Assembly: GCA_937885465.1 (NCBI GenBank)
Contig: CAKZZM010000154.1
Span: forward strand, 7,760 to 71,759
Length of the DNA stretch: 64,000 nucleotides
Reading direction: 5' to 3'
Origin: an uncultured Bacteroidales bacterium
GTDB lineage: Bacteria; Bacteroidota; Bacteroidia; Bacteroidales; Paludibacteraceae
Shown here: positions 1 through 64,000 of the stretch, one piece after another
Numbering within the stretch: position 1 is the first letter of the stretch
Layout of the letters: every line of letters starts with the position of its first letter
Notes under the pieces: model-generated
Told to the model about the DNA's origin: nothing
The model's database searches: none
Seen by the model: the letters and a program-made list of their open reading frames with translations, nothing else
Translations under genes and position numbers: made by a program

Positions 1-1077
1 CGAGTCTCCGAGGTGACCATACGTAACATTGCCGCGCAGCAGCACGCCGTGACCGGCATACTTAAAGTCGAAACTGCCGATAGACACCGTTCCACGCACA
101 CCCTTATACTGGTCACCGTTAATGTTATTACTAAGCGAGTTACGGAACGAGTTGCCACAATACCCGGAAAGTGACAGACGCAGTCCGCGTACACCTTCGT
201 AATCAAGACGTAACGCTCCGGCATACACATTGGCAAGTTTGAACTCATACGGACTGCCGGCACCTGTCTTTACCCAGTTTTTGCGGCTGAAACGGTCGCT
301 GTCAAGACCCGGAAGAAACATTGCCTGATACTTCAATCCGAACGATGTTGACCCCATAAAAGTCAGTGCCACCTCATGCCAAGTGCTTGGCAGGATAGTA
401 AACTCTCCTTCAGATCTATAAACGCTGAAGAACTCAGTGGGCATGTGGTACGCATTCAGTGCTCCGACAGGCACCACCTGCATACCGGCGCGAATGATAG
501 CATAGCGGTTGAACCTCTTCTGTAACCAGAACTGCTCAAGCGTCACCTCACCGCCACGCTCTATCTCCTGCTCCACTTCGCTACCGCCTTCTTTCTCTTC
601 AATCTCCATTGCGACCTCAGGACCACCGTGCTCAAACTCTATCTCCGAACCCATACTCCACCCTTTACCGAAGTCATAACCTAAATATATAACCACGTGC
701 GGGAGGTCAAACTCCCCATATCCGTCGTTTTTATAAAGCTCGGGCGTCACATATCTCAAATATTTGTTAGAATAGAAACAGCGTTTCGCTGTTATTTCGC
801 CATAGCCGCCAATGGTTAGGCGATGTCGCCCGTTCCCGACTTCCTTTGCCTTATCTGCAGGGCTGAGTTGCTCTATATCCGTTGCTTCCGGCTGCTCTGC
901 ATTCGTCATTTTTGGGGAGTCGGCGGGAAGTTGTGCAGCCTGCTCAAGTCGCTCAATACGCTGCAGCAGATTTTGCAGATCAGCAGCAGAAACGCGAACC
1001 GAGTCCTGCGCTGCTGCTGCTATACTGCTCACAATCAAAACAATAAACAAATATGAATATTTCTTGGAGAACATCAT
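1..1077 (-). CDS. outer-membrane porin-like beta-barrel protein (C-terminal part lies beyond the left window edge)
   Basis: The minus-strand frame is open from ATG-ATG at 1077-1072 to position 1. It is missing from the ORF track only because no stop lies in the window. My translation starts MMFSKKYSYLFIVLIVSSIAAAAQ (signal peptide), then a coiled-coil-like LQNLLQRIERLEQ, then Gly/aromatic-rich strand-like segments (TIGGYGEI, VVIYLGYDFGKGWSMGSEIEFEHGG). The family call rests on general character only. Confidence 0.55.
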   Translation of the reverse strand, partial: MMFSKKYSYLFIVLIVSSIAAAAQDSVRVSAADLQNLLQRIERLEQAAQLPADSPKMTNAEQPEATDIEQLSPADKAKEVGNGRHRLTIGGYGEITAKRCFYSNKYLRYVTPELYKNDGYGEFDLPHVVIYLGYDFGKGWSMGSEIEFEHGGPEVAMEIEEKEGGSEVEQEIERGGEVTLEQFWLQKRFNRYAIIRAGMQVVPVGALNAYHMPTEFFSVYRSEGEFTILPSTWHEVALTFMGSTSFGLKYQAMFLPGLDSDRFSRKNWVKTGAGSPYEFKLANVYAGALRLDYEGVRGLRLSLSGYCGNSFRNSLSNNINGDQYKGVRGTVSIGSFDFKYAGHGVLLRGNVTYGHLGDS

Positions 1078-1376
1078 TTATGAGAAAAAATGTGCTTTAA
1101 TTCGGATATGCAAAGGTACATCTTATTTGTTCTTCTAACAATACCCAAAAATTGGTAAAATAGTTATAACTTTTGCCGATTTTAACATAAATTGAAAAAT
1201 GACAGTCGAAAGGTGAAAGCCTGCCGCGCTTTTTGTGCAAAATTAATAATATAGGAACGGGTAACTGCCATTTTGTCATACTCGCCTTTTTTGGCACAGA
1301 ATGTGGGTTTTAGAGTGCGAAAGATATTGTTTGATAATTTTTATTTTTCATTTGGAATTAATAAATACGATATACT

Positions 1377-3491
1377 ATGAACAACAAGACTGAAAACTTA
1401 AACAAGTACGCTATTAATCTTAATGAGCGTGCACGCAGCGGCAAGTTAGACCCTGTTATAGGTCGTGATGAAGAGATACGCCGTGTCCTTCAGATACTCA
1501 GCCGCCGCACGAAGAACAACCCTATTTTAATAGGTGAGCCGGGCGTGGGTAAGACTGCAATAGCAGAGGGACTCGCCCATCGTATAGTGAGAGGTGATGT
1601 GCCTGAGAATTTGAAGCAGAAGCAGATCTTCTCGCTTGATATGGGTGCGCTGATTGCCGGTGCTAAGTATCAAGGTGAGTTTGAGGAGCGTCTGAAGGGT
1701 GTTATTACCGAAGTGACGGAGGCTGCCGGAGAGATAATCTTGTTTATTGATGAGATACATACTCTTGTCGGTGCCGGTCAGACGAGTGGTGCGATGGATG
1801 CCGCCAATATTTTGAAACCTGCCCTTGCTCGAGGCAACCTACGCGCTATCGGTGCTACAACATTGCAAGAGTATCAGAAATATTTCGAGAAGGATAAGGC
1901 ATTAGAAAGGCGTTTCCAAACGGTGATGATTGACGAGCCTGACGAGGCGGCAACAATAAGTATCCTTCGTGGTCTGAAAGAGCGTTATGAGAACCACCAC
2001 CATGTGCGTATTAAGGATAATGCCTTAATAGCGGCGGCGGAACTGTCAACCCGTTATATATCCGACCGCTTCTTGCCGGATAAGGCGATTGACCTCGTCG
2101 ATGAGGCCGCAGCGAAGATGCGTCTTGAGGTTGACTCCGTGCCGGAAGAATTAGATAATCTTGAAAGGCAGATTAAGCAGTTAGAGATAGAGCGCGAAGC
2201 AATACGCCGTGAGGGTGATAAGGAGAAACTGACCGCCCTTGGTAATCAACTCGCAGACCTTAAGCAACAGGCTGATACTATGCGAGCAAGGTGGCAGAAG
2301 GAGAAGGGGTATATTGCTACTATTCAGGACGAGAAAGTGCGCATGGAGCAACTAAAGCACGAGGCTGAGGTGGCAGAGCGCGAGAGTGATTATGGCAAGG
2401 TGGCAGAAATCAGATATAGCCGACTGAAAGAGTGCGAGGAGAAGATACAGCATGCGCAGGATGCACTGCATCAACTCGGAGGCGAGAGCCTGATAAAAGA
2501 GGAGGTGGATGCAGACGACATCGCCGAAGTGGTGAGCCGCTGGACAGGTATCCCCGTGCAGAAGATGCAGCAATCTGAAAGAGACAAACTGCTGCATCTG
2601 GAGGAAGAGTTGCATAAGCGCGTTATAGGTCAAGACGAGGCTATACAGGCGGTAAGTGATGCTATCCGCCGTAGTCGTGCCGGTCTGCAAGACCCGAAGC
2701 GACCGATAGGCTCGTTTATCTTCCTCGGTACAACGGGGGTAGGAAAGACCGAACTCGCCAAAGCCCTTGCCGATTATCTCTTCGACGACGAGAATATGAT
2801 CACCCGTATTGATATGTCAGAATATCAGGAGAAGTTTAGTGCTACACGACTTATCGGTGCCCCTCCGGGATATGTGGGCTACGACGAGGGTGGACAACTG
2901 ACGGAAGCAATCAGGCATAAACCCTATTCTGTGGTCCTTTTCGATGAGATAGAGAAGGCGCACCCCGATGTCTTCAATGTGCTGCTGCAAGTGCTTGACG
3001 ATGGCAGATTGACTGATAATAAGGGCAGGACTGTCAATTTCAAGAATACGCTTATTATCCTTACGAGTAACCTCGGCAGCCAGTTGATAAGAGAGAATAT
3101 GGAGAAAGGAGTGAGTCTTGATACAACCCGCGAGCAAGTGATGGAGATGCTAAGGCAAACCGTTCGTCCGGAGTTCCTTAATCGTATCGACGAAACGATA
3201 CTCTTCACGCCTCTCGATGAAGGGCAGATACGCGATATCGTCAGTCTGCAGGTCGGCTCGATACATAAGATGCTGATGGAGCAGGATATAGACCTCCGTT
3301 TCACTGACGATGCTATCCGATATATAGCCAAAGAGGGATATGACCCGCAGTTTGGGGCGCGACCCGTTAAACGAGCGTTGCAAAGACTTGTGCTTAACGA
3401 ACTCTCAAAGCAGATAATCGCAGGAAAGGTGAGTGTGAACCGACCGGTTATCGTTGACCTGAAAGAGGGAGAGTTGCACTTTGAAAATTAA
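1377..3491 (+). CDS. clpB: ClpB-type AAA+ disaggregase lacking the N-terminal domain
   Basis: 704 aa with two Walker A sites ([16 protein letters not shown]) and a long coiled-coil middle domain between them. Blocks nearly identical to E. coli ClpB as I recall it: [47 protein letters not shown]. It begins at the equivalent of about residue 150 of E. coli ClpB. Confidence 0.93.
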
Positions 3492-3506
3492 CCTCCAAGC
3501 AGAAAA

Positions 3507-3635
3507 GTGGAGAACGTCTCCGAACGTTCTTATAAGTGGAGAACGTCTCCGAACGTTCTTATAAGTGGAGAACGTCTTCGAACGTTCTCCACTTTTTTAC
3601 TTCTTTGAGAGACGGTCGAAAAGACCGTCTCTACC
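3507..3635. repeat. RepA x3 (period 29 nt; starts 3507, 3536, 3565) followed by a RepB hairpin (3607-3635)
   Basis: GTGGAGAACGTCTCCGAACGTTC is read directly three times. The third copy is the fully palindromic form GTGGAGAACGTCTTCGAACGTTCTCCAC. It is followed by GAGAGACGGTCGAAAAGACCGTCTCTACC. Confidence 0.95.
3565..3598 (+). terminator. putative intrinsic terminator of clpB formed by a palindromic RepA copy
   Basis: 10-bp stem GTGGAGAACG/CGTTCTCCAC followed by TTTTTT, 74 nt after the clpB stop. Confidence 0.55.
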
Positions 3636-3668
3636 GTCTGCCCGCACTTTTCACTTTTCACTTTTTAA

Positions 3669-3700
3669 TTTGCGTATGTAAAATAAAAGCAGTATCTTTG
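3669..3700 (+). promoter_or_regulatory. Bacteroidetes-type promoter candidate (TTTG-N20-TAtcTTTG)
   Basis: TTTG at 3669-3672 and TATCTTTG at 3693-3700, 29 nt upstream of the ATG at 3729. Matches the known -33/-7 consensus of Bacteroides sigma-A promoters. Confidence 0.5.
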
Positions 3701-3728
3701 CACTTTGACTCAGAAATAAGGCACTGCT

Positions 3729-4673
3729 ATGAAGCGATTATATTTTTTGGTATTATTATCTGTTCTTCTTTGTTTTTCCACTGCTTTTGCTCAGAATTCC
3801 GAGAGCGTATCTTCGCTTGAAGGATTTCGTTTTGAGGTTATAGGCGACACCCTCTTCGTCATTTCTGAAGAGGGGACGGTTATGCCTCACCACTGCGTTT
3901 TTAAGCAGACAGACCGTGAGAATATCTACCGCCGCATCTATCACGACGAGACGGATGATTTGATGGAAGATCATCCGGCTAATGATATCTATTTGAGTAT
4001 CTGGACTCGCGAGCGTGTCAATCCGTACAAGCAATCGGTTGACTCTCTGAAAGATAGTATCTTGATAGACCTTCGCGGGTTTACCTTACCTCACCCGGGC
4101 TATATAACTTCTAAGTTCGGACCTCGACGCTATCGCTACCATTATGGTACCGACCTTAAGTTGCAAACGGGGGACTCTGTTCGTTGTGCTTTTGACGGGC
4201 AAGTGCGTATAGTAGGTTGGGACCCGCGCGGCTACGGACATTATGTTGTGGTGCGCCACGATAATGGTTTAGAAACGGTATATGGTCACTTATCCGCCCC
4301 GTTAGTTGATGAAAATATGCGTATCTATTCAGGGGAAGTGGTAGGATTAGGAGGTAATACGGGACGTTCTACAGGTTCGCATCTGCATTTTGAGTTCCGC
4401 TATCTCGGTAATGCTTTCAATACCGAAAAAATCATTAATTATGAAACGGGTCAGTTGCGTGACTCAACTTATCTCATCACTAAGGACGGCACCTTCGAGC
4501 ACCGCAAGGCTGTCAAGCAACTGGGGAACGCTAAGTATCACACTATTCGTCAGGGCGATACACTTTCAGGTATAGCAAAACGCTACGGCACCTCTGTTCG
4601 TGCTTTATGTAATCTGAACGGCATAAAAGAAACAAAAGTGCTGCAAATAGGGAAGAAGATAAGAGTTAGATGA
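3729..4673 (+). CDS. secreted M23 family metallopeptidase with C-terminal LysM domain
   Basis: Signal peptide MKRLYFLVLLSVLLCFSTAFA. M23 motifs HYGTDLK and GNTGRSTGSHLHFE. C-terminal LysM-like segment HTIRQGDTLSGIAKRYGTSVRALCNLNGI. Confidence 0.9.
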   Translation: MKRLYFLVLLSVLLCFSTAFAQNSESVSSLEGFRFEVIGDTLFVISEEGTVMPHHCVFKQTDRENIYRRIYHDETDDLMEDHPANDIYLSIWTRERVNPYKQSVDSLKDSILIDLRGFTLPHPGYITSKFGPRRYRYHYGTDLKLQTGDSVRCAFDGQVRIVGWDPRGYGHYVVVRHDNGLETVYGHLSAPLVDENMRIYSGEVVGLGGNTGRSTGSHLHFEFRYLGNAFNTEKIINYETGQLRDSTYLITKDGTFEHRKAVKQLGNAKYHTIRQGDTLSGIAKRYGTSVRALCNLNGIKETKVLQIGKKIRVR

Positions 4674-4689
4674 AAGGTGGATTGTGTAA

Positions 4690-5964
4690 ATGGTAAATGA
4701 ACAAGTGGTAAATATAATGGCTCCTGTGGGGAGTTGGGAGAGTTTAGCAGCGGCTTTGAATGCCGGTGCTAATTCTGTTTATTTCGGGATAGAAAAGCTG
4801 AATATGCGTGCGAGGAGTACACTCAACTTCACCACCGCAGACCTTCACGAGATAGTGCGCCGCTGCAAGGAGAGGGGGGTGCAAACTTACCTGACGCTTA
4901 ATACTGTCGTCTATCCTGAAGATATGCAACTGATGCGCGAGATAGTGGATAATGCCAAGGAGGCGGGCGTGGATGCTATCATAGCCTCTGATATTGCGGC
5001 TATGCAATATGCGGTAAGTAAGGATGTGGAGGTGCATCTGTCAACGCAACTGAATATAAGCAATACTGAGGCTTTGCGCTTCTATGCTCAGTTTGCTGAT
5101 GTCGTTGTGTTAGCAAGGGAACTGAATCTTGAGCAGGTGGCTGCTATACATAAAGATATAGTAGAGCAGAATATCCGCGGGCGACACGGCGAACTCGTTA
5201 AGTTAGAGATGTTCTGCCACGGCGCACTCTGTATGGCGGTCAGCGGTAAGTGCTATATGTCGCTGCATGAGAATAATACCTCTGCCAATCGCGGCTCGTG
5301 TGTGCAGATATGCCGCCGAGCATATACGGTGCGAGATAAAGAAACGGGAGATGAACTGACTATTGACAACCAGTATATTATGTCGCCTAAGGACTTGAAG
5401 ACCATTCATTTCCTTAATAAGATATTAGATGCGGGTGTTTCTGTTCTGAAGATTGAGGGGCGTGCCCGCGGACCTGAGTATGTCAAGACCGTTGTTGAGT
5501 GTTACAAAGAGGCTGTGGAGGTATATTATTCTCCACGCGGGGTTGATATCAATGCCCGCATTGCCGATTGGGATTCGCGACTTGCTCGAGTCTTCAATCG
5601 AGGGTGGTGGAACGGCTATTATCTCGGGCAACGACTCGGTGAGTGGACACACGAATACGGCTCGCAGGCGACTGTCAAGAAAGTGTATGCAGGAAAGGTA
5701 ACCAATTATTTCAGGCAAGCAGGAGTGGCTGAGGTTCATGTGGAGGCGTGTGCTATACCCAAAGACGCAGAACTGCTCTTCACGGGTGAGACGACAGGGG
5801 CATACGAGATGAAACTGAGTGATGCGCGTATCTTTGCGCCATTCTCCGATGGCAGACCTTCTAATATACCTATCGATAAACAGCAGGCGGATAAGGGTGA
5901 CTATCTCTCTTTCAAAACAGCTTCCCCCGTCAGGCGAGGCGATAAAGTATTCCTACTAAGGTGA
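4690..5964 (+). CDS. peptidase U32 family protein
   Basis: 424 aa. N-terminus APVGSWESLAAALNAGANSVYFG and the Cys-rich block CHGALCMAVSGKCYMS...CVQICRR are typical of U32 (collagenase-like / YhbU-YegQ type) proteins. The start could instead be the ATG at 4717. Confidence 0.85.
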   Translation: MVNEQVVNIMAPVGSWESLAAALNAGANSVYFGIEKLNMRARSTLNFTTADLHEIVRRCKERGVQTYLTLNTVVYPEDMQLMREIVDNAKEAGVDAIIASDIAAMQYAVSKDVEVHLSTQLNISNTEALRFYAQFADVVVLARELNLEQVAAIHKDIVEQNIRGRHGELVKLEMFCHGALCMAVSGKCYMSLHENNTSANRGSCVQICRRAYTVRDKETGDELTIDNQYIMSPKDLKTIHFLNKILDAGVSVLKIEGRARGPEYVKTVVECYKEAVEVYYSPRGVDINARIADWDSRLARVFNRGWWNGYYLGQRLGEWTHEYGSQATVKKVYAGKVTNYFRQAGVAEVHVEACAIPKDAELLFTGETTGAYEMKLSDARIFAPFSDGRPSNIPIDKQQADKGDYLSFKTASPVRRGDKVFLLR

Positions 5965-6113
5965 GTGGAGAACGCCTCCGAGCGTTCTGAATAGTGTTAG
6001 TAGCGAGGCACTCCTGTGCCTCGTATGAAGCACAGGAGTGCTTCACTACTAGTGGAGAACGCCTCCGAGCGTTCATATCTCTCGTCTTTATAAAGTCGGC
6101 ATTTAATGCCGAC
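5965..6113. repeat. mosaic RepA(5965) - RepH double hairpin (6002-6046) - RepA(6052) - RepD(6075-6113)
   Basis: Both RepA copies are the C:G stem variant GTGGAGAACGCCTCCGAGCGTTC. The RepH hairpins are GAGGCACtcctGTGCCTC and GAAGCACaggaGTGCTTC. RepD ends in the palindrome GTCGGCATTTAATGCCGAC. Confidence 0.95.
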
Positions 6114-6120
6114 ATACAAA

Positions 6121-6147
6121 GACTGCCGAATTCCACATTCGGCAGTC
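6121..6147. terminator. bidirectional terminator-like hairpin between the convergent U32 and dnaK genes
   Basis: GACTGCCGAATtccacATTCGGCAGTC (11-bp stem) with T-rich tracts on both strands (TTTGTCTTTG on plus, TTTGTATG on minus). Confidence 0.6.
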
Positions 6148-6216
6148 TTTGTCTTTGTTCCTTTTTCTACTTTCGAACGTAGTACCTTCGTACATCGTCC
6201 TTCGTCCATTGTCACT

Positions 6217-8151
6217 TTACTTGACTTCTTCAAAGTCAACATCGGTTACATCACCTTTGTCGTTGCCGGCTGTGCCGTTGTTGCCGCTTTGCTGTCCGGC
6301 GTTAGTGAAGTCTGCGCCACCGGGGAATCCGGATCCTTGTGCGCCGCCTGCTGCCGCATACATCTCTGCACTGGCTGCTTGGAAGGCTGCGGTGAGGGTA
6401 CCCATTGCCGTCTCACATGCATCAGCATCTTTCTTCTCGTAAGCCGCTTTCAGATCTTTGAGAGCGTTCTCAATAGGTGCTTTCTTGTCGGCGGGAATCT
6501 TATCCCCGAACTCCTGCATCTGCTTCTCGGTCTGGAAGATAAGCGAGTCTGCTTTGTTGAGCTTATCAACACGCTCTCTCTCGCGTTTGTCGGCCTCTGC
6601 ATTGGCCTCTGCCTCGGCTTTCATGCGCTTAATCTCTTCGTCTGACAGTCCGCTTGATGCTTCAATGCGGATCTTGGCATCTTTGCCCGTAGCCTTATCT
6701 TTGGCACTTACATTGAGGATACCGTTTGCGTCAATATCGAATGTCACCTCGATCTGCGGTTCGCCGCGGCGTGCCGGCATGATACCGTCTAAGTGGAAAC
6801 GACCGAGCAGTTTGTTCTGCGCTGCCATAGGTCTCTCGCCTTGATAAATGACGATTTCTACTGACGGTTGATTATCAACGGCGGTGGTGAAGGTCTCTGC
6901 TTTCTTCGTCGGAATAGTAGTGTTTGCCTCAATCATCTTCGTCATCACACCACCCATCGTCTCTATACCGAGGGAGAGAGGAGTGACATCGAGAAGAAGG
7001 ACATCCTTAACATCGCCCGTCAATACACCACCTTGTATGGCTGCGCCTACTGCTACTACCTCGTCGGGATTAACACCTTTCGACGGAGCCTTGCCGAAGA
7101 ACTTCTCAACAGCCTGTTGGATAGCCGGAATACGGGTTGAACCGCCAACGAGGATAACTTCATTAATATCGCTTGTTGATAGACCGGCGTGCTGCAGTGC
7201 CGAACGGCAAGGAGCGATAGTACGCTGGATGAGATCGTCAATCAGTTGCTCGAATTTAGCGCGAGTGAGTGTCTTAACAAGGTGCTGAGGTACACCGTTT
7301 ACCGGCATGATATAAGGCAGATTGATCTCGGTAGTGGTAGTGTTCGAAAGTTCGATCTTAGCCTTCTCTGCAGCCTCTTTCAAGCGTTGCATCGCCATCG
7401 GGTCCTTAGAGAGGTCGGCACCACCGTTCTCTTGTCTGAACTCGCTTATGAGCCACTCGATAATACGATGATCGAAGTCGTCACCGCCGAGGTGTGTGTC
7501 ACCATCTGTTGCCTTTACCTCGAATACTCCGTCGCCTAACTCAAGTACGCTGACATCGTGGGTGCCGCCACCGCAGTCGAACACTACTATCTTCATGTCT
7601 TTATTCGACTTGTCAAGACCGTATGCCAACGCTGCTGCTGTAGGCTCATTAACGATACGGCGTACATTAAGACCTGCTATCTCGCCTGCCTCTTTTGTGG
7701 CCTGACGTTGTGAGTCGTTGAAGTAAGCAGGAACGGTGATAACCGCATCCGTCACTTCCTGCCCGAGATAGTCCTCTGCCGTCTTCTTCATCTTTTGCAA
7801 AATGATGGCAGATATCTCTTGCGGGGTGTAGAGACGACCATCAATATCAACACGCGGAGTGTTATTGTCACCACGAACAACCTTATAAGGCACGCGAGAA
7901 ATCTCCGAGGAGAGACGGTCGTAGGTCTCACCCATAAAACGCTTGATACTATAAACAGTCTTTGTCGGATTGGTGATTGCCTGACGCTTTGCAGGGTCTC
8001 CCACTTTCCTTTCACCACCATCTACAAAACCGATAACCGAAGGGGTGGTTCGTTTGCCTTCACTGTTAGCGATAACCACGGGCTCATTGCCCTCCATAAC
8101 TGCGACGCAGGAATTAGTAGTTCCTAAGTCAATTCCAATAATCTTACTCAT
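6217..8151 (-). CDS. dnaK: molecular chaperone DnaK (Hsp70)
   Basis: 644 aa with canonical Hsp70 signatures: [22 protein letters not shown]-like [15 protein letters not shown], and [14 protein letters not shown]. Confidence 0.97.
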
Positions 8152-8184
8152 ATTCTTTTGTTTTTTTTATTTCGTTAAACTTTC

Positions 8185-8240
8185 CGTAGCGTAAGCGCTA
8201 CTTTGTACTTTGTACTTAGTCACTTGGTACTTAGTTGTAG
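8185..8240. repeat. RepE low-complexity GTAC-rich block in the dnaK upstream region
   Basis: CGTAGCGTAAGCGCTACTTTGTACTTTGTACTTAGTCACTTGGTACTTAGTTGTAGC. The same word set recurs at 19219, 21131, 26629, 38476, 41703 and 61545. Confidence 0.8.
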
Positions 8241-8324
8241 CTTTGCACCACAAATACTCAAATCGTATGCCAAACAAACGGCACAGCAATTTTTCTGCCA
8301 TTTTGTCAGTTTAGTGGTAATAAA

Positions 8325-8536
8325 GGTAGAGACGGTGTTCTTCACCGTCTCTCAATAGTGGAGAACGTCTCCGAACGTTTCTATTTCTCGTTTTTATAAA
8401 GTCGGCATTTAATGCCGACATTAGGAGTGGAGAACGTCTCCGAACGTTCAGACTTATTGAAACAGCGTTTAAACGGCATTTAAACGGCGTTGAAAAGTCC
8501 TTAAAAAGAGAGACGGTCGAAATGACCGTCTCTACC
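8325..8536. repeat. mosaic RepB(8325-8355) - RepA(8358) - RepD(8384-8419) - RepA(8427) - RepB(8508-8536)
   Basis: All units read directly. The B-to-A junction TCTCTCAATAGTGGAGAAC is the same as at four other loci. Confidence 0.95.
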
Positions 8537-8549
8537 ATCGACTTCTGGC

Positions 8550-8693
8550 TTACATAGGCTCGACATCGTCTATCGTCGGATCAACGGAACCACCGAACTC
8601 AAGTGCTCCGCCGCGTACCGAACCAATGCAGATACTGCCATCTGAATAGATGGGAAGAATATAGGTGTAAGGATTCTGATATTTCTTTTTCAT
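8550..8693 (-). CDS. possible small ORF (47 aa), hypothetical
   Basis: My translation is MKKKYQNPYTYILPIYSDGSICIGSVRGGALEFGGSVDPTIDDVEPM. It lies 19 nt downstream of the 8712..10787 gene on the same strand and is below the ORF-track length cut-off. No recognisable family. Confidence 0.25.
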   Translation of the reverse strand: MKKKYQNPYTYILPIYSDGSICIGSVRGGALEFGGSVDPTIDDVEPM

Positions 8694-8711
8694 AGTGAAG
8701 CAAATTTGAGG

Positions 8712-10787
8712 TTATCTTATCTTGTTGCCTAAGGTATTGTAGTACGTACCATCGCGGACTATAATTATTTGTCCGTTCTCAATAGTCTTATAGGTGAGCG
8801 AGTTGTAGGTGTTCGTTTGTGGTTGTTCCGCAAATTCTATCTCTGTTGCTACTTGTGAGCCGTGCACTATTCTCGCCCGCTGTATCACCCCTGCAGATAC
8901 ATCGTGCACCACGAAGTATGCCCGCGTACCTTTTATATCGATGTCGCCTGTCGGGAAGTAGAGTAAGTTGTTGGCACCGAGGAAGAGGTTGTTCTCGCCG
9001 GCAGGGATTGTGCCCTTAATGAATGAGCCGACGAAGTTGGCGTTGGTGCCGTTAGTTGTCAAATGAGAAGTACTCTTATATATTGTATGAGAGTTAAACA
9101 ACGGATTGACAACATCCTGCGTCGGCTTAATCAGATACGGTCTGCCATACGTAGCAGCGGACAAATCGACGTTAGAGAAATTCAATGTCAGCACGCCGTC
9201 AGCTAATGTGGCGGATGACATCTCTAACAACTCGTAACCGGCACCGAAGATCGTTTCCAATTCAGCCGCTGTTACACCGTTGAATGGGAAGCAAACGGTG
9301 TTGTACATGCCGCCTTTGAAAGAACGTTTAAGCAGCGGTTTCATTGAAGCACCATTCTTTTCATTGATATAAGCCATATCGGTGGCTAATTCATCAATAA
9401 TCAAAATGTTTGCAACTTGTGCAGACGAAAGTGCCGTCAGGTAACCATTAGAATAATTTTTCGGATTAGATAACTTCAATACGTAATCACCGGCACTCAA
9501 GAACCATTCGGGAGAGGTGATAACCTTATCACTTTGGTTATACTCGTATTGAGGAGTATAGGAGTGCAGTTCGTTGTCTTCGTTATCCAATACTTTGATA
9601 GTCAGGTTCGACCAGTTGGTGCTACTACAGGTTGCCGTAAACGTATATACTCCGTCTTCTGCCACATGGATGTTCCATTTAGCCCACTCGTCGGAAATAG
9701 TTGAGAGGTGCCCTGCATCTGTGAAGTGAAGTTCACCTGTTTCTCTATATGCTCGTGAACTCAGTATAGCATCTGACAACGTTATCGTACCCGGAATATC
9801 AACCGAATTACCACATTCATAGGTGAGTGTGATGCTATTAAGTTTAACTTTGGAAAAAGCTGTCATATTCATAACTTTTAGCATATACTTACCGGCAGGA
9901 ACATTTCTTAAATCCAAAGTGCCAAACGTATATGATGTCTCAGAAGAAGATCTGCTGCTTTCGGGAGCCGGTATATGAGCAACGATAGTGTTGCTTGCAA
10001 CATCCACAAGCCAGAACTCAAATTTCCAACCATTGGTAGAAGTTACGTTTGTTGTTACATCATAAATAGCCGGGTTTGTTAGATTAATCGGGAAAGCAGC
10101 CCAACGTAATGTATCGTAGCGGTTATCGCGAAGTCCGAAATCTACATACTCGCCAACTTCTCCCATACTCGGATGTGCGAATACATTGGTAGTTGTAAGT
10201 GTCGTGGTACCTGCTACTGTGGTATAGGAGCGAGTCTTATACAAGAATCCATTTGCAGGGCTGAATGAATTTACGGCAGGCGAAGAACGATCCGGACAGA
10301 ACCAAGCACCGCTATTGTAATGCATGGCAAAGCTGAACTTACTGCCCAATGTTGTGATATATGTTGCGGGGAAGCCAATTTCAATTACTTTGTTGTCAGC
10401 AGAAATAGCTTTAGGAAAGCTTATCCAGCTTCCTCCGGAGCTAACTCCTGTAGTTGCTGTATACTCAATACCCATTGCTGAGAATCCCCAATACTCCGAA
10501 ATGGTGTTTGTGGATTTGCTATAGTCTGCATCAATAAATGCAGTAGGGTATTGAGCCCATGTATTATCAAAATCGGTTGTGTTTTCCATCATGTATGCCA
10601 AAGCGTTTGTGCCAAGTTCTGCATCGGCTGCAGGTATGACTTTAAGCATAGGCCATGTGCCGGGTTCGCTTAACATAGGAACTTCAGCCCAATCGGATTT
10701 GTTGCCATCAATAGTGATAGTCGGACCTGTAGCAGTCGCGAGGATTGAAAGCAGTAATGCGGGAATAAGGAAGAATAGTTTTTTCAT
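8712..10787 (-). CDS. secreted multidomain protein with carbohydrate-binding-like N-terminus and T9SS-like C-terminal tail
   Basis: Signal peptide MKKLFFLIPALLLSILATA. The ITIDGNKSDWAEVP motif resembles CBM9/DOMON-like modules and also occurs in the 37462 lipoprotein. The C-terminus IENGQIIIVRDGTYYNTLGNKIR is shared with four other secreted proteins in the window. Confidence 0.75.
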   Translation of the reverse strand: MKKLFFLIPALLLSILATATGPTITIDGNKSDWAEVPMLSEPGTWPMLKVIPAADAELGTNALAYMMENTTDFDNTWAQYPTAFIDADYSKSTNTISEYWGFSAMGIEYTATTGVSSGGSWISFPKAISADNKVIEIGFPATYITTLGSKFSFAMHYNSGAWFCPDRSSPAVNSFSPANGFLYKTRSYTTVAGTTTLTTTNVFAHPSMGEVGEYVDFGLRDNRYDTLRWAAFPINLTNPAIYDVTTNVTSTNGWKFEFWLVDVASNTIVAHIPAPESSRSSSETSYTFGTLDLRNVPAGKYMLKVMNMTAFSKVKLNSITLTYECGNSVDIPGTITLSDAILSSRAYRETGELHFTDAGHLSTISDEWAKWNIHVAEDGVYTFTATCSSTNWSNLTIKVLDNEDNELHSYTPQYEYNQSDKVITSPEWFLSAGDYVLKLSNPKNYSNGYLTALSSAQVANILIIDELATDMAYINEKNGASMKPLLKRSFKGGMYNTVCFPFNGVTAAELETIFGAGYELLEMSSATLADGVLTLNFSNVDLSAATYGRPYLIKPTQDVVNPLFNSHTIYKSTSHLTTNGTNANFVGSFIKGTIPAGENNLFLGANNLLYFPTGDIDIKGTRAYFVVHDVSAGVIQRARIVHGSQVATEIEFAEQPQTNTYNSLTYKTIENGQIIIVRDGTYYNTLGNKIR

Positions 10788-10813
10788 CGTATTATGATTT
10801 TAAGCGTTTACTA

Positions 10814-10925
10814 AGTTGAAAGTTGAAAGTTGAAAGGTGAAAGTGCGGGCAGAGCCATAAAGTGGAAAGTCCGGCAAGTCCGGAAAGTCCGGAAAGTGCG
10901 GAGAGCCCGGAGAGTCCGGAAAGCC
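10814..10925. repeat. RepG heptamer/nonamer array with an embedded RepC
   Basis: AAGTTGAAAGTTGAAAGTTGAAAGGTGAAAGTGCGGGCAGAGCCATAAAGTGGAAAGTCCGGCAAGTCCGGAAAGTCCGGAAAGTGCGGAGAGCCCGGAGAGTCCGGAAAG. Confidence 0.9.
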
Positions 10926-11094
10926 CCCTTTTTCGCCTTTTCCGCTGAGTTATACGTCACCACTCCCTTTTGACAAATTTATTAAATTACTCGCGCCTTA
11001 AGAATATAATGTATTGTGTTATGAAGCATTATTTGCAATTCCGATTTCCAACGAGATAGTTAATATGCAGATACTCAATAATATATGGTATAAT

Positions 11095-11235
11095 GTTTCG
11101 AAACTGATTTTTATTTCGCAATATTTCGAAATTTTATGTCCTTTCGCTTTATGGGGTGTAATGTGTTTATAAATATAGAGTTATGCCTTTTATAGATAAA
11201 ATATGTTACAAAGCATAATATTTCGTTTCGAAAGC
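11095..11235. promoter_or_regulatory. cluster of TTTCG / CGAAA half-sites upstream of agaS (candidate DeoR/AgaR-type operators)
   Basis: GTTTCGAAAC (11095-11104), ATTTCGCAA (11113), ATTTCGAAAT (11123-11132), CTTTCGC (11140), TTTCGTTTCGAAAGC (11221-11235). The same motif type occurs at 29061-29108 next to the DeoR gene. Confidence 0.4.
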
Positions 11236-11250
11236 ATAATGTGATTATGT

Positions 11251-11258
11251 TACCTTTG
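11251..11258 (+). promoter_or_regulatory. -7 box TAccTTTG upstream of agaS
   Basis: Exact TAnnTTTG match 86 nt upstream of the ATG at 11344. No clean -33 TTTG found. Confidence 0.4.
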
Positions 11259-11343
11259 CACTGCCCGACAATGTACCATGTACGAAAGTCCGGGCAGAAC
11301 CCTAAAGTTGAAAGCCGAAAGTTATACTACAAAGCAAATAGAT

Positions 11344-12555
11344 ATGACACATTTCACTTATTCAGAGATTCATCAGCAGCCCGAGATGTGGCGCAAAGAG
11401 TTGCAAGTCCTGCTAAGTGCGAAAGCAGAGATAAGTGCGTTCATGCGCAAGTACCTCACTCCCGACACGGACGTTGTGCTGACCGGTGCAGGCACATCGG
11501 CGTTCATTGGGGATGCCATCTGTCCGGTGATGCGCGGTATGTGGCGGAATGTGCGTTCGGTGCCGACAACCGACTTGATTACCCACTCGGAGTATCTGTT
11601 GGACAAGGAGCGTCCGTTGCTGCTGATTAGTTTTGCCCGTTCGGGCAACAGTCCGGAGAGCGTGGGTGCAGTGAACCTTGCGAACAAGTTGTGCAAGAAC
11701 GTGGCGCACATCTACATAACCTGCAACAAGAACGGAAAGCTGGCACAACAAGCAATAGAAAGTGCGGATAGAGCCCTAAAGTCTGAACGTTCGGACTTAT
11801 TAGTGGAGAACGTCTCTGAACGTTCTCAGACGTTCTCCACTATTAAGAAAGTCGAAAGTAACATATTGCTGTTGCTGTTGCCGGAGGAGACGGATGACAA
11901 GAGTTTGGCTATGACGAGCAGTTTCTCAACTATGCTGCTGACGTGCCTGATGCTCGGGCACATCGATACGCTTGAGCAGGATGCCGAGATGATAGAGAAA
12001 GCGGTGAAGAACGCCGAGTGCGTGATAGCCGATTATGAGGACAAGCTGCAAGAGATTGGCAGTCGCAAGTTCGAACGCGGTGTCTTCCTCGGCAGTGGCG
12101 CACTGAAAGGTATCGCCGAGGAATGCCACCTGAAGTTGCAGGAGCTGACGGATGGTGCAGTGGTGTGTAAGTTCGACTCGTTCTTAGGTTTCCGTCACGG
12201 ACCCAAAGCAGTGGTGAACGATAAGTCGATAGTCGTCTATCTGATGACGAACGAGGAGGATGTGATGCGTTACGAGCGCGACCTGATACGTCAGGTGGAC
12301 GGCAACAACAACCCCGTGGCGCAGGTGATTGTTATCTCGGGGCGTGACCCCGAGATGCCGGAGGTGAAAGCTGACCTTGTGGTGAAGATGCCCTACAGCA
12401 AGGCGGAGACGGATTTCTATGGTATAGTGTCGTACGTGTTAGTGGGGCAGCTGTTGGGGTACTACGCATCTCTCGCCCACAGCCTCAATCCCGACGCGCC
12501 ATCCGTCAGCGGGAACATACACCGAGTAGTGGAGGGAGTGACTATCTACGAGTAA
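11344..12555 (+). CDS. agaS: AgaS-type SIS-domain galactosamine-6-phosphate deaminase/isomerase carrying a 32-codon repeat insertion
   Basis: Collinear with E. coli AgaS as I recall it: LTGAGTSAFIGD, VPTTDL, PLLLISFARSGNSPESV, ITCN, AMTSSFS, GFRHGPK, PDAPSVSGNIHRVVEGV. I prefer the ATG at 11344 (MTHFTYSEIHQQPEMW) over the ORF-track start 11278, because the extra 22 codons are RepC/RepG sequence. Confidence 0.85.
   Translation: MTHFTYSEIHQQPEMWRKELQVLLSAKAEISAFMRKYLTPDTDVVLTGAGTSAFIGDAICPVMRGMWRNVRSVPTTDLITHSEYLLDKERPLLLISFARSGNSPESVGAVNLANKLCKNVAHIYITCNKNGKLAQQAIESADRALKSERSDLLVENVSERSQTFSTIKKVESNILLLLLPEETDDKSLAMTSSFSTMLLTCLMLGHIDTLEQDAEMIEKAVKNAECVIADYEDKLQEIGSRKFERGVFLGSGALKGIAEECHLKLQELTDGAVVCKFDSFLGFRHGPKAVVNDKSIVVYLMTNEEDVMRYERDLIRQVDGNNNPVAQVIVISGRDPEMPEVKADLVVKMPYSKAETDFYGIVSYVLVGQLLGYYASLAHSLNPDAPSVSGNIHRVVEGVTIYE
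11764..11859. repeat. 96-nt composite repeat (RepC-like, RepA, partial inverted RepA, RepG) in frame inside agaS
   Basis: Encodes [32 protein letters not shown]. It is bounded by the direct hexamer GAAAGT (11758-11763 and 11854-11859), exactly 96 nt apart. Confidence 0.85.
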
Positions 12556-12563
12556 ACGAGAAG

Positions 12564-12612
12564 AATAGTTGACTATCTGAATAGTTGACTATCTGACTAT
12601 CCGACTATCCGA
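12564..12612. repeat. short tandem repeats (AATAGTTGACTATCTG x2, then ACTATCCG x2)
   Basis: Read directly between agaS and the gatZ-like gene. Confidence 0.85.
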
Positions 12613-12638
12613 CAAGAAAAATAAAAAAACAAAACAAT

Positions 12639-13868
12639 ATGGCTAAAACAGAAAACATCCTCCGCGTGATGGAGGAACTGAAAGAAAAAACAGGTGTTCC
12701 GCGCACCCTTTTCGCTGCGTGTCCTAACTCACTTGCAGTAATCAAGGCATCGTTCCGTGCTGCCAAGCGTAATAACTCACCCATCTATTTCGCCACGACG
12801 CTTAACCAAGTGGATTGCGACGGCGGCTACACCGGCATGACGCAGGCCGAGTTCACTAAGATACTCGCCCGTGAGGCAGCGGCAGTACACTATACCGGTC
12901 CGTATGTTGTGGCTATCGACCACGGCGGACCGTGGCTGAAAGATAAGCAGTCGATTGAGCGTTGGAATACCGAGCGTGCCATGCAAGGCGTGAAAGAGAG
13001 TTATGAGGCTGCTATTCTTGCCGGCTATGACCTCATCCATGTTGACCCGACAGTGGATATCTTCCTGCCTAAAGGACAAATAATTGATATTCATGTTGTT
13101 GTCAAGCGTACCGTCGAACTGATTAAGCACGCCGAAGACTTCCGCAAAGCGCATAACTTACCACCTATCTCTTACGAGGTGGGAACGGAAGAGGTGCACG
13201 GCGGATTGGCCGACGACAAGACCTTCGATACTTTCTTGACAGGCTTGAAGGCAGGTTTGCACGAGGTTGGACTCGATGATATATGGCCGTGCTTTATTGT
13301 GGGGAAAGTTGGTACTGACCTGCATACCACTTTCTTCGATGCCGATGTGGCACGAAAACTGACGGCTAAGGTTAGACCTTACGGCAGTTATATCAAGGGG
13401 CACTATTCCGATGATGTGGATAATCCCGAAGATTATCCTAAGGCAGGTATGGGAGCCGCCAATGTAGGACCTGAATTCACTATGAATGAGTATGATGCTC
13501 TCGCTGAACTCGAAGAGGAAGAGAAGAAGTTGTTTGCCGAAGGTAAAGTGGCGCAACTGAGCAATATGACACAAGTCCTATGGAAATTAGTGCACGAGAG
13601 TAACCGATGGAAGAAATGGCTACACGGGGACGAGGTCGGCAAAGACCTGAGCGAGTGCTCGCCAGAACGACAACTATGGCTCGTGCAGACAGGCTGCCGA
13701 TATATATGGCAGAAGCCGGAAGCACTCGTCGCCCGTCAGATGCTCTACGATAATCTTAACCACCTCGGCATAAATGCCGAAGAGGTCGTGCTGATGCGCA
13801 TAGAGCATAATATGGATAAGTATTATAATGCGTTCAATATAGTTAATCTGAATGATTATTTGAAATAG
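12639..13868 (+). CDS. GatZ/KbaZ-family protein (tagatose-bisphosphate aldolase accessory subunit / tagatose-6-phosphate 4-epimerase family)
   Basis: 409 aa. The N-terminal block ACPNSLAVIKASFRAAKRNNSPIYFATTLNQVDCDGGYTGMTQAEF parallels the GatZ block ...[21 protein letters not shown]. Confidence 0.8.
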   Translation: MAKTENILRVMEELKEKTGVPRTLFAACPNSLAVIKASFRAAKRNNSPIYFATTLNQVDCDGGYTGMTQAEFTKILAREAAAVHYTGPYVVAIDHGGPWLKDKQSIERWNTERAMQGVKESYEAAILAGYDLIHVDPTVDIFLPKGQIIDIHVVVKRTVELIKHAEDFRKAHNLPPISYEVGTEEVHGGLADDKTFDTFLTGLKAGLHEVGLDDIWPCFIVGKVGTDLHTTFFDADVARKLTAKVRPYGSYIKGHYSDDVDNPEDYPKAGMGAANVGPEFTMNEYDALAELEEEEKKLFAEGKVAQLSNMTQVLWKLVHESNRWKKWLHGDEVGKDLSECSPERQLWLVQTGCRYIWQKPEALVARQMLYDNLNHLGINAEEVVLMRIEHNMDKYYNAFNIVNLNDYLK

Positions 13869-14020
13869 TCCGGAGGGTCCGGAGATTCCGGAAAGTCCGA
13901 AAAGTCCGGAGATTCCGGAAAGTCCGGAAAGTCCGGAAAGTCCGAAAAGTCCGGAAAGTCCGAAGATTCCGGAAAGTCCGAAGATTCCGGAAAGTCCGAA
14001 CGCTCGGAGGCGTTCTCCAC
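13869..14020. repeat. 15 tandem 9-nt units (TCCGGAAAG and variants, 13869-14003) running into an inverted RepA (13998-14020)
   Basis: Units counted one by one. The array starts at the base after the gatZ-like stop codon and ends 10 nt before the esterase ATG. Confidence 0.95.
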
Positions 14021-14029
14021 TATTCTGAT

Positions 14030-15430
14030 ATGAAGAAACCTGCGTATATATTATTTGCGATGTTGGCGGTGATGCTGTGTGCTTGCGGCGGTTGCAAAGG
14101 TCCTGTATCACAGGACGAGCCGCAGCAGGAGCAGCCGGTAACGGAACAAGTTGACCTGAGTCTGATCAAGCAATCCGTACCCGTAACCGATGACTGGGTT
14201 TGGAGCGGCAAGCCGGACATAACGATTCATATCGAGAATGGTAATGCGGTAGCCGTGAAAGTGGGCGTGTCGGTTCGCTACGCGAAGGACAATAAGGAAA
14301 AGGTGGAAACCGTGACTGACAGCGTAGAGGTGCCTGCCAACGGAGCGATAGACTACAAGGCGACTACGACTACGATGTTGAATCCGGGAGTGTATCGCGC
14401 CGGTTGCTACGTGAATAATAAGGTCGCACGGAACTTCAATTTTGCTATTGATCCGTTCAGTATCAAGTCAGAACCGGATAAGCAGCCGGATTTCGATGAG
14501 TTTTGGCAGAATGCCAAGGAGCAGTTGGCAGGTGTGGAAATGAACGCCACGCTGACTGAGTTGCCGGAAAAGAGCAGTACGATACGTAAGGTTTATTTAG
14601 TGGAGATGTACTCCGTGCCTGATGATCCTTCGGGTGAGCCGGTGAAGATCCGCGGTTACTACTGCGAGCCGCAGGACGGGCAGAAGCACCCTGTGATTAT
14701 GCACTACTACGGCTACGACACGCAGGGCAGTACGGCCAAGTGCGAGTGTCCGAGCGGCGGTTCGTCGAAGTACGCGGAGTTCTACCTGTCGCATCGCGGG
14801 CAGTATCTGAACAACCGTCCCGCCTCGACGGGTAACCCGGGTGTGACAGAGGATTGCGTTAGTTACTATGGCGACTGGTTCTCGTACAACTTCGGCAACC
14901 GAGACACGTGGTATTACCGCGGCGCGTATATGGATGTGGTGCAGTCGGTACGGTTCATGGCAACGCGTGAGACGAGCGACATGACGAAGCTGTTCGGCGA
15001 AGGGTCGAGTCAGGGCGGTGCGCTGACCTACGCTGCTGCCGCGTTGAGCGATTATCCGTTCTCGGCTATCGCCTGCAATGTGGCTTTCCTCGGCGATTTT
15101 GCGGATGCGATGGACGGCATAGGCGGCTTGGCGATGGAGCTGACTAAGGGGGCACGCGGTTCGATGAGCAATGAAGAGGTGCTCAAGTTCCTGAGTTACT
15201 TCGACACGAAGAACCTCGCTACTCATATATCATGCGCAGTGTTGGCAAGTAGCGGATTGCAGGATGATGTGTGCCCGCCAAGAACGAATATTGTGCCGTT
15301 CAATAACATCGCCGTGGCAGAGGCGGACAAGGAGTACGTGTTCGGTCCTGAGATGGGACACGACTACCCTAAAAACTGGAATAGTAAGATGTGGGAGTTG
15401 TTTAATAAGTTAAATCAGAAATACGAATAA
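14030..15430 (+). CDS. CE7/AXE1-like acetyl esterase lipoprotein
   Basis: Lipoprotein signal MKKPAYILFAMLAVMLCACGGC. Nucleophile elbow GEGSSQGGAL (G-x-S-x-G). Overall alpha/beta-hydrolase layout of acetyl xylan esterase / cephalosporin-C deacetylase family members. Confidence 0.75.
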   Translation: MKKPAYILFAMLAVMLCACGGCKGPVSQDEPQQEQPVTEQVDLSLIKQSVPVTDDWVWSGKPDITIHIENGNAVAVKVGVSVRYAKDNKEKVETVTDSVEVPANGAIDYKATTTTMLNPGVYRAGCYVNNKVARNFNFAIDPFSIKSEPDKQPDFDEFWQNAKEQLAGVEMNATLTELPEKSSTIRKVYLVEMYSVPDDPSGEPVKIRGYYCEPQDGQKHPVIMHYYGYDTQGSTAKCECPSGGSSKYAEFYLSHRGQYLNNRPASTGNPGVTEDCVSYYGDWFSYNFGNRDTWYYRGAYMDVVQSVRFMATRETSDMTKLFGEGSSQGGALTYAAAALSDYPFSAIACNVAFLGDFADAMDGIGGLAMELTKGARGSMSNEEVLKFLSYFDTKNLATHISCAVLASSGLQDDVCPPRTNIVPFNNIAVAEADKEYVFGPEMGHDYPKNWNSKMWELFNKLNQKYE

Positions 15431-15432
15431 CC

Positions 15433-16410
15433 ATGAAGCAGTTTGATATCATCGCCTTAGGCGAGTTGAATGTGGATTTGATACTCAATCAGATAGATGG
15501 TTTTCCTGAAGTAGGTAAGGAGAAATTTTTGAAGCAGATGACCCTGACCTTAGGTAGCAGTACCGCTATCTTTGCTGCCAATGCCGCTGCCTTAGGTGCC
15601 AAGGTGGCGTTCTGCGGAATGATAGGCAACGATAGTTTCGGCGACCTCGTAGAAACAAGTCTGCAAAAGAAAGGTGTGGACACTCGTTTCCTTATTCGGC
15701 AAGATAAGTACGCCACGGGGGCAACAATATGCATGAGTTATGACGAGGATCGTGCCAATCTTACCTATCAAGGGGCAATGGACTATATGTCGCTCGCAGA
15801 TATTAACCCCGAAGTGTTTAAGGTGGCGAAACATATTCATATATCATCCATCTTTATGCAAAGCGGCATACGCCGCGATATTGTGAAGATTCTCAATATC
15901 TGCAAAGAGAATGGCATCACCACCTCGCTCGACAGTCAGTGGGATCCGACCGAGAAGTGGGACATTAACCTGCAAGAAGTACTGCCACTCGTTACTTTAT
16001 TTATGCCCAACGAGACCGAACTGAAGTTCCTTACGAAGAGTGAGACTTTAGAAGAAGCGATAGAGAAAATTCGTCCATATACCAACGCTGCTGTTATAAA
16101 GTGTGGCAGCCGCGGCTCGATACTTATTCGTAAGGGTGAATTGCGGGACTCAGGAGAGCTTCAAACCTTTCCTGACAGAGTGCAAGAGGCGTTGCTTAAC
16201 ACTAATGTGGTGGATTGTATCGGTGCAGGTGACTCGTTCAATGCAGGGTTTATCGCTCGTTTCGCGGCAGGCGATGCCCTTGACCTGTGTCAGCAGTACG
16301 GCAATATGACCGGTGCTGTGAACACTACCGCCGCAGGCGGAACAGCAGCCTTCACCTCACGAGAGGAAGTAGAACGCATCGGACGAGAACGATTTGGCTG
16401 GGAGAAATAG
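15433..16410 (+). CDS. PfkB (ribokinase) family sugar kinase
   Basis: 325 aa. N-terminal GELNVDL and C-terminal VVDCIGAGDSFNAGF (PfkB signature 2). The start is 2 nt after the esterase stop. Confidence 0.85.
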   Translation: MKQFDIIALGELNVDLILNQIDGFPEVGKEKFLKQMTLTLGSSTAIFAANAAALGAKVAFCGMIGNDSFGDLVETSLQKKGVDTRFLIRQDKYATGATICMSYDEDRANLTYQGAMDYMSLADINPEVFKVAKHIHISSIFMQSGIRRDIVKILNICKENGITTSLDSQWDPTEKWDINLQEVLPLVTLFMPNETELKFLTKSETLEEAIEKIRPYTNAAVIKCGSRGSILIRKGELRDSGELQTFPDRVQEALLNTNVVDCIGAGDSFNAGFIARFAAGDALDLCQQYGNMTGAVNTTAAGGTAAFTSREEVERIGRERFGWEK

Positions 16411-16431
16411 TGGAGAACGTCTCCGAACGTT
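16410..16431 (+). repeat. RepA copy whose TAG provides the pfkB stop codon
   Basis: GAG AAA TAG TGGAGAACGTCTCCGAACGTT. The TAG at 16408-16410 is the 5-prime TAG of the extended RepA consensus. Confidence 0.9.
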
Positions 16432-16509
16432 TGGTAGTAGCGTTGTCAATTACGCCGAATATTATTCGGCAGCCCCTTCATAAATAGCGTAAGCGCTTCG
16501 TAAATAATT

Positions 16510-19218
16510 ATGAAATATATGATGCACATACTGTTGATTGTTGCAGCCATGGCAACGGAGGTGTCAGGGGCGTCGTGGTATGTGCGGACTGATGGTTTGG
16601 ACGGCAATGACGGCAAGAGTTGGGAGACGGCGCAGTCAACGATACAGTTGGGTATTGACAACTGTCGCGTGGGCGATACCTTATACATAGCCGAGGGCGT
16701 GTATCATGAGGGCATTGTGTTGAAAGACGGCATCGCCATCATCGGCGGTTGTGCGGCAGGTGAGTACGGCACCCGCAAATATCCAACGTTCGATAGTGGA
16801 GAACGTCTCCGAACGTTCTCAGACGTTCTCCACTCAGGCGGCAGAACTATCTTGGATGGTACGGGGTTAGGCACACGGCTTATCAGTTGCGAGCAAGACT
16901 GCCATCGTCCGACCTTGGTGCAGGACCTTATATTGCAAAATGCGCGTCATAGTCAGCGTGGCGGTGGCGCATGGCTACGTGGCAAGGTGACGATGCGACG
17001 ATGTGTAGTGCGCGGTTGCAGCGGTACGTTGTGCGGCGGCGTGCTGATTAAAGGTGACCTGCCCGAATCGTCTGCCCTTGGTGCCCGATTAGAAGACTGC
17101 CTTGTGCATAACTGCACGGCTACCGGTCATGAGTGGCCGGATGCCGGCGGTGTGGCGAACTTCGACGGCACACTGGTTCATTGCACGATAGCGAACAACT
17201 ACGGCGACCGCTATGGCGGCATACACAGCGAGAGTTCGGTGTATGACTGCACGATGTGGGGCAATAGGAACGAATACGGTTTTGTAGATCCGACGAATTA
17301 CGTGTCGGACGAGAGTGAGTCCGGCATGAGCCGTGCTGACGAGGGGTTCGAACAGCAGTTTTTCGTTTATCCGTGGTTGAGTGAGCAGAATGAGGCAACA
17401 GCCGGTCCGCATTTCCGTGACCCCGCCACATTTGCAGGAGTGCCGACGAATAAGGCAGAGGAAGATATAATGCAGGCGGCAGACTATAGTATAGGTGAGC
17501 CTGCGCATCGCATAGAGAAAATGCCGCCTGCCGTTCCCCGTGCCGATAATAGAAATAGAAAAACTATCTCGTCCGAGAATTTAGAATATACAGTTCCGTC
17601 ATATATGTCTTTTTTGGTGGATAGTACTGCGACACTTGTGAGTAAGGAAGCACCTTATTGTATTGCTGCGCAGATCAATGGAGACCCGCGCAAACGTATG
17701 GCGTTCTGCTGGTTTACAAATGAAGGTGTTACGCGGGGAGAGGTGCAGTTGTTAGCGAAGAAAGATGCTACGGTAGCAGATTTTGAGACGAGTTTTTCAG
17801 TGGAGAATGTCTCCGAACGTTCACAAGTGGAGAACGTCTCCGAACGTCTGGCGGTAGAGACGGTGTTTTCCACCGTCTCTCAAATAGTGGAGAACGCCTC
17901 CGAACGTTCACAAGTGGAGAACGCCTCCGTAGCGCAAACGGTACGTAGCGTAAGCACTTCGTACTTGGTACCTGCCTCTCCTACTACAACTCCGCCTTTG
18001 CACTATGCTATATCTTCGTCAGGCATACTGAATAAGGCAAATATCAGCAAGAATACGGCATTCCGCTATGTCAGTCATAAGGCACTTGCCGACGATCTGC
18101 AACCCAGTACCGACTATTCGTGGCGATGCGGATATGAAGGACATTTTTCGGAAATTTTCCATTTCCGTACTGCTGACAACCGACAAAAAGATTTTTCGTT
18201 TGTCTATATGACGGATAGTCATATTCACAATCAGGAGTATATCGATGCAACAAGGCAGTGTGCGGAAGCGGTAGCGAGAAATGAGAGAGATGCGCGATTT
18301 TGCGTCTTCCCTGGTGATTTCGTAGATACCGGTACGGAGAACAACAGTGAGTGGGAGTGGGAGAGATGGTTCGAAGAAGCAATGAAACCTGTCCTTCGTC
18401 AGATGCCGCTTGTGCCGACCGATGGCAACCACGACGATTCACCACTGCTGAACTATACGTATCACTTCAATACTGATACGACGTTCAACATGACGACGCA
18501 GGTGCGTCCGCAGTTTGCGGGCATCAACTACAGCTTCACGTACGGCGATATGCAGTTGATCGCCTTCTCCGAGCAGGATTTTTGGCGTGGCGAGTACGAT
18601 TATTCCGCTCTTACCTCCGAGTATCTCGAGCGCGATTTGGGCGGTTGGATACATCGGCAGGTGGAAAAGGAGAAAAATGTGAAGTGGAGAGTCGGCTTAG
18701 TGCATAAGAATCTCTTCTCGGGTTCGGATCATCAGCGTGATAAGGAAACGCCACTCTTGCGTGCTACTCTTCTGCCGGTGATGAGAGATTGTCATATCGA
18801 CCTTTTATTGCAGGGACACGACCACACTTACGAAGTGATAGGACCCGTTGATCCGGATACTAAGAAACCTATTCTGTCTGCTATCTCGAATCAAGAGACG
18901 GTACCTGTTGATGCGGTCAGGAATATAACCGGCAAGAAAGACGGCACATACGATGTCAGCAGCGGAACGCTTTATTTTATAGGCGCGACTTGTGGCGCGA
19001 AGAGATATACGCCGCTCAAGCGCGAAGAGATGGACGCGAGCAAGCATATTCATCAGGTGGATAATTACTTTGACCTCTTTACCGGAATGTTCGGTCAACC
19101 CGGAGCACCTTCTTACACGAGAGTGACGGTGAAAAAAGATTACCTGTTGCTTGAATCGTTCAATGTTCTGCCGAATGGCAAGACGGAGCTGTTCAACACC
19201 CTGAAGATCGTTAAATAA
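16510..19218 (+). CDS. secreted beta-helix + purple-acid-phosphatase-like metallophosphoesterase, paralogue 1 (two in-frame repeat insertions)
   Basis: Signal peptide, then a right-handed beta-helix type N-terminus (SWYVRTDGLDGNDGKSWETAQSTIQ). PAP-N-like domain, then the metallophosphoesterase motifs MTDSH, PGDF, DGNHD, VHKNLF, QGHDH. Confidence 0.8.
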   Translation: MKYMMHILLIVAAMATEVSGASWYVRTDGLDGNDGKSWETAQSTIQLGIDNCRVGDTLYIAEGVYHEGIVLKDGIAIIGGCAAGEYGTRKYPTFDSGERLRTFSDVLHSGGRTILDGTGLGTRLISCEQDCHRPTLVQDLILQNARHSQRGGGAWLRGKVTMRRCVVRGCSGTLCGGVLIKGDLPESSALGARLEDCLVHNCTATGHEWPDAGGVANFDGTLVHCTIANNYGDRYGGIHSESSVYDCTMWGNRNEYGFVDPTNYVSDESESGMSRADEGFEQQFFVYPWLSEQNEATAGPHFRDPATFAGVPTNKAEEDIMQAADYSIGEPAHRIEKMPPAVPRADNRNRKTISSENLEYTVPSYMSFLVDSTATLVSKEAPYCIAAQINGDPRKRMAFCWFTNEGVTRGEVQLLAKKDATVADFETSFSVENVSERSQVENVSERLAVETVFSTVSQIVENASERSQVENASVAQTVRSVSTSYLVPASPTTTPPLHYAISSSGILNKANISKNTAFRYVSHKALADDLQPSTDYSWRCGYEGHFSEIFHFRTADNRQKDFSFVYMTDSHIHNQEYIDATRQCAEAVARNERDARFCVFPGDFVDTGTENNSEWEWERWFEEAMKPVLRQMPLVPTDGNHDDSPLLNYTYHFNTDTTFNMTTQVRPQFAGINYSFTYGDMQLIAFSEQDFWRGEYDYSALTSEYLERDLGGWIHRQVEKEKNVKWRVGLVHKNLFSGSDHQRDKETPLLRATLLPVMRDCHIDLLLQGHDHTYEVIGPVDPDTKKPILSAISNQETVPVDAVRNITGKKDGTYDVSSGTLYFIGATCGAKRYTPLKREEMDASKHIHQVDNYFDLFTGMFGQPGAPSYTRVTVKKDYLLLESFNVLPNGKTELFNTLKIVK
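16796..16833 (+). repeat. 38-nt full palindromic RepA in frame in paralogue 1
   Basis: GTGGAGAACGTCTCCGAACGTTCTCAGACGTTCTCCAC is translated as [13 protein letters not shown]. It is absent at the aligned position of paralogue 3 (…MYETIIDGTDIG…). Confidence 0.9.
17800..17972 (+). repeat. about 174-nt composite block RepA-RepA-RepB-RepA-RepA(truncated)-RepE in frame in paralogue 1
   Basis: RepA at 17800, 17827, 17887 and 17914; RepB at 17852-17883; RepE-like CGTAGCGTAAGCACTTCGTACTTGGTAC. Translated as [58 protein letters not shown]. Confidence 0.9.
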
Positions 19219-19373
19219 AGTACCAAGTGATAAAGTACCAAGTGACGAAGTACCAAGTACCGCTTACGCTAAGGAGACGTTCTCCACTGCACTTATATCT
19301 CTCGTCTTTATAAAGTCGGCATTTAATGCCGACCAAACGCTAAAAGTCAAGTGGAGAACGTCTCCGAACGTTC
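19219..19373. repeat. mosaic RepE - partial inverted RepA - RepD (19295-19333) - RepA (19351-19373)
   Basis: Read directly between paralogues 1 and 2. Confidence 0.9.
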
Positions 19374-19415
19374 ACAAGTTAGGAGAAATTCTCCATAATT
19401 CAAAACTCAAATACC

Positions 19416-21131
19416 ATGAAAAGAATCTATTACATTCAATTGATTGGCATGGTTGCCTTGTTTGCAGCATGCAAGCATGACCCTGTTGTTGAGCCGGAAG
19501 AGCCTCAGCAGCAGGACACAACTGAGCAGTATGTGCCGAAGGCGGAATGGGAGTTGGCTGACTCGCTATATACGCCGGCTGACTACACTGTGCCGAGTCA
19601 TACGATGCTCAAGATTGCCATCAGCGCTTGTGCCGACAATCCGAGCGAGGAAAACCTGGCAGTGATGCGCCAAAAGATCGAGGAGTTGGTGCCCAAGACT
19701 GAGCCTTACTGCATGGTTGCTACCATCAACGGCGACCCGAAGAGCAGGATGGGGTTTTGTTGGATGACCAATGACAGTGTTTTCGATGGCGTGGTGCAAC
19801 TTGTTGCCAAAGAGAATGCTACAGAAGCGGACTTTGAGTCAGGCGTGATAGAAATACCTGCTACGACCAAACGAACCAAAGCCATTACCTATGGTGGCAT
19901 TTGCTCCTATATTGTCCGTGCTTCAGGCATTCCGAAAAATGAGAAATATCGTTATATCAGCCACAAGGCAATAGCAGAGAACCTGACTCCCGGTTGTGCT
20001 TATTCGTGGCGAGTAGGCTACGAAGGCCATTGGAGTAAGATAGCCCAATTCCGTACTGAAGATGCAGAGCAAGGTGAATATTCGTTTATCTATATGACTG
20101 ACAGCCATATTATGAATGCAGAATATATCAGTAAGGCACGCCGTTGTGCCCTTGCCGCAGCCAAAACTGTACCTGAAGCACGTTTCTGTGTATTTCCCGG
20201 CGATTTTGTTGAAGATGGTGAACAGGTTAATAGCGAATGGGAGTGGGAGAGATGGTTTGAGGAAGCAATGAAACCTGTTATTATGCAAATGCCTATTGTT
20301 CCTACTGATGGTAACCACGATCCCAGTCCCAATCTTAATTATACGCACCATTTCAATACTGACAATGCTTTTTACAATAGTTGTTTTATCCCGCAGTACG
20401 AAGGTGTCGTTTACGATTTTGTATATGGAGACGCATTGTTTCTTGTCTTTTCCATGCAGGATTATTGGCGTGTCCAATATAGTTATGCTGACCCGCCCTC
20501 ATCAATCTATCTAAATAAGATTAGTGATTGGTTCATCAGTCGTACAACAGCCAATCCTGACACTAAGTACCGTATCTCTTTGGCACATTTCAATCTGTTC
20601 TCAGGGTCAGATCATTCTATAGACAACGATCCTCCGCTCTTCCGTGCATGTATGTTGCCAACGATGAAGCTTTGTGAGGTTGATTTAGCGTTGCAGGGGC
20701 ATGATCACACCTACGAGGTTATTGGTCCGGTTAATCCGGATGATTGTACGCCGATACTGGACGCTATCTCTGACCGTGAGGAAGTGCCTGTTGATAAAAA
20801 TATGAACGCAACGGGTTACAAAGGCGGCACTTTCTGCACCGATGACGGTACGCTCTATTTTATCGGTGCCACTTGCGGGGCAAAAAAATACTATCCTCAC
20901 AGCCGTGAGCGGATGGAGGCTGATTATAATAGCGGCAAGCACAATGTGCCGAACTACTTTGACCTGTTCACGGGTATGTTCGGTCAGCCGGAGAAACCGA
21001 GTTTCACGAAGATCACGGTGAAAGATGATTGCATTGAGTTTAATTCTTATACTGCAGACAACGATGAGGGCAATGTGACGCTGTTCAACACCATGCGCGT
21101 TGTCCGCACTAAACCTCATAGCGTGCCATAA
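19416..21131 (+). CDS. purple-acid-phosphatase-like metallophosphoesterase lipoprotein, paralogue 2 (no beta-helix module)
   Basis: Lipoprotein signal LFAACKHD. Same PAP-N + metallophos architecture and motifs (MTDSH, PGDF, DGNHD, AHFNLF, QGHDH). Contains the NSEWEWERWFEEAMKPV block identical to paralogue 1. Confidence 0.85.
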   Translation: MKRIYYIQLIGMVALFAACKHDPVVEPEEPQQQDTTEQYVPKAEWELADSLYTPADYTVPSHTMLKIAISACADNPSEENLAVMRQKIEELVPKTEPYCMVATINGDPKSRMGFCWMTNDSVFDGVVQLVAKENATEADFESGVIEIPATTKRTKAITYGGICSYIVRASGIPKNEKYRYISHKAIAENLTPGCAYSWRVGYEGHWSKIAQFRTEDAEQGEYSFIYMTDSHIMNAEYISKARRCALAAAKTVPEARFCVFPGDFVEDGEQVNSEWEWERWFEEAMKPVIMQMPIVPTDGNHDPSPNLNYTHHFNTDNAFYNSCFIPQYEGVVYDFVYGDALFLVFSMQDYWRVQYSYADPPSSIYLNKISDWFISRTTANPDTKYRISLAHFNLFSGSDHSIDNDPPLFRACMLPTMKLCEVDLALQGHDHTYEVIGPVNPDDCTPILDAISDREEVPVDKNMNATGYKGGTFCTDDGTLYFIGATCGAKKYYPHSRERMEADYNSGKHNVPNYFDLFTGMFGQPEKPSFTKITVKDDCIEFNSYTADNDEGNVTLFNTMRVVRTKPHSVP

Positions 21132-21186
21132 CAAAGTACCAAGTGACGAAGTACGATGTACGATACCGTTCGGAGACGTTCTCCAC
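21131..21186. repeat. RepE block plus truncated inverted RepA
   Basis: CAAAGTACCAAGTGACGAAGTACGATGTACGATACCGTTCGGAGACGTTCTCCAC. Confidence 0.85.
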
Positions 21187-21213
21187 TATTATAATCCTAA
21201 ATATACATTTATT

Positions 21214-24200
21214 ATGAAAAAACTATTCTTTCTTTTGACGCTGTGCACAGCGGTGCTGTGTGCTTCTGCGAGCAATAAGTATGTGCGCCCCGACGGCGAT
21301 GATTCGCTCGATGGCAAATCATGGGCTAACGCCTTTGCTACTATCCAAACGGCAGTATGGGGCGTACCGGCAGGTGACACCGTTTTTATCGCTGAGGGTA
21401 CTTATAATCAGCGATTTTCCGTCAGTGATGGTCAGACTATCCTCGGTGGCTATAACGCCCAGACGGGGGAGCGCGACATCGAGATGTACGAAACGATAAT
21501 CGATGGTACTGATATAGGTCAGTATCTGATAGTTAAGTATGATGGTCCCCCTACCAATCATATTTTGATAGAGGGTCTTACTCTGCAGAATGCTCAGCAT
21601 GATCAGTGGGGCGGCGGAGCCATCTATCTACGCGATAATATGACGGTTCGTCAGTGCCATATACGCAACTGCCGTGGTGGAACGGCGGGCGCCATCTTCA
21701 TCGACCATAATGATGCCGCGACCGTGCAGGCGGTGGTTAGCGGCTGCATAGTGGAACTATGCTCAGCCAACGGCTGCGCCGCTATCTACAATAACAACGG
21801 CATAGTGGAGAACTGCATAGTACGCGGTTGTAGCGGCAAAGCGGGGGCTATACGCAACGAGACGGCCGCCGGCATAGTACGCAACTGCGTAGTGCATAAC
21901 AACACCCTCACCGGCACTTGGCCTAATAGCGCCATCTATAACAAAGGTTTAGTCTATAATTGCACCGTAGCCAATAACCACGGCGACCAATATGCGGGCA
22001 TTCATTCTGAAGGTATGGTGTATAATTCCGTCTTTTGGGGGAATACAAACCCGACCGATTTCAGCGATCCTGCTAACTATATCAATGGTAGCAACTCCAC
22101 GCACAACGTGGCAGACGAAGGTTTCGGCAAGAGTTCTGCATATCTGAGTCTGACTCTCTCTGCCAATAATACCGATGTGGCGGGTCCTAATTTCCGCAAC
22201 CCGACGAATTTCGCAGGTGTGCCTGCCGATGATGCGCAGATCACCAGTATGCAGAATGCCGATTTCTCGCTCACCGATGCTTCTGTGGCATTGCTTGATA
22301 AGGCTGAGGCGGCATCTGCTACCACCACCGACATCACCGGTGTCGCTCGTCCCAAAGGAACGGGTTACGACATAGGTGCATACGAGTACGATCCCGATGC
22401 CGTTACTGTTGCCGTAACAGGTGTTAGTATTCAGCAAGATACCCTCAGAGTGATTGTCGGTCAGACAGCCACCTTCACCGTTATTATAACACCTGCCGAT
22501 GCTAATAATAAGCGGGTAAGTTGGGAATGTCAGGATGCTACTGTGGCAACAATACAGAATGGCATAGTAACAGGTCTGAGAGAAGATACCACTTTGGTCA
22601 GTGTGACCACGCAGGATGGAGCTTTCACTGCCACAGCAGTGTTAGTAGTTCTGCCCGTTCCGCCCGTTTATTATCCGGTAGAGGTCTTGGCTGCAGATAC
22701 TCTGTATAAGCAGGCTGACTATACAGTGCCGTCTTATATCCCCTTCCTCATCGCTAAGGAAGCCGCAAGGATAGATAGTGCTACTGCTGAGGATGTTACT
22801 GCTATTGCCGATAAGATAGCAGAGATGAATATTGCTATCGGTAATCTTGTGAACAAAGAAGAACCATATAATATGGTTGCCAATATCAACGGTGATCCGT
22901 CAATGCGTATGGCGTTCTGCTGGTTCACTAACGAAGGTATAACGGATGGAGTGGTGCAACTTCTTGCAATGGAAAATGCTACGGCAGACGACTTCGAGAC
23001 GAATAACGGCGTTATAACTATTACCGCAGAGGCGACCACGACTCCTGCGCTCAATTATGCCGTTGCCACTTCGGGTATAGCAAAGGCGGCGGGCATTGCC
23101 GGTAATACCAAATTCCGCTATGTCAGCCACAAAGCACTTGCCGATAATCTGACAGCTGGCACAACCTATTCGTGGCGAGTAGGTTATGAAGGGCATTATT
23201 CCGATATCGCCCGTTTCCGCACAAAAGATGCAGTGCAGGGCGAATATTCTTTCCTCTATATGTCGGATAGTCATATTCAGGATGCAGAGTATGTAAATAA
23301 TGCTAAATGGTGCGCTATGGCAGCAGTGCAGACCGTTCCGGAAGCTCGTTTCTGCCTCTTCCCCGGCGACTTTGTCGAGACAGGCACCAAGTCGAACTCC
23401 GAGTGGGAGTGGGAGAGATGGTTCGAGGAATCGATACGACCGGTGATAATGCAGATGCCTATCGTGCCAACTGATGGTAATCACGATGATAGCGAGAATC
23501 TTAATTACGACTATCACTTCAATACCGACTGGGGATTCTACTCAATGGTGCAGTCGCACAAACCGCAGTTCCACGGCATAACCTATTCGTTTGTCTATGG
23601 AGATGTCCTCTTTCTTGTTTATTCGTTGCAAGATTGGTGGCGAGCAAGCGGCAGTAGTGCCGAAGGCAGGTTGTCATCGTATCTCTCAAATGATGTGAAA
23701 AACTGGTTTAATGAGCAGATTGCGGCGCATCCGAACACCAAATATCGCGTGACACTTGCTCATAAAAATATCTTCTCCGGTTCAGGACATTCAACCGATG
23801 ATGAGATACCGATGTTCCGTGATATTATGTTGCCTATTTTGAAAGATTGTCAGATCGACCTTGCTATTCAGGGGCATGACCACTGCTATGAGGTTATAGG
23901 TCCGGTTAATCCTGATACCCGCACATTAGTGGAAGGGGCTGTGGAAGATGTAGAGACGGTTGCCGTCAATACCAATACGAATATGACCGGCAAGCAAGGC
24001 GGCACTTTCACCACCGATGACGGTACGCTGTATTTCATTGGAGCAACTTGCGGGCGTAAGCGTTACTACCCGTATAGCCGTGCTAAGATGGAGGAGAAAT
24101 ATACTACCGACCCGTCTGTTCTTTATGATGATAACCACCACGATGTAGAGAATTATTTTGACCTCTTCACAGGCATGTTTGGTCAACCGGGTGCTCCTTC

Positions 24201-24450
24201 ATTCACTAAGTTTACTGTTAAGAGCGACTGCCTTGAGGTTAATTCCTATACAGCCGACTCGAACGGCAATGCTACTCTTATCAATACAATGCGAGTGAAG
24301 CGTAACACTGCCCACACCGTTCCCTCTGGCTACGAAGACGTGCAGCAGCAGCGCACCATCCGCGACGGCGAGAAGTTCATCCGCGGTGGTCAAATGCTGA
24401 TTCGCAAGGATGGCAAGACCTACAATGTGCTGGGTGAGGTGGTAGAGTAA
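21214..24450 (+). CDS. secreted beta-helix + Big_2 + purple-acid-phosphatase-like metallophosphoesterase with T9SS-like tail, paralogue 3
   Basis: I prefer the ATG at 21214 (MKKLFFLLTLCTAVLCASA signal peptide) over the ORF-track start 21100, which reads through repeat sequence. Ig-like Big_2 segment VTGVSIQQDTLRVIVGQTATFTV...VSWECQD. Motifs MSDSH, PGDF, DGNHD, AHKNIF, QGHDH. Tail FIRGGQMLIRKDGKTYNVLGEVVE. Confidence 0.85.
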   Translation: MKKLFFLLTLCTAVLCASASNKYVRPDGDDSLDGKSWANAFATIQTAVWGVPAGDTVFIAEGTYNQRFSVSDGQTILGGYNAQTGERDIEMYETIIDGTDIGQYLIVKYDGPPTNHILIEGLTLQNAQHDQWGGGAIYLRDNMTVRQCHIRNCRGGTAGAIFIDHNDAATVQAVVSGCIVELCSANGCAAIYNNNGIVENCIVRGCSGKAGAIRNETAAGIVRNCVVHNNTLTGTWPNSAIYNKGLVYNCTVANNHGDQYAGIHSEGMVYNSVFWGNTNPTDFSDPANYINGSNSTHNVADEGFGKSSAYLSLTLSANNTDVAGPNFRNPTNFAGVPADDAQITSMQNADFSLTDASVALLDKAEAASATTTDITGVARPKGTGYDIGAYEYDPDAVTVAVTGVSIQQDTLRVIVGQTATFTVIITPADANNKRVSWECQDATVATIQNGIVTGLREDTTLVSVTTQDGAFTATAVLVVLPVPPVYYPVEVLAADTLYKQADYTVPSYIPFLIAKEAARIDSATAEDVTAIADKIAEMNIAIGNLVNKEEPYNMVANINGDPSMRMAFCWFTNEGITDGVVQLLAMENATADDFETNNGVITITAEATTTPALNYAVATSGIAKAAGIAGNTKFRYVSHKALADNLTAGTTYSWRVGYEGHYSDIARFRTKDAVQGEYSFLYMSDSHIQDAEYVNNAKWCAMAAVQTVPEARFCLFPGDFVETGTKSNSEWEWERWFEESIRPVIMQMPIVPTDGNHDDSENLNYDYHFNTDWGFYSMVQSHKPQFHGITYSFVYGDVLFLVYSLQDWWRASGSSAEGRLSSYLSNDVKNWFNEQIAAHPNTKYRVTLAHKNIFSGSGHSTDDEIPMFRDIMLPILKDCQIDLAIQGHDHCYEVIGPVNPDTRTLVEGAVEDVETVAVNTNTNMTGKQGGTFTTDDGTLYFIGATCGRKRYYPYSRAKMEEKYTTDPSVLYDDNHHDVENYFDLFTGMFGQPGAPSFTKFTVKSDCLEVNSYTADSNGNATLINTMRVKRNTAHTVPSGYEDVQQQRTIRDGEKFIRGGQMLIRKDGKTYNVLGEVVE

Positions 24451-24473
24451 GAACGTTCGGAGACGTTCTCCAC
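24451..24473 (-). repeat. inverted RepA immediately after the stop codon
   Basis: TAA GAACGTTCGGAGACGTTCTCCAC. Confidence 0.95.
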
Positions 24474-24525
24474 TGGTAGGAAAAAAATACAATTAACCAT
24501 ATTTATTAACTAAAATTCTAATAGT

Positions 24526-26433
24526 ATGAAAAAGATTTTTTCATTTCTTGCTGTCATTCTGATGGCAATGGCAGTGAATGCTGAGGTGATTCAGATTACC
24601 CCCACCTCACCTCATTCATCCAATAACCTGCGCCAAGCAATCGCTGCAGCGGCCACCGGTGATATTGTTGAAATGGCTGCCGGTACGTATGAAGAGTCGG
24701 GTGACTACCTCGCTTTTACAGGAAAAGAAGTAATAGTTCGTGCCGCAGAAGGTGCAGAGGTAATTATCAAGCCGGTGTGCCCTGTACGTTTGAAATCAGG
24801 AGCTAAGGCTGAATTTATCAACGTCAAATTTGACTGTAGTACTGTAGGCTCTTATGATTACGTAATTGTACCAGCTGATGACACAGATAATAAACGCGTT
24901 GTCCTTACAGGTTGTGAGTTCTATGGTTGGGATAAAAATAAAGCCATGATAGAGGCTACGTCCTCCAGAAGATTAGATGCTATCACAATTGAAAATTGCT
25001 ATTTCCACAACTGCATGAAGAGTGTTGTTTTCGTAGAAAACACCGGCTCCATTGATTTAAGCATTACCAATACAACTTTTGCCAATATCTCGACAGATGC
25101 ATCGGCTTTCTATGCAGGTGTAATTGACTCTCGCGCCACTTCCGGTTCGTTTCTTGTTGACCATTGCACATTCTACAATGTTCAAGTAATGAATACGGAT
25201 TATGCTGCTGTTGGTAAGGTAAAACTTACGTCAGGTGCAGTAGTATCCAATTGTATCTTTGCAATGCCGGAGAGCACATCCGGTGTTCGTACCATTCGTG
25301 ATGCCGTTGCTGCTAATAACTGTATGGTTTTCAATTATGCAAGCGATTCCAATCTTGGTATGCAGAGTGCAGTAACAAAAACCAATTGCGTTGTGGCTGA
25401 TCCGCTCTTTGTTGATGCGGATAATGGTGATTACACTCTCGGCGAGGAGTCACCTGCGTTGGGTGCCGGAACGGATGAAAGCAACCTTGGTGATCCGCGT
25501 TGGTGGCCGGCTGATGAGACTCCCGAGCCTGCTAAGGAGTATGTTGGTGTTTACAATTGGTCCACAGGTGATGATGCTATCGGTGTAACTGCTTTGGGGG
25601 CAACCGGCGTGGATATATCTACTGTGAAGATTCATAACAATACTGATTCAAAGGATGCCATCAAGTTTTCATCTTCGTATGCTTATGCAGGTGGCAAGTA
25701 TCTTGTTATCAAACCTGAAGAAGGCAAATTCTTGGAGGGTGACGAAGTTTATTTCTCTGCCGTTATCAGCAATGATGCAACCGATGGCTCGAAATATGCT
25801 CAAGTTGATATCTATGCAGCGGACGGTAGTACCCGTCTCTTCCGTAGCGATACTGTAGTAAATGGAAAAATGAGTTCAGATGAGCCTGTTATTGAAAACT
25901 TCGTTCTGTCAGCGGAGCAAGATTCGATATTAGTAGGTCGTTATGGTAACACCAATATGTTCGTACTCAGCCTGACCGTTGTTCGTCCGGTAAGTGAGAC
26001 TCCCGAGCCTGAACATATCTATTCAGTAGCCGGTAGTGAGGCATTGCTTGGCACGAATTGGAATGAGGCGGAAGGCAATGAGATGGTTAAGCAGGACGAT
26101 GGCACATATCAGCTCGTGCTATCAGATGTTGAACTGGTAGTTGGCAACTACGAGTATAAAGTGGTAATTGATCATATATTGAACAACGGCGAGGCAGAAA
26201 GTAACTCTGTACTTGAGATCACCACAGCCGGTCGCTACAATGTTACGTTCACTTACGATCCTTCCGTTCCTACAACAAGCGCAGAGGCTGAACTCATTGA
26301 GGAAATAATTGTTCTGCCAACAGCCATCGACAACGCAGGTGCAGCTGTTAAGGCACAGAAAGTGGTGATTGACGGTCAGTTGCTGATTATTCGTGGTGGT
26401 AAGATCTTCAACGCACAAGGGCAACTGCAATAA
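24526..26433 (+). CDS. secreted right-handed beta-helix protein with C-terminal Ig/CBM-like module and T9SS-like tail
   Basis: Signal peptide. N-terminus LRQAIAAAATGDIVEMAAGTYEE and DPLFVDADNGDYTLGEESPALGAG are typical of beta-helix (lyase-fold) proteins. Two TPEP linkers. A GNYEYKVV motif module. Tail VVIDGQLLIIRGGKIFNAQGQLQ. Confidence 0.7.
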   Translation: MKKIFSFLAVILMAMAVNAEVIQITPTSPHSSNNLRQAIAAAATGDIVEMAAGTYEESGDYLAFTGKEVIVRAAEGAEVIIKPVCPVRLKSGAKAEFINVKFDCSTVGSYDYVIVPADDTDNKRVVLTGCEFYGWDKNKAMIEATSSRRLDAITIENCYFHNCMKSVVFVENTGSIDLSITNTTFANISTDASAFYAGVIDSRATSGSFLVDHCTFYNVQVMNTDYAAVGKVKLTSGAVVSNCIFAMPESTSGVRTIRDAVAANNCMVFNYASDSNLGMQSAVTKTNCVVADPLFVDADNGDYTLGEESPALGAGTDESNLGDPRWWPADETPEPAKEYVGVYNWSTGDDAIGVTALGATGVDISTVKIHNNTDSKDAIKFSSSYAYAGGKYLVIKPEEGKFLEGDEVYFSAVISNDATDGSKYAQVDIYAADGSTRLFRSDTVVNGKMSSDEPVIENFVLSAEQDSILVGRYGNTNMFVLSLTVVRPVSETPEPEHIYSVAGSEALLGTNWNEAEGNEMVKQDDGTYQLVLSDVELVVGNYEYKVVIDHILNNGEAESNSVLEITTAGRYNVTFTYDPSVPTTSAEAELIEEIIVLPTAIDNAGAAVKAQKVVIDGQLLIIRGGKIFNAQGQLQ

Positions 26434-26442
26434 GCAGACTTA

Positions 26443-26558
26443 GTGGAGAACGTCTCCGAACGTTCGTAGAGACATCCAGGGAGGGTGTCTCTCAATAGTG
26501 GAGAACGTCTCCGAACATTCAGATGTCAAAAGTCTGAACATTTGGAGACGTTCTCCAC
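26443..26558. repeat. RepA (26443) - RepB variant (26466-26495) - 61-nt long palindromic RepA pair (26498-26558)
   Basis: The palindromic pair is GTGGAGAACGTCTCCGAACATTCAGATGTCAAAAGTCTGAACATTTGGAGACGTTCTCCAC. Confidence 0.9.
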
Positions 26559-26592
26559 TCGTATATTTTTGTTGTATTTTTTGCAACAATAT

Positions 26593-26624
26593 ATTGCGTA
26601 ATTGAAAATAAGATAGTAACTTTG
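26593..26624 (+). promoter_or_regulatory. promoter candidate (ATTG-N20-TAacTTTG)
   Basis: TAACTTTG at 26617-26624, with an imperfect -33 (ATTG) ending at 26596. It lies upstream of the 26718 gene; the 5-prime UTR would contain RepE. Confidence 0.4.
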
Positions 26625-26628
26625 AGAT

Positions 26629-26702
26629 GTACGATTTAAGTCACTTAGTACTTCGTCACTTGGTACTTCGTCACTTGGTCACTTTCAGTAACTTTTCACT
26701 TC
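26629..26702. repeat. RepE GTAC/CACTT-rich block
   Basis: GTACGATTTAAGTCACTTAGTACTTCGTCACTTGGTACTTCGTCACTTGGTCACTTTCAGTAACTTTTCACTTC. Confidence 0.85.
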
Positions 26703-26717
26703 TAATTAATAACTACT

Positions 26718-28043
26718 ATGGAACAAGAAACATTAGTGGAGAACGTCTCCGAGCGTTCTGACTTAGTGGAGAACGCCTCCGAGCGTTCGGACTTATTACA
26801 AAACGATTCTCAACCCCCACGAAAGATTAATGGTTGGTTGGCGTTTTTCTTATGGGTAGGTGTCGGCTTTGGTGCCTTTATGAGTTGTGTTATCACTATC
26901 TTAGCAATAAGCAAGATAGGGGTTACTCCGGTGTCAGCACTTATTTATTGCGGTTATTTAGGTGCTCTTGTCGTGACGGCGGTGATGACTATCGTTGCCT
27001 TCTACAAGCGCAAAGAGAATGCCGTTTCACTTGCATTCGTCTATATCGCTATTATTGCAATTGACGGTCTGGCGCAAATCGCGCTGTCAGCGTTTGGAAA
27101 TATTAGTTTAGAAATCAAAAATGTTGTTCGTCCGTTCTTATGGGCATTAATATGGTTCTTGTATCTAATGCTGTCTAAGCAGGTAAAAGAGGTCATACCG
27201 GTTGAGATTCGCAAAACAAAACCTGTAGAGATAATACTTCTCGTTGTTTATGTTGTTTCATGTATTGTTTTACACGTGGAATTGGATAAGATGGTTAAAG
27301 ATCCGAAGAGCAGTCTTCTCGTAAGCAACGAATATCTTATTAAGCAAACTATTGCTGAAATGAATACAGAGTTTCCTACTATGTCTGATGGTATAAGAAT
27401 TGAGAAGGTTACTCTGGAAGGGAAAACAGTGATGTATAATTACCAATTTCCAAACGTTGGCCTTGACGATTTAGATGCCGGTTATATAAGCAAGCACTGC
27501 ATCTACCACAAGCAAGAGGTTTTGGAAGGATATGCCACAGAAACGGATGAAGATATAATAGGTATTACTGATCTATTTTTCGGTAGTGGTTACGATGTAT
27601 GTTACCATTTCAAAGACAGAAAAGATATGACGGTTTATGATATTGTTGTAACGCCTTCTGAATACGAGTGGGCAAAGGAGCAGGCTGATACCTTCCGCTG
27701 TGAGAAGGCTGCATGGGAGGAACTGCTGACGGAGGTGAATAGCGAACTGCCTATTGAGTATTTGGGCGACTGCTTTCTCAACAATGTTACCGTTGATTTT
27801 GAAAATAATGCACTCATATACACGGTTGCCTTACCCGAGATGAAGAGTTATATTTTGAAACTGTTTATAACGGAATCCTATTTCAAAAACTTTATCATTG
27901 AAAACGCCGAAGGCCTGAGCAACTATCTGTGGTCAATGGCAGGAATTGACAAGATGGATCTGAAATATCAGCTTGTCACCTCCGAGGGCGAAGACCATGT
28001 GCAAGTGGTAGTGCCATACGAGGAGTATAAGGAATATCTGTAA
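26718..28043 (+). CDS. membrane protein (multi-TM N-terminal half, soluble C-terminal half); N-terminus encoded by two RepA copies
   Basis: 441 aa. [34 protein letters not shown], then INGWLAFFLWVGVGFGAF and further hydrophobic helices. No other in-frame ATG lies before the first TM segment. No confident family. Confidence 0.6.
   Translation: MEQETLVENVSERSDLVENASERSDLLQNDSQPPRKINGWLAFFLWVGVGFGAFMSCVITILAISKIGVTPVSALIYCGYLGALVVTAVMTIVAFYKRKENAVSLAFVYIAIIAIDGLAQIALSAFGNISLEIKNVVRPFLWALIWFLYLMLSKQVKEVIPVEIRKTKPVEIILLVVYVVSCIVLHVELDKMVKDPKSSLLVSNEYLIKQTIAEMNTEFPTMSDGIRIEKVTLEGKTVMYNYQFPNVGLDDLDAGYISKHCIYHKQEVLEGYATETDEDIIGITDLFFGSGYDVCYHFKDRKDMTVYDIVVTPSEYEWAKEQADTFRCEKAAWEELLTEVNSELPIEYLGDCFLNNVTVDFENNALIYTVALPEMKSYILKLFITESYFKNFIIENAEGLSNYLWSMAGIDKMDLKYQLVTSEGEDHVQVVVPYEEYKEYL
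26736..26788 (+). repeat. two RepA copies (period 30 nt) inside the first 25 codons of the 26718 gene
   Basis: GTGGAGAACGTCTCCGAGCGTTC (T..G intermediate) at 26736 and GTGGAGAACGCCTCCGAGCGTTC at 26766. Confidence 0.95.
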
Positions 28044-28225
28044 GTAGAGAACGCCTCCGAGCGTTCAGACTTAGTGGAGAACGCCTCCGAGCGTTCAGAC
28101 TTTTGACATCTGAACGTTCGGAGACGTTATCCACTGCACTTACCTCTCGTCTTTATAAAGTCGGCATTTAATGCCGACTAAAGTGTATATCTCTCGTCTT
28201 TATAAAGTCGGCATTTAATGCCGAC
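28044..28225. repeat. RepA (28044) - 61-nt long palindromic RepA pair (28074-28134) - RepD x2 (28139-28178, 28186-28225)
   Basis: Read directly between the convergent 26718 and DeoR genes. Confidence 0.95.
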
Positions 28226-28233
28226 TTTAAGTG

Positions 28234-29010
28234 TTATACCATTTTCAGCTCAATGCCGGCTGCTTTGAGGCGCGAGGGCAGACCGGTTGGTATGGCTCGG
28301 TCGGTGATGATGCAATGTATCTCAGAGGCGTTTGCTATATGGACGAAACTGCGTTTGTTGAATTTCGATGAGTCGAACACGGCGATTACCTTCGCAGCCT
28401 GTTGTATCATCTGTTGGTTGAGTAGGGCTTCTTCTAACGAAGGGGTAGAAACGCCGTTTTCTAACGAGAACGAATCTACTCCCAAAAATAACTTGTATCC
28501 GCTGAAGTTCCGCAGTACGGATATGGCGAGCGGACCGACGGTGGAATGACTGTTGACACGCACATTGCCGCCTATGAGAATAACATCGAAACGCTTATAT
28601 CGCATCAGCTCGGTGGCGATGTTCATAGCGTTGGTAATGATATGCAGGTTATAGAAATTGTCTAAGTGTCGTGCTATCTCAAGTGTGGTGGTGCCTGAGT
28701 CGAGCATGATGAAATCACCCTCGTTGATCATCTTTGTCGCTTCTTCCCCTATCCTCTCTTTTTCCTTAAAGTTAAATAACTTTTTCTTTCCGATAGAAGT
28801 GTCCTCATTCGGGTTTTCTATCGGTCGGCGCATCGCGCCTCCTCGTGTTCGAATGAGAAGGTTGCGACTTTGCAATATTGTGAGGTCCTTACGAATGGTA
28901 ACCTCTGATATGCCTGTTTCGCGACTCAGTTCTGTTACCAGAACCTCTTCTTTTTTCTCTAACTGCCGCAGGATAAGTGCCCTGCGTTCTTTTGCCGATG
29001 ATGCGTTCAT
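28234..29010 (-). CDS. DeoR family transcriptional regulator
   Basis: 258 aa. N-terminal wHTH (RRALILRQLEKKEEVLVTELSRETGISEVTIRKDLTILQ) and a C-terminal DeoR sugar-phosphate sensor domain (MLDSGTTTLEIA). Confidence 0.9.
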   Translation of the reverse strand: MNASSAKERRALILRQLEKKEEVLVTELSRETGISEVTIRKDLTILQSRNLLIRTRGGAMRRPIENPNEDTSIGKKKLFNFKEKERIGEEATKMINEGDFIMLDSGTTTLEIARHLDNFYNLHIITNAMNIATELMRYKRFDVILIGGNVRVNSHSTVGPLAISVLRNFSGYKLFLGVDSFSLENGVSTPSLEEALLNQQMIQQAAKVIAVFDSSKFNKRSFVHIANASEIHCIITDRAIPTGLPSRLKAAGIELKMV

Positions 29011-29035
29011 AGTAATCTGTCGGTTAAGTTTCCTA

Positions 29036-29043
29036 CAAAATTA
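29036..29043 (-). promoter_or_regulatory. -7 box TAatTTTG (minus strand) for the DeoR gene
   Basis: Plus-strand CAAAATTA at 29036-29043, 26 nt upstream of the DeoR start at 29010. Confidence 0.45.
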
Positions 29044-29060
29044 TAAATAATTTTCCGAAT

Positions 29061-29108
29061 GCGAAAGTGAAAAAGTTTCGCATATTTTTTTCGAAACGTT
29101 ACGAAATG
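29061..29108. promoter_or_regulatory. TTTCG/CGAAA palindromes in the DeoR / amidohydrolase divergent region (candidate operators)
   Basis: GCGAAAgtgaaaaagTTTCGC (29061-29081) and TTTTTCGAAACGTTACGAAATG (29087-29108). Same half-site as upstream of agaS. Confidence 0.4.
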
Positions 29109-29225
29109 TATCACAATCGCACCTCATGCTGTTAATACGTTTAATATAAATATGTTAGCCCGAGAATGTAGTAATTTATGCTATATAGCATACTATATCG
29201 AAGTCTTTATTAAGTTTGAATTTAT

Positions 29226-29233
29226 TAATTTTG
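29226..29233 (+). promoter_or_regulatory. -7 box TAatTTTG for the amidohydrolase gene
   Basis: Exact TAnnTTTG match 22 nt upstream of the ATG at 29255. A second match, TAagTTTG, lies at 29211-29218. Confidence 0.45.
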
Positions 29234-29254
29234 CATCCGAAAAATTATGTTTTT

Positions 29255-30388
29255 ATGAAAAAGTCGTTCGTTCTTTTCTTCTTAGGTATCAGCGTAGGTT
29301 TGGTGTCGTGTGGCGTGAAGTCTGCTTCTGAGAGAGCGTCTGCCTTATCCGGCGAAAATGGGGAGATGTCCGCGCCTTCTGACAGGGTGCTTGTGAGAAA
29401 TTATTTCCCTGTTGTGGTGAATAATATATCTCAGACAAAGGTAGAGCGAGCAAAGTTTCCCATCATTGATATGCACTCGCATGATTATGTTGAGAAGGCG
29501 GGTGATTTAGAGAACTGGGTCAAGGTGATGGACGAGGTCGGCGTTGAGCATACCGCCATCATGCACTGCTCGTGGATTGGTCGTCCGTTTGAGGAGGTGG
29601 TGGAGGCATACGCTCCGTACAAGGACCGCTTCCGTCTGTGGTGCTGCTTTGATTATACGGATATTGATACGCCGGAAGGTCTGGCTAACTCGCTGAAGAC
29701 GTTGGAGCGTTATCATGATATGGGTGCCGTAGGTGTAGGTGAGTTGGGCGACAAGGGCGAGGGCGACCTGTATGCCCGTCCGGTAGAGGGTAAGGGTATT
29801 CATATCGATGACCCGCGAGTAAAACCGCTGCTTGACAAATGTGCTGAACTAAAAATGCCGGTTAGCATTCACATTGGTGAGCCTATATGGATGTATCTGC
29901 CAATGGATGAGACTAACGATGGTCTGCCCAATGCCGCCGTTTGGCATGTGGATACGACTAACTGCATGGGATACTACGGACTTGTCAACACTTTCGAGAA
30001 TGCGGTTCGTGATAATCCGAATACTCTCTTCATCGCCTGCCATTATCTGAATATGAATGATGATTTGCCTCGCTTAGGTGCGATGCTGGATAAGTATCCT
30101 AATATGTATGTGGATATAGCGGCCCGTGTGGCAGAATCAGCGCATACACCGCGTGCTACTCGGGAGTTTCTGATTAAGTATCAAGACCGCGTTCTCTTTG
30201 GTACAGATAATGGTATGGACGAATCGATGTATCAGAATATCTTCCGCGTTCTTGAAACAAACGACGAACATTTCTATGTTCCGGAGTATAACTACCACTG
30301 GGCGTTGAGCGGATTTAACCTGCCGGACGAGGTGCTGAAGAAGATATACCACGATAATGCAGAGAGGATACTGAAGGAATACAAGTGA
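29255..30388 (+). CDS. amidohydrolase-fold (TIM-barrel metal-dependent hydrolase) lipoprotein
   Basis: I prefer the ATG at 29255 (MKKSFVLFFLGISVGLVSCG lipobox); the ORF-track start 29216 is a TTG. HxH metal motif IIDMHSHDY, and later VSIHIGEP, CHYL, FGTDN. Confidence 0.8.
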   Translation: MKKSFVLFFLGISVGLVSCGVKSASERASALSGENGEMSAPSDRVLVRNYFPVVVNNISQTKVERAKFPIIDMHSHDYVEKAGDLENWVKVMDEVGVEHTAIMHCSWIGRPFEEVVEAYAPYKDRFRLWCCFDYTDIDTPEGLANSLKTLERYHDMGAVGVGELGDKGEGDLYARPVEGKGIHIDDPRVKPLLDKCAELKMPVSIHIGEPIWMYLPMDETNDGLPNAAVWHVDTTNCMGYYGLVNTFENAVRDNPNTLFIACHYLNMNDDLPRLGAMLDKYPNMYVDIAARVAESAHTPRATREFLIKYQDRVLFGTDNGMDESMYQNIFRVLETNDEHFYVPEYNYHWALSGFNLPDEVLKKIYHDNAERILKEYK

Positions 30389-30400
30389 AAAAAGTGGAAA

Positions 30401-30540
30401 GAGCGGGCAGAGCCATAAAGAGCGGGCAGAGCCCTAAAGAGTCCCGCCCTACCAAAGCGTTGTCCATTATGCCGAATATTATTCGGCTGTCCCTCCCGCC
30501 AACCAAAGCGTTGTCCATTATGCCGGAAAGTTGAAAGCCG
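30401..30540. repeat. RepC x2, a 23-nt direct repeat CCAAAGCGTTGTCCATTATGCCG (30452, 30503), hairpin GCCGAATATTATTCGGC, and RepG
   Basis: Read directly. The GCCGAATATTATTCGGC hairpin also occurs near 16455. Confidence 0.9.
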
Positions 30541-30543
30541 ATT

Positions 30544-32496
30544 ATGAAAAAAGTCTTTTATCTATTATCTTTAACTGTTGCGGTCTTAAGTCTGACTGCG
30601 TGTCAGCCGAAGGCGGATAGTGGTGAACGCCTCCGAGCGTTCGACACCGAACGGCTGATCTGCGCGGAAGCGGATATGCAGGCGTTCCCGTATCAGCAGA
30701 AGGGCTTGCATGTGGTAAAGCAGCAGACGGTACGGAATGTTGACGGCGTGCCGGGATTGCAGGTGATCCAGACGCAGTTCATCAATATAGGCAAGCCTGT
30801 GATGGTCAGAGCCTACGAGCTATGCCGCACAGAAATTGAGCCGAAAGATACAGTTGTATGGTCGCTACAGCCGAGCAGCACGGCGGCACGTATGGACTGG
30901 GTGCTGCCCGTTACGCAGGGATTCAGCAAGCAGAACTACCTTGGCATGAACAACTCCGACTACGGTGGTGGCATACCTGTGGTTGACCTGTGGCAGCGTG
31001 ACGGCGGTGAGGCTATCGGGTTGTTTGAGCCGGTGCTGCGGATGATTTCAATGCCCGTGGAGTGGAAGCGCTATGATAACAAAGTGACGATGGCACTCCG
31101 TTATGATCTGCCGGAATCGGTAGAACTGGCAACTGGTGACACGTTGCGTTGCTATAAGGCGTTCCGCTACAAGCATACGGGTGATTACTTTACCGCCCTG
31201 CGTACGTTCTCGGAGTATATGCAGGCGAACGAAGGGGTGGTGATGAGGCCATCTGAGCCGGAAGCGTTTGAACCCGTTTGGTGTGCGTGGGGATATGGGC
31301 GTCCGTTCAAAATGGATATGGTATTGGGTACGTTGGACAAGGTTGCCGAATTAGGTTTCACTTGGGTGGATATAGACGATGGCTACCAGATTGCGGAGGG
31401 CGACTGGAATACGAACGAGTATTTCCCTGGCGGTGACAAAGATATGCGTCATATAACGGACGAGGTTCACAGGCGCGGTATGAAAGCCAAACTATGGTGG
31501 GCACCATTGGCGGCTGACCCGGATACGAAGTTGGTGAAAGAGCATCCCGAATATCTGCTCAAGACCGAGGAATGGGCACACGAGTATATCACGTGGTGGG
31601 ACAGCTGGTATCTGTCGCCTGTTAATCCGGGTGTAGATGCCTATACGACTGACCTGCTGAAGATGTTTATCGACCGTTGGGGATTCGATGGCTTGAAGAT
31701 TGATGGTCAGCATCTGAACTGCTGTCTGCCCGACTATAACGAGACGTCAGGGCTGAATGACCCTTGGGAGGCGCCCGAGCAGATGCCGACATACTTTGGT
31801 AAGATATACGAGCAGACTCGTGCCATGAAGCCAGATGCTGTTATTCAGGTTTGTCCCTGCGGCTGCGCAGTGAACTATTGGCTGCTGCCGCAGATCAACC
31901 AAGCCGTGGCATCCGACCCGATGAGTTCGCGTCAGGTGCGAATGAAACGCAAGGCTTACGCAGCTATGGCACCGGATCTGGCATACTACGGCGACCATGT
32001 GGAACTGACGGATGGCGGCAATGATTTTGCTTCGCAGATAGGTACGGGTTCGGTTATCGGAACGAAGTTCACGTGGCCGAAGGACAACCCCGACTGGAAC
32101 GAAGGTCCGTTCCTGCTCACGCCGGAGAAAGAACAACTGCTCCGCAAGTGGATGAAGATTTACAAGGAAAATAACCTTGCCCGAGGCGAATACATGAACC
32201 TCTATACGTGGGGTTTCGACTATCCTGAGGCGCATGTGATAAGAGTTGAAAGTCCGGGCAGAGCCCTAAAGTCGAAAGTCGAAAGCGCAGGGGAGGCGAT
32301 GTACTATGCGTTCTATACCGATGATCAACCCTTCAGCGGTATAATAGAGTTACGCGGAATAGAGGCAGGCAAGACTTATACTGCCACAGAGTATGCAGCC
32401 GATGAACCGCGTGAGTTCGAGGTGGACGGCAGCAATCCGAAGATAGAGGTGAACTTCGAGCGGAGTTATCTGCTGAAAGTAGTAGAAAAGTGGTGA
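30544..32496 (+). CDS. alpha-galactosidase-like glycoside hydrolase lipoprotein (clan GH-D, GH36/GH27-like) with two in-frame repeat insertions
   Basis: Lipobox LSLTAC. Catalytic-domain blocks WCAWGYG, FTWVDIDDGYQ, KAKLWWAPL, FDGLKIDGQH. Repeat-encoded SGERLRAF lies just after the lipobox, and VESPGRALKSKVES lies near the C-terminus. Confidence 0.78.
   Translation: MKKVFYLLSLTVAVLSLTACQPKADSGERLRAFDTERLICAEADMQAFPYQQKGLHVVKQQTVRNVDGVPGLQVIQTQFINIGKPVMVRAYELCRTEIEPKDTVVWSLQPSSTAARMDWVLPVTQGFSKQNYLGMNNSDYGGGIPVVDLWQRDGGEAIGLFEPVLRMISMPVEWKRYDNKVTMALRYDLPESVELATGDTLRCYKAFRYKHTGDYFTALRTFSEYMQANEGVVMRPSEPEAFEPVWCAWGYGRPFKMDMVLGTLDKVAELGFTWVDIDDGYQIAEGDWNTNEYFPGGDKDMRHITDEVHRRGMKAKLWWAPLAADPDTKLVKEHPEYLLKTEEWAHEYITWWDSWYLSPVNPGVDAYTTDLLKMFIDRWGFDGLKIDGQHLNCCLPDYNETSGLNDPWEAPEQMPTYFGKIYEQTRAMKPDAVIQVCPCGCAVNYWLLPQINQAVASDPMSSRQVRMKRKAYAAMAPDLAYYGDHVELTDGGNDFASQIGTGSVIGTKFTWPKDNPDWNEGPFLLTPEKEQLLRKWMKIYKENNLARGEYMNLYTWGFDYPEAHVIRVESPGRALKSKVESAGEAMYYAFYTDDQPFSGIIELRGIEAGKTYTATEYAADEPREFEVDGSNPKIEVNFERSYLLKVVEKW
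30620..30642 (+). repeat. RepA (GTGGTGAACGCCTCCGAGCGTTC) in frame, 5 codons after the lipoprotein Cys
   Basis: Translated as SGERLRAF. Confidence 0.9.
32245..32285 (+). repeat. RepG-RepC-RepG unit in frame in the alpha-galactosidase
   Basis: GTTGAAAGTCCGGGCAGAGCCCTAAAGTCGAAAGTCGAAAG is translated as VESPGRALKSKVES. Confidence 0.85.
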
Positions 32497-32573
32497 ACGT
32501 CTCCGAACGTTGCACCTTCGTACATCGTACATTGTCACTTTGTACATTGTACATTGTCACTTTGTACATTGTA
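32490..32573. repeat. RepA variant containing the alpha-galactosidase stop codon, then a TGTACAT heptamer array
   Basis: GTGG-TGA-ACGTCTCCGAACGTT (TGA at 32494-32496), then ...TACATTGTCACTTTGTACATTGTACATTGTCACTTTGTACATTG. Confidence 0.9.
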
Positions 32574-32599
32574 AATAGTTTAACCAAATATTTAATCAC

Positions 32600-35572
32600 A
32601 TGAAACGATTACTACCAATCCTATTGAGCCTGATGCTTGCTGTATCAGCATTTGCTGACATCAACGTGAAAGGCCGGGTTATCGATGCCGATGGCTCCGA
32701 GCCACTGATTGGCGTGAGTATTCTCGTGCAGGGTACGACACAAGGTACAGTGACCGACTTCGACGGAAACTTTGAAATAATTGTTCCCGACAAGGCGGTG
32801 TTGCAATTCTCATACATCGGCTACAAGACCATAGAAGTACGTGCCGTATCGAGTATGCATGTCATTATGGAGAGCGATGCACAGCAACTGCAAGAGGTTG
32901 TCTCTTTAGGCTACTCTGCTGTAAAGCGTGCCGAGTTAAGTTCTGCAGTTGTAACGGTGAGTGCTGACGCGCTGACGGACGTAACGACCAGCGATGTGGG
33001 CAATATGTTGCAGGGCAAGGTCGCCGGTGTACAGGTAAGTAACTCGACCGGTCAACCGGGTGCCGGAGCTGAGATACGCATCCGTGGTACAGGTTCTATC
33101 ACAGCAGCGAGTGACCCCGTATATGTAGTTGACGGAGTGATGGGCGGCAACTTCAACCCCAACGATGTGGAAACAATCTCAATATTGAAAGATGCAGGTG
33201 CCACAGGCATCTATGGTGCTGCGGCTGCCGGTGGCGTAATCGTTGTGACAACCAAGCAGGGCAAGCGTCAGGAGAAGGCACGCGTCAATGCGCGGATTAC
33301 TGTTGGCGGTACGCAACCATTGTTTGGAAACTACAGGATGATGAAATCTGAAGAGTTGTACGACTACCAAAAAGTCATGTATAACGACAAAGGCATAAAA
33401 GGGGCCACGTTTAATAACCTGCGACCGATTACTTTGTTAGAAGAAGATCACGATTGGAAAGATTATTTCTTCAAGAACGGCATGACGCAGGACTACTATG
33501 TGTCCGTAGCCGGTGGCGGTCAGAAGTTAGGCTATTACGCATCGTTTGACTACTACAAACAGGATGGTACATTTATCAACACAGGTTACGAGAAGTTCTC
33601 AGGACGTGTAAATTTGAATGCTGAGTTGTTCAAGTGGTTGGATATGCGCCTGAGTACATATTTTGACAAATCCAAGTCGGAAAGTGAGGCGTCGTGGATT
33701 ATGATGAATGACGCATATACCAAACTGCCGTGGGATAATCCGTATGATGAGGATGGAAATCTCGTATATATATCTTCTGCCAAACGCCCGGATGGGAGTA
33801 CTTGGTACTCGCAGGACAAGTGGAATGCGTTGCATAACACCCAATATGACTTTAGTCGCGGCACAGGCCTCTCTATGGGGGCTGACTTGCAACTCAATTT
33901 TCATATAACCGACTGGCTGACGCTCCAATCCACCAACCGATTCTCGCATAGTAACGGCAAATGGACTTCTTATGTTGATCCTCGCAGTTTCAACTCAACC
34001 TATAATAACGGTTTCATGGAGGAATCATACGACCAATCTAATTCTTTTGGAACGACTGACATACTGAAGGCCTCTTATCAGTGGGGAGCACATTCCGTAA
34101 ACGGTATGGTTGGATTTGAGTATGGATTATGGAAGAGTGAATATACCACAGCATCCGGTACAGGTATGCCAAATGGCGTGAGTGCGCTCAACGCTACCGT
34201 ACCTCAAGAAGTATCAGGTTATACAGTCCCCGGAGCGGGCTGGGCAACATTTATTCAAGCAGGTTACGATTACGGAAAACGCTATTTTATCAATGCCACG
34301 TTCCGTGCTGAAGCAAGTTCAATCTTCGCTCCTGAACATCGCGTAGGATATTTCCCCTCTGTAGCCGCAAGTTGGCTAATCAGCAACGAGAACTTTATGA
34401 AGGATCAGAAAGTTGTCAGTTTCCTTAAGCTCCGCGCTTCCTATGGTATAACGGGTAATAATAATATCCCGGCTTACAGGTATCTTTCTACGTATGCTCT
34501 CAAGAGTAAGTATCAGAACACAACAACGGCAATTGTAAGTCGATTGAGTAACCCGTTACTTCACTGGGAAACAGCCAATATGGCAGCGGTAGGTATTGAT
34601 TTAACTTTTATTGGCCGCATCGATATGTCGTTGGATTTATACAATACGGATAATACAGGCCTGCTACTGAACGTTCCTGTTGCTCCCTCCACGGGTTTCT
34701 TTGAGGTAACCAAGAATGCAGGTACCGTTCGCAATCAAGGTGTTGAATATCGTATTGATGCCGAAGTCCTTAAGGTGAGTGATGTTCGCTGGGACGTAGG
34801 CTTCAATATCGGCTTTAACCGCAACAGAGTTACTTATACTCCGGATCACGTCCCATTCCTTCAGAGTGCCAATGCTGTTAACCAGCAGGTCAAAGAAGGG
34901 CAAGATATATTCTCATGGTACTTGAAAGAGTGGGCAGGTGTGGATCCCGAAAATGGTGACCCCTTGTGGTATATTGTTAATGCGGATGGAACAAAGACCA
35001 CAACAAACAACTATAAACTCGCAACCGAGCAGGTGGTAGGCAAAGCAACGCCACTCTTCCAAGGTGGTTTGAATACACAGGTTAGTTGGAAAGGTCTCAG
35101 CCTGAGTATCAATACCAATTTCACCTATGGTAATAAGGTATATAACTATAACCGCCAAGCTCTTGATGCAGATGGTGCCTATTTAGGTTATGGTCAGTAT
35201 TCAATCCAAGATTCTAAACTCGGTTGGAAGCGTTGGGAAGCATCGGGTGATGTCGCTACTCATCCCAAAGCTGTTCTGAATGGTAACAAGAGCTCAAACG
35301 ATGTGTCATCACGTTATTTGGAGGATGGCAGTTATTTCCGTCTGAAGAACATTACCTTGAGTTATGATTTAGCTGCTACTTTGATTCCGAAGAAGATTAT
35401 GAGCAAGTGCCGCGTATATATATCCGCCGACAATTTAGCCACCGCTACAAAGTTTTCGGGTATGGATCCGGAAGTTAGCATCAGAACATCGGAATATTCA
35501 CTGGCGGGTATGTATTCTGATCAATATCCGGTGGCTCGTAACATCGTTGGAGGTATAGAAATAGAGTTCTAA
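32600..35572 (+). CDS. SusC/RagA family TonB-linked outer membrane protein
   Basis: 990 aa. Signal peptide, CarboxypepD_reg-like domain (VKGRVIDADGSEPLIGVSILVQGTTQGTVTDFDGNFEI), plug (ISILKDAGATGIYGAAAAGGVIVVTTK), and a C-terminal aromatic residue (...GGIEIEF). Confidence 0.93.
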   Translation: MKRLLPILLSLMLAVSAFADINVKGRVIDADGSEPLIGVSILVQGTTQGTVTDFDGNFEIIVPDKAVLQFSYIGYKTIEVRAVSSMHVIMESDAQQLQEVVSLGYSAVKRAELSSAVVTVSADALTDVTTSDVGNMLQGKVAGVQVSNSTGQPGAGAEIRIRGTGSITAASDPVYVVDGVMGGNFNPNDVETISILKDAGATGIYGAAAAGGVIVVTTKQGKRQEKARVNARITVGGTQPLFGNYRMMKSEELYDYQKVMYNDKGIKGATFNNLRPITLLEEDHDWKDYFFKNGMTQDYYVSVAGGGQKLGYYASFDYYKQDGTFINTGYEKFSGRVNLNAELFKWLDMRLSTYFDKSKSESEASWIMMNDAYTKLPWDNPYDEDGNLVYISSAKRPDGSTWYSQDKWNALHNTQYDFSRGTGLSMGADLQLNFHITDWLTLQSTNRFSHSNGKWTSYVDPRSFNSTYNNGFMEESYDQSNSFGTTDILKASYQWGAHSVNGMVGFEYGLWKSEYTTASGTGMPNGVSALNATVPQEVSGYTVPGAGWATFIQAGYDYGKRYFINATFRAEASSIFAPEHRVGYFPSVAASWLISNENFMKDQKVVSFLKLRASYGITGNNNIPAYRYLSTYALKSKYQNTTTAIVSRLSNPLLHWETANMAAVGIDLTFIGRIDMSLDLYNTDNTGLLLNVPVAPSTGFFEVTKNAGTVRNQGVEYRIDAEVLKVSDVRWDVGFNIGFNRNRVTYTPDHVPFLQSANAVNQQVKEGQDIFSWYLKEWAGVDPENGDPLWYIVNADGTKTTTNNYKLATEQVVGKATPLFQGGLNTQVSWKGLSLSINTNFTYGNKVYNYNRQALDADGAYLGYGQYSIQDSKLGWKRWEASGDVATHPKAVLNGNKSSNDVSSRYLEDGSYFRLKNITLSYDLAATLIPKKIMSKCRVYISADNLATATKFSGMDPEVSIRTSEYSLAGMYSDQYPVARNIVGGIEIEF

Positions 35573-35624
35573 CGAATTACGTATTGCATAAATTACTGAA
35601 TTAATGAGTTAAAGATTGATCATT

Positions 35625-37376
35625 ATGAAAACGAAACTTATATCCGTCTTTATAAAGTCGGCATATAATGCCGACAAAAGTCTGAACGTTCTCAGACGTT
35701 CTCCACTAAGTCTGAACGTTCTCAGACGTTCTCCACTATATTTAACCGTGGCATTTGCTATTATGCTTGGTTTCCAGAGTTGCGATCTCGAATACTTCCC
35801 TACTGACGAGTTAAATTCGAGTGGTTTTTTAGCAGACGAATCCGGAGCACAATATGTGATTGACGGTTGTTACGCGATGCTCAAGGAGGAATATGCGTAC
35901 ATTGAGTATGCATCAAGTAATACTTATGTTCGTCATTATATGCAGATGGCAGAGTTTCCTGCGGACAATACCTGCTTATCAGGACGTACAACAGACCCTT
36001 TGTTCCAGGCAACATGCTATACTATGACAGACAATTTGAAGAATGTCGGCCTCTTTTGGTGGGTAGGATACAAAGTAATCTTTACGGCTAATACTATCAT
36101 TGAAAGCTATGCAGAGGGGAAATCCCAAGAGTGTGACCAACTACTTGGTGAGGCATATTTCCTACGCGCTATGTGTCACTTCCAATTAGCCACAATCTTC
36201 TCTAAGCCATATAGCCATGGTCGTGATAATCTTGGCATAGTGCTTCGTACAAGCACAAATACCGAAGAGACTCATCGTGCTACTGTTGGCGAGGTATATG
36301 ACCAGGTTGTAAAAGATTTGCAGAAGGCTGCAAGTCTGATGAACAAATCTCGTGGCAATGCAGGCTATGCTTCCAAGAACGCTGCGTTGGGGCTGCTTAG
36401 TCGAGTATATCTCTACATGGAGGAAAACCAAAAGGTGATTGACGTAATTGCCGAGATGGGCGACCCTATTGCTAATCTTGATCCTGACTACGCCACTTAT
36501 TTTGCCAATGCGCTGAAGAGCAAGGAGACCCTCTTCTGCGTAGCGCACACAACTCTTGAAGACCGCGGTCAAGCAAGCATCGGCAGCATGTACAACAACG
36601 ACCCGAATGGTAAAGGATGGGGAGAGGTGTATGCGAGTGATCCTCTACTTAATCTTTATGAACGTTATCCGGACGATATACGTTTAAGTTATATTAAACC
36701 GCAATATGCAGGTAGCAAGAATATGGTATATTTTTCGATACCTGATGCTACAGGATCAAGTGTTGACTTATGGGCTGATGTAAAAGCAGATAGCGAGGGT
36801 AACTACTGCGAGATTGACGGCAACAAGTACCGCATCAATGATGAATTGGTAAATGGTGAATACACTGCGCATTACGTAACGTATGAAGGTAAGAAATGTA
36901 GTGCGCGTCTGACAAAGACGATGACGCAGCGCAATACGTTTCCAAACTATTTTGTAACCAAATTCGGCTATCAGGACGGCAAGCCGCAATTATCCTCGCC
37001 GGTATTCCTGCGTTGGGGTGAGGTTGTGCTTAATCGTGCTGAGGCTAACGCTAAACTGGGTAATGATGATGCCGCCCTTGCAGACGTTAATGCTATACGT
37101 AGGCGTGCCGGTATTCCCGCAGAAGGAGAGTTTGCTGCCGGCAAGATGCATGGCTACACGTCTGTTTTGGATGTCGTGCTTGACGAACGGCGCATGGAGT
37201 TGGCGTTTGAGGGACACCGAATGTTCGATGTATATCGCAACAAACGCAACATGGATCGCCAATTCGGCGGAGTACATCCGTGGGAGATTGTTAAATACGA
37301 TGATCCAAAGATTCAATATCCTATTCCCTATGGTGAGTGGTCTGTTAGCGGAATACAGCAGAACCCGGGATACTAA
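35625..37376 (+). CDS. SusD/RagB family nutrient-binding lipoprotein with a repeat insertion in the signal-peptide n-region
   Basis: Follows SusC by 52 nt. Lipobox MLGFQSCD. TPR-like body with a typical C-terminal region (LDERRMELAFEGHRMFD). ATG at 35625; the ORF-track start 35616 is a TTG. Confidence 0.9.
   Translation: MKTKLISVFIKSAYNADKSLNVLRRSPLSLNVLRRSPLYLTVAFAIMLGFQSCDLEYFPTDELNSSGFLADESGAQYVIDGCYAMLKEEYAYIEYASSNTYVRHYMQMAEFPADNTCLSGRTTDPLFQATCYTMTDNLKNVGLFWWVGYKVIFTANTIIESYAEGKSQECDQLLGEAYFLRAMCHFQLATIFSKPYSHGRDNLGIVLRTSTNTEETHRATVGEVYDQVVKDLQKAASLMNKSRGNAGYASKNAALGLLSRVYLYMEENQKVIDVIAEMGDPIANLDPDYATYFANALKSKETLFCVAHTTLEDRGQASIGSMYNNDPNGKGWGEVYASDPLLNLYERYPDDIRLSYIKPQYAGSKNMVYFSIPDATGSSVDLWADVKADSEGNYCEIDGNKYRINDELVNGEYTAHYVTYEGKKCSARLTKTMTQRNTFPNYFVTKFGYQDGKPQLSSPVFLRWGEVVLNRAEANAKLGNDDAALADVNAIRRRAGIPAEGEFAAGKMHGYTSVLDVVLDERRMELAFEGHRMFDVYRNKRNMDRQFGGVHPWEIVKYDDPKIQYPIPYGEWSVSGIQQNPGY
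35641..35736. repeat. RepD (35644-35675) + two inverted RepA copies (ending 35706 and 35736; period 30) in codons 6-38 of SusD
   Basis: Translated as SVFIKSAYNADKSLNVLRRSPLSLNVLRRSPL. Confidence 0.92.
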
Positions 37377-37461
37377 TCTGTCAGGCTTGCATTAGAGAAT
37401 ACAATAAAGAACAAATATGGTAATTAACCTTTTTGTATTAACCAATTAATTTATCGTTATT

Positions 37462-38418
37462 ATGAAGAAAAGTTTAATTTTTGCAAGTGTTATTGCTATG
37501 GTTGCAATCCTTGCTGCGTCCTGCAAATCCAACGTTGACGCACCAAAAGCTCGTTTCGGCTATTCCGTAGATGAGCTGACTGTAACGTTCCAGAACGTAT
37601 CAAAAGATGCTGATTCTTATGTGTGGGATTTCGGCGATGGTAAAACATCTACAGAGAAAGAACCAACGCACACTTACGCTGATTACGGAGACTATCTCGT
37701 AAAACTTACAGCAACAAATGCCGGCGGTTCACACACCTATTCTGAAGAAATCAGCATTGCCCGCCGTGCTATCAAAATTGATGGCAAGTTTGCGGACTGG
37801 GACAACGACAAATTAGCAACATGTAAAGCTGATGAGAATTCAAAGTACGAGCATCTTTATGTTGCCAAGTTTGCACGTGATGACGAGTTTATCTATTTCT
37901 ACATTGAGTTCAATGGTGGAGAAGACGAATTCGAAGTAAAGAAATATAACGATGACTGGACCGAGGTTATCGCTGTAGAGACTGTTCAAGGACACTATGC
38001 AGAGCAAGTGCAGTTCTACCTGAATTGCGGAGACGAGACAACAGGAGGTAACACCAGTTGGTATTGGGAAGATGCAGCTGCTGACATCTGTCTTGAAGGC
38101 AGATGGCTTGACCAATTTGAGGGAACAACCGTTCATATCTGGCCGGAAGACCAGGCGTTGGTTGATGATTGGTTGTGGGTTGATGCAGGCGTAGTAGGAT
38201 CTACTACATCCTGCAAAGGTGTACAACTTGAGAATGGTCACACCGCCGTTGAGGGTAAGATCTTAATTGGTATGTTGCCGGTTATTCCGACTGATATGTT
38301 GAAGATGGGTGTAAATATCTCTAATCCGGGTTGGGAGCTGGAAGGTATTCTTCCTGAAATTATTGTAGAGGCCGGCATAGAAACACAGCAACCGCTGATT
38401 GAGGTTCCGAAACTCTAA
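37462..38418 (+). CDS. PKD-domain surface lipoprotein (SusE/F-position glycan-binding candidate)
   Basis: Lipobox ILAASC. PKD signature VTFQNVSKDADSYVWDFGDGKTSTEKEPTHTYADYGDYLVKLTATN. Followed by an IKIDGKFADWDN module. Confidence 0.75.
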   Translation: MKKSLIFASVIAMVAILAASCKSNVDAPKARFGYSVDELTVTFQNVSKDADSYVWDFGDGKTSTEKEPTHTYADYGDYLVKLTATNAGGSHTYSEEISIARRAIKIDGKFADWDNDKLATCKADENSKYEHLYVAKFARDDEFIYFYIEFNGGEDEFEVKKYNDDWTEVIAVETVQGHYAEQVQFYLNCGDETTGGNTSWYWEDAAADICLEGRWLDQFEGTTVHIWPEDQALVDDWLWVDAGVVGSTTSCKGVQLENGHTAVEGKILIGMLPVIPTDMLKMGVNISNPGWELEGILPEIIVEAGIETQQPLIEVPKL

Positions 38419-38431
38419 TCTTATTTTCATT

Positions 38432-38460
38432 CGGAAACCGCTCACTCCGAGCGGTTTCCG
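38432..38460 (+). terminator. terminator-like hairpin after the PKD lipoprotein gene
   Basis: CGGAAACCGCTCactccGAGCGGTTTCCG (12-bp stem). No clear T-tract follows. Confidence 0.45.
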
Positions 38461-38475
38461 GATCTATTTAATTTA

Positions 38476-38585
38476 CGAAGCGCTTACGCTACTTAAATTG
38501 TATTTAAATTGTATTTAAATTGTATTTAAATCGTATTTAAATAGCGATAGCGGTACATAGCGTAAGCGGTACATCATACTTCGTT
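38476..38585. repeat. RepE words flanking four tandem 11-nt units (TGTATTTAAAT)
   Basis: CGAAGCGCTTACGCTACTTAAAT(TGTATTTAAAT)x3 CGTATTTAAATAGCGATAGCGGTACATAGCGTAAGCGGTACATCATACTTCG. Confidence 0.85.
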
Positions 38586-38607
38586 TTAACTCATTTAGCA
38601 ATGTATT

Positions 38608-40020
38608 ATGCGCAATCGGATTAATAATTTTCTCATAATATTACTATCGTGCTCATTTTGGGCTTGTAATCCTAATAATCCGGAAACTTCGGATCATGCC
38701 ATGCATCATGACAACCTAACCGTTAGTGATGAGAATTTTTGTAATCCCGAACGGGGATTTCATGTGTTTAAAGAGTTTCAGGGCACTATCCCGTTGCCGG
38801 CGATGGATGTATCAACGGTAAAGACTATTTATAATACAGGTTATTCACTTATATTAACCAATTACTACCTGAAATATTATCGTGATTGTCCTCTCTCAGA
38901 AGCCTATCTCGATGGAGTTCGGGCGAATATGCAGGCACTGCGTGACGGCGGCTGCAAATGTGTACTTCGCTTCGCATATACCGATACAGACGAATATACC
39001 AAGGATAGTTATGCGAAGAACTATGAAGATCCGCGTGAAGCACCTGTTGATGTCATATTGCAACACATTGAGCAGCTTAAACCTATTTTGCAGGAGTACG
39101 TTGACGTTATCTACGCTATGGAAGCAGGATTTGTAGGAGTGTGGGGAGAATGGTATTACACGACGAACTTCAAATCCAATCCCAAAGATGCAGAAGATTA
39201 TGCCGACTACAAGCGCGTGCTTGATGCTTTGTTGGATGCGCTGCCCAAAGAACGTCAGATTTGTGTGCGCACTCCCGCCTTCAAAATGAATTGCTATGGT
39301 TGGTCATTAGCAGACACTATTACTCGTGCCGAGGCATACTCCGGAACACCGAAGTCTCGTTTGGCCGGTCATGACGATGCCTTTATGGCAAATAGTTCGG
39401 ATATGGGTACATTCAAGAGCCCGACTGACCGACAGTATTGGGAGGCGGAGTCAAAATACACTATATACGGCGGTGAATCTAATAAGCCGGGAAGTTATGC
39501 CGGCTGCGAAAATACCTTAGCCCAAATGTTGGCTATGCACATGTCCTATTTGAATATAAGTTACCACAAAACGGTTATTGCTCGTTGGCAAAGCGGAGGC
39601 TGTTTGGAAGATATACGCCGTCAATTGGGATACCGCTTTGAAGGGCGAGATATTGCCTATACCAAAAATCCCAAGGCAGGTGAAGTCTTGGCTGTGAAAT
39701 TATCGGTGGTGAATGTTGGCTACTCTGCTCCGAAGAACCCACGTGACATCGAGTTCCTGCTTATCAACACTGCCGATGCAAAGGACGTATATCGCGTTGT
39801 GCCTGACAGCGATCCACGCTTCTGGTTCACCGATGAGATGCAAACGATAGAGGCTTCGTTTGTGCCAAAGAAAGCAGGCGCGTACAAACTATACCTCAAT
39901 CTGCCCGATCCTCAACCTACGCTACATACCAATCCTCGCTATAGTATCCGTCTCGCTAACACGGACTGCTGGGAAGAAACCACCGGCTACAACTACCTGA
40001 CCACGATTATGGTAGAATAA
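38608..40020 (+). CDS. putative glycoside hydrolase (DUF4874/DUF4832-like TIM-barrel protein), lipoprotein
   Basis: Signal with SFWAC. NPERGFH near the N-terminus and GFVGVWGEWYYT, which I associate with the DUF4874/DUF4832 pair. Located in the PUL. Family recall is uncertain. Confidence 0.6.
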   Translation: MRNRINNFLIILLSCSFWACNPNNPETSDHAMHHDNLTVSDENFCNPERGFHVFKEFQGTIPLPAMDVSTVKTIYNTGYSLILTNYYLKYYRDCPLSEAYLDGVRANMQALRDGGCKCVLRFAYTDTDEYTKDSYAKNYEDPREAPVDVILQHIEQLKPILQEYVDVIYAMEAGFVGVWGEWYYTTNFKSNPKDAEDYADYKRVLDALLDALPKERQICVRTPAFKMNCYGWSLADTITRAEAYSGTPKSRLAGHDDAFMANSSDMGTFKSPTDRQYWEAESKYTIYGGESNKPGSYAGCENTLAQMLAMHMSYLNISYHKTVIARWQSGGCLEDIRRQLGYRFEGRDIAYTKNPKAGEVLAVKLSVVNVGYSAPKNPRDIEFLLINTADAKDVYRVVPDSDPRFWFTDEMQTIEASFVPKKAGAYKLYLNLPDPQPTLHTNPRYSIRLANTDCWEETTGYNYLTTIMVE

Positions 40021-40066
40021 GGACTAACCAAATGACTAAGTGAAATAACTTAAAAATTATCAAGAT

Positions 40067-40939
40067 ATGAAAAATCGTCTTTGGCTCTTGTTTATCCTCA
40101 TCACGGTAGTGACATGGGGTGTATGGGGAGCATTCTCAGGTTATCAGATTCAGCATGGCATACCTGATACGATAGTCTATATCGTTTGGGCATTGTCGAT
40201 GATACCGTGCGCTATTGTTGCGCTGATTATCAACAAGGGTAAGTTCCTTCACGACAAGAAGTCCGCTCTTCTCGGTTGCACCGTTGGTCTGCTTGGTGCC
40301 GGCGGACAGTTAGTGCTATTCAAGGCACTGACGTTGGGTCCCTCATATATCATCTATCCTTTCATCTCGATGTCGCCCGTCATAGTGATAACTCTCGCAG
40401 CGATTTTTCTCAAAGAGAAGGCTACGCGCTGGCAGATAGCAGGAATAGTGGTTGCACTTGTTGCTATTCTTCTGCTCTCGCTTGAGACGGGACAAGAGAA
40501 CAGCCCCGTTAGCGGTTGGCTGTGGATAGTCTTGGCTATAGTAGTGCTAATCGCATGGGGCGTACAAGGCTTCTTTATGAAATTTGCCAACAACTCCATG
40601 GATGCCGAATCGATATTCTGCTGGATGACTCTGACGGCAGTGATTTTGATACCTGTAGCGTATTATATGAACAATGATGCCGCTACATTCATGCAGACGG
40701 AGAACGCAATATCGCAATGTTGGGCTTCGTTCGGAATACAGATACTCAATTCGATAGGTGCACTGACGCTTGTGTATGCATATCGTTATGGGAAGGCTGT
40801 TGTCGTTTCGCCGATGGAAGGACTATCGCCGATGGTAACGGTATTGCTCTCGCTCATCATACTGCAAGTGATACCTAATCCGCTTCAGATTGCAGGTATA
40901 TGCTGCGCTGCGTTTGCAATGTATGCGTTGTCGAAATAA
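40067..40939 (+). CDS. DMT-superfamily (EamA-like) transporter, about 10 TM
   Basis: 290 aa and uniformly hydrophobic, with two similar halves (…LFKALTLGPSYIIYPFISMSPVIVITL… / …LVYAYRYGKAVVVSPMEGLSPMVTVLL…). Confidence 0.78.
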   Translation: MKNRLWLLFILITVVTWGVWGAFSGYQIQHGIPDTIVYIVWALSMIPCAIVALIINKGKFLHDKKSALLGCTVGLLGAGGQLVLFKALTLGPSYIIYPFISMSPVIVITLAAIFLKEKATRWQIAGIVVALVAILLLSLETGQENSPVSGWLWIVLAIVVLIAWGVQGFFMKFANNSMDAESIFCWMTLTAVILIPVAYYMNNDAATFMQTENAISQCWASFGIQILNSIGALTLVYAYRYGKAVVVSPMEGLSPMVTVLLSLIILQVIPNPLQIAGICCAAFAMYALSK

Positions 40940-40955
40940 GTAATTATACAAAATA

Positions 40956-41047
40956 GTGGAAAACGCCTCCGAGCGTTCATATTTCTCGTCTTTATAAAGT
41001 CGGCATTGAATGCCGACATCCGGAGTGGAGAACGTCTCCGAACGTTC
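40956..41047. repeat. RepA (40956, C:G variant) - RepD (40979-41017) - RepA (41025-41047)
   Basis: Read directly. The same A-D-A order occurs at 8358-8449. Confidence 0.95.
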
Positions 41048-41080
41048 AGACTTAATATTAACTCATAAATTATAATCATT

Positions 41081-41701
41081 ATGAAAAAAATTTTACTTTT
41101 TGCTGCTGTGCTTGCAGCCGTTGCTGTTAATGCAAAAGTGATTAATGTTGACCTGAGTGAAGCAACAGAAATGGCATACACCAACTGTTCTGCCACTCCG
41201 ACGTACGCAGATGGCGTTCTCTCCGTAGCATATACGACAGGCAGTTGGGAATGGGCAGGCGTAGAGATTGCCCTTGATAACCTTGATGTTACTTCCGTTG
41301 ACTTTGAATATATGGGAGAGACTGAAGCATGGACAAGTTTTGTCGTTTATCTGCGTGCAGAAGATGGCGCACGTTGGTACGATGATGCGGACGATTTCAG
41401 CATGTCGCATGCCGATTGGTTTAGCAAGACTGAATATGTGCCGACCCGGCTGCTTTGGGATGCATCGGAATACGCTTTAGGCGAAAAACCGTTCATCGCT
41501 CTTGGTTTTATCGCCAACCCGAGTGCCGCTACAACAAGCACTTTTAGTCTCCGCAATGTAAAGCTGACTGTTCCTGGTGATGATGATACGGCTATAGATA
41601 ACGTTCCGGCTCCGGGTAAAGTAACAAAGGTTTTACGTGACGGTACCTGGATGTTCGTCCGCGATGGTAAAACATTTAATGTCCTCGGCGGGCAAATGTA
41701 A
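41081..41701 (+). CDS. small secreted protein with T9SS-like tail
   Basis: Signal peptide MKKILLFAAVLAAVAVNA. Beta-rich body. Tail KVLRDGTWMFVRDGKTFNVLGGQM. Confidence 0.6.
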   Translation: MKKILLFAAVLAAVAVNAKVINVDLSEATEMAYTNCSATPTYADGVLSVAYTTGSWEWAGVEIALDNLDVTSVDFEYMGETEAWTSFVVYLRAEDGARWYDDADDFSMSHADWFSKTEYVPTRLLWDASEYALGEKPFIALGFIANPSAATTSTFSLRNVKLTVPGDDDTAIDNVPAPGKVTKVLRDGTWMFVRDGKTFNVLGGQM

Positions 41702-41770
41702 ACCAAAGTACCTACTTAGCGTAAGCGGTACTTCGTACATAGCACAAGCGGTCACTTCGTACTTAATTTT

Positions 41771-42895
41771 ATGTATCGAGTAAAAATATTACTTTTAGTG
41801 CTTTGTTCAGTGGTGCTTAGCACTATATCTGCTTTAGAACGTTCGGAGACGTTCTCCACTATATCTGCTGCTCCACCGCTTATCTTTAATGGTGATACGC
41901 TGCCGAAGAACACGGATTTTAAGAAGAGTCAGTGCGGCACGTTGAAAACATCTGCCACGATAAGCGAGGTGTCAGGTATTGCATGCTCTCGCCTGACGCC
42001 CGGGTATATATGGATGGAGAGCGATGACTATCGTAATGTCATAGCAACAGACGAAAAAGGGAAGACGCGCTATATGAAACTGCTGTTTCGCGGTCTGCCT
42101 GACAGGTGGGATTGGGAAGATATGTGCGGAGGCGTATATGAGGGAGTAAACTATCTCTTTGTGGGTGCCTTTGGCGATAATAATGAGACAACCGGAAATT
42201 ACTATATTATCTATTTCGAAGAACCGGAGGTGACTTCTTCACAGACGTATATAGTGGATGCCTCGTATATTCATTTTGCCTATCCCGATGGCAAGAAGCA
42301 TAATGCGGAAGCTTTGATGTATGATAATCGTGAGCAAATGCTTTATGTCATAACAAAGGTATATTACGATGTGTGTCAGGTGTTTAGTCTGCCGATGAGT
42401 CATGATTACGGTGAAGAGGAACAGACATTGACATATATTTGTGATTTAGGGTTAAAGTCCGATCTCGGGAGTGACGGGATGCATGGTTTCCATTTAGTGA
42501 CGGCTGCGGATATCTCACCTGATGGCAGGTATATCCTTATCAAGAATCATAATAATAATATTGCCAGTTACTCGTATGTGTTATTGTGGCAAAGGGAAGC
42601 AGATGAGAGCGTGAGCGATGCATTGATGCGCCAGCCTGAGCAGATAGGTTGCTACTCCTACGAGTGGCAGGGTGAGGCGATGTGTTGGCTCGATTCCACC
42701 ACTTTCTATACTACCTCTGACGAAGATTCGGGTGACCCGCCTATCTTTAAGTATGTCAAGACACCGCCGTCGGCGGTTGAAGAAGTGGAGGCATTAGAAG
42801 ATGATAATGCTCGGATAAAGTTGTTGTTTAATAAAGGAAACCTCTATATTCGCAAGAACAACCGACTCTACAGCTTAGATGGTAGAGAGGTTTAA
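41771..42895 (+). CDS. secreted hypothetical protein with T9SS-like tail; RepA inserted in the signal peptide region
   Basis: 374 aa. [36 protein letters not shown]... Tail LLFNKGNLYIRKNNRLYSLDGREV. No confident family. Confidence 0.6.
   Translation: MYRVKILLLVLCSVVLSTISALERSETFSTISAAPPLIFNGDTLPKNTDFKKSQCGTLKTSATISEVSGIACSRLTPGYIWMESDDYRNVIATDEKGKTRYMKLLFRGLPDRWDWEDMCGGVYEGVNYLFVGAFGDNNETTGNYYIIYFEEPEVTSSQTYIVDASYIHFAYPDGKKHNAEALMYDNREQMLYVITKVYYDVCQVFSLPMSHDYGEEEQTLTYICDLGLKSDLGSDGMHGFHLVTAADISPDGRYILIKNHNNNIASYSYVLLWQREADESVSDALMRQPEQIGCYSYEWQGEAMCWLDSTTFYTTSDEDSGDPPIFKYVKTPPSAVEEVEALEDDNARIKLLFNKGNLYIRKNNRLYSLDGREV
41821..41869. repeat. inverted RepA flanked by a 13-bp direct duplication
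   Basis: CACTATATCTGCT (41821-41833) + TTAGAACGTTCGGAGACGTTCTC (41834-41856) + CACTATATCTGCT (41857-41869). Period 36 nt = 12 codons. Confidence 0.9.
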
Positions 42896-42906
42896 TTAGA
42901 ATGTTA

Positions 42907-42988
42907 GTGGAGAACGTCTTAGAACGTTCGGAGACGTTCTCCACTATTTTATCGCGGACGAGCCGTCCGCGTCCCAGACGTTCTCCAC
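42907..42988. repeat. full palindromic RepA (42907-42944) followed by RepF (hairpin GCGGACGagccGTCCGC) ending in a RepA tail
   Basis: GTGGAGAACGTCTTAGAACGTTCGGAGACGTTCTCCAC, then TATTTTATCGCGGACGAGCCGTCCGCGTCCCAGACGTTCTCCAC. The same A-F unit is at 46749-46815. Confidence 0.92.
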
Positions 42989-43093
42989 TATTGTTTTTTA
43001 GGTTGATAAAGTTTAAGTTGATGATTGTGTTTTATTTTTTAGAAGGCTGCTCGATGTGAATCGGGCAGCCTGCGTATTTAAGTGAGAACGTTT

Positions 43094-45073
43094 TCAGACG
43101 TTCTCCACTAATGTCATCTCGCAGCGTTGGCAGTCTGTTTCAATGCGGAGGAGAGTATCGGCATGCCGTATATAAGCGGGTGTTTTTTGTTTGCTTGTGG
43201 TCTTCTTTTTTTTGCAGCAGTTCATCTCGTAGAGAATGCAATATTTGCAGGTCATCAATGGCGAGGGGTGAGAGTGGAGAGTGGAGAACGTCTGAGAACG
43301 TTCAATAGTGGAGAACGTCTCTGAACGTTCGGAGACGTTCTCCACTGTTGAGAGACGGTGAAAAACACCGTCTCTACCACGTTCGGAAGTGCTCTCTACA
43401 GAAGACGATGTTTGCTGTGCCTCAGAGCGGCTTTGCGGATGGCATTTCGACACTTGGTACTCAGTGATGAATTTTTCGACTGCTTTCCGGCGCCAATCGT
43501 TAAGTACGGAGGTACGAAGGAAATAGGGCGTTTGCCATTGAATGATGATTTCATCAGCAATAAGCGGTGTCCCGCCGAGTTTGGCTAACTGCTGTCTGAC
43601 TATGGTCTCTGCCCGTTCTGCATTTTCCGCCGCTTCGTGCGATGATTCAAAGTGAGAAGTCGCGGACGAGCCGTCCACGCCCCATTTCGCGGACGAGCCG
43701 TCCACGCCCCAGACGTTCACCACGCGGGAGTGTGCCGTTCTGATAGTTATGTCGAAACCTGCGTTTGTAGCACTGAAAATGATGCTGACGGGCAGGAGTC
43801 GCACAGCAGCATTATTCTGCATCAGAGTGCGGTTGAATTCTGCATCGAAGTTTCGGTAAACAGGTGTTCCCTCTTTTATCTTACCCATACCGTTGCTTGT
43901 GGAGAACGTCTGAGAACGTTCGGAGACGTTCTCCACTAATAAGTCTGAACGTTCAGAGACGTTCGCTACTGCACTCGAACGTTTAGAGACGTTCGCCACT
44001 GCGCTCGAACGTTCAGAGACGTTCGCCACTGCTGACCAGTAGCAGCCTTGTCCGTTGAAGGTCAGGCCATCGCCGTTGTGCATTGTTTTGCCGCGCAGCA
44101 AGCCTTGTGGTAGTGGGGCATAGCCTATTAGTTCGCCGGTGGATTTGGGCGTTTGTCGATTGACGAGGTTGTGGGGGCGTTCAAGCGAGAAGTATTCGGT
44201 GGAGCCGCGGTGGAAGGTCTTGACGGGGTCGGGCGTGAAGTTGAGTATTACTCGTCCGCGTGAGGTGCGGCTGACCCCGATGTCGTTGAGCAGTAAGTTG
44301 TAGTAGGCGGTGATATTTTTCACATAATCGATATCTTTCAAACGCCCCTCTATCTTAAGTGTTGTAACGCCTGTATCAAGCAGTTCTCTAAGATGGGCGG
44401 AGCGGTCGAGGTCGTAGAGCGAGAGTATATGTTGCTCTTTGGCAATCACTTTTTTGTCTTTGTCAAGTATGTCGTATGGCAGTCGGCACATCTGTGCACA
44501 TTCGCCTCTATTGGCTGACCTGCCGCATACTGCTTCGCTGAGGTAGCATATGCCCGAATAGCAGACGCATAAGGCACCATGTACAAACGCCTCTAATTCG
44601 CAGGTGGTGACGGCGCGTATCTCTGCCATCTGTTGGTACGATAGTTCTCGTGCAAGTACCACTCTGCTGAAGCCGAGTTGCTCAAGTGCCTGCACCTTCT
44701 CTGCCGTGCGGTTGTCGCATTGGGTGGAAGCATGAAGGCGAAAACCGGCTTGCAATAGTGTTTGAGCAAGGCGCATATCTTGAACAATAAGGGCATATAC
44801 TCCCGCTTCTCTGCATTGATACGCTATGCTCACTGCCTCGCCATACTCGTCTTCGCGCAGTAAAGTGTTGAGAGTAACTAATACTCTTGCATCCCAAAAA
44901 GAGGCATAGCGGACTAACTCCGCTATGTCCTCTATGCTGTTCCCCGCTGCTTTTCTTGCGCCGAAGGCGGGGCCACCTATATAAACGGCATCTGCACCGG
45001 CATCAATAGCAGCCTTGCCGACGGTTACATTCTTAGCCGGTGCGAGCAGTTCGATTTGTTTATCTCCTATCAC
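43094..45073 (-). CDS. peptidase U32 family protein carrying several in-frame repeat insertions
   Basis: GTG start at 45073 overlapping the flotillin stop. The N-terminal 330 aa are clearly U32 (IELLAPAKN...AGADAVYIGGPAFGARK...VHGALCVCYSGICYLS...CAQMCRLPY). Repeat-encoded stretches are listed below. The stop codon lies inside a RepA variant. Confidence 0.8.
   Translation of the reverse strand: MIGDKQIELLAPAKNVTVGKAAIDAGADAVYIGGPAFGARKAAGNSIEDIAELVRYASFWDARVLVTLNTLLREDEYGEAVSIAYQCREAGVYALIVQDMRLAQTLLQAGFRLHASTQCDNRTAEKVQALEQLGFSRVVLARELSYQQMAEIRAVTTCELEAFVHGALCVCYSGICYLSEAVCGRSANRGECAQMCRLPYDILDKDKKVIAKEQHILSLYDLDRSAHLRELLDTGVTTLKIEGRLKDIDYVKNITAYYNLLLNDIGVSRTSRGRVILNFTPDPVKTFHRGSTEYFSLERPHNLVNRQTPKSTGELIGYAPLPQGLLRGKTMHNGDGLTFNGQGCYWSAVANVSERSSAVANVSKRSSAVANVSERSDLLVENVSERSQTFSTSNGMGKIKEGTPVYRNFDAEFNRTLMQNNAAVRLLPVSIIFSATNAGFDITIRTAHSRVVNVWGVDGSSAKWGVDGSSATSHFESSHEAAENAERAETIVRQQLAKLGGTPLIADEIIIQWQTPYFLRTSVLNDWRRKAVEKFITEYQVSKCHPQSRSEAQQTSSSVESTSERGRDGVFHRLSTVENVSERSETFSTIERSQTFSTLHSHPSPLMTCKYCILYEMNCCKKKKTTSKQKTPAYIRHADTLLRIETDCQRCEMTLVENV
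43273..43380. repeat. RepA x3 + RepB inside the 3-prime part of the U32 gene
   Basis: RepA at 43281 and 43308, inverted tail to 43345, RepB 43346-43380. Encodes (minus strand) [33 protein letters not shown]. Confidence 0.9.
43659..43723. repeat. RepF x2 in tandem inside the U32 gene
   Basis: CGCGGACGAGCCGTCCACGCCCCA twice. Encodes WGVDGSSAKWGVDGSSA on the minus strand. Confidence 0.85.
43899..44030. repeat. five RepA-derived units inside the U32 gene, three of them as a 30-nt tandem array
   Basis: Encodes [47 protein letters not shown] on the minus strand. Confidence 0.9.
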
Positions 45074-46569
45074 TTCTTTATCTTGGCTTCCCCGGCTATT
45101 ACTTGGGAGTTATTCTGCATGATGCTTGCCATGTCAACGCCTGTTGCTTCTTTAATCACTTCCATGGTTTGCCGCATCACGACCGGCACATTACCCGATA
45201 TCCCTGCTGCTTCTGAGCCTGTGGTGCCATATACATGTACGTCGTTTATGGAAGAAAGCGGTTCGGCGACTTTAGCGGCTATGTCGGGCAGAATCTTAAC
45301 CATCATCTCTGCGATAGCAGCGCCGTTGTACTTCTTATATGCTTCTGCTTTCTTATCCATAGCAGCGGCTTCTGCCTCACCTTTAGCTTTTATAGCAGCG
45401 GCTTCTGCTTCGCCGACGGCTTTGATACCCGCTGCTTCTTGTTGCTTCTGGAAGAGTGCAGCTTCGGCTTGCGCCTTGATGGCGGCTGCCTGTTGCTCTG
45501 CCTCATAACGCTCTGCCTCCGCTTTGCGTTTGCGTTGCTCCAATTCAGCGGCGGCATTGACCTCTTTCTGGTACTTAGCGGCATCGGCCTGTTTGTTAAT
45601 CTCAGCGTCAAGACGCTTCTCTTGTATCGCTATCTCCTGTTCGCGAAGCAGTTGCTCTTGTTTGGCTTTTTCTACCTCGGCTTCTACAGTGAGGCGGTTA
45701 ATCTCTTTCTGACGCTCTTGCAGGCGGATAGAGCGTGCAGCCTCTGCCTCTACCGTCTTTATGTTAATCTCTTTTGCCTGCTCCTGACGCTGTATCTCGT
45801 AGGCCGCATCAGCGATAGCTGATTGAGTATCAGCCTGCTTCTTGAGGTCAGCCTGCTTAATGGCAAGTTCGGTGTTGCGGATAGCAATTTCCGTTTCTGC
45901 GGCAACACGAGCATCGTTAGCCTGCTTCGACGCTTCTGCGCGTGCAATGGCGACATCACGCTCTGCATTAGCCTTGTTGATAGAGGCATCTTTGGTGATC
46001 TTGCAAGTGTTGTCGGCACCGAGTGCGTGGATAAGACCTTCATTGTCGGTGATGGATTGTATGTTACAAGAGAGAATTTCAATACCGAGTTTGGCCATAT
46101 CGGGAGCAGCCTTTTCTTGTATCTGATTAGAGAACCCGTCGCGGTCCACGTTAAGTGAGCGCAGGTCTTGTGTGCCTATAATCTCACGCATATTACCTTG
46201 CAGTGAGTCGCGTATCTCAGATGCTATCTCCTGACGACTTTTACCGAGGAAGTTGGCAGCGGCGGTAGCAATATGAGCAGGGTCAATACGCACCTTCGCT
46301 ACGGCATCAACATCAACATTGATGAAGTCTGACGTGGGAACTGACGAGTCAGTCTTAATATCCACTGACAACTGACCGAGATAAAGGCGATCCACCTTTT
46401 GCAAGCCGGGAATACGCATACCGCCGGTACCGATGAGGAACTTGGGGTTCTTGCGAGGCCAGCCGGAGATGACGAGGGCTTGGTTAGGAGATGTCTTAAC
46501 GTAACACAGTGAGATAAACAGGATGAGTAGTGCCACTCCTGCGATGATAATGATTGTTGTAGGTTCCAT
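45070..46569 (-). CDS. flotillin-like SPFH/band-7 family protein
   Basis: I prefer the ATG at 46569 (MEPTTIIIIAGVALLILFISL, TM anchor). SPFH domain, then a long Ala/Glu/Lys-rich coiled coil (AEAERYEAEQQAAAIKAQAEAALFQKQQEAAGIKAVGEAEAAAIKAKGEAEAAAMDKKAEAYKKYN). Confidence 0.85.
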   Translation of the reverse strand: MEPTTIIIIAGVALLILFISLCYVKTSPNQALVISGWPRKNPKFLIGTGGMRIPGLQKVDRLYLGQLSVDIKTDSSVPTSDFINVDVDAVAKVRIDPAHIATAAANFLGKSRQEIASEIRDSLQGNMREIIGTQDLRSLNVDRDGFSNQIQEKAAPDMAKLGIEILSCNIQSITDNEGLIHALGADNTCKITKDASINKANAERDVAIARAEASKQANDARVAAETEIAIRNTELAIKQADLKKQADTQSAIADAAYEIQRQEQAKEINIKTVEAEAARSIRLQERQKEINRLTVEAEVEKAKQEQLLREQEIAIQEKRLDAEINKQADAAKYQKEVNAAAELEQRKRKAEAERYEAEQQAAAIKAQAEAALFQKQQEAAGIKAVGEAEAAAIKAKGEAEAAAMDKKAEAYKKYNGAAIAEMMVKILPDIAAKVAEPLSSINDVHVYGTTGSEAAGISGNVPVVMRQTMEVIKEATGVDMASIMQNNSQVIAGEAKIKK

Positions 46570-46690
46570 AGTTATATGTATAAAGGTTAAGTGCTGCAAA
46601 GTTATATATTTCAGAAGAAATACGCAAGAAAATTGTTAATATTTTCTTGCGTACATCGTTTTTTAGCAGTAATTTTGCAAACGTTTAGTA

Positions 46691-46815
46691 GTGAAGCTCT
46701 CCTATGCTTCATGCGAGGCATGGGAGTGCCTCGCTACTACAACTACCGGAACGTTCGGAGACGTTCTCCACTATTTTATCGCGGACGAGCCGTCCGCGTC
46801 CCAGACGTTCTCCAC
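46691..46815. repeat. inverted RepH (46691-46737) - inverted RepA (46749-46771) - RepF (to 46815)
   Basis: Read directly upstream of smpB. This sequence explains the spurious 5-prime extension of the ORF-track entry 46704..47309. Confidence 0.9.
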
Positions 46816-46856
46816 GAAAACAGAAAATAACAGTTGCCCCTTCGGTTGTAAGCACT

Positions 46857-47309
46857 ATGCTTCCGTCATCAAAAGTAAATATTAGAAATAAGCGTGCCTT
46901 TTTTGACTATGAGGTACTTGAGCGTTATACTGCCGGTCTCCAACTATTCGGTACGGAGATTAAGTCGATACGCGAGAGCAAGGCTTCGCTTGCTGACACT
47001 TACTGTTCGTTCGAAGGCAGTGAGTTATGGGTGAGAGGTATGCATATAGCGCAATATGCCTTCGGGTCGTATAATAACCATGAGGCGAAGCGGAACAGGA
47101 AACTGCTTCTTAACAAAAGAGAGTTAAGGAAGTTGGAAAAGGCAGTAAAAGATACGGGGAAGACTATCATTCCGCTGTCGCTTTTTATTAATGAGAAAGG
47201 ACTTGCCAAATTGGAGATTGCCCTTTGTCAGGGCAAGCATACCTACGATAAGCGTCAGGCTCTGAGAGAGAAAGACGATAGGCGAGAAATGGTGGAAAGT
47301 GGATGGTAG
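46857..47309 (+). CDS. smpB: SsrA-binding protein SmpB
   Basis: 150 aa from the ATG at 46857. [29 protein letters not shown] and [19 protein letters not shown] are canonical SmpB blocks. Confidence 0.93.
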
Positions 47310-47335
47310 AGACGGTCTTTTCGACCGTCTCTCAA
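47305..47335 (+). repeat. RepB hairpin containing the smpB stop codon
   Basis: GGTAGAGACGGTCTTTTCGACCGTCTCTCAA. The TAG at 47307-47309 is the smpB stop. Confidence 0.92.
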
Positions 47336-47371
47336 AGAAGTCGAAAGTTACAGTAAATAGAAAATAAATAT

Positions 47372-48898
47372 ATGAGTAAAGCATTATTAATGATTCTCGA
47401 CGGCTGGGGAATCGGACACAAAGACAAAGCCGATGCGATAAGTCAGACCTCTACCCCTCACTGGGATAAGTTACTTGCAGATTATCCTAATTCTCAACTT
47501 CAGGCGAGTGGCGAGAATGTAGGTCTGCCTGATGGTCAGATGGGTAATTCTGAGGTCGGGCACCTCAATATAGGTGCGGGGCGCGTTGTTTATCAAGACC
47601 TCGTTAAGATTAATCGTGCCTGCAAAGATGGCAGTATAATGCAGAACCCTGAGATACAGGCTGCATATTCGTATGCTAAAGAGAGCGGCAAGCAACTGCA
47701 TATCATGGGTCTGACATCTGATGGCGGTGTGCACTCTTCTTTGGAGCACCTCTTTTTTCTTTGCGACATCGCCAAGGAATATGGTCTGCAAGGTAAGACT
47801 TTTATCCACTGTTTCATGGATGGCAGGGATACCGATCCCCGTTCGGGCATAGGTTTCATTGACCAACTTGAGGCTCATTGCGCTCGGTCGGCAGGTGAGA
47901 TAGCTTCTATCTGCGGTCGTTTTTATGCTATGGACCGCGATAAGCGTTGGGAGCGAATCAAAGAAGGATATGATTTGCTTGTGAGCGGCAAAGGTGCTGA
48001 GTTCGAGAATATGCATGAGGCCATGCAGGCAAGTTACGACAGCGGAGTGACGGATGAGTTTATTAAACCGATAGTACGTATGCGTGGTGGTAAACCGCTT
48101 GCAACGATAGAGGAGGGGGATGTGGTAATCTTCTTTAACTATCGCAACGACCGCGCCAAAGAGATAACGATAGCCCTCACGCAGCAGGAAATGCCGGAGC
48201 ATGGAATGCATACCATTAAGAATCTGCACTATTGTTGCATGACGCCTTACGACTCTTCGTTCACGGGACTGCATATCCTCTTCCCGAAAGAGAATGTGAA
48301 CAATACCTTAGGTGAGATAGTCTCAAAGGCGGGCATGAAACAGTTGCGCATTGCCGAAACGGAGAAGTTTGCACATGTTACCTTCTTCTTCTCAGGAGGG
48401 CGTGAAGCGGAATTCGAAGGTGAGGACCGTATTCTTATACCTTCACCTAAGGTACCTACATACGACCTGCAGCCGATGATGTCTGCACCTGAAGTAACGA
48501 TAGCCTTGCGCGACGCATTGAACTCGCAGAAATATGACTGCATCATTCTCAATTATGCCAATGGCGATATGGTCGGACATACGGGCGTGTATAATTCCAT
48601 TCAGCAGGCAATAACGGCGATAGATATATGCGTAAATGAGACGGTTGAGGCAGCGCGCCGTAACGGCTATGAGGTGATTATCATTGCTGACCATGGTAAC
48701 TGCGATCATGCAATCAACGATGACGGTACGCCTAATACTGCTCACTCACTCAACCCTGTGCCGTTCGTGTATATAAGCGATAATAAGGACGCAAAGGTTG
48801 AGAACGGTATCCTTGCCGATGTGGCACCGTCGCTCTGCCATATTCTTGGTATTGAGCAGCCACAGGAGATGACGGGCCATTGCCTGATTAGAAAGTAA
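47372..48898 (+). CDS. gpmI: 2,3-bisphosphoglycerate-independent phosphoglycerate mutase
   Basis: 508 aa. [36 protein letters not shown] blocks. Confidence 0.95.
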
Positions 48899-48914
48899 CA
48901 GGTCTAATTTGTCC

Positions 48915-48968
48915 TTTGTACATTGTACATTGTCCATTTGTACATTGTACATTGTCCCTTTGTACATA
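48915..48968. repeat. TGTACAT-based tandem repeat (22-nt unit TTTGTACATTGTACATTGTCCN, about 2.4 copies)
   Basis: Read directly after the gpmI stop. Confidence 0.85.
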
Positions 48969-48973
48969 ATTTG

Positions 48974-49252
48974 ATGCGTCGATTAGATAAATACTCAGTA
49001 GGAATAGTGCTTGGCTTGCTATTGCCGGCACTGTTCTGCTATGTATATATATCGAGGTTTAATCTGTGGGGTGTATTGAAAGCATTTGACTTCTCCGCCA
49101 ACAGTGTGCTGAGCAAAATGATGATGCTATCGGTGTTTCCTAATATGGCGCTGCTCTTTCTCTTTTATGAGATGGACCTATGGCGTTTGGCGAAGGGAGT
49201 GTTGATAGGTGCCTTCCCGTATATTATTGCTGCTATTTGGTTTACTATATGA
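48974..49252 (+). CDS. small membrane protein (92 aa, about 3 TM), translationally coupled to lpxB
   Basis: MRRLDKYSVGIVLGLLLPALFCYVYI... Its stop overlaps the lpxB ATG (ATGA at 49249-49252). The ORF-track start 48923 lies in the tandem repeat. Confidence 0.5.
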   Translation: MRRLDKYSVGIVLGLLLPALFCYVYISRFNLWGVLKAFDFSANSVLSKMMMLSVFPNMALLFLFYEMDLWRLAKGVLIGAFPYIIAAIWFTI

Positions 49253-50673
49253 CGGTATTCCTTATAGCAGGTGAGGCATCGGGCGACACGCATGCTGCCC
49301 GACTGATGCAGGCAATGAAAGTATTGCAAAGCGATATCCGCTTTGTCGGATTAGGCGGTGATGCGATGAGACGCGAGGGAGCGGTGCTCTATCAAGACTA
49401 CCGTGAGATGGCTTTTATGGGGATATTTGCCGTGCTGAGCAATTTGAGTAAGGTGAGGCGTAATTTCAAGATTGCCCGCGAAGCACTGCTGAAAGAGAAG
49501 CCGGATGTGCTGATATTGATTGATTATCCCTCGTTTAACCTGCGGATGGCGCAGTTCTGCCGTGAGCATCTGCCTGCTACTCGTATCGTCTATTATATCC
49601 CGCCCAAAGTATGGGCATGGAAGCGCTGGAGAGTACATAAGATTGCTCGTCTGTGTGACGAGGTGTTAGGTATATTCCCTTTCGAACCGGATTTTTACTC
49701 GCGATATGGTTACAAATGTACTTATATAGGCAATCCTACAGTGGAGGAGGTAACGAGTACAGAGTGGAGAACGTCTGAGAACGTTCAAAAAAAGGCGGAG
49801 AGGGCAGGGGAAGAAAGCGATTTAGCGAACGGCAATTCGAGAATTATCGCTGTTCTGCCGGGCTCTCGGCGAAGTGAGATAGAACATTGTCTGCGAAAAA
49901 TGGTTGAAGCCGCACAATTGGCAGCACCCGGTTATGATATTGTTGTGGCAGGTGCTGAGGGGCAAAGCAGAGAATTATATGAGCAACAACTAAAAATATC
50001 CGGGGGGTTGGACCCCTCCGCTCCGTCAAGAGACAGTGGAGAACGTCTGAGAACGTCTGGCGGTAGATACGGTGGAAAACACCATCTCTCAAATAGTGGA
50101 GAACGTCTGAGAACGTCTGGCGACTCTGCACCAAAGGTGAGGGTGGTGTTTGGCAGTACTCATGATATATTAAGGCAGGCGGACGCTGCTATTATCAATT
50201 CGGGAACGGCAACGCTTGAGGGTGCATTGCTAAGGTGTCCGCAGGTGGCTGTATATCATATCGCTGTGCCTCACGCTATATTATTTAGCAGGTTGTTGTT
50301 CAGCAGTCCGTATTTTACTCTGCCTAATATCCTGCTTCAGAGAGAGGTAATCTCGGAACTGATAGGTTACCGATTTACGGTTCAGCGAACGGCAGATGAA
50401 CTGAGGAAACTATTGCAAACTGATGAAAGACAGTGGCGAATGTCAGAGAACGTTCATAACTCTCGTCTTTATAATGTCGGCATTAAATGCCGACGTTTGG
50501 AGCGGAGCTCGTCTGAGAACGTTCAAAAAGAGTCCTCCGCTCCTTTCGGGACCGGCGAGACCGAGAGCGCGAGACAAAGGCAATTGCAAGGCTATGAAGA
50601 GATAGCAAATATGCTTGGAAAGCAAAACGCCGCGGAGACTGCTGCAAAAATTATACTGAAACATCGAGAGTGA
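49249..50673 (+). CDS. lpxB: lipid-A-disaccharide synthase LpxB with three in-frame repeat insertions
   Basis: Collinear with E. coli LpxB as I recall it: IAGEASGD, DYPSFNLR, IPPKVWAWKRWR, LPGSRRSEI, SGTATLE, LPNILL. It is 474 aa versus about 380 for typical LpxB. The excess maps to RepA/RepB/RepD sequence. Confidence 0.85.
   Translation: MTVFLIAGEASGDTHAARLMQAMKVLQSDIRFVGLGGDAMRREGAVLYQDYREMAFMGIFAVLSNLSKVRRNFKIAREALLKEKPDVLILIDYPSFNLRMAQFCREHLPATRIVYYIPPKVWAWKRWRVHKIARLCDEVLGIFPFEPDFYSRYGYKCTYIGNPTVEEVTSTEWRTSENVQKKAERAGEESDLANGNSRIIAVLPGSRRSEIEHCLRKMVEAAQLAAPGYDIVVAGAEGQSRELYEQQLKISGGLDPSAPSRDSGERLRTSGGRYGGKHHLSNSGERLRTSGDSAPKVRVVFGSTHDILRQADAAIINSGTATLEGALLRCPQVAVYHIAVPHAILFSRLLFSSPYFTLPNILLQREVISELIGYRFTVQRTADELRKLLQTDERQWRMSENVHNSRLYNVGIKCRRLERSSSENVQKESSAPFGTGETESARQRQLQGYEEIANMLGKQNAAETAAKIILKHRE
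49764..49786 (+). repeat. RepA (loop variant CTGAGA; 5-prime TAG changed to GAG) in frame in lpxB
   Basis: GAG TGG AGA ACG TCT GAG AAC GTT CAA = EWRTSENVQ. Confidence 0.92.
50036..50117 (+). repeat. RepA-RepB-RepA composite module in frame in lpxB
   Basis: Translated as [29 protein letters not shown]. It is near-collinear with the module at 17827-17909, including the junction GAACGTCTGGCGGTAGA. Confidence 0.92.
50431..50527 (+). repeat. degenerate RepA - RepD - degenerate RepA in frame in lpxB
   Basis: CAGTGGCGAATGTCAGAGAACGTTC + TCTCGTCTTTATAATGTCGGCATTAAATGCCGAC + ...GTCTGAGAACGTTC. Translated as QWRMSENVHNSRLYNVGIKCRRLERSSSENVQ. Confidence 0.88.
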
Positions 50674-50736
50674 TACCTTCGTACCTCGTACATTAGTCCT
50701 TCGTACTTCGTCCGACACTCTAACTACTATACGATT

Positions 50737-51822
50737 ATGTTACTACTTTTTATATTTTTAATTTCAGCATTAGTTATTTCTTTTCTATGCTCTATCTTAG
50801 AGTCTTCGCTTCTCTCGACCACTTTTTCGTATTTGCAGATGAAGGAGGATGAGGGCGATAAGGCTGCTGTGCGATTGAAGCAGTACAAGCAGGAGAGTGA
50901 GCGTCCGCTCGCTGCTATCCTGTCGCTGAATACGATAGCAAACACTATAGGTGCTGCCGGCATAGGACAACAGGCAACATTAATCTTCGGCAGTAAGTGG
51001 TTTGGCTTGGTATCGGCAATAACAACTATTCTTATTCTTGTTTTTTCAGAGATTATCCCAAAGACCATCGGTTCTACTTATTGGCGATCGCTCACCGCTT
51101 TTACTGCTAATACTCTTAGGGTGCTGATTTTTATTATGTTCCCTGTTGTGTGGTGTGTGGAAAAGATAACTCAGATGATAACGCCGAAAGATGCCGAGGA
51201 GGCGTCCGTATCAAGAGAAGAAGTGAGCGCAATGGCGAATGTGGGAGAAGAAGAGGGAGTGTTTGATGAGGATGAGAATAAGATTATTCAGAATATCATT
51301 AAGTTGGACGATGTTAAGGCTTACGATATTATGACACCTCGCGTCGTTTGTGCTACGGCACCGGAAACGATGACTCTGCAAGATTTTTATAAAGAAGACC
51401 GCTATGATCACTTCTCTCGTATCCCCGTATATGCTGACTCTCCTGAGTTTATCACGGGTTATGTACTTCGTTCTGATGCGCTTGAGATGCTGGCAGAGGA
51501 TAAGTTCCATATTCGTCTTGGTGATATTAAGCGTCCTCTGCCTTACTTCAATGAGGAGACCGCTATACCCGATATATGGGACGCGCTGATAGAGCATAAG
51601 GAGCAGATTTCCATCGTTATTGATGAATATGGTGCGATGCAGGGAATATTAACGCTTGAAGATGTAATCGAAACGGTCTTCGGACTGGAGATTACCGACG
51701 AGAACGATCAGTTCACTGATATGCAGCAGTATGCCCGTGAGCGTTGGCAGCAGAGGCAAAAACGCTTCCAGACGGTCAGCATTCCGAAAGTAGAAAGTGA
51801 AAAGTTGAAAGTTGAAAGTTGA
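50737..51822 (+). CDS. CNNM/DUF21 transmembrane + CBS-pair domain protein (HlyC/CorC-type transporter family)
   Basis: The N-terminal 4-TM DUF21-like region ends in SEIIPKTIG, followed by two CBS motifs. The last about 11 codons (KVESEKLKVES) and the stop lie in a RepG heptamer array. Confidence 0.85.
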   Translation: MLLLFIFLISALVISFLCSILESSLLSTTFSYLQMKEDEGDKAAVRLKQYKQESERPLAAILSLNTIANTIGAAGIGQQATLIFGSKWFGLVSAITTILILVFSEIIPKTIGSTYWRSLTAFTANTLRVLIFIMFPVVWCVEKITQMITPKDAEEASVSREEVSAMANVGEEEGVFDEDENKIIQNIIKLDDVKAYDIMTPRVVCATAPETMTLQDFYKEDRYDHFSRIPVYADSPEFITGYVLRSDALEMLAEDKFHIRLGDIKRPLPYFNEETAIPDIWDALIEHKEQISIVIDEYGAMQGILTLEDVIETVFGLEITDENDQFTDMQQYARERWQQRQKRFQTVSIPKVESEKLKVES

Positions 51823-51947
51823 AAGTTGAAAGTGCGGGCAGAGCCCTAAAGTAGATGGTAGAGATGGTCTTTTCGACCGTCTCTCAAGGAAGTCAGGGCG
51901 GATTCCTAAAGTGGATGGTAGAGACGGTCTTTTCGACCGTCTCTCAA
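51786..51947. repeat. RepG heptamers (GAAAGTT x4) - RepC - RepB (51857-51887) - RepC-like - RepB (51917-51947)
   Basis: Read directly. One RepB copy has a G:T wobble (GAGATGGTC/GACCGTCTC). Confidence 0.92.
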
Positions 51948-51970
51948 AGAAGTAGAAATACGCTAATAGA

Positions 51971-52001
51971 AAAGCAGCGAAGTGTGCACTTCGCTGCTTT
52001 T
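51971..52001. terminator. bidirectional terminator-like hairpin between the CNNM gene and tRNA-Arg
   Basis: AAAGCAGCGAAGTGtgCACTTCGCTGCTTT (14-bp stem) with T-runs on both strands. Confidence 0.6.
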
Positions 52002-52007
52002 GTTATG

Positions 52008-52081
52008 TGATCCCGGTGGGACTCAAACCCACGACCTTCAGAACCGGAATCTGACGCTCTATTCAACTAAGCTACGGAACC
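52008..52081 (-). tRNA. tRNA-Arg (anticodon CCG)
   Basis: 74-nt cloverleaf folded by hand. Acceptor GGTTCCG/CGGGATC (two G:U pairs), D-stem GCTT/GAGC, anticodon stem TCAGA/TCTGA with loop TTCCGGT, 5-nt variable loop, T-stem GTGGG/CCCAC, discriminator A. CCA is not encoded. Confidence 0.85.
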
Positions 52082-52208
52082 ATAAGAACTCTCCCCTTTG
52101 TCGGGCGGAGGACTTATTCTTTCTTCTATATAACAAATGTGTTATACACCTTACTAAAGTTTCCTACTTATTTTGCCAAAAATTTTAATTTTTGGATAAT
52201 TGTGGGTA

Positions 52209-52260
52209 GTAGCGAACGTCTCCGAACGTTCAACGTAGTGGAGAACGTCTCCGAACGTTC
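52209..52260 (+). repeat. two RepA copies (52209, 52238)
   Basis: GTAGCGAACGTCTCCGAACGTTC and GTGGAGAACGTCTCCGAACGTTC. Confidence 0.95.
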
Positions 52261-52373
52261 AATTGTGGGTAATTGTTGACCAAAAACCAAAAAAAACGTA
52301 GTTTTTTCGCCAAATTCGTCTAATACGCCGACAAAAAAATAATAAGTTGTTGATTCTCTGATGTGGGAAACTT

Positions 52374-52448
52374 CAGTACCTTACTTGCTTCGGTCGCGAG
52401 CGGGGGTGCTCACGCTCCTATATCAATGCAAAGGTACTGTTTTTTTTT
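52374..52448. ncRNA. candidate small structured RNA (orientation unresolved)
   Basis: The 9-bp stem CAGTACCTT (52374-52382) / AAGGTACTG (52431-52439) encloses a 48-nt region with an internal GAGCG...CGCTC hairpin, followed by T9 (52440-52448). On the opposite strand the same 3-prime arm forms an exact -7 box TAccTTTG (52429-52436). Confidence 0.25.
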
Positions 52449-52477
52449 GAATAGTGCAAGAAAATAATTCAATTTTT

Positions 52478-52574
52478 GAACGTTTACAGACGTTCTCCAC
52501 AGCACTTATATCCGTCTTTATAAAGTCGGCATTGAATGCCGACTAAAGTCCGAACGTTCAGAGACGTTCTTCAC
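52478..52574. repeat. inverted RepA (52478) - RepD (52505-52543) - inverted RepA (52552-52574) overlapping the 3-prime end of the HMA gene
   Basis: Read directly. The stop codon of the minus-strand HMA gene (52558-52560) lies in the RepA loop. Confidence 0.92.
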
Positions 52575-52977
52575 TTTGCGGAATGGAGGCTCCGGAATCG
52601 GCATCGGTTTCCGTTTGTGTGTTCAGTTTTTGCTCTTTGGCAGGCGAAGTCGCGCTTGCATTTGTCTTGCTTTGTGTCAGTGCTTCTGTGGCGGCGGTAT
52701 TGACTGTGGCGGGTTTGCCGATGGCTTTGAACGCCTCTTGCAGGGTTCCGATATCGGTTTTGTTAGCATCATAGACAATGGTTACCTGCTTTTTGTCAAG
52801 GTCGCAGATGAGGTCTTTCACGCCTTTCTCAAAAGCGATATTTTTCTCTATTTTTTTGATGCAGGCATCGCAGTGTAGCTCTACATCGAACACGATTGTC
52901 CGTTTGTCTGTCTTAGCGGCAAAAAGAGTGCTAAGAGATAGGGCAATAGCACAGAGTGTTGTAAGGAAATAACGCAT
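52558..52977 (-). CDS. secreted heavy-metal-associated (HMA) domain protein
   Basis: Signal peptide MRYFLTTLCAIALSLSTLFA. HMA fold with a CxxC metal site (VELHCDACIKKIEKNI). Low-complexity tail. The last residues (SEERL) are encoded by RepA. Confidence 0.8.
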   Translation of the reverse strand: MRYFLTTLCAIALSLSTLFAAKTDKRTIVFDVELHCDACIKKIEKNIAFEKGVKDLICDLDKKQVTIVYDANKTDIGTLQEAFKAIGKPATVNTAATEALTQSKTNASATSPAKEQKLNTQTETDADSGASIPQSEERL

Positions 52978-52998
52978 AATATTCTGTTTTTTTAGTTT

Positions 52999-53051
52999 GA
53001 ACGTTCAGAGACGTTCTCCACTACCGTTGAACGTTCAGAGACGTTCTCCAC
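52999..53051 (-). repeat. two inverted RepA copies (period 30) between the TonB-dependent receptor and HMA genes
   Basis: GAACGTTCAGAGACGTTCTCCAC at 52999 and 53029. Confidence 0.95.
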
Positions 53052-53127
53052 TACGGCTGTGTTCAGTTTCTAAAATCCGTTAGTATCCGTGTGGAATAAA
53101 TAGTTAAAGTAATTTTTCGAAGTAACC

Positions 53128-55548
53128 TTAATCATCGTTTTTCTCAAGTGTCCAACGGAAGCCGAGATATACTTTCCAGCCTGTTATCGGTCCCCATGCC
53201 ATCGATGCGTCAAAATCTGTGCCGAAAGGTTTGTCGGCATCGATGATTGGATTTTCTTGTCGGAAGTTAGTCATGTTTTCTGCGCCGAGGTAGATAGAGC
53301 ATGTCCGGAAGTATTTTGTAACCTGCGCCATCAGTTGCGGATACCATTTGTAGTAAAGCGAGCCGTCTGCTTGCTCGCTGTATTGCGAAGAGCCTAAGTT
53401 TTGCAAGAAGTAAGTGTTAAAACCGTCGGGCATTCGTCCTCCGCCGTTGAACTGCGCAGTCAGGTCGAATTGCCACTTCTTCAGTGGCGTTTGGTAAGAA
53501 GTGGTGATGATGCCTTTCCACCTGTTGGTCAGTGGTTTGAGTCGCGTTACAGCCACGCTGCCGTCTGCCTCTGTCGCGTCTGCTTTCGAGGTGTAGTACG
53601 GCAGGGTGGTGAATGTCGTTTGGCGTGTGTCGGTATAGCGGAAGGCGGCAGTGAGAGTCCAACCGCGCAAAATCTCCATTGTCGCCTCTATCTGGGCATT
53701 ATGAGCAAATGAGCGACCGCCTATATCTGATATGTTGTAGAGCGTAACAGAGTGTGCGGAGCGGTCGAGGTCGGCAACAACGCAGTCGAAGAAATTAGTG
53801 AAATAATACTCGGCAGAGACGGATAACTCTCCGGATGCGGTAGGAATATGGAAAGTGGTGCTAACGCCCGTGTTAATTGCTCGCTCTTGGTTGGCAACAG
53901 GAATGTAAGTGGTATTAATCATTCGTGATGAAGGTAGCATAAAAGCATTGTCGGCAATTACATTAGGACTGCGATAGCCTAATCCTAAGGATGCTCTGAT
54001 GCTCCACCATTCCCACGGGCTATATCTGACATTCAGTCTCGGAGTGGCAAATATGCCGTAGCGAGAAGACCAATCGGCACGAACACCGCTCACGAGCGAT
54101 AGTTGTTCTTCCACTTTGAGTGAGTATTCTGCGAATATGCCCGGGGTAAACTCCTGCCGAGAGAGGTCTAATGTCGTTGAAGCTGCGATGGCTCCGCTAT
54201 TTCCGTACTCGAATATCTGTTCGTTATATTTATCGTAGTTAAAACTCAGACCTGTGGATAGCCGATGGTCGATATCGATATCCGAGTTTCCTCCTTCAAA
54301 ATTGGCTTGGCATATAGCATTGAGATAGGCGTTCCATTGTGAGGCATCCCATTGTCGCAGCCCGTAGGTGTTGTGCTGGTCGTGGTAGGATGCGGCGGCG
54401 ATGATGCCGACCGAACTGCCGGTCTCTTCGTCAAAGACGATGCCGTTTTTCAGAAATCCGTCGATGCGGTGTGTGCGTAAAGTGATGAGATAAGGATTAG
54501 AGAGCGTAGTGTTGCTGTTGTGGGTATGTCGTTGTCCTCCGTCGCGGGCATCATATAAGCCGCGAACAAAGGCTTGGAGGGTGTAGTCATGGTTTTTGTA
54601 AAACCAGCGGTTGGCGATATTGAGGTTGTTGCTCAGAGGCATATCAAGGAAGCCGTCTTTGTTGTCGTCCATCGGCAGTGAGCCGTTTTGATAATGCGCT
54701 AATATACCCGTATATAGTGATTGATGTTGTGCCTGAAGCGGGATATTCCAACCGCCTTCGACATTCAGTTCGGCATGCAGTTCGGAGTTAAGCATCACAT
54801 TAATAGCGACAGGGTCTTGTGTCTGAGGCTTGAGATATTCCACATTTATCTGCCCCGTGGTCGCTTCGTAGCCGTTTATAACGGACGAGGTACCTTTGCT
54901 GACCTGAATAGAATTCATCCATGGTCCCGGGATATATTCCATTCCGAAGTTTTGCGCCAATCCTCTCACGCCCGGCGTGTTTTCTGATAGCAGTTGCACA
55001 TAGGTGCCGCTTAGCCCGAGTAGGCGTATCGTCTTTGCTCCCGTTGCTGCATCGGCATACGCCACATCTACGGAGGCGTTTGTCTCGAACGCCTCGCTGA
55101 GGTTGCAGCATGCCGCCTTGCATAGTTCTTCGCTATTGAGCGTCTCTACATCGAAGGCGGCGGTACGAGATTTGAGGACGGCAGCGCGACGCTCTACTAT
55201 ATTAACCGTGTTCAATTCAATCATATCAGCGAGCACAAAAGTGACGGGAAGATTGCTTTGTGAGGGTTTAGAAGTACTTACGACTATTGTGTCGTTGATA
55301 TATCCGACATACGATGCTATGAGTTTGTCGGTAGAGTTGGCGGGTGCCGGTGGAATATTAAACTTGCCGTTGTCATCGGTCACGCCACCGATAGTAGTGC
55401 CTTCCCAAAAGACATTAGCACCGATAAGCGGCATACCGTTGAGGTCAAGTACCTCACCGGAAATCTGTTCTTCTACATTCGCGCTTAAAATGGTCTGCGC
55501 AAGAATGACGAGACAAGAGAGTAATATGGTCAGTTTTTTTCCGTACAT
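53128..55548 (-). CDS. TonB-dependent outer membrane receptor
   Basis: I prefer the ATG at 55548 (MYGKKLTILLSCLVILAQTILSA signal peptide). CarboxypepD_reg-like domain (ISGEVLDLNGMPLIGANVFWEGTTIGGVTDDNGKFNI), plug, and a long beta-barrel ending in an aromatic-rich C-terminus (GWKVYLGFRWTL). Confidence 0.88.
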   Translation of the reverse strand: MYGKKLTILLSCLVILAQTILSANVEEQISGEVLDLNGMPLIGANVFWEGTTIGGVTDDNGKFNIPPAPANSTDKLIASYVGYINDTIVVSTSKPSQSNLPVTFVLADMIELNTVNIVERRAAVLKSRTAAFDVETLNSEELCKAACCNLSEAFETNASVDVAYADAATGAKTIRLLGLSGTYVQLLSENTPGVRGLAQNFGMEYIPGPWMNSIQVSKGTSSVINGYEATTGQINVEYLKPQTQDPVAINVMLNSELHAELNVEGGWNIPLQAQHQSLYTGILAHYQNGSLPMDDNKDGFLDMPLSNNLNIANRWFYKNHDYTLQAFVRGLYDARDGGQRHTHNSNTTLSNPYLITLRTHRIDGFLKNGIVFDEETGSSVGIIAAASYHDQHNTYGLRQWDASQWNAYLNAICQANFEGGNSDIDIDHRLSTGLSFNYDKYNEQIFEYGNSGAIAASTTLDLSRQEFTPGIFAEYSLKVEEQLSLVSGVRADWSSRYGIFATPRLNVRYSPWEWWSIRASLGLGYRSPNVIADNAFMLPSSRMINTTYIPVANQERAINTGVSTTFHIPTASGELSVSAEYYFTNFFDCVVADLDRSAHSVTLYNISDIGGRSFAHNAQIEATMEILRGWTLTAAFRYTDTRQTTFTTLPYYTSKADATEADGSVAVTRLKPLTNRWKGIITTSYQTPLKKWQFDLTAQFNGGGRMPDGFNTYFLQNLGSSQYSEQADGSLYYKWYPQLMAQVTKYFRTCSIYLGAENMTNFRQENPIIDADKPFGTDFDASMAWGPITGWKVYLGFRWTLEKNDD

Positions 55549-55685
55549 TTGTTTGCAAGCGGACAGGTCGTACAACCGCCATCGCACGGTGTTGATTTTC
55601 TCTGCTCTCGGTAGATTGTCAGCACCATACCGCACACAGCGATTGCAATAATTACTATAACGATGATTTTCTCTATCATTTTGCG

Positions 55686-55693
55686 CAAAATTA
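55686..55693 (-). promoter_or_regulatory. -7 box TAatTTTG (minus strand) for the TonB-dependent receptor
   Basis: Plus-strand CAAAATTA at 55686-55693. Implies a 5-prime leader of about 130 nt. Confidence 0.4.
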
Positions 55694-55820
55694 CTGCTTT
55701 TTTTATAGTTAAGCAATAACTAAAAATAAGTAATTGCCGTTAAGCGGGTATCCCCTTATTTTGGTAGTGCTGAATTTTTTGCTTTGTTGTATTTTTCTTG
55801 CGCTGTTGAGAAAATTGTAG

Positions 55821-55828
55821 TACCTTTG
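55821..55828 (+). promoter_or_regulatory. -7 box TAccTTTG for the glycosyltransferase gene
   Basis: Exact TAnnTTTG match 46 nt upstream of the ATG at 55874. Confidence 0.45.
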
Positions 55829-55873
55829 CAATAACGCAATAATAATGTTTCTGCTTTCAGTGCCGGTTCTGTT

Positions 55874-57010
55874 ATGAAGGTTCTCTATCTTACGGAGTGG
55901 TATCCGCATCGTTATGATGCCATGTCAGGCTTGTTTGTTCACAAACACGCCGCGGCTTCTGTTGGTGCGGGGGTTGATGTATGTGTGCTGTACCTCTTTA
56001 ATGAGAAGAGCCAAAGGACGATGACCACGAACAGAGTAGGGATAGAGGTGGTTGAGCAGCTGACGGATGGCGTGCGTGAGGTGTACGTATATTATAATAA
56101 AGGTACATTTCTTTCGGCGTTGCGGCGAGGGTGGCGTGAGGTGCAGGAGAGGTGGGGGACGCCTGACCTTTGTCAGTTGAATGTGTTGACAAAGAATGTT
56201 CTTCTGCCGCTTTGGCTAAGGCTGACACGACATACACCTTATATAGTAGTTGAACATTGGTCGGGTTATCTGCCGCAGAATGGAAAGTTTGCAATGTCAA
56301 GTGTCGTGCATCGTTCGCTTGCTCGTTTGGCGGTAAGAAAAGCGTCAGCGGTGATGCCGGTGTCGGAAGTGTTGGAACGGTCGATGCGGGCGCAGGGGTT
56401 TAGCAATAAGCGATGGCTGAGGTTGAATAATGTGGTGGACGATATCTTTTACAATGTTGAGTGCCGTCCTCATAGCATCAAGTCGTTTCTTCATGTCAGT
56501 TGCTTTGATGAGCGGGCAAAGAATGTGCGAGGTCTGCTTAGGGCGGTAAGAATATTAGCAGATAAAAGGGATGATTTTCGGTTGGTGCTTGTCGGTACGG
56601 GTGTTGATTATGCTGATGTTCGGGAGTATGCCGAGTCGCTCGGTTTCCCGAGAGGTATGTTGCAGTGGAAGGGTGAGTTGCCTCTGGAGGGGGTGGCAGA
56701 GTGCTTTGCCGAAGCCGATGCTTTTGTGTTGTTTTCTAATTACGAGACGGCGGGCGTGGTACTTGCTGAGAGCCTTGCAGCAGGATGTCCGATAGTGAGT
56801 ACGCCTGTCGGTATTGCTCCTCAGATAATAACGGACAAAACAGGTGTCTTAGTGCCGATAGGCGACGAGTCTGCTTTGGCAGAAGCATTGGAAGGCGTGA
56901 TGACTGATGTGCGGGAGTTTGATAGGAAAGAGATGCGGAGGAGAGCGAATATCTATAGTTATGATAGTGTGGGGGACTGCCTACTTCGGGTTTATCAGTC
57001 GGTTATTTGA
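55874..57010 (+). CDS. glycosyltransferase family 4 (GT-B, group 1)
   Basis: 378 aa. N-terminus MKVLYLTEWYPHRYDAMSGLFVHKHA and the C-terminal E-x7-E-like region (FSNYETAGVVLAESLAAGCPIVSTPVG). Confidence 0.88.
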   Translation: MKVLYLTEWYPHRYDAMSGLFVHKHAAASVGAGVDVCVLYLFNEKSQRTMTTNRVGIEVVEQLTDGVREVYVYYNKGTFLSALRRGWREVQERWGTPDLCQLNVLTKNVLLPLWLRLTRHTPYIVVEHWSGYLPQNGKFAMSSVVHRSLARLAVRKASAVMPVSEVLERSMRAQGFSNKRWLRLNNVVDDIFYNVECRPHSIKSFLHVSCFDERAKNVRGLLRAVRILADKRDDFRLVLVGTGVDYADVREYAESLGFPRGMLQWKGELPLEGVAECFAEADAFVLFSNYETAGVVLAESLAAGCPIVSTPVGIAPQIITDKTGVLVPIGDESALAEALEGVMTDVREFDRKEMRRRANIYSYDSVGDCLLRVYQSVI

Positions 57011-57104
57011 GTGAAAAAATGCGAGAGAGAAGAAAAAAACAACTCGGCAATAAACAATATGTTATAGCAAAAAAGCAACTTTTTTTAAAAAAAAAGTCAT
57101 TGTG

Positions 57105-57136
57105 TTTGCTAATATAAGAAAAAATATGTAAATTTG
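57105..57136 (+). promoter_or_regulatory. promoter candidate TTTG-N20-TAaaTTTG for the TonB gene
   Basis: TTTG at 57105-57108 and TAAATTTG at 57129-57136, 37 nt upstream of the ATG at 57173. Confidence 0.5.
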
Positions 57137-57172
57137 CATCGATTTGCGAGAAAATTCAAATTGATTAGTACC

Positions 57173-57856
57173 ATGGATATCAAGAAATCAAAAGAAGCGA
57201 GTTTGGAAGATAAGAAGTTAACTTATCTTCTCTTAGGCTTTGTGTTTGTCCTTAGCATTTGCTATGTAGCGCTTGAATGGACGGAGAAAGAGGTTACCGT
57301 GTATGAGATTATCGATGAAGAGTTCCTTATTGAGGATGAGATCGAGATTCAGCAGACCACTCAGGACATTACTCCTCCGCCACCACCGGCACCCGTACAA
57401 GAGATTGAGGTGCTGACCGTTGTTGACGATGAGGTGGAGACGCAGCATATCGAGATTAACACAGAGGATGACAAGGATGTTGAGGTTGTTGTTGCAGCGC
57501 CGGTAGAGCAAGTTGTAGAAGACGAGGAGGTAGAGGAAGAGGTGTTCGTTGTGGTTGAGAAGATGCCGGAGTTCCCCGGTGGCCAAGCCGCTCTCTTCAA
57601 ATATCTATCCGAGAATGTTAAGTATCCCGTTATTGCACAGGAGAATGGTATTCAAGGGCGTGTCATCTGCCAATTCGTGGTGAACAAGGACGGCTCTATC
57701 GTTGATGTAGAGGTAGTCCGCACAGGTGGTGACCCGTCGCTTGACAAAGAGGCCGTCAGGGTTATCAAATCAATGCCTAAGTGGTCGCCCGGGCAACAGA
57801 GAGGTAAGGCTGTACGCGTTAAATATACCGTGCCGGTTAACTTCAAACTTCAATAA
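57173..57856 (+). CDS. energy transducer TonB family protein
   Basis: ATG at 57173 (the ORF-track start 57134 is a TTG). TM anchor, Pro/Glu-rich spacer (TPPPPPAPVQEIE...), and a TonB_C domain (FPGGQAALFKYLSENVKYPVIAQENGIQGRVICQFVVNKDGSIVD). Confidence 0.88.
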   Translation: MDIKKSKEASLEDKKLTYLLLGFVFVLSICYVALEWTEKEVTVYEIIDEEFLIEDEIEIQQTTQDITPPPPPAPVQEIEVLTVVDDEVETQHIEINTEDDKDVEVVVAAPVEQVVEDEEVEEEVFVVVEKMPEFPGGQAALFKYLSENVKYPVIAQENGIQGRVICQFVVNKDGSIVDVEVVRTGGDPSLDKEAVRVIKSMPKWSPGQQRGKAVRVKYTVPVNFKLQ

Positions 57857-58035
57857 GTAGAAAGTCGATAGTAAAAAGTCGATAGTAAAAGTCGAAAGCC
57901 CCGCAAACGCAAATCGTGTTCCGGCTTTCGACTTTCTTAATAGTGGAGAACGTCTCCGAACGTTCAAACTTTCAACTTTCAAACTTTCAACTTTCAACTT
58001 TCGGCTTTCAACTTTCAACTTTCAACTTTCAACTT
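57857..58035. repeat. RepG words and hairpin (57891-57932), RepA (57943-57965), then about 10 tandem heptamers ACTTTCA
   Basis: Read directly. GTCGAAAGCC...GGCTTTCGAC forms a 10-bp stem after the TonB stop. Confidence 0.9.
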
Positions 58036-58037
58036 AA

Positions 58038-59375
58038 ATGAAGCGATCGTTATGTATAGCAGTATTAACTTGTGTCCTATTTGCGAGTTGTTCGGTGGAA
58101 AGTGATACCTCTGCGCCTCAGCACTTGATATACGGTGCCGATGTGAGCGATGCTTTTTACTTGGACAGATTGCCGCTTATTGATTCTGCTTTTCAGCGTT
58201 ATGTCGATATGGAGGTGCTACCGCAGGCGGTGACGATGGTGGTGCATAAGGGTAGGGTGGTGCATTGCAAAGCCTTTGGATGGCGCGATAGGGAAAATAA
58301 TATACCTTGCAGGACTGACGATATTTTTCGTATTGCGTCTCAGACGAAAGCGATATCCGTTGTTGCTTTTATGACTCTTGTGGAGGAGGGACTTATTCAG
58401 CTTGACGAACCCGTTAAGAAGTACTTACCTGAATTTGCCTCTCCGCAAGTTTTAGTCAGTTATAGGGATGCCAATGGTCAATATACTGATATTGTTACTC
58501 GTCCGGCTAAGAGGGATATTACAATCCGCCACCTCATCACTCATACTTCAGGTATATGTTATGATGGCATTTTCGACCGTCTGCAATATGACTACGAAAT
58601 AGCGCCGCATAACACATTAGATAGTCTTACTCTCGCAGAGAATGTGCGTCATATTGCACAAATGCCCTTGCGTTGTGACCCCGGGGAGGAGTTTAACTAT
58701 TGCTACAACATCGATATTCTCGGGCGTATAGCAGAGGTTGTTACAGCCCAAGACTTTTATACCATTATCAAAGAGCGGGTACTTGACCCTTGTGATATGC
58801 GCGACACCTATTTTCTCGTGCCGCCTGAGAAGACCGACAGAGTGGTCAAACTATATTCTTACCTGAGAGATATGACCGATACCGATGCCTCTGCTTTGCC
58901 GCATAGCGATGCTCGTCTCGGGCGGCCGCAGGGACAGTTAGTCCTTTCTGATAATCAGTTATATCAGACTTTTCCTTACGCTGCAACCGGCACTTACTGC
59001 TCACCTTCGTCCGGACTATGCGGCACGATAGAAGATTATGCTAAGTTTTGCCAGATGATACTCAATGGAGGCACTTTCAATAATCGTCGAATAATAGGAC
59101 GCAAGACATTGGAGATGATGCAGAAAAACGGCGTGGGCAATATGCGGGGCGAGTTGGGATTCGGTATGGCGTGGGATGTGTTCCGACCTGAAAACGCGCA
59201 CAATACGGTTATTTCCGAAGGCTCAATGCGGTGGGGCGGGATGTTCGGCACCGATTATGTTATTGACCCGCAGGAAGAGTTACTTATTCTGCTCTACACC
59301 AACTGTCTGCCTAACCTATCCGGATATAATGCCAAGACGATGATGCATAATGTCACATATCAAGCCTTAAAATAA
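58038..59375 (+). CDS. serine hydrolase of the beta-lactamase/PBP4* family, lipoprotein
   Basis: Lipobox LFASCS. SxxK motif ASQTK. 445 aa. Confidence 0.85.
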   Translation: MKRSLCIAVLTCVLFASCSVESDTSAPQHLIYGADVSDAFYLDRLPLIDSAFQRYVDMEVLPQAVTMVVHKGRVVHCKAFGWRDRENNIPCRTDDIFRIASQTKAISVVAFMTLVEEGLIQLDEPVKKYLPEFASPQVLVSYRDANGQYTDIVTRPAKRDITIRHLITHTSGICYDGIFDRLQYDYEIAPHNTLDSLTLAENVRHIAQMPLRCDPGEEFNYCYNIDILGRIAEVVTAQDFYTIIKERVLDPCDMRDTYFLVPPEKTDRVVKLYSYLRDMTDTDASALPHSDARLGRPQGQLVLSDNQLYQTFPYAATGTYCSPSSGLCGTIEDYAKFCQMILNGGTFNNRRIIGRKTLEMMQKNGVGNMRGELGFGMAWDVFRPENAHNTVISEGSMRWGGMFGTDYVIDPQEELLILLYTNCLPNLSGYNAKTMMHNVTYQALK

Positions 59376-59378
59376 TCT

Positions 59379-61496
59379 ATGGACCTAAGATACAAGGAGT
59401 TAAAATATTGCAAGGGGGTAGGCCCGAAGCGGGCTGAAATCCTAAGAAAAGAGTTGCATATCGATACGGCTCTTGACCTCTTGTATCTGTTCCCTTATAA
59501 ATATATTGATCGGTCGCACTTCTCGTATATCAGAGATATCAGCAGCGAAGATGAATATATGCAGATTGTCGGCATTGTCGTAGATGTGCAGACTGTAGGA
59601 ACGGGCAAAACGAAGCGAATGACTGCAGAGTTTGCCGATAGAAATGGTGATACGATAGAGCTTGTTTGGTTTAAAGGGTTGCAATACCTTAAAATAGAAA
59701 CGGGTGTTCCTTATATCCTTTTCGGCAAACCGTCTTTCTTCAATCATACCTTTAATTTTGCCCATCCCGATCTTGAGAAAATAGTGTCGCAGGAGCAACT
59801 GCAGACGCGTTGCGGACTCGAGCCGCATTATAACACGTCAGAGAAGATGAAGTCGGGCGCGTTGAATGATAAAGCAATGCGCACCATCATTCAAGGTCTG
59901 ATGCCTGACTTAAAAGAAGGTATTCCCGACACTTTGCCCGATTGGTTTATAGAGGAGAATCATCTTCTTCCGCTCACAGACTCGCTTATCAACATCCATT
60001 TCCCGGCAAATGGGAGAATTCTTCAAAAAGCAAAGGAGAGGCTTAAGTTTGAGGAATTGTTTTTTATCCAACTGCAAATATTAAAGCAGGCAAAGCGGCA
60101 GCAGATGCAGTCTGTCGGATTTCGTATGCCTATCGTGGGCAGGAATTTCAATAATTTCTATTATAATTATCTGCCTTTTCAGCTGACAGGTGCGCAGATG
60201 AGAGTGGTGAAAGAAATCAGGGCTGACTTTGTGTCGGGAAAGCAGATGAATCGCCTATTGCAAGGTGATGTAGGAAGCGGCAAGACCTTAGTTGCTCTGC
60301 TCTGCTCATTGCTCGCCGTAGATAACGGCTTCCAGACTTGCATAATGGCACCGACGGAGATACTTGCTAATCAGCATTTCCTGACGGTAACTCAAATGCT
60401 GCGGGGGATGAGCGTTAATGTTCGATTACTGACGGGCAGTACCAAGCAAAAGGAGAGGAGAGAGTTGTTGCCCGCATTGCAAAAAGGAGAGATAGATATT
60501 CTTATAGGAACGCACGCTTTGATAGAGGATAATGTCGTTTTTGCCAATCTTGGTTTGGTGGTGGTTGATGAGCAGCATCGTTTCGGCGTGGCTCAACGTG
60601 CCAAACTATGGGCAAAAAACCTTCAGCCTCCGCATATACTCGTCATGACGGCAACGCCCATTCCGAGAACTCTCGCAATGACCGTTTATGGAGACCTGTC
60701 GGTTTCTGTTATCGACGAACTGCCGCCCGGGCGTAAACCCGTAAGGACATTGCATTATAATATACAAAGGCGGCAACAGATAGATAATTTTATTGAGCAG
60801 CAGGTAGAGAAGGGCAGGCAGGTGTATGTCGTTTTTCCCCTTATTGAGAAGCGTGATAAGAAGAATAAGGAAGAGGAGCAGAAACAACTTGCGGACCTTG
60901 TGTCAGGATATGAGCGTATCTGCCATAGGTTTCCCGAATATAATATATCTATGGTGCACGGCAAGATGAATCCAAAGGAGAAGGACTTGCATATGCGCTT
61001 ATTTGCTGAGGGAAAAACGCAGATTCTTGTAGCGACAACGGTGATAGAGGTGGGAGTCAATGTACCCAATGCCTCGGTGATGATAGTAGAGAATGCCGAT
61101 AGATTTGGTCTGTCGCAACTCCACCAGCTGAGAGGTAGGGTAGGACGTGGTGCCGATCAGAGTTATTGCATACTGCTGACCGATTTCGCTCTCTCAAAAG
61201 ACACCCGTAAACGCATGGATATAATGGTCGCCACCAACGATGGTTTCCGTATCGCAGAGGCAGATCTGCAGTTGCGCGGACCGGGCGACCTTGAAGGTAC
61301 GCAGCAGTCAGGTCTGCCGTTTGAGATGCATATAGCTTCGCTCGCCACCGACGGACAGCTGTTAGAGAAGGCAAGAAGAGTGGCACAAACGATTTTGGAA
61401 GAAGATCCCGAGCTTGCATTGCCTAAAAACAGTCTGCTACAGACAGGACTATCTAAACTAAAAAACAGTACCACCGATTGGAGCGAGATATCGTAG
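59379..61496 (+). CDS. recG: ATP-dependent DNA helicase RecG
   Basis: 705 aa. Wedge domain, then helicase motifs GDVGSGKT, VVDEQHRFG, MTATPIPRT, QLHQLRGRVGRG. Confidence 0.95.
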   Translation: MDLRYKELKYCKGVGPKRAEILRKELHIDTALDLLYLFPYKYIDRSHFSYIRDISSEDEYMQIVGIVVDVQTVGTGKTKRMTAEFADRNGDTIELVWFKGLQYLKIETGVPYILFGKPSFFNHTFNFAHPDLEKIVSQEQLQTRCGLEPHYNTSEKMKSGALNDKAMRTIIQGLMPDLKEGIPDTLPDWFIEENHLLPLTDSLINIHFPANGRILQKAKERLKFEELFFIQLQILKQAKRQQMQSVGFRMPIVGRNFNNFYYNYLPFQLTGAQMRVVKEIRADFVSGKQMNRLLQGDVGSGKTLVALLCSLLAVDNGFQTCIMAPTEILANQHFLTVTQMLRGMSVNVRLLTGSTKQKERRELLPALQKGEIDILIGTHALIEDNVVFANLGLVVVDEQHRFGVAQRAKLWAKNLQPPHILVMTATPIPRTLAMTVYGDLSVSVIDELPPGRKPVRTLHYNIQRRQQIDNFIEQQVEKGRQVYVVFPLIEKRDKKNKEEEQKQLADLVSGYERICHRFPEYNISMVHGKMNPKEKDLHMRLFAEGKTQILVATTVIEVGVNVPNASVMIVENADRFGLSQLHQLRGRVGRGADQSYCILLTDFALSKDTRKRMDIMVATNDGFRIAEADLQLRGPGDLEGTQQSGLPFEMHIASLATDGQLLEKARRVAQTILEEDPELALPKNSLLQTGLSKLKNSTTDWSEIS

Positions 61497-61510
61497 CGTG
61501 GAATGTAAAA

Positions 61511-61691
61511 TCTTCGCTGGTAGTGGAGAACGTCTCCGAACGTTCGCAAGCGGTACTTGGTCACTTGGTACTTGGTACTTAGTACTTGGTCACTTGGTGT
61601 TTTTTTTGCTTGCGTAACCCGATTTTTATTATTAATTTTGCAAACTCTTCGCTGGTAGTGGAGAACGTCTCCGAACGTTCGCAAGCGGTAC
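61511..61691 (+). repeat. 46-nt perfect direct repeat (61511-61556 and 61646-61691), each containing RepA, flanking a RepE block and a -7 box
   Basis: TCTTCGCTGGTAGTGGAGAACGTCTCCGAACGTTCGCAAGCGGTAC occurs twice, 135 nt apart. Confidence 0.95.
61633..61640 (+). promoter_or_regulatory. -7 box TAatTTTG for the acyl-CoA ligase gene
   Basis: Exact match 100 nt upstream of the ATG at 61740. The second 46-nt repeat copy would lie in the 5-prime UTR. Confidence 0.4.
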
Positions 61692-61739
61692 ATAGCGTAA
61701 GCAGTACTTCATTTATCCTTTGTGCATTATTTTTAAGCG

Positions 61740-63395
61740 ATGAAGAAACATTATCTTGAATATCTGACAGATGTGATGCAGCACCAATGGGACGATGCTG
61801 CGCTTACTAACTATGGCGAACAAGCCGGTTACACTTTTAAGTCTCTTGCAGAGCAGATGCTGCGCCTGCATGAGCTATTCCGCATATTAGGTATAAAGAA
61901 AGGCGATAAGATAGCCCTTGCAGCGAGGAACTCAGCCAACTGGGCAGCCGCATATCTTGCTATCGCTTCATACGAAGCGGTGGTGGTAAGTATCTTGCAA
62001 GATTTCAAGGCGGAAGATATAGATAACCTCGTCAAACATTCAGATGCCAAGGCGTTGTTCGTCGGACCATTCGTTTGGAGAGAGTTGCAAAATCAACCAT
62101 TATCATCTATTGAAACCATTATCTCTCTGACTGATTTCTCTCTTATCCGTCAGAAGCAGGATGGCGAAAAAGAGCAAATGAGTTCTGATGCTATCTATGC
62201 TCTTATAGATAAGGCGTTGATGCAAAAATTTCCGAAGGGACTTCAGCCGGACGATATTTTCTTTACGGCGGACCCCAATGCGCTTGCGCTCATTAACTAC
62301 ACTTCCGGTTCAATGGGGTTGCCTAAAGGCGTGATGCTCAACGGGCGGTCGCTCTCAAATAATGTAGAGACTGGTATGTCGGTGTTGCCTGTTGAGCCGG
62401 GGCAGAGTGTAGTGTCGATGCTGCCGCTTGCTCACATGTTCGGGCAGATTTGCGAATTTCTTTATCCGCTTTGTTCGGGAACGCATATCTATTTCCTAAC
62501 GAAGACACCTACGCCGTCAGTGCTGCTAAAAGCCTTGCAGGATGTGCAACCGTATATGGTTGTTACAGTGCCTTTGGTGATAGAAAAGATCTATTCCAAA
62601 AATCTTAATCCGCTGTTGTCGAAAACGGTAGTCCGGATGTTTTGGAAGATGCCGGGAGTGGGAAATATTTTCAAATCTTTTGTTAAGAAAAAACTTAAAA
62701 AAGCCTTTGGCGGCAATATAAGATATTTCCTTTGCGGTGGTGCCGCCATCAACCCTGAGGTGGAGAATGCACTGATGGATATTCACTTCCCGCTTTCAGT
62801 AGGTTATGGTATGACGGAGTGCGGACCGCTCATCGGTGGCAATCCGCCGAAGTATTTCGTGGCGCAATCAGGAGGCGTGCCTGTTCTGAATACGGAGGTG
62901 AAGATTGATCAGCCTAACGAAGAAGGAATAGGTGAGATACTCGTAAAAGGCGAGAATGTGATGATGGGGTACTATAAGAACGAAGAAGCTACCAAAGCCG
63001 CTTTCAATAAGGAAGGTTGGATGAAGACGGGCGACCTCGGCTATTTAGATAGTCGCAAGAATATCTTTATCAAAGGAAGAAATAAGACTATGATTCTCGG
63101 TGCCTCAGGGCAGAATATCTATCCGGAAGATATTGAAAATAAACTGAATAATATGGATGCAGTGGGTGAGAGTATTGTTGTGGAGAGAGAAGGAAAACTC
63201 ATTGCGCTTATCTTCCCCGATGAGCAGGCAAAGAAGCGATTCTCTTTGGAAGAACTGCAGAATGTGATGAGAGAGAATCTTCAAAAACTCAATAAGCGCA
63301 TTCCCGGATATTCGCAAGTCTCCAATATCGAAATCAAAGACGAACCTTTTGAAAAAACGCCAAAGAAGAGTATTAAGCGCTTCTTATATAAATAA
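61740..63395 (+). CDS. AMP-dependent synthetase / long-chain-fatty-acid--CoA ligase family protein
   Basis: 551 aa. AMP-binding motif INYTSGSMGLPKGVML, then GYGMTECG, and TGDLGYLD...GRNK. Confidence 0.88.
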   Translation: MKKHYLEYLTDVMQHQWDDAALTNYGEQAGYTFKSLAEQMLRLHELFRILGIKKGDKIALAARNSANWAAAYLAIASYEAVVVSILQDFKAEDIDNLVKHSDAKALFVGPFVWRELQNQPLSSIETIISLTDFSLIRQKQDGEKEQMSSDAIYALIDKALMQKFPKGLQPDDIFFTADPNALALINYTSGSMGLPKGVMLNGRSLSNNVETGMSVLPVEPGQSVVSMLPLAHMFGQICEFLYPLCSGTHIYFLTKTPTPSVLLKALQDVQPYMVVTVPLVIEKIYSKNLNPLLSKTVVRMFWKMPGVGNIFKSFVKKKLKKAFGGNIRYFLCGGAAINPEVENALMDIHFPLSVGYGMTECGPLIGGNPPKYFVAQSGGVPVLNTEVKIDQPNEEGIGEILVKGENVMMGYYKNEEATKAAFNKEGWMKTGDLGYLDSRKNIFIKGRNKTMILGASGQNIYPEDIENKLNNMDAVGESIVVEREGKLIALIFPDEQAKKRFSLEELQNVMRENLQKLNKRIPGYSQVSNIEIKDEPFEKTPKKSIKRFLYK

Positions 63396-63430
63396 TGAGT
63401 GCTTCGTATTATGCGTGGGGGTGACATTTA

Positions 63431-63453
63431 GTGGAGAACGTCTCCGAACGTTC
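63431..63453 (+). repeat. RepA copy
   Basis: GTGGAGAACGTCTCCGAACGTTC. Confidence 0.95.
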
Positions 63454-63464
63454 AGTGGTAAACG

Positions 63465-63496
63465 TAGGGTAACATTGTGTTGCCCTATTTTTTTTG
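63465..63496 (+). terminator. intrinsic terminator after the acyl-CoA ligase gene
   Basis: TAGGGTAACattgtGTTGCCCTA followed by T9. Confidence 0.7.
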
Positions 63497-63568
63497 CAAA
63501 GTGGCATTATTGAAAATCAGTTTGTTGCAAAGAAAGTTCATTTTTTTTCAAAAAAAATCGGGTAAAAA

Positions 63569-63600
63569 TTTGGTGGGTTTGAAAAAAAGTAGTAATTTTG
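63569..63600 (+). promoter_or_regulatory. promoter candidate TTTG-N20-TAatTTTG with no ORF downstream
   Basis: TTTG at 63569-63572 and TAATTTTG at 63593-63600. Confidence 0.5.
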
Positions 63601-63606
63601 CACTCG

Positions 63607-63835
63607 CTTTTGAAAAGAGAGGCACTCGAATGTCAGTGTGACGATAGCAGTCAGTGAGATGACGAAATAGTAGAGAACATCTCCGAACGTTCAACAACAG
63701 GAGTGTTTTCGGAGTAAAAAGCGAGCCACAGTGGTGGCACCCGTACTGAAGCGCTGGAAACCGCACGATATATGCTGAGGTGTACATCGGGAAAACAGCA
63801 GGCCGACGAACTACTCAACTACGGTAGTTTTTTTT
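63607..63835 (+). ncRNA. candidate about 230-nt noncoding transcript or riboswitch-like leader (unidentified class)
   Basis: Lies between the promoter candidate and a hairpin AACTAC...GTAGTT + T8 (63810-63835). No plus-strand ORF over 25 codons. Long-range pairing CTCGCTTTT (63603-63611) / AAAAGCGAG (63716-63724), and hairpin GCCACagtgGTGGC. Contains a degenerate RepA (63670-63692). Confidence 0.3.
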
Positions 63836-64000
63836 ACGCCCCTAACGGTTGAAAAGCAGGTAAGAGTTGAGAGATTAGAGATAAAGTTGCAGCAGGTAAT
63901 AGAACTTGTGCAGGAAGTCGGAAGGGCGCGGAAGTCGGGTTTAGATTGACAGATTGAAAGCAAAAATGTAGTACATAACAGGAACGGCACTTATATATAG

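What the first reader, a model, noticed from the sequence alone, without database searches (positions are those of the whole stretch)
41821..41869. Insertion footprint: a 13-bp direct duplication flanks a RepA unit, giving a 36-nt in-frame insertion in a signal peptide
CACTATATCTGCT (41821-41833) is repeated exactly at 41857-41869, with TTAGAACGTTCGGAGACGTTCTC in between. The protein reads ...[21 protein letters not shown], so STISA is duplicated around the insert. This is the clearest candidate target-site duplication in the window. One caveat: CACTAT is also the usual 3-prime extension of inverted RepA (…GTTCTCCACTAT), so part of the right copy may belong to the element. In that case the event may be a template switch or microhomology-mediated insertion at a pre-existing CACTAT rather than a classical transposition duplication.
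Basis: seen in the sequence. Interest (0 to 1): 0.65.

Follow-up and report, generated by a model that had tools for sequence, protein, structure and literature searches.

The report
Repeat-unit insertion at a signal-peptide site
A 24-base hairpin repeat that litters this uncultured gut/bioreactor bacterium's genome was copied in frame into the signal-peptide end of a secreted protein gene, and the 13-base "duplication" around it looks like the scar of a homology-guided copying accident, not a transposon footprint.

Summary
CACTATATCTGCT occurs exactly twice, at 41821-33 and 41857-69, around TTAGAACGTTCGGAGACGTTCTC. This adds 36 nt ([12 protein letters not shown]) to a 374-aa secreted beta-propeller gene. 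All homologs at 67% identity or less lack the 12 residues. Four independent assemblies of the same species carry the insertion unchanged.

It is not a family-wide target-site duplication. Of 272 solitary copies of the repeat (617 copies in 0.88 Mb), this is the only one with a flanking direct repeat of 10 nt or more that is not itself repeat-family sequence. No CACT target preference is seen upstream. CACT(AT) is the repeat's own conserved 3' tail, so the right 13-mer is 4-6 nt of element plus 7-9 nt of re-copied target.

The target already carried CACTAT, which points to a homology-guided event such as a template switch or short-tract conversion. Strain comparisons show repeat modules moving this way. 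I found 27-, 33-, 60- and 69-nt gains or losses bounded by shared repeat sequence, and a conversion tract linking this copy to the one 1 kb downstream.

The wider context matters more. This is an undescribed REP-like repeat system in a Paludibacteraceae bacterium, at about 1 copy per kb. Roughly a third of window copies lie in frame inside genes, including lpxB.

The parts
41771..42895 (+). Host gene: secreted beta-propeller protein of 374 aa with no Pfam family. Residues 1-21 form an N-terminal signal peptide, MYRVK / ILLLVLCSVVL / STISA.
   Evidence: ORF. 435 homologs in Paludibacteraceae MAGs. No Pfam hit. AF2 model with pLDDT 87 shows helix 2-25 followed by a propeller. Foldseek finds NHL/YjiK-like propellers.
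41821..41833 (+). Left copy of the 13-mer CACTATATCTGCT. These are probably the native codons for (S)TISA, the signal-peptidase A-x-A region.
   Evidence: Homologs end their signal peptides the same way, for example P0118 ...PLSISAAPKLVYNGDTL.
41834..41862 (+). Inserted repeat unit with its usual extension: TTA + GAACGTTCGGAGACGTTCTCCACT + AT. The hairpin AGAACGT/ACGTTCT lies at 41836-41855 and the 3' tail CCACT(AT) follows.
   Evidence: Zero mismatches to the family consensus. Folding gives -5.6 kcal/mol, z = -3.0. The 29-mer is identical to 42919-42947.
41857..41869 (+). Right copy of the 13-mer. The first 4-6 nt (CACT/AT) are the element's tail and the last 7-9 nt (ATCTGCT) are re-copied target.
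41810..41826 (+). Small native hairpin GTGGTGC-TTA-GCACTAT ending in the target CACTAT. It is a possible polymerase pause site just before the junction.
   Evidence: Terminator-like scan. Its role is inference only.
42904..42947 (.). Inverted doublet of the repeat just after the stop codon. Its right arm, 42919-42947, is the same 29-mer as the intragenic copy. The locus is allelic between strains.
   Evidence: The window and L001 have TTAG..GG..CACTAT. L118 and L119 have TGAG..TC..CACAAT, which forms a perfect 38-nt palindrome.

Best explanation
This is a one-off, homology-guided templated insertion, not a transposition. The unit is 24 nt: a 6-7-bp hairpin, GAACGT-TCGGAG-ACGTTC, plus a conserved 3' tail, TCCACT(AT).

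The native signal-peptide codons already contained CACTAT (...AGC ACT ATA TCT GCT...), which matches that tail. During replication or repair, a DNA 3' end at this site paired through the 6-nt CACTAT/ATAGTG match with a RepA copy elsewhere, probably nearby. It copied about 23 nt of the unit, as far as the hairpin apex of a doublet, then returned to the original template 7-13 nt behind the point where it had left.

The product is A-B-A. The 13-nt 'duplication' is therefore 6 nt of shared microhomology plus 7 nt of re-copied target, a net gain of 36 nt. The allele survived because 36 is a multiple of 3 and because the 12 extra residues fall in the flexible stretch at or just after the signal-peptidase site. 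The first STISA site is intact, so export should still work.

Shown: the insertion is real, lineage-specific and fixed in all sampled strains; CACT(AT) belongs to the element; no family-wide TSD exists; RepA modules are gained, lost and converted between strains through short shared sequence.

Inferred: the template-switch steps, the identity of the donor, and neutrality for export.
For: (1) The insertion is real. The 36 aligned homologs and the 119 listed hits at 67% identity or less lack it.
(2) The element supplies CACT(AT). Either a 29-nt element landed 7 nt after a pre-existing CACTAT, or a tail-less 23-nt piece landed exactly in front of one. In both readings the target CACTAT is a coincidence of about 1 in 4096 unless homology guided the event.
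(3) No other solitary copy has a comparable flanking repeat, and CACT is not a general target. A modest excess of short repeats that begin in the tail does exist, and the sequence upstream of those motifs is unrelated to the unit body (31% match). That is the pattern expected from variable microhomology use.
(4) Strain polymorphisms show homology-bounded copying of modules.
  - L118 has a 69-nt module in lpxB copied from a site 0.7 kb away, bounded by a shared CGTCTGAGAACGTTC and AACGTTCAAAAA.
  - L118 and L119 carry a 33-nt unit gain with an adjacent 3-base conversion tract.
  - There are 60- and 69-nt tandem module differences.
  - L122 has 27-nt unit gains after a stop codon and inside a lipoprotein gene.
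(5) The intragenic 29-mer is identical to the copy 1.07 kb downstream. Only 3 of 617 copies share that 29-mer, and that downstream copy differs at 4 clustered positions between strains whose flanks are about 99% identical. The two copies have therefore exchanged sequence.
(6) In the doublet, the shared 29-mer runs from 3 nt before the hairpin apex to the hairpin base.
(7) No transposase lies in the window, and no IS200/RAYT-like ORF was found in 0.88 Mb.
Against: - No empty site at nucleotide level was found. The nearest homolog without the insert is only 67% identical, so the presence of CACTAT in the pre-insertion allele is inferred from the left copy.
- Only one of the two junctions has microhomology. 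The other, GCT|TTAG, has 0-2 nt.
- The donor and the direction of exchange with 42919-42947 are unresolved. The L118 allele is a perfect palindrome and may be ancestral, in which case the downstream copy was the recipient, not the donor.
- All observed polymorphic events lie next to existing units. None is a de novo insertion at a naive site, so the mechanism that seeds new sites was not observed directly.
- Only about 0.9 Mb of the genome was searched for a mobilising enzyme, and the search relied on weak sequence tests.
Confidence: 0.5

Rival explanations
1. Classical transposition. A trans-acting transposase made a staggered cut of 7, 9 or 13 bp in the target, inserted a 29-, 27- or 23-nt RepA unit, and gap repair produced a true target-site duplication.
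For: A perfect direct repeat abuts the element, far beyond chance. The family is high-copy and lineage-specific: it is absent from 20 related MAG loci. There is a weak excess of short flanking repeats.
Against: A TSD of fixed length should flank most young copies. Only 1 of 272 solitary copies has one, even though 213 of 617 units are perfect consensus. The unit has no terminal inverted repeats. The match between the target CACTAT and the element tail is left unexplained. No transposase was found in the window or the sampled genome. All 7 strain polymorphisms are homology-bounded rather than TSD-flanked.
Confidence: 0.12
2. RAYT/IS200-IS605-type single-strand mobilisation. An HUH tyrosine transposase recognises the RepA hairpin and tail and cuts after CACT(AT), both at the element end and at a look-alike CACTAT in the target on the lagging-strand template. 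The extra 7 nt come from imprecise repair.
For: The anatomy resembles a REP: a short hairpin plus a conserved single-stranded tail, about 1 copy per kb, frequent inverted doublets, and one compensatory stem change (T6-A13 in 477 copies, C6-G13 in 57). This family makes no TSD, which matches the survey. Bacteroidetes have their own TnpA_Y1 subclass (2.6), flanked by atypical structures (PMC6006769). The target carried the tail motif.
Against: No Y1/HUH ORF was found by tblastn or by subclass motif regex in 0.88 Mb, a sample enriched for RepA neighbourhoods. CACT is not enriched next to other copies. The mechanism does not predict a 7-nt target duplication. A GTAG tag is present in only about a quarter of copies (C at position 26 in 28%).
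Confidence: 0.15
3. Two-step history. Either an out-of-frame RepA insertion (23 or 29 nt) was followed by a compensating 13- or 7-nt duplication that restored the frame, or a former tandem array with a 36-nt period contracted to leave A-B-A.
For: Tandem gain and loss of units is the commonest polymorphism between strains. Selection would favour restoring the frame in a gene that is conserved in more than 400 relatives.
Against: The first step would destroy a secreted protein until rescued. Slippage makes adjacent duplications, not a 7-nt copy placed 29 nt away. No array with a 12-nt spacer of this sequence exists anywhere in 0.88 Mb: the 13-mer has only these 2 copies in the window. Both 13-mers are still identical in four assemblies.
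Confidence: 0.13
4. Not an insertion. The 12 residues are ancestral, or the duplication is a chance or assembly artefact.
For: None beyond the absence of a nucleotide-level empty site.
Against: None of the 36 aligned homologs or the 119 listed hits at 67% identity or less has the segment. The inserted DNA is a perfect copy of a 617-member repeat. The chance expectation is 0.05, with 0 of 100 shuffles reaching 2. Four independent assemblies and two Logan runs agree.
Confidence: 0.02

Closest known systems
REP / REPIN elements of Proteobacteria (with RAYT transposases) and the GTAG/CGTC-tagged palindromic repeats surveyed by Di Nocera et al. 2013 (PMC3733652)
   Same: Units of 20-40 nt made of a short hairpin plus a conserved tail. 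Hundreds of copies per genome. Single units, inverted doublets that fold into long hairpins, and mosaic clusters with other repeat families (BIME-like). No target-site duplication. Some REPs are known inside genes and some supply stop codons.
   Different: No RAYT was found. The tail is (T)CCACT(A), not a GTAG/CGTC tag next to the stem. Roughly a third of the window copies are in frame inside genes, whereas REPs are overwhelmingly extragenic. The phylum is Bacteroidota. The observed dynamics are homology-bounded conversion and tandem gain or loss, not excision and insertion.
Rickettsia palindromic elements (RPE; Ogata/Claverie, cited in PMC3733652)
   Same: Selfish palindromic repeats inserted in frame in functional protein-coding genes, where they add tolerated peptide segments.
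   Different: RPEs are about 100-150 bp. Here the unit is 24-30 nt, or 60-69 nt as a composite module. The density is far higher, and strain-level in-frame length polymorphism is seen.
Small dispersed repeats (SDR4-6) of Nostocaceae (Elhai et al. 2008, Genome Res 18:1484). The paper is not held in the library, so the details here are from memory.
   Same: Units of 21-27 nt. Hundreds of copies in one lineage and none in close relatives. Association with tandem heptamer arrays, as seen here at 57942, L081:5761 and L056:1954. No known transposase.
   Different: Different phylum and sequence. I could not check that paper's statements on insertion footprints, so the resemblance is a lead, not a test.
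Microhomology-mediated template switching (FoSTeS/MMBIR-type, quasipalindrome-associated switches)
   Same: A templated insert copied from elsewhere. One junction has 6-nt microhomology and the other is near-blunt. The return lands a few nt behind the departure point and gives a short flanking duplication. Hairpins lie at the donor and at the target.
   Different: This is a general repair or replication error class, not an element family. Here the donor belongs to a 600+ member repeat family, which makes such events recurrent.

Membership tests
Cut-and-paste/replicative transposon or MITE with target-site duplication | Fixed-length direct duplication of target flanking most copies | tested here: not met
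   Among 272 solitary copies, only 41848 has a non-family flanking repeat of 10 nt or more. The distribution otherwise resembles the shuffled-flank control.
Cut-and-paste/replicative transposon or MITE with target-site duplication | Terminal inverted repeats at the element ends | tested here: not met
   The unit is an internal hairpin (positions 1-6 paired with 13-18) plus an asymmetric 3' tail. There are no TIRs.
Cut-and-paste/replicative transposon or MITE with target-site duplication | Cognate autonomous element or transposase in the genome | tested here: inconclusive
   None in the window. None detected in 0.88 Mb by tblastn or motif search for Y1 enzymes. Other transposase families and the rest of the genome were not searched.
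REP/REPIN-RAYT system | Short imperfect palindrome with a conserved tetranucleotide tag (GTAG or CGTC) at one end | tested here: inconclusive
   The hairpin is present, with one compensatory subfamily change. The conserved tail is CCACT. The reverse-complement GTAG appears only in copies with C at position 26 (28%).
REP/REPIN-RAYT system | High copy number, with inverted doublets forming larger hairpins | tested here: met
   68 copies in 64 kb and 617 in 0.88 Mb. The doublet folds at -16 kcal/mol, z = -7.25.
REP/REPIN-RAYT system | Extragenic location | tested here: not met
   In-frame copies lie inside LpxB, a U32 peptidase, a SIS protein, a metallophosphatase, a melibiase-like lipoprotein and this gene.
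REP/REPIN-RAYT system | Single-copy RAYT gene flanked by the repeats | tested here: inconclusive
   Not found in the sampled 0.88 Mb. A complete genome is not available.
Rickettsia-type protein-coding palindromic elements | In-frame insertion in intact, conserved genes | tested here: met
   LpxB aligns to E. coli LpxB (5W8S) with about 40 extra residues between query residues 245 and 295. Pfam domains are split in the U32 and SIS proteins. Intragenic strain indels are 27, 60 and 69 nt.
Rickettsia-type protein-coding palindromic elements | Element length about 100-150 bp and sequence homology to RPE families | tested here: not met
   The unit is 24-30 nt. No Rfam family matched in the window except a tRNA.
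DNA uptake sequences (USS/DUS) | About 1 per kb in both orientations, with inverted pairs after genes, arising in genes by substitution without length change, and linked to competence machinery | tested here: not met
   Density, orientation and inverted pairs fit, but the intragenic copies are insertions relative to homologs. Competence was not tested.

The most novel reading that the evidence does not exclude
RepA and its companion hairpin modules (families B, C and F, plus tandem heptamers) form a previously undescribed, lineage-specific small-repeat system in an uncultured Paludibacteraceae bacterium. It has no transposase of its own. It spreads and homogenises by short-homology templated copying, and it colonises protein-coding genes in frame at a density not reported for bacteria, essential genes such as lpxB included. 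On this reading, the 41821-41869 site is a preserved snapshot of how a naive site is seeded, through a 6-nt match to the element tail.
Probability: 0.3. Interest if true: 0.75.

Novelty: new variant of a known kind. Interest (0 to 1): 0.55.

Why it matters
How very short bacterial repeats (REPs, SDRs and the like) reach new sites is still poorly understood, because footprints are almost never preserved. This site is a clean, recent and fixed example with both junctions intact. It sits in a genome where the same repeats are visibly being gained, lost and converted between strains that are 98-99.8% identical.

It argues that short-homology copying alone can seed and spread a 24-nt repeat. It also shows that in-frame repeat insertions can be tolerated at a signal-peptidase site, and in essential enzymes such as LpxB.

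The system would be a tractable natural model for the evolution of repeat-driven protein insertions in Bacteroidota. It is also a warning for annotating and binning such MAGs, because short-read contigs break at these repeats.

Tried and rejected
- **Empty site in relatives.** I used the protein search, the 90% cluster members, which are all 374 aa and carry the insert, the contigs that encode them, Logan runs and GTDB genomes. No allele without the insert is closer than 67% amino-acid identity.
- **Presence/absence of RepA in 0.3-0.6% diverged Logan strains over window 1-19000.** None was seen. Contigs break at the repeats, and the only indel is a 14-nt tandem heptamer change.
- **CACTAT or TAG as a general target.** Not enriched.
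- **Decayed upstream units as the source of the left CCACT-like motifs.** Rejected: 31% identity to the unit body.
- **IS200/RAYT enzymes.** tblastn used an IS608 TnpA sequence written from memory and not validated. Two motif regexes used the published HUH/Y signatures. Nothing was found, but this is a weak test.
- **Rfam.** Only a tRNA.
- **Viral contigs.** No copy.
- **Literature.** No paper prints the repeat. The Elhai 2008 SDR paper is not held.
- **L057 and L098, related species from sibling data sets.** They overlap the sampled genome too little to give filled/empty pairs.
- **L120 and L121.** Collinear with the window and uninformative.
Full report
**1. The observation**

The window reads CACTATATCTGCT (41821-41833), TTAGAACGTTCGGAGACGTTCTC (41834-41856), CACTATATCTGCT (41857-41869). 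With up to one mismatch allowed, the 13-mer has only these two matches in 64 kb. The expected count is 0.05, and none of 100 shuffles reaches two. The region lies in ORF 41771-42895 (+, 374 aa), whose N-terminus is [44 protein letters not shown].

**2. What the inserted DNA is**

The core GACGTTCTCCACT (up to 2 mismatches) occurs 68 times in the window on both strands. An exact 24-mer scan of public metagenome contigs returned 96 stretches. Almost all come from one contig series, FLNU01002328-2544, which appears to be the same genome; the window itself seems to be withheld from that collection.

In the window plus these loci (884 kb) there are 617 distinct copies.
- Positions 1-24, GAACGTTCGGAGACGTTCTCCACT, are 77-100% conserved.
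- Position 25 is A in 64% of copies and position 26 is T in 47%. Conservation then fades.
- 213 copies are perfect consensus, and 31% carry the full CACTAT tail.

The unit folds as a 7-8-bp hairpin, AGAACGT(T)...(G)ACGTTCT, followed by a free 3' tail (-5.6 kcal/mol, z = -3.0). Inverted doublets fold at -16 kcal/mol (z = -7.25). Positions 6 and 13 covary: T-A in 477 copies, C-G in 57, C-A in 23, T-G in 10. This keeps either the stem or the dyad symmetry, although it may reflect a single subfamily.

The right-hand 13-mer is therefore not all target.

**3. It is a real, lineage-specific insertion**

The protein has 435 homologs, almost all from rumen and bioreactor Paludibacteraceae MAGs. Apart from a 99%-identical cluster, the best hit is 67% identical. 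In all 119 listed hits at 67% identity or less, the signal peptide runs straight into (A)APPLVYNGDTL. In an alignment with 36 of them, every sequence has a gap where [12 protein letters not shown] sits.

All three members of the 99% cluster are 374 aa and contain the insert. Contigs from three other assemblies (ERZ842383, ERZ922529, ERZ842392) carry the 49 nt base for base. Logan contigs from two bioreactor runs also cover it. The repeat core is absent from the 20 orthologous loci of related MAGs, each about 11-21 kb, and those loci contain almost no repeated 14-mers (0-2% against 4.4% here). The repeat family and this insertion arose in this lineage and predate the split of the sampled strains.

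An AlphaFold model (pLDDT 87) shows an N-terminal helix (residues 2-25), a low-confidence stretch (residues 21-30, mean pLDDT 50) and a beta-propeller from about residue 37. The propeller resembles NHL/YjiK-type propellers. The insert therefore lies in the flexible segment at the A-x-A cleavage motif. The first STISA is intact, so I infer (this was not tested) that export still works and the insert is near-neutral.

**4. Is the 13-mer a target-site duplication?**

Among 272 solitary copies (no other unit within 40 nt), I looked for exact direct repeats whose left copy ends within 8 nt of the unit and whose right copy starts in or just after the tail.
- Only this copy has a repeat of 10 nt or more that is not itself part of another repeat family or array.
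- A mismatch-tolerant test gave the same answer. The other high scorers are units sitting inside tandem 7-9-mer arrays.
- CACT is not enriched in the 20 nt upstream: 23 of 272, against 18 and 23 in two controls.

There is therefore no family-wide TSD and no general CACTAT target.

A weaker signal does exist. Repeats of 7 nt or more that begin in the element tail and recur just upstream are seen 17 times against 6.75 +/- 2.1 expected, and no permutation of 300 reaches 17. The sequence upstream of those left-hand motifs is unrelated to the unit body (31% identity), so they are not decayed tandem units. In those cases the repeat is mostly the tail itself plus 0-3 nt. The present site, with 7-9 nt of extra target, is the extreme.

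**5. What the strains show about how these repeats move**

Two strain types could be compared with the window.

L118 and L119 (98-99.8% identity) differ as follows:
- (a) an extra 69-nt [RepA + hairpin B] module in tandem at 40955-41048;
- (b) an extra 33-nt unit of a different subfamily at 43086, with three base differences in the adjacent unit, which marks a conversion tract;
- (c) an extra 69 nt in lpxB at 49791 that is a near-exact copy of the module 0.7 kb downstream in the same gene, bounded by a shared CGTCTGAGAACGTTC on the left and AACGTTCAAAAA on the right;
- (d) 60 nt fewer ([hairpin C + RepA]) at 50063-50122.

L122 (the ERZ842383 strain) has an extra 27-nt unit just after the stop codon at 24451 and another inside the lipoprotein gene at 30614-30643, giving 659 aa against 650.

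All three intragenic events (27, 60 and 69 nt) are multiples of three. Every event is bounded by shared repeat sequence, and none is a TSD-flanked insertion at a naive site.

The downstream inverted doublet at 42904-42947 is also allelic. The window and L001 have a right arm identical over 29 nt to the intragenic copy. L118 and L119 differ at four clustered positions and form a perfect 38-nt palindrome. Only 3 of 617 copies share this 29-mer, so the two copies, 1.07 kb apart, have exchanged sequence. The direction is unresolved.

An orthologous unit in a related species (L057 against L040) sits in a block of about 40 identical nt within a 209-nt alignment that is 89% identical overall. This is consistent with homogenisation or constraint.

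**6. Mechanism**

The element's tail matches a hexamer that the target already had. Whether one counts a 29-nt element plus a 7-nt duplication or a 23-nt piece plus a 13-nt duplication, this is a coincidence of about 1 in 4096 unless homology guided the event.

The simplest single-step model is a double template switch, or equivalently a short-tract conversion:
- A 3' end reading ...ATAGTG (bottom strand) pairs with a RepA copy.
- It copies GAGAACGTCTCCGAACGTTCTAA. In a doublet, this runs from the hairpin base to 3 nt beyond the apex.
- It then returns to its own template 13 nt back.

On the top strand, this is the same as leaving after ...ATCTGCT and returning through CACTAT, which re-copies ATCTGCT. 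One junction has 6-nt microhomology and the other has 0-2 nt. The native site also forms a small hairpin ending in CACTAT, which might promote stalling; this is speculative. Selection then kept an allele that is in frame and lies in a tolerant position. I give this 0.5.

The rivals are:
- a RAYT/IS200-like single-strand enzyme that recognises the hairpin and tail (0.15; the anatomy fits, but no enzyme was found and the 7-nt duplication is not predicted);
- a two-step history or array contraction (0.13);
- classical transposition with a TSD (0.12; contradicted by the survey);
- no insertion, or an artefact (0.02).

**7. Wider context and comparison with known systems**

The window is ordinary chromosome: ClpB, DnaK, RecG, SusC/D, LpxB, SmpB, and no transposase. 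Yet about 8% of it consists of 11-mers that occur at least 3 times (5134 of 64000 nt). These belong to RepA, three other hairpin families, and tandem 7-9-mers.

Roughly a third of the window's RepA copies lie in frame inside genes:
- LpxB has three repeat-derived insertions relative to E. coli LpxB, including about 40 residues between query residues 245 and 295.
- The U32 peptidase and the SIS protein have split Pfam matches, and the 902-aa metallophosphatase carries repeat-derived segments that its paralog 21214-24450 lacks.
- The RepA core has no stop codon in five of six frames, read directly from the sequence.

The closest known kinds are these:
- REP/REPIN elements share the hairpin plus tail, the doublets, the mosaics and the lack of a TSD. 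Some REPs are intragenic (PMC3733652), and Bacteroidetes have their own TnpA_Y1 subclass (PMC6006769).
- Rickettsia RPEs share in-frame coding insertions but are 100-150 bp.
- Cyanobacterial SDRs are 21-27 nt, lineage-specific and associated with heptamer arrays. That paper is not held, so this comparison is from memory.

Membership in REP-RAYT fails on extragenic location and is inconclusive on the tag and the enzyme. Membership in TSD-making transposons or MITEs fails on both tested features. No paper in the library prints the repeat, and no viral contig carries it.

**8. Verdict**

The insertion reading is supported. It remains unproven without a nucleotide-level empty site. As a single footprint the finding is moderately interesting. 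As an entry point to an undescribed repeat system that colonises genes in frame in Bacteroidota, it deserves follow-up.

Noticed in passing
window 49180-50673 (lpxB); 43094-44776(-) (U32 peptidase/DUF3656); 11278-12555 (SIS); 16510-19218 (metallophosphatase); 30544-32496 (melibiase-like lipoprotein); 35625-37376 (SusD-like N-terminus): Many other in-frame repeat insertions lie in conserved genes. They encode peptides such as [24 protein letters not shown] and NVRRRSPL. LpxB has three such insertions relative to E. coli LpxB.
   Followed up: partly
window, e.g. 6076-6115, 8391-8433, 28144-28229 (B); 8325-8356, 47302-47348, 51850-51953 (C); 42948-42976, 43660-43718, 46775-46803 (F); 10813-10923, 13883-14000, 32518-32573, 48914-48956, 57962-58035 (tandem 7-9-mers): There are at least three further hairpin repeat families: B = CTCTCGTCTTTATAAAGTCGGCATTTAATGCCGAC, C = GGTAGAGACGGTCTTTTCGACCGTCTCTCAA, F = TATCGCGGACGAGCCGTCCGCGTCCCA. 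Tandem heptamer and nonamer arrays are also present. All of these combine with RepA into 60-69-nt modules.
   Followed up: partly
window 40955-41048, 43086, 49791, 50063-50122, 24451, 30614-30643 versus L118/L119/L122: Strains that are 98-99.8% identical differ by whole repeat modules (27, 33, 60 and 69 nt). All are bounded by shared repeat sequence. The three intragenic ones are multiples of 3.
   Followed up: yes
window 42919-42947 versus L118:11148-11176: Four clustered differences in the doublet's right arm between strains make the window allele identical to the intragenic copy at 41834-41862. This is a short gene-conversion tract of unresolved polarity.
   Followed up: yes
L057:1784-1830 versus L040:104-150: An orthologous RepA unit in a related species lies in a block of about 40 identical nt within a 209-nt alignment that is 89% identical overall. 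This suggests homogenisation or constraint on the units.
   Followed up: no
all RepA and family C copies, e.g. window 41846-41851: RepA and hairpin C both contain GAGACG/CGTCTC, a type IIS (Esp3I/BsmBI-like) recognition sequence. RepA also contains the palindrome GAACGTTC. The significance is unknown.
   Followed up: no
window 41081-41701 and 41771-42895: The upstream 206-aa secreted protein and the beta-propeller are fused into one 524-aa protein in some relatives (P0087, P0119), so the two genes are probably functionally linked.
   Followed up: partly
window 16510-19218, 19416-21131, 21214-24450: Three tandem paralogous purple-acid-phosphatase-like genes. Only the first carries repeat insertions. 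The paralogs are too diverged to define the junctions.
   Followed up: partly
window 6184, 32527, 30436, 48913-48927: Tandem heptamer arrays change length between strains (14-, 22- and 7-nt indels). This happens independently of RepA.
   Followed up: no

Follow-up and report, generated by a model that had tools for sequence, protein, structure and literature searches.

How does the gene for a conserved enzyme come to hold four blocks of short repeated DNA and still be read without interruption from start to stop? The question is raised by an open reading frame (ORF) in a 64,000-nt stretch of contig CAKZZM010000154.1 (referred to here as the window) from an uncultured bacterium of the order Bacteroidales. 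A first-pass annotation, made from the letters alone, had described the ORF as an otherwise normal U32 protein in which repeats termed RepA, RepB, and RepF are read in frame. We suggest, with a probability of about 85%, that this is a functional gene of the RlhA type that has been invaded by REP-like repeats, that the copies persisting within it have been filtered by selection, and that the peptides they encode are passengers.

Results

An RlhA-type protein conserved to its C terminus

The GTG start codon of the gene (Table 1) shares the letters GTGA with the stop codon of the upstream Band_7/flotillin gene, and the translation contains every peptide quoted in the first-pass annotation. A Pfam search of the 659-aa protein located Peptidase_U32 (PF01136) at residues 83-301 (E = 2.8e-63; profile positions 7-232 of 233) and DUF3656 (PF12392) at residues 405-537 (E = 2.2e-16); in the latter case, 133 residues span 106 profile positions because block 2 sits within the domain. 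In E. coli, RlhA (YdcP) is the 23S rRNA C2501 hydroxylation factor and the only protein with a DUF3656 domain; C169, C176, and the C-terminal cysteines are essential for its activity, and the E161A replacement nearly abolishes it (PMC5727448). The Bacteroidales protein shares with E. coli RlhA the architecture of U32 domain, DUF3656, and C-terminal Cys cluster, and it has E161, C169, and C176 at identical residue numbers, but it differs in having ~100-113 additional repeat-encoded residues at four sites. E161, H165, C169, and C176 occupy invariant columns of the ortholog alignment; in a set of 66 sequences, E161, C169, C176, C612, C620, C648, and C651 never vary, and C609 is present in 90% or more. 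NCBI curated models gave only subthreshold matches to the paralogous TrhP, UbiU, and UbiV, with no RlhA-named model among them; a PDB sequence search gave no match, and a Foldseek search of the PDB returned only generic TIM barrels and, in fourth place, the U32 protein Mk0906 (5d88). Architecture and conserved residues point to a functional U32 enzyme of the RlhA type.

The ORF might instead be a decaying pseudogene that runs on by chance through stop-free repeats after an ancestral truncation, a reading that the first-pass annotation had tied to a C-terminal half without homology to orthologs. In five of six frames the RepA consensus contains no stop, which allows the repeats to extend ORFs spuriously. 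However, the C-terminal half is homologous to its counterparts, and the ORF therefore does not continue by chance: in a full-length alignment, the Cys-rich domain can be aligned with 16 to 65 orthologs, both DUF3656 and the C-terminal CxxC...CC...CxxC domain stay conserved and in frame past every block, and the gene ends at the position at which its orthologs end. In an AlphaFold model (mean pLDDT, 83; pTM, 0.84), the C-terminal domains score above 90, and most of the differences between strains in the core leave the amino acid unchanged (see below). The pseudogene reading is refuted by the ortholog alignment, and we attach very little probability to it. In the same model, pLDDT falls below 50 only at residues 360-391, 450-466, and 556-599, which correspond to blocks 1, 2, and 3, and these are modelled as disordered in an otherwise confident structure.

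Table 1. Positions, in window coordinates, of the U32 gene, its repeat blocks, and adjoining repeat features
Feature	Position	Strand	Basis or remark
U32 + DUF3656 + C-terminal Cys-cluster gene (RlhA-type)	43094..45073	-	Intact ORF, 659 aa, GTG start, 1980 nt
Block 1, five RepA units, 132 nt / 44 codons	43899..44030	-	Sequence, unit scan, Tandem Repeats Finder (TRF)
Block 2, RepA handle GTGGTGAACGTCT (43711-43723), then two RepF hairpin modules GGGGCGTGGACGGCTCGTCCGCG	43661..43723	-	Sequence, TRF
Block 3, composite element in the linker ahead of the C-terminal Cys domain	43273..43400	-	Alignment with composites
Block 4, RepA unit of the GTCTGA variant	43086..43110	-	Source of the C-terminal VENV (four codons) and, at 43094-43096, of the TGA stop
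Strain-variable site	43086..43094	.	In L001 and L002 the stop codon is directly followed by one additional 33-nt RepA unit
Intergenic repeat cluster: RepA inverted pair plus composite of RepA handle and RepF	42905..42990	.	Just downstream of the U32 gene

Composition and position of the repeat blocks

Block 1 was found where the first-pass annotation had placed it, with the 30-nt tandem array described there. Three variant units (44007-44030, 43977-44000, and 43947-43970) come first, then a perfect unit (43914-43937), and last an inverted one (43899-43921), which overlaps the perfect unit at the central GAACGTTC; TRF reported a period of 30 over 43914-44032 (3.9 copies; 85% matches). Private variants are common to the three-unit array, which therefore suggests duplication in place. 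The block stands where orthologs have about 5-10 residues. The two RepF units that had been recognized in block 2 are modules of 23 nt each with a 27-nt period (43661-43710; TRF, 43660-43711, 100% match); the RepA handle ahead of them had been missed and is added here. The block codes for VVNVWGVDGSSAKWGVDGSSA within a DUF3656 loop, and a composite of handle and RepF of this kind occurs 37 times in 929 kb.

The extent of block 3 required correction. The span from 43273 to 43380 stood as described, but the block reaches ~20 nt further, to ~43400, because the composite of RepA, RepB, and RepA recurs; it can be aligned with four other such composites. Its order is a degenerate RepA (43379-43400; 16 of 22 nt matching; peptide VESTSER), a RepB hairpin (43347-43378), a RepA (43323-43346), an inverted RepA (43306-43330), a second inverted RepA (43280-43303), and a short CTCCACT echo. 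Block 4 does contain the TGA stop codon, as had been claimed, and substitutes the last few codons without adding length: the protein terminates, as its orthologs do, 4-7 residues past a conserved CEM motif. The same VENV* ending is found in two further genes of the genome. Peptides predicted across block junctions are YWSAVANVSER, NVWGVDGSSAK, and TFSTLHSHPSPL. The earlier figure of roughly 100 repeat-derived codons agrees with our count of ~103 to 113 of 659, about one-sixth (~17%).

Comparison with orthologs, as proposed in the first-pass annotation, confined blocks 1 to 3 to one strain cluster; they are missing from every ortholog outside it (66% identity or less) and fall in alignment columns where other orthologs also differ in length. 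Each block occupies an indel-tolerant loop, a linker, or the extreme C terminus. Orthologs among GTDB species representatives have ~42% full-length identity or less, with one partial match of 54% over the N-terminal half, and the databases contained no relative at an identity between 66% and 99%.

Comparison of strains and assemblies

Misassembly commonly arises at short repeats, and the sequence comes from a metagenome; the blocks might be chimeras produced by the collapse of repeats. Against this, the gene, with its 1980 nt and all four blocks, is also present in two further assemblies (L001 and L002) that are ~99% identical, so the blocks are not an assembly artifact; the window, ERZ922529 k127, and ERZ842392 NODE agree independently in the 1980-nt length, the four blocks, and the flanks, and the units are much shorter than sequencing reads. 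We regard an artifact as vanishingly improbable.

Flanking and inserted sequence were compared, as had also been proposed, with a 99%-identical strain at the nucleotide level. Over the 19 substitutions that make up this comparison, 9 of those outside the blocks are synonymous and 5 nonsynonymous, whereas the blocks have 0 synonymous and 5 nonsynonymous differences (Fisher p = 0.033). This pattern shows purifying selection on the core of the gene, as judged from its mostly synonymous differences.

The 30- and 27-nt tandem arrays in the gene, together with a one-unit indel between strains just outside it (Table 1), would also suit a contingency locus, in which slippage shifts the array copy number and causes phase or length variation of the protein. 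No intragenic difference in copy number was found between the two strains, however; the array units have already diverged, as their 85% matches indicate, and the product is a cytoplasmic enzyme of the RNA-modification type, not a surface antigen. We consider such a locus highly improbable.

Distribution of the repeats in the genome

The RepA unit, TAGTGGAGAACGTCTCCGAACGTTC, measures 25 nt, has sharp boundaries, and is present in 565 copies in a 929-kb partial-genome sample (~0.6 per kb), and RepB and RepF are modular hairpin partners joined to the RepA handle, GTGGAGAACGTCT. Sites with at most one mismatch to GGAGAACGTCT number 61 in the window against 0.79 expected, and the RepF core has 4 matches against 0.02. 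The 865 kb of repeat-sharing loci overlap the window in one 221-nt stretch only. The intergenic density of RepA is ~15-fold that within genes, with 59% of units lying in intergenic DNA, which makes up 12% of the sequence, and the cluster just downstream of the U32 gene (Table 1) is the noncoding counterpart of the intragenic blocks. With genes called for the whole census, spacings and reading frames included, by a long-ORF heuristic rather than by a trained gene finder, 101 of 700 sampled ORFs contained at least one RepA unit, the U32 gene bearing the largest repeat load among them. Other genes with RepA units encode LpxB, a SIS protein, a metallophosphatase, and a SusD homolog, all three frames being used, and at least 42 internal repeat clusters are flanked by coding sequence on both sides.

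One metagenome contig set accounted for nearly all occurrences of the exact 23-mer, and the family was found neither in the loci of the nearest relatives nor in those of 80 GTDB species; it is lineage specific. At gathering thresholds, Rfam recognized one tRNA only, and the repeats therefore match no curated RNA family; a literature search with the repeat sequence returned unrelated primers only.

Spacing, reading frame, and the fate of intragenic copies

From the 30-nt period, the first-pass annotation had proposed that amplification is constrained to multiples of three. The idea is supported across the genome, with a refinement: tandem spacing is a multiple of three in 38 of 40 cases (95%) deep in ORFs, against 22 of 68 (32%) between genes (Fisher p = 2.7e-11), which supports a selection filter through which only multiple-of-three spacings survive within genes. 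The 30-nt period itself is not a product of coding, because arrays of 26 to 31 nt occur between genes, where spacings are mostly 28 or 27 nt. Reading frames are likewise biased, with a distribution of 49/14/12 per intragenic cluster (p = 3e-8), and this bias could stem from insertion-site preference instead of selection on the peptide. The open reading through the repeats that had been pointed out is real, in that no stop occurs, but it is less remarkable than it seemed: the 25-nt RepA consensus has a stop codon in only one of six frames, a TAG at its 5' edge. Stop-freeness of the unit was rejected as a significant property, given that one stop or fewer is expected in about one-third of 25-mers (an estimate).

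The inserts or their mRNA hairpins may be functional, serving as flexible linkers, as interaction segments, or as intragenic RNA or DNA structures that modulate translation, termination, or the stability of the mRNA, and may be kept by positive or purifying selection. The hairpin predicted for a single RepA is weak (-4.4 kcal/mol), but that of an inverted pair is strong (-22.3 kcal/mol; z -9.3), as is the fold predicted for block 3 (-37.6 kcal/mol; z -8.7), and the stems of RepB vary among copies with matching changes in both arms. Moreover, 28% of intragenic RepA units are still perfect 24-mers, 25 ORFs have a unit precisely at the stop codon, which lies within the unit or abuts it, and REPs located next to gene 3' ends are thought to work as RNA elements (PMC3733652). 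Several observations nevertheless make function an unlikely cause of retention: the five strain differences within the blocks all alter an amino acid, intragenic units lie further from the RepA consensus than intergenic ones (1.61 versus 1.18 mismatches; p = 0.001), the repeats turn up in unrelated proteins, at unrelated sites, and in three frames, units are depleted in coding sequence to the degree given above, and the inserts are modelled as disordered.

Discussion

The reading that we prefer, invasion of a functional gene followed by selective filtering, can be set out as a sequence of steps. The U32 gene would have received at least four invasions by lineage-specific, very short, REP-like palindromic repeats that spread through the genome by a DNA-level process, presumably as mobile units. 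Local amplification would convert them into head-to-tail arrays, with fast turnover between strains. Selection would then remove most insertions into genes, and the intragenic copies that persist are of multiple-of-three length, avoid the TAG-bearing frame, lie mostly in the frame that gives a hydrophilic peptide, and sit in loops, in interdomain linkers, or in the last few codons. The inserted peptides would be disordered and probably neutral passengers rather than functional parts of the enzyme, and at the 3' end a repeat variant appears to have taken over the last four codons and provided the stop.

A crude regular-expression search for RAYT/HUH proteins (HUH plus a Y..NPV-type motif) among ORFs of 90 aa or more in the 929-kb partial-genome sample found none, self-BLAST of the same 929 kb revealed no multicopy (IS-like) element of 300 nt or more, and no target-site duplication of 4 nt or more flanked 207 isolated units. 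A bolder proposal, which we put forward only tentatively and think rather doubtful, is that RepA, RepB, and RepF constitute an undescribed class of ~25-nt modular mobile elements of Bacteroidales, with a 13-nt handle and interchangeable hairpins, that are still active, operate without RAYT, and have evolved to be translationally benign, a stop being present in one frame only and the favored frame giving a disordered hydrophilic peptide; they may be still active because unit indels and unit replacement separate strains that are 99% identical. If this were so, such elements could colonize up to ~14% of sampled ORFs, including essential genes such as lpxB, and would routinely rewrite C termini and stop codons.

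The locus offers a natural experiment on insertion tolerance, in which purifying selection persists on a conserved enzyme with ~17% foreign, disordered sequence at four sites. A single repeat family that is seen both unfiltered, between genes, and filtered, within them, gives a readout of selection on insert length and frame, and since strain-level polymorphism is already visible, the system could be used to study the spread of REP-like elements without a known transposase. Genomes of this kind mislead gene callers, because repeats open in five of six frames lengthen ORFs; low-complexity inserts also inflate protein-family alignments, and repeats provide many of the stop codons in the genome.

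Uptake signal sequences in the coding regions of Haemophilus and Neisseria originate where they stand, through point substitutions, and do not lengthen the protein. Like them, RepA is a short, abundant intragenic motif that strongly favors reading frames with tolerated peptides; unlike them, its blocks are additional residues relative to orthologs, and an origin of this kind was rejected on that ground. The small dispersed repeats (SDRs, 21-27 nt) of heterocyst-forming cyanobacteria, which Elhai and coworkers are said to have described in Genome Research in 2008, reportedly resemble RepA in being mobile-looking sequences of ~24 nt with sharp edges that are nested in repeats and leave conserved genes intact, but they belong to another phylum and differ in sequence. 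Classification as a MITE, an element of 70-300 bp that carries terminal inverted repeats and is accompanied by target-site duplications, was rejected in view of the 25-nt unit and the lack of a duplication of 4 nt or more. Assignment as a REPIN was rejected also, inverted dimers not being predominant for RepA: its neighbors form 13 overlapping inverted pairs against ~124 same-orientation pairs at 26-30 nt.

RepA is, in the manner of a REP, a short palindromic unit of very high copy number that is mostly intergenic. The GTAG- and CGTC-tagged superfamilies of intragenic REPs (Di Nocera et al. 2013; PMC3733652) are likewise palindromes of 20-40 bp with hundreds to thousands of copies, mostly intergenic near the 3' ends of ORFs, some of which occur inside ORFs, where single units, dimers, or clusters encode 20-82 amino acids; the CGTC REPs have no dedicated transposase and are present in Bacteroidetes (PMC3733652). 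RepA differs from both in lacking an unpaired tag, CGTC occurring in TAGTGGAGAACGTCTCCGAACGTTC only within the paired region and GTAG being absent, and in lacking an 8-9-bp stem with a 4-5-nt loop; membership in the CGTC family was rejected for this mismatch of tag and stem geometry. RepA also forms mainly head-to-tail arrays, whereas head-to-tail dimers are negligible in CGTC REPs, and the design of one handle with alternative hairpins (RepA, RepB, and RepF) has no equivalent in that account (PMC3733652).

Rickettsia palindromic elements (RPEs), in the summaries of Ogata et al. 2000 given in PMC10969869 and PMC3733652, are described as palindromic repeats inserted in frame within many unrelated housekeeping genes with the ORF kept, as fold-compatible insertions that encode passenger peptides, possibly several per gene, and as a lineage-specific family, in all of which they resemble the repeats studied here. 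The first-described RPEs (such as RPE-1) are, in those summaries, ~100-150 bp long, each with one conserved peptide, whereas RepA measures 25 nt (8 codons) and its blocks are mosaics of tandem arrays, inverted pairs, and hairpin composites; the sequences are not similar, and the host, a bioreactor member of the Bacteroidales, is free-living and not an obligately intracellular alphaproteobacterium. RPEs and intragenic REPs are the closest known systems. Selfish DNA inside proteins is a known phenomenon, here unusually dense, and the U32 gene extends the phenomenon to an uncultured Bacteroidales lineage and to an unusually small modular unit.

The U32 gene and its repeat blocks

Translation of the window yields an ORF of 659 aa (see table) that contains every repeat peptide quoted in the first-pass annotation. 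Its product matches Pfam Peptidase_U32 at residues 83-301 and DUF3656 at 405-537, and in alignments with 16 and with 65 homologues, mostly 553 to 610 aa long and from Paludibacteraceae and other Bacteroidales MAGs, it can be aligned over its whole length, including a conserved-cysteine C-terminal domain (MTCKYCILYE..CCKK..TDCxxCEM); the gene ends at the same point as its orthologues. A C-terminal half lacking homology, the scenario that the annotation had set against its own reading, is excluded, since DUF3656 and the cysteine domain both align with orthologues. The same architecture of U32, DUF3656, and C-terminal Cys cluster is found in E. coli RlhA, the hydroxylation factor behind ho5C2501 in 23S rRNA, whose activity requires C169, C176, and two of the C-terminal cysteines and is almost lost in the E161A mutant (PMC5727448). 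E161, C169, and C176 are invariant columns in the U32 alignment, with the same numbering as the RlhA activity positions. NCBI curated models give only subthreshold hits, which fall in TrhP and UbiU, both paralogous families, and the designation RlhA-type therefore rests on architecture and not on a curated equivalog. The GTG start (45070-45073) overlaps the TGA stop of an upstream Band_7/flotillin gene (GTGA), which suggests translational coupling of the two genes in an operon; the gene order is the same in a second, approximately 99% identical strain (assembly L001).

The four in-frame blocks originally described, the last carrying the end of the gene, were recovered when the repeat anatomy was re-derived from the sequence, with Tandem Repeats Finder and a unit scan, and they supply about 103 to 113 of the 659 codons. 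They are built from RepA, a dispersed 25-nt unit, and from the hairpin modules RepB and RepF. Block 3 is drawn about 20 nt longer than before because its RepA-RepB-RepA composite recurs at four other sites in the window. The central GAACGTTC is common to the perfect and inverted units of block 1, and the RepA-derived parts of the gene use the favoured reading frame throughout. The window holds 61 matches to GGAGAACGTCT, against 0.79 expected, and 4 to the RepF core, against 0.02. The same 1980-nt gene with all four blocks is present in two independent assemblies of the 99%-identical strain, and assembly error is therefore excluded as the source of the blocks.

Coordinates of repeat features and repeat-bearing genes in the window
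Feature	Position	Strand	Description
U32 gene	43094..45073	-	GTG start
Block 1	44030 to 43899 (132 nt)	-	three variant RepA units, 30-nt period; perfect unit; inverted unit
Block 2	43723 to 43661	-	13-nt RepA handle (one mismatch); two identical 23-nt RepF hairpin modules, 27-nt period
Block 3	about 43400 to 43273	-	degenerate RepA; RepB hairpin; RepA; inverted RepA; second inverted RepA
Block 4	43110 to 43086	-	one RepA unit, GTCTGA variant; encodes VENV and TGA stop
RepB hairpins compared	17850-17885, 50060-50095, 26470-26500, 8335-8360, 43347-43378		paired arm variants GAGACGGTG/CACCGTCTC, GATACGGTG/CACCATCTC, GAGACATCC/GGGTGTCTC
AAGTCGGCATTNAATGCCGAC hairpin family	6093-6115, 8399-8421, 19313-19335, 28158-28227, 35655-35675, 40997-41019, 50474-50496, 52523-52545		47-nt tandem pair at 28144-28234
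Satellite arrays	13867-13998, 10864-10923, 57967-58035, 51786-51833, 32516-32573, 48909-48967, 38493-38542, 19215-19261, 26640-26684, 61552-61598		intergenic
RepA inverted pair	42909-42942		intergenic
Stretch shared with locus L112	63502-63722		221 nt, non-coding
lpxB	49180-50673	+	
Metallophosphatase, first	16510-19218	+	RepA array, ~45 aa
Metallophosphatase, second	21100-24450	+	repeat-free
SusD homologue	35616-37376	+	two 30-nt RepA units at 35678-35738
Gene with single inverted RepA unit	41771-42895	+	unit at 41822-41868
ORFs with repeat-associated stops	4690-5964, 15433-16410, 30544-32496, 52558-52977		also loci L088, L099, L105, L109, L123, L127, and others

The alignment columns of blocks 1 to 3 are nearly or wholly empty in all orthologues outside the strain cluster (66% identity or less), and other orthologues show their own, unrelated length variation there; block 4 takes the place of the final few codons and leaves the length unchanged. 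The AlphaFold2 model, calculated from 66 sequences, is confident overall (mean pLDDT 83, pTM 0.84) and has an N-terminal TIM barrel resembling the U32 protein Mk0906; its pLDDT falls below 50 only in blocks 1, 2, and 3 (residues 360-391, 450-466, and 556-599, respectively). Given this confinement and the alignment columns, the internal blocks are predicted to bulge out of loops or out of the linker joining folded domains.

The U32 gene of the second strain differs from that of the window at 19 nucleotides, with nine synonymous and five non-synonymous changes outside the blocks and none and five, respectively, inside them (Fisher p = 0.033, on small numbers); the direction, small as the numbers are, is what a constrained enzyme with unconstrained passenger peptides would give. 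The second strain carries one additional 33-nt unit directly after the U32 stop codon, and the neighbouring unit differs at several positions within unique flanks that are ~99% identical; repeats therefore turn over faster than the surrounding sequence. At the intergenic inverted pair, three loop positions differ, L001 and L002 (the two assemblies of the second strain) having the perfect palindrome CTGAGAACGTTCTCAG and the window CTCCGAACGTTCTAAG, which suggests templated replacement or conversion among copies and not point mutation.

The RepA family across the genome

A metagenome collection was scanned for the exact RepA 23-mer, giving 102 stretches, almost all in one contig series (FLNU01002328-2544), which together with the window form a census sample of 929 kb. 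These loci do not overlap the window apart from one 221-nt stretch, and we infer that they belong to its own genome or a very close one. That stretch, AT-rich with a degenerate RepA within, is 99% identical to L112:14332-14552 and may be a multi-copy leader or promoter region, e.g., upstream of an rRNA or tRNA operon; the rest of the window has no match in the 865 kb of repeat-sharing loci. The RepA unit, the 25-mer TAGTGGAGAACGTCTCCGAACGTTC, has sharp boundaries and 565 copies in the 929 kb, and is absent from the nearest relatives' loci and from 80 species representatives. Of 351 RepA clusters, classified by our own long-ORF heuristic and by checking codon usage on either flank, 241 are intergenic, 60 lie at 5' edges or are uncertain, 42 are internal and have coding-like sequence on each side, and 8 lie at 3' ends. 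At least one unit occurs in 101 of 700 ORFs, the U32 gene having the highest count, nine. Intragenic units diverge slightly further from the consensus than intergenic ones (1.61 versus 1.18 mismatches; p = 0.001), and 28% of them are perfect.

Same-strand neighbours between genes are spaced at 26 (6 cases), 27 (16), 28 (33), 29 (4), 30 (4), 31 (3), 21 (1), and 33 (1) nt, whereas deep inside ORFs the spacings are 27 (33), 30 (4), 24 (1), 26 (1), and 28 (1) nt; multiples of three thus account for 22/68 (32%) and 38/40 (95%), respectively (Fisher p = 2.7e-11). The array period therefore belongs to the repeats themselves, and coding sequence keeps only in-frame periods, so that the proposal of amplification constrained to multiples of three survives as a filter on spacing within genes but not as the origin of the period. 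The reading frame of clusters is also biased, with 49 in the favoured frame, 14 in GERLRTF/TFGDVLH, and 12 in the third (p = 3e-8). The third frame is blocked in one orientation by a TAG at the RepA 5' edge, and stops do not account for the excess of the favoured frame; that excess may come from a target preference, or the most hydrophilic peptide may have been selected.

Strong folding is predicted for the RepA inverted pair and the composites, and RepB stems vary among copies with changes matched on both arms, which hints at selection on structure and suggests that the hairpin as such is important, whether in propagation or in a role played by the RNA or DNA. The same 13-nt RepA handle normally precedes RepF, which makes the system modular. 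No RAYT-like ORF was found by motif search and no multi-copy DNA of 300 nt or more was present in the 929 kb, no target-site duplication of 4 nt or more was seen at RepA units, and no Rfam family matched the repeats. A second dispersed hairpin family, AAGTCGGCATTNAATGCCGAC, gives 17 strand-hits in the window against 0 expected, often with CTCTCGTCTTTATAA directly before it and often adjoining RepA units. Many intergenic micro- and minisatellite arrays with periods of 7, 9, 11, 15, and 22 nt (AGTCCGGAA x14.7, AACTTTC x9.7, TTAAATTGTAT x4.5, and GTACATT/TTGTACA arrays) also lie often beside RepA units. Several unrelated classes of short repeat are unusually abundant in this genome.

Other repeat-bearing genes and repeat-supplied stops

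RepA units also occur, in other reading frames, in window genes for LpxB, a SIS-domain protein, a metallophosphatase, and a SusD homologue. In lpxB the RepA-derived peptides EWRTSENVQ and SGERLRTSG represent the two other frames, a RepB-like hairpin lies in a longer peptide, and the gene product matches Pfam LpxB in two separate stretches; a copy of a different hairpin family, at 50474-50496, is read as NVGIKCRR. Two adjacent metallophosphatase paralogues form a built-in with/without comparison, the first carrying the array and a second RepA unit read as GERLRTFSDVLH, the second having NNGVITITAEA at the array site. The SusD units, read as SLNVLRRSPLSLNVLRRSPL, fall in the N-terminal part of a SusD-like lipoprotein, past the initiator region and ahead of a hydrophobic segment ending in the lipobox cysteine; either they are compatible with the signal peptide or the true start lies further downstream. 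The single inverted unit in gene 41771-42895 sits just past the signal-peptide hydrophobic core and has a 12-nt direct duplication, ACTATATCTGCT (peptide STISA...STISA), on either side of it. No other unit was seen with a clear duplication at its flanks, and the final bases of this one overlap the unit's own end.

A stop codon lies within or abuts a RepA unit in 25 of the 700 ORFs; 18 of these stops lie at the 5' edge of the unit and are TAG or TAA, with one TGA, and three genes, the U32 gene among them, end in VENV and a stop through the GTCTGA variant. Such stops are expected if units can insert into the last few codons without harm and bring, in one frame, a stop of their own; they also fit the tendency of REPs to adjoin the 3' ends of ORFs (PMC3733652).

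Comparison with known systems

The finding is real and its initial interpretation correct, and it is of a kind already known, not categorically new. Rickettsia RPEs are characterised by palindromic repeats that lie in frame within housekeeping genes (PMC10969869); intragenic REPs, catalogued in several phyla, can be single, dimeric, or clustered, encode 20-82 amino acids, and sometimes hit one gene twice, and the CGTC REP superfamily, which is without a transposase, has been reported in Bacteroidetes (PMC3733652). RepA falls under the structural definition of neither tagged REP superfamily: an unpaired GTAG or CGTC tag is lacking, the stem and loop geometry differs, and head-to-tail arrays are the prevailing arrangement. 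The first-described RPEs, at about 100-150 bp, are far larger than RepA, which works as they do but belongs to none of their families. What distinguishes this system is the repeat load of the U32 gene, the highest among the 700 sampled ORFs at about 17% of codons, together with the very small modular unit, the host lineage, and the clear contrast between coding and non-coding sequence in array period and frame.

Follow-up and report, generated by a model that had tools for sequence, protein, structure and literature searches.

The lpxB locus

The window analyzed here, a stretch of 64,000 nucleotides from an uncultured Bacteroidales bacterium, carries an lpxB gene with three blocks of short repeats inside its reading frame (Table 1). 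This open reading frame (ORF) on the plus strand starts at 49180 or 49249 and ends at 50673; at the second of these starts the ATG of lpxB (M49249) shares bases with the stop codon of the upstream gene in an ATGA. As judged from family and structure matches, the ORF at 49249-50673 is confirmed as a bona fide, intact LpxB (lipid-A-disaccharide synthase, GT19). The protein matches the Pfam LpxB family (PF02684) at 4.9e-79 and 266 bits (cut-off 22.6), exceeds the cut-off of the TIGR00215 equivalog (234.6 versus 190.25 bits), and aligns with E. coli LpxB (5W8S) in two collinear blocks at 1e-43. All the motifs quoted in the original prediction, which had called the protein collinear with E. coli LpxB, were found. 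In an alignment of 75 sequences, the window protein among them, 76 columns are fully invariant, among them GEASGD, D92, PGSR (R207), and NSGTATLE, and the window protein has the shared residue at each. An exact-product database look-up found no record for the 474-aa LpxB or the upstream 92-aa protein, and no internal terminator or promoter within lpxB stands above chance.

Table 1. Genes, repeat blocks, and extra linkers at the lpxB locus (window coordinates)
Feature	Position	Strand	Remarks
Upstream 92-aa membrane-protein gene	48974..49252	+	Translationally coupled to lpxB; arrangement recurs in the repeat-free orthologous locus
lpxB CDS	49249..50673	+	474 aa plus stop, intact; start overlaps stop of upstream 92-aa gene
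Insert 1: single RepA unit (AGTGGAGAACGTCTGAGAACGTTCA)	49763..49787	+	Read as (E)WRTSENVQ
Extra linker KISGGLDPSAPSR	49996..50034	+	Upstream of insert 2; without counterpart in orthologues, no second copy in the sequence examined
Insert 2: RepA 50035-50062, RepB 50062-50092, RepA 50095-50122	50035..50122	+	In frame
Insert 3: RepA 50431-50456, RepD hairpin 50476-50494, RepA 50501-50525	50431..50525	+	Read as QWRMSENVHNSRLYNVGIKCRRLERSSSENVQ
Extra linker KESSAPFGTGETESA	50528..50572	+	Downstream of insert 3; not detectably repeat-derived, no second copy
Downstream CNNM/CBS gene	50737..51822	+	Conserved right-hand neighbour of lpxB

Three repeat blocks in the reading frame

On re-examination of the window sequence, the coordinates and peptides originally proposed for the three inserts proved correct. 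The accompanying claim that the excess length is repeat DNA holds for the larger part: the detectable repeat-derived spans (49761-49792, 50033-50122, and 50431-50527) form three in-frame blocks that make up ~73 of the ~100 extra residues. The other ~27 are not accounted for by recognisable repeats and belong to linker without another copy. Insert 1 lies in a variable linker ahead of the first strand of the C-terminal domain. The RepB hairpin of insert 2 is GTAG-tagged and degenerate (77% identity to the family reference), and its fold has decayed (z = -0.8). Insert 3 shares 76-84% identity with its family references; its first RepA has diverged, and its RepD hairpin, GTCGGCATTAAATGCCGAC, retains an RNA hairpin (z = -3.8) equal to that of an extragenic copy. 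Both composite modules match copies at 8354, 40952, 6048, and 17826 (extragenic or other copies) base for base.

In the frames used by inserts 1 and 3, the repeat consensus contains four stop codons, and all four are absent from the lpxB copies. The substitution noted originally in insert 1 is real: codons 49762-49788 give EWRTSENVQ, with the consensus TAG replaced by GAG at 49762-49764. Insert 3 lacks three further consensus stops, through changes of TAG to CAG, TAA to AAA, and TAG to TTG. Among intragenic RepA cores generally, 4 of 102 lie in the frame in which TAG would be a codon, and TAG is present in none of these four; in the other two sense frames it is kept in 71-85% of intragenic copies, versus 68% of extragenic ones.

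A dispersed and modular repeat family

RepA is a unit of ~25 nt with the core GGAGAACGTCT[CC/GA]GAACGTTC; TAG precedes the core in 68% of copies, and no requirement for GTAG was seen. RepB, a palindrome with a GTAG tag, has an 8-bp stem (GGTAG-AGACGGTS-loop(5)-SACCGTCT-CTCAA in 53 of 55 copies), and RepD is a palindrome with a stem of 8-9 bp. They occur as singletons, dimers, and composites (RepA-RepB-RepA and RepA-RepD-RepA). Because the RepA core is found 49 times in the window versus 0.02 expected, and because the composites match other copies, the lpxB inserts are not a product of chance.

We counted 492 RepA cores in 793 kb, 102-103 of them (~21%) within 46 ORFs of at least 200 aa, with a density ~8.6-fold higher outside ORF interiors than inside. 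Four other genes of the window carry repeats, and Pfam confirms a purple acid phosphatase, a peptidase U32, and a SIS-domain protein. In related contigs, Pfam supports 9 of 10 sampled repeat-bearing ORFs, and the host genes that it identifies there are TamB, ComEC, a TonB receptor, PolA, an RlmI-like methyltransferase, SbcC, POR, Dxs, and DUF349. Among the loci listed, the sole match between the window and the repeat-bearing FLNU01 contigs is 221 bp long (63502-63722, 99%), and the FLNU01 pieces compared hold no orthologues of window genes. A 50-aa repeat peptide from the U32 gene, searched against a database of 5.8 billion proteins, gave one candidate with shared words and none that scored, and the repeat sequence used as a literature search string returned unrelated primer matches only. 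A transposase search of ~0.85 Mb (a minority of the genome), which used an HUH/Y-motif regular expression and a small IS200/IS605 HMM (trained on IS608, ISDra2, and two Sulfolobus proteins, a profile from which RAYTs are distant), gave no RAYT and no IS200-like protein.

Empty sites in homologues

The closest orthologue (P0002), which has a syntenic neighbourhood, is 368 aa long versus 474 aa here, lacks 16, 43, and 47 aa at the respective insert sites, and lies in a 13-kb locus with zero RepA. The idea that P0002 could be an additional lpxB copy in the genome of the window was rejected, as the repeat-free syntenic locus belongs to a different organism. The 120 best database matches of the window LpxB are 361-411 aa long. 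The insert sequences are missing from the aligned homologues; at the insert 3 site, 11 of 13 have no insertion, and two proteins from other lineages (P0009 and P0016) carry unrelated insertions there. Alignments with E. coli LpxB, with the set of homologues, and with P0002 agree that the inserts occupy gaps or variable linkers, as first proposed. On this comparison of homologues, we conclude that the three blocks are real insertions, with exact boundaries that are not definable because the nearest empty-site orthologue shares just 64% identity.

Predicted structure

The AF2 model of the window LpxB has a mean pLDDT of 82.8 and a pTM of 0.81, with the core above 90. Its predicted GT-B two-domain fold resembles that of the solved E. 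coli LpxB, whose structures 5W8N, 5W8X, and 5W8S are the top Foldseek matches (E about 1e-17). The high rmsd between the two is expected because the E. coli crystal form is a C-terminally swapped dimer. Values of pLDDT below 50 occur solely at residues 261-290 (insert 2) and 403-435 (insert 3); insert 1 has values of 64-78. Insert 2 is placed between H241-249 and E297-301 and insert 3 between H393-406 and H441-456. Inserts 2 and 3 are thus modelled as disordered loops of a confident LpxB fold, and the insertion positions appear compatible with that fold, lying in predicted loops or at the surface.

Independent assemblies and strain differences

Through the neighbour genes CNNM and GpmI, we retrieved independent assemblies of the same species with 98-99% nucleotide identity to the window. 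Two derive from other samples than the window: L166, a 37-kb MEGAHIT contig with the name prefix k127, and L167, a 17-kb SPAdes contig. They are identical base for base across lpxB and have an open gene of 477 aa, with 69 nt more than the window in insert 1 and 60 nt fewer in insert 2. Frameshifts, a concern raised with the original prediction, are absent from these assemblies too. Insert 1 of this sister strain is a RepA-RepD-RepA composite, whereas that of the window is a single RepA; its insert 2 is a single RepA, a short form also present in a Logan assembly (L165). The window assembly is the sole support for the arrangement with a single RepA in insert 1 and RepA-RepB-RepA in insert 2. 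All strain length differences in lpxB are multiples of three.

Between strains, the LpxB core shows 5 synonymous and 2 non-synonymous substitutions and insert 3 shows 1 and 4, a difference that is not statistically significant at such small counts; changes in the genes adjoining lpxB are mostly synonymous too. One near-invariant residue, A123 (in KVWAWK), is a valine in the sister strain. The insert 1 composite of that strain bears derived changes identical to those of insert 3, which speaks for gene conversion or duplication. Its lpxB contains two near-identical composites 678 nt apart. In L164, a low-coverage contig, 669 nt are lost in frame between inserts 1 and 3, and the core of the C-terminal domain is missing. 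This loss is probably an assembly collapse; it could also be a real deletion allele, and direct repeats within lpxB could drive in-frame deletion alleles of this kind. Substitutions clustered in the leading RepA unit of insert 3 had been considered as evidence of gene conversion, a point that we toned down as L166 shares the GGCGAAC variant.

Interpretation and alternatives

We consider it highly probable that lineage-specific mosaic palindromic repeats have inserted three times into lpxB, are translated as loops of a functional LpxB, and are still being remodelled. Short mosaic palindromic repeats would have multiplied through this Bacteroidales genome as a lineage-specific family, presumably by REP-type hairpin transposition at the original insertion, and copies would have entered lpxB at three sites. 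Persistence would have depended on three filters, namely a length divisible by three, the absence of stop codons from the frame used, and a position in links between a helix and a strand or between two helices, at a distance from the catalytic cleft of the GT-B fold. Translation would then add the inserts to an otherwise normal LpxB as hydrophilic loops that are probably disordered. Once in place, the blocks would go on being reshaped as RepA units recombine, slip, or undergo gene conversion with one another, so that close strains would differ in module content, always in frame. The insert-bearing LpxB is probably active as an enzyme, and its inserts are presumably translated.

The lpxB copy might instead be a decaying pseudogene, dispensable (e.g., because a second copy exists), littered with repeats, and open only by coincidence. 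Three foreign blocks in one gene, a genome seen only in part, the change of A123 to valine in the sister strain, and an allele or artefact (L164) without the whole C-terminal domain core all fit such decay. However, the three insert lengths and the two strain indels are all multiples of three (a chance of about (1/3)^5), the four consensus stops are gone, no invariant column of the 75-sequence alignment has lost its shared residue, and most substitutions that separate the strains are silent, in the core as well as in the neighbouring genes. The gene has also stayed at its ancestral place in synteny, where it is coupled to the upstream gene that precedes the repeat-free orthologue too, and other genes, PolA and Dxs among them, contain these repeats in frame. 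The strain comparison makes decay unlikely, a verdict for which the sequence alone would be insufficient, and overall we regard a pseudogene as very unlikely. That short-read assemblers spliced dispersed repeats into lpxB is extremely unlikely, even for a repeat-rich, metagenome-assembled contig: the inserts occur in four other assemblies made by at least three assembly methods from different samples, L166 and L167 agree throughout lpxB, and the frame is intact in every version. Module numbers do vary among assemblies, and L164 is clearly a chimera or a collapse at the repeats on its two sides; yet the intragenic copies are diverged and have unique variants, and were therefore not copied from another locus.

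The inserts might, on the other hand, have gained a role, either as protein loops or as DNA or RNA hairpins, in membrane association, lpxB translation or mRNA stability, or LPS switching by recombination. The fully retained RepD hairpin of insert 3 would suit such exaptation, as would the sister-strain composites, which could mediate in-frame deletion (cf. L164), and the insertions that other lineages bear at the insert 3 site. We nevertheless judge it improbable, given that module content varies between strains of 98-99% identity, non-synonymous changes accumulate in insert 3, the hairpin of RepB has decayed, dozens of unrelated proteins contain the same peptides, and the inserts are disordered in the model. 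These same observations fit neutral passengers, which is what we take the lpxB inserts to be. Removal of the inserts before the mature protein forms, by an intron- or intein-like process or translational bypass, has the hairpin potential of insert 3 as the sole point in its favour, and its probability is close to negligible: an Rfam scan of the window matched a single tRNA and no RNA family in the lpxB region, a Pfam scan of the protein found no intein and no domain other than LpxB, the units span just 25-97 nt, and selection against in-frame stops would be needless if the segments were excised before translation.

A stronger version of our preferred reading, in which insertion into a functional LpxB is part of a currently active mosaic repeat system of a free-living host, without a recognisable RAYT or IS200 partner to date, that routinely enters the genes of essential enzymes (LpxB, PolA, Dxs) and that recombination reshuffles fast enough to make protein lengths differ between strains of 98-99% identity, seems doubtful to us. 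If true, such a system would amount to a natural engine of loop-insertion mutagenesis with strain-level polymorphism in protein length.

Relation to known repeat systems

Ogata et al. 2000 reportedly described the Rickettsia palindromic elements (RPE), to which the original prediction had likened the inserts. RPE are dispersed palindromic repeats that lie between genes and in many unrelated, apparently functional genes (PMC10969869, PMC3733652). The parallel holds at the level of function, as the present repeats also lie in frame in many unrelated genes of their lineage; like RPE, they appear to be translated as extra peptides at structurally tolerant positions, and several per gene are possible. 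On the other hand, RPE are units of ~100-150 bp in an obligate intracellular alphaproteobacterium, whereas the modules here measure 25-35 nt, combine as mosaics, and belong to a bioreactor Bacteroidales; unlike RPE, they are also gained and lost within a gene (lpxB) at the strain level. Common descent is implausible because the host is a Bacteroidales, and we would say that these repeats behave like RPE without classing them as such.

Mosaics of REPs are familiar as the BIME of E. coli, which our composites resemble. Di Nocera et al. 2013 described GTAG- and CGTC-tagged REPs, including intragenic REPs that encode 20-80 extra residues; the GTAG type occurs in Proteobacteria, Cyanobacteria, Chloroflexi, and the PVC group, and in Bacteroidetes only CGTC REPs were reported (PMC3733652). 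GTAG REPs and the present repeats share short stem-loops with a terminal tetranucleotide tag (GTAG in 53 of 55 RepB copies), high copy number, a mostly extragenic location as singletons, dimers, or clusters, and a minority within ORFs, including replication and repair genes (here PolA and SbcC). However, RepA, which dominates here, does not form a classical REP palindrome, and the intragenic share of RepA cores (~21%) is high. The 0.85 Mb searched, a minority of the genome, yielded no RAYT transposase. Pneumococcal BOX, ERIC, and MITE elements with in-frame intragenic copies have been reviewed (PMC10969869, PMC2229807). BOX elements (boxA-boxB-boxC) share with the present repeats (RepA-RepB/RepD-RepA) a modular build and occasional in-frame intragenic copies. 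MITEs have terminal inverted repeats, whereas the RepA units that flank RepA-RepB-RepA and RepA-RepD-RepA are in direct orientation, and both composites are without terminal inverted repeats.

The repeat family is new. The original prediction presented in-frame repeats as a Rickettsia phenomenon seen here in a Bacteroidales; the host lineage and the gene are indeed new, and the tolerance of such repeats outside intracellular parasites was already known, since intragenic REPs had been reported in several phyla, with free-living Opitutus terrae and Thauera among the examples (PMC3733652), which makes the case less unprecedented. It extends an RPE-type phenomenon, selfish repeats that are read as part of working proteins, to a free-living member of the Bacteroidales and to a normally essential gene of the lipid A pathway, and the modulo-three differences in module content among strains offer a rare snapshot of an ongoing process. 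The case is also a warning for annotation, since repeat-rich MAGs may give collapsed or chimeric gene models (such as L164) and overlong orthologues are not necessarily errors. The three insert sites mark permissive loops of LpxB that could serve for tagging or engineering.

A mosaic repeat family in frame within lpxB

A mosaic repeat family lies in frame at three sites of the otherwise conserved lpxB (inserts 1, 2 and 3; Table), and strains that have gained or lost repeat modules still keep the reading frame. By sequence, the product is LpxB: the 474-residue protein matches Pfam PF02684 (E = 4.9e-79), scores 234.6 bits against the TIGR00215 equivalog model (cut-off 190), and aligns with E. 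coli LpxB (PDB 5W8S; E = 1e-43) in two collinear blocks that break at the places of the inserts. The original prediction of a collinear LpxB with an intact reading frame and three inserts was borne out, as re-translation agrees for all three insert peptides and their coordinates, and two further assemblies of the species (L166 and L167) contain an open 477-aa LpxB in addition to the open ORF of the window. The lpxB start codon and the stop codon of the preceding 92-aa gene overlap (ATGA), and no terminator-like site is predicted anywhere on the lpxB sense strand. Being part of the 75-sequence LpxB alignment, the window protein has the shared residue in all 76 of its fully invariant columns. 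The near-invariant alanine of KVWAWK (codon 123, 49615-49617) is valine in the sister-strain assemblies L164, L166 and L167.

Table. Coordinates of lpxB, its inserts and other repeat-bearing genes in the window
Feature	Position	Strand	Content
lpxB ORF	49180/49249-50673	+	474 residues counted from ATG 49249
Insert 1	codons 49762-49788	+	EWRTSENVQ
Insert 2	codons 50035-50121	+	29-residue peptide
Insert 3	codons 50431-50526	+	QWRMSENVHNSRLYNVGIKCRRLERSSSENVQ
Purple-acid-phosphatase-like or metallophosphoesterase gene (902 aa)	16510-19218	+	repeats 16793-16836, 17785-17920
U32 peptidase gene	43094-45073	-	in-frame repeat blocks about 43266-43378, 43899-44033
SIS-domain protein	11278-12555	+	in-frame RepA dimer 11782-11843
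Secreted protein	41771-42895	+	in-frame RepA copy 41831-41862, directly after signal peptide

Comparison with orthologues

We searched a database of 5.8 billion proteins with the window LpxB. The best 120 homologues are 361-411 aa long; those with a named source come from Paludibacteraceae MAGs, and the GTDB loci belong to Paludibacteraceae or Bacteroidales. Identity among these 120, the window's own protein aside, is at most 53% over the BLAST alignment, and the maximum over aligned columns to the 74 homologues in the alignment is 64%. The closest homologue (P0002, 368 aa) shares the local order 92-aa gene, lpxB, CNNM, and its 13-kb locus contains no RepA. Aligned pairwise with this orthologue, the window protein shows the inserts as three clean gaps of 16, 43 and 47 residues. 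In the alignments, the position of insert 1 is a length-variable linker, insert 2 (about 43-45 aa) is found only in the window protein, and a counterpart of insert 3 (about 47 aa) is missing in 11 of 13 aligned homologues. As homologues from two other lineages (P0009 and P0016) hold unrelated insertions at the insert 3 site, this site is generally permissive.

Repeat origin of the inserts

The RepA core GGAGAACGTCT[CC/GA]GAACGT occurs in 49 copies in the 64-kb window (≤3 mismatches), versus 0.02 in shuffled sequence. A repeat finder placed the lpxB copies in families with many other, mostly extragenic, window copies: RepA (D1), RepB with its hairpin GGTAGAGACGGTG...CACCGTCTCTCAA (D19), and RepD together with the 103-nt RepA-RepD-RepA composite (D7 and D9). 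Insert 3 aligns base for base with composites at 8354, 40952 and 6048, and insert 2 with the RepA-RepB-RepA module at 17826. Masked lpxB was compared with the remaining window and with related contigs totalling ~730 kb; copies elsewhere exist for just three stretches, 49761-49792, 50033-50122 and 50448-50527. With the diverged RepA at 50431-50456 included, the repeat-derived total is ~219 nt, or 73 codons. The original claim that the excess length is repeat DNA is thus about three-quarters right: it holds for these codons and fails for the linkers that precede insert 2 (KISGGLDPSAPSR) and follow insert 3 (KESSAPFGTGETESA), for which the same search gave no recognisable repeat origin. At the RNA level, the hairpin of insert 3 is strong (z = -3.8) and equal to that of an extragenic copy, and the RepB hairpin in insert 2 has decayed (z = -0.8).

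Reading frame, stop codons and selection

The lengths of all three inserts and of both strain-specific indels are multiples of three. In the frame of inserts 1 and 3, the repeat consensus contains four stops (two TAGs that precede RepA, a TAA within the RepD loop and a further TAG ahead of the second RepA), at which the lpxB copies read GAG, CAG, AAA and TTG; the first of these is the TAG-to-GAG change already recognised in the original prediction, and all are common to the other strains. Since some extragenic copies, such as that at 40952, already lack the two internal stops, stop-free variants may have been inserted as such rather than repaired later. Over 793 kb, the frame that has TAG as a codon is used by 4 of 102 intragenic RepA cores, two of them in lpxB, and TAG is present in none of the four; it is kept in 71-85% of intragenic copies in the other two sense frames, compared with 68% of extragenic copies.

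The LpxB cores of the window and L166 differ by 5 synonymous and 2 non-synonymous changes, and their insert 3 sequences by 1 synonymous and 4 non-synonymous changes, a contrast based on small numbers and not significant; synonymous changes predominate in the neighbouring genes too. The direction of the contrast agrees with constraint on the enzyme and relaxation in the inserts.

Strain polymorphism and remodelling of the inserts

Four contigs of the same species (98-99% nucleotide identity) were retrieved through exact products of neighbouring genes. L166 (37 kb; ERR1278104, PRJEB12797 "bioreactor metagenome", MEGAHIT, contig prefix k127) and L167 (17 kb, SPAdes) have identical lpxB genes, in which a full RepA-RepD-RepA composite makes up insert 1 (+69 nt relative to the window), one RepA alone makes up insert 2 (-60 nt) and insert 3 is the same as in the window. 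L165, a Logan assembly of ERR1278074, has insert 2 in the short form. The window and L166 share 13.5 kb, in which the length differences located are at repeat loci and the genes compared outside these loci have no indel columns. The 60-nt indel is flanked by 28-nt direct RepA repeats, and the insert 1 composite of the sister strain carries the same derived substitutions as insert 3, which suggests that modules change as RepA units exchange by recombination, slippage or gene conversion.

The fourth contig, L164 (ENA ERZ842383, NODE_19299, SPAdes, 4.4 kb, 4x coverage), joins the RepA of insert 1 to insert 3, so that 669 nt are lost in frame and a 251-aa 'LpxB' remains; its left end joins a different neighbourhood (MlaE/ABC-transporter) at an upstream 22-nt tandem repeat. 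This could be a real deletion or rearrangement allele. Given that the two sister-strain composites are alike (96 of 115 positions identical over the compared stretch, with an exact run of 35 nt) and are 678 nt from each other, L164 is probably an assembly collapse across repeats.

Structure model

An AlphaFold2 model built on the 75-sequence alignment has a mean pLDDT of 82.8 and a pTM of 0.81, with the entire two-domain core above 90, and its best structural matches are E. coli LpxB entries. The insert 1 region (residues about 171-200, pLDDT 64-78) covers the last part of helix 163-185 and the loop that leads to strand 199-203. Insert 2 (residues 261-290) lies between helix 241-249 and strand 297-301, and insert 3 (residues 403-435) between helices 393-406 and 441-456, both with pLDDT below 50. 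In Rossmann-type domains, the C-terminal strand ends bind the substrates, and helix-to-strand connections lie at the opposite edge. Inserts 1 and 2 are in helix-to-strand connections of the model, and from this general topology we infer that the inserts lie far from the catalytic cleft. A functional enzyme in which the inserts are tolerated surface loops, as in the model for Rickettsia palindromic elements (RPEs), is in our judgement the likely reading.

Relation to known repeat systems

RepB is a short palindrome (8-bp stem, 5-nt loop), and 53 of its 55 copies have GTAG at one end; in this it resembles the GTAG class of REPs, of which a terminal GTAG is a hallmark (PMC3733652). Within RepA are a 5-bp hairpin, GGAGA-ACG-TCTCC, and the palindrome GAACGTTC; head-to-head RepA dimers occur, but RepA units in composites are in direct orientation, so that the composites lack the terminal inverted repeats of MITEs. 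Primary insertion might have occurred by REP-type hairpin transposition, a step in which we have low confidence because no enzyme was identified: a search of 0.85 Mb found no Y1/HUH (RAYT or IS200) transposase. The repeat sequence had no match in a literature search and has no Rfam family.

Palindromic repeats that lie in frame within genes have been described as RPEs in Rickettsia and as GTAG or CGTC REPs in Opitutus terrae, Thauera and other bacteria, replication and repair genes included (PMC3733652, PMC10969869). The parallel with RPEs drawn in the original prediction holds, as the same repeats are in frame in PolA, Dxs and other genes; the mode of action is the same, whereas the host lineage and the modular repeat family are new. 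The lpxB observation is well supported and not categorically new; what it adds is three insertions in one lipid A pathway gene and strain-level evidence of in-frame remodelling.

Repeats across the genome

The window and the RepA loci (793 kb) contain 492 RepA cores, of which 102-103 are situated well within 46 ORFs of at least 200 aa, and RepA density within genes is ~8.6 times below that outside. Of 10 host ORFs sampled, 9 proved to be real genes (TamB, ComEC, a TonB-dependent receptor, DNA polymerase I, an RlmI-like methyltransferase, SbcC, a 2-oxoacid:ferredoxin oxidoreductase, Dxs and a DUF349 protein). RepA is open in five of its six frames, and those in common use yield hydrophilic peptides such as ERSETFSTI. 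Within the window, RepA dimers and a RepA-RepA-RepB-RepA block are in frame in the phosphatase-like gene, and the repeat peptides of the U32 peptidase, which has equal length (659 aa) in the sister strain, include VANVSERSS three times; a further peptide of this protein, VWGVDGSSA, is duplicated and is unrelated in origin to the repeats.

An exact RepA 25-mer is found in at least 83 stretches of a metagenome collection. Among the listed matches, 82 come from one consecutively numbered FLNU01 record block and one from FLNX01, so the family looks lineage-specific. A 221-bp non-coding stretch with a degenerate RepA (63502-63722) shares 99% identity with the end of FLNU01002364.1, which points to the FLNU01 organism being the same species or a very close one. 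The stretch may be a leader or promoter region present in multiple copies, and nothing in the sequence around it matches that contig.

The long SmpB ORF starts within repeat DNA (46704-46856, with RepA and other repeats at 46743-46818). The match to Pfam starts at residue 60 of this ORF, and the gene call in the sister strain has 150 aa, so the true start is probably near 46857, with the repeats upstream and non-coding. Tandem 22-nt repeats (TTTGTACATTGTACATTGTCMC) occur immediately upstream of the p92-lpxB operon (48891-48989) and of a SusC-like gene (32493-32591); they may be promoter-proximal elements, and their copy number varies among strains, L164 having many more units. Intergenic 9-nt tandem arrays (GGAAAGTCC and variants) of up to about 19 units, at 10846-10944 and 13845-14015, are a further repeat class in this genome. 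Three segments of about 290-400 nt (18040-18438, 19926-20324 and 23092-23490), 60-73% identical, sit in three consecutive large ORFs (16510-19218, 19416-21131 and 21100-24450) and indicate a putative tandem paralogous gene family.
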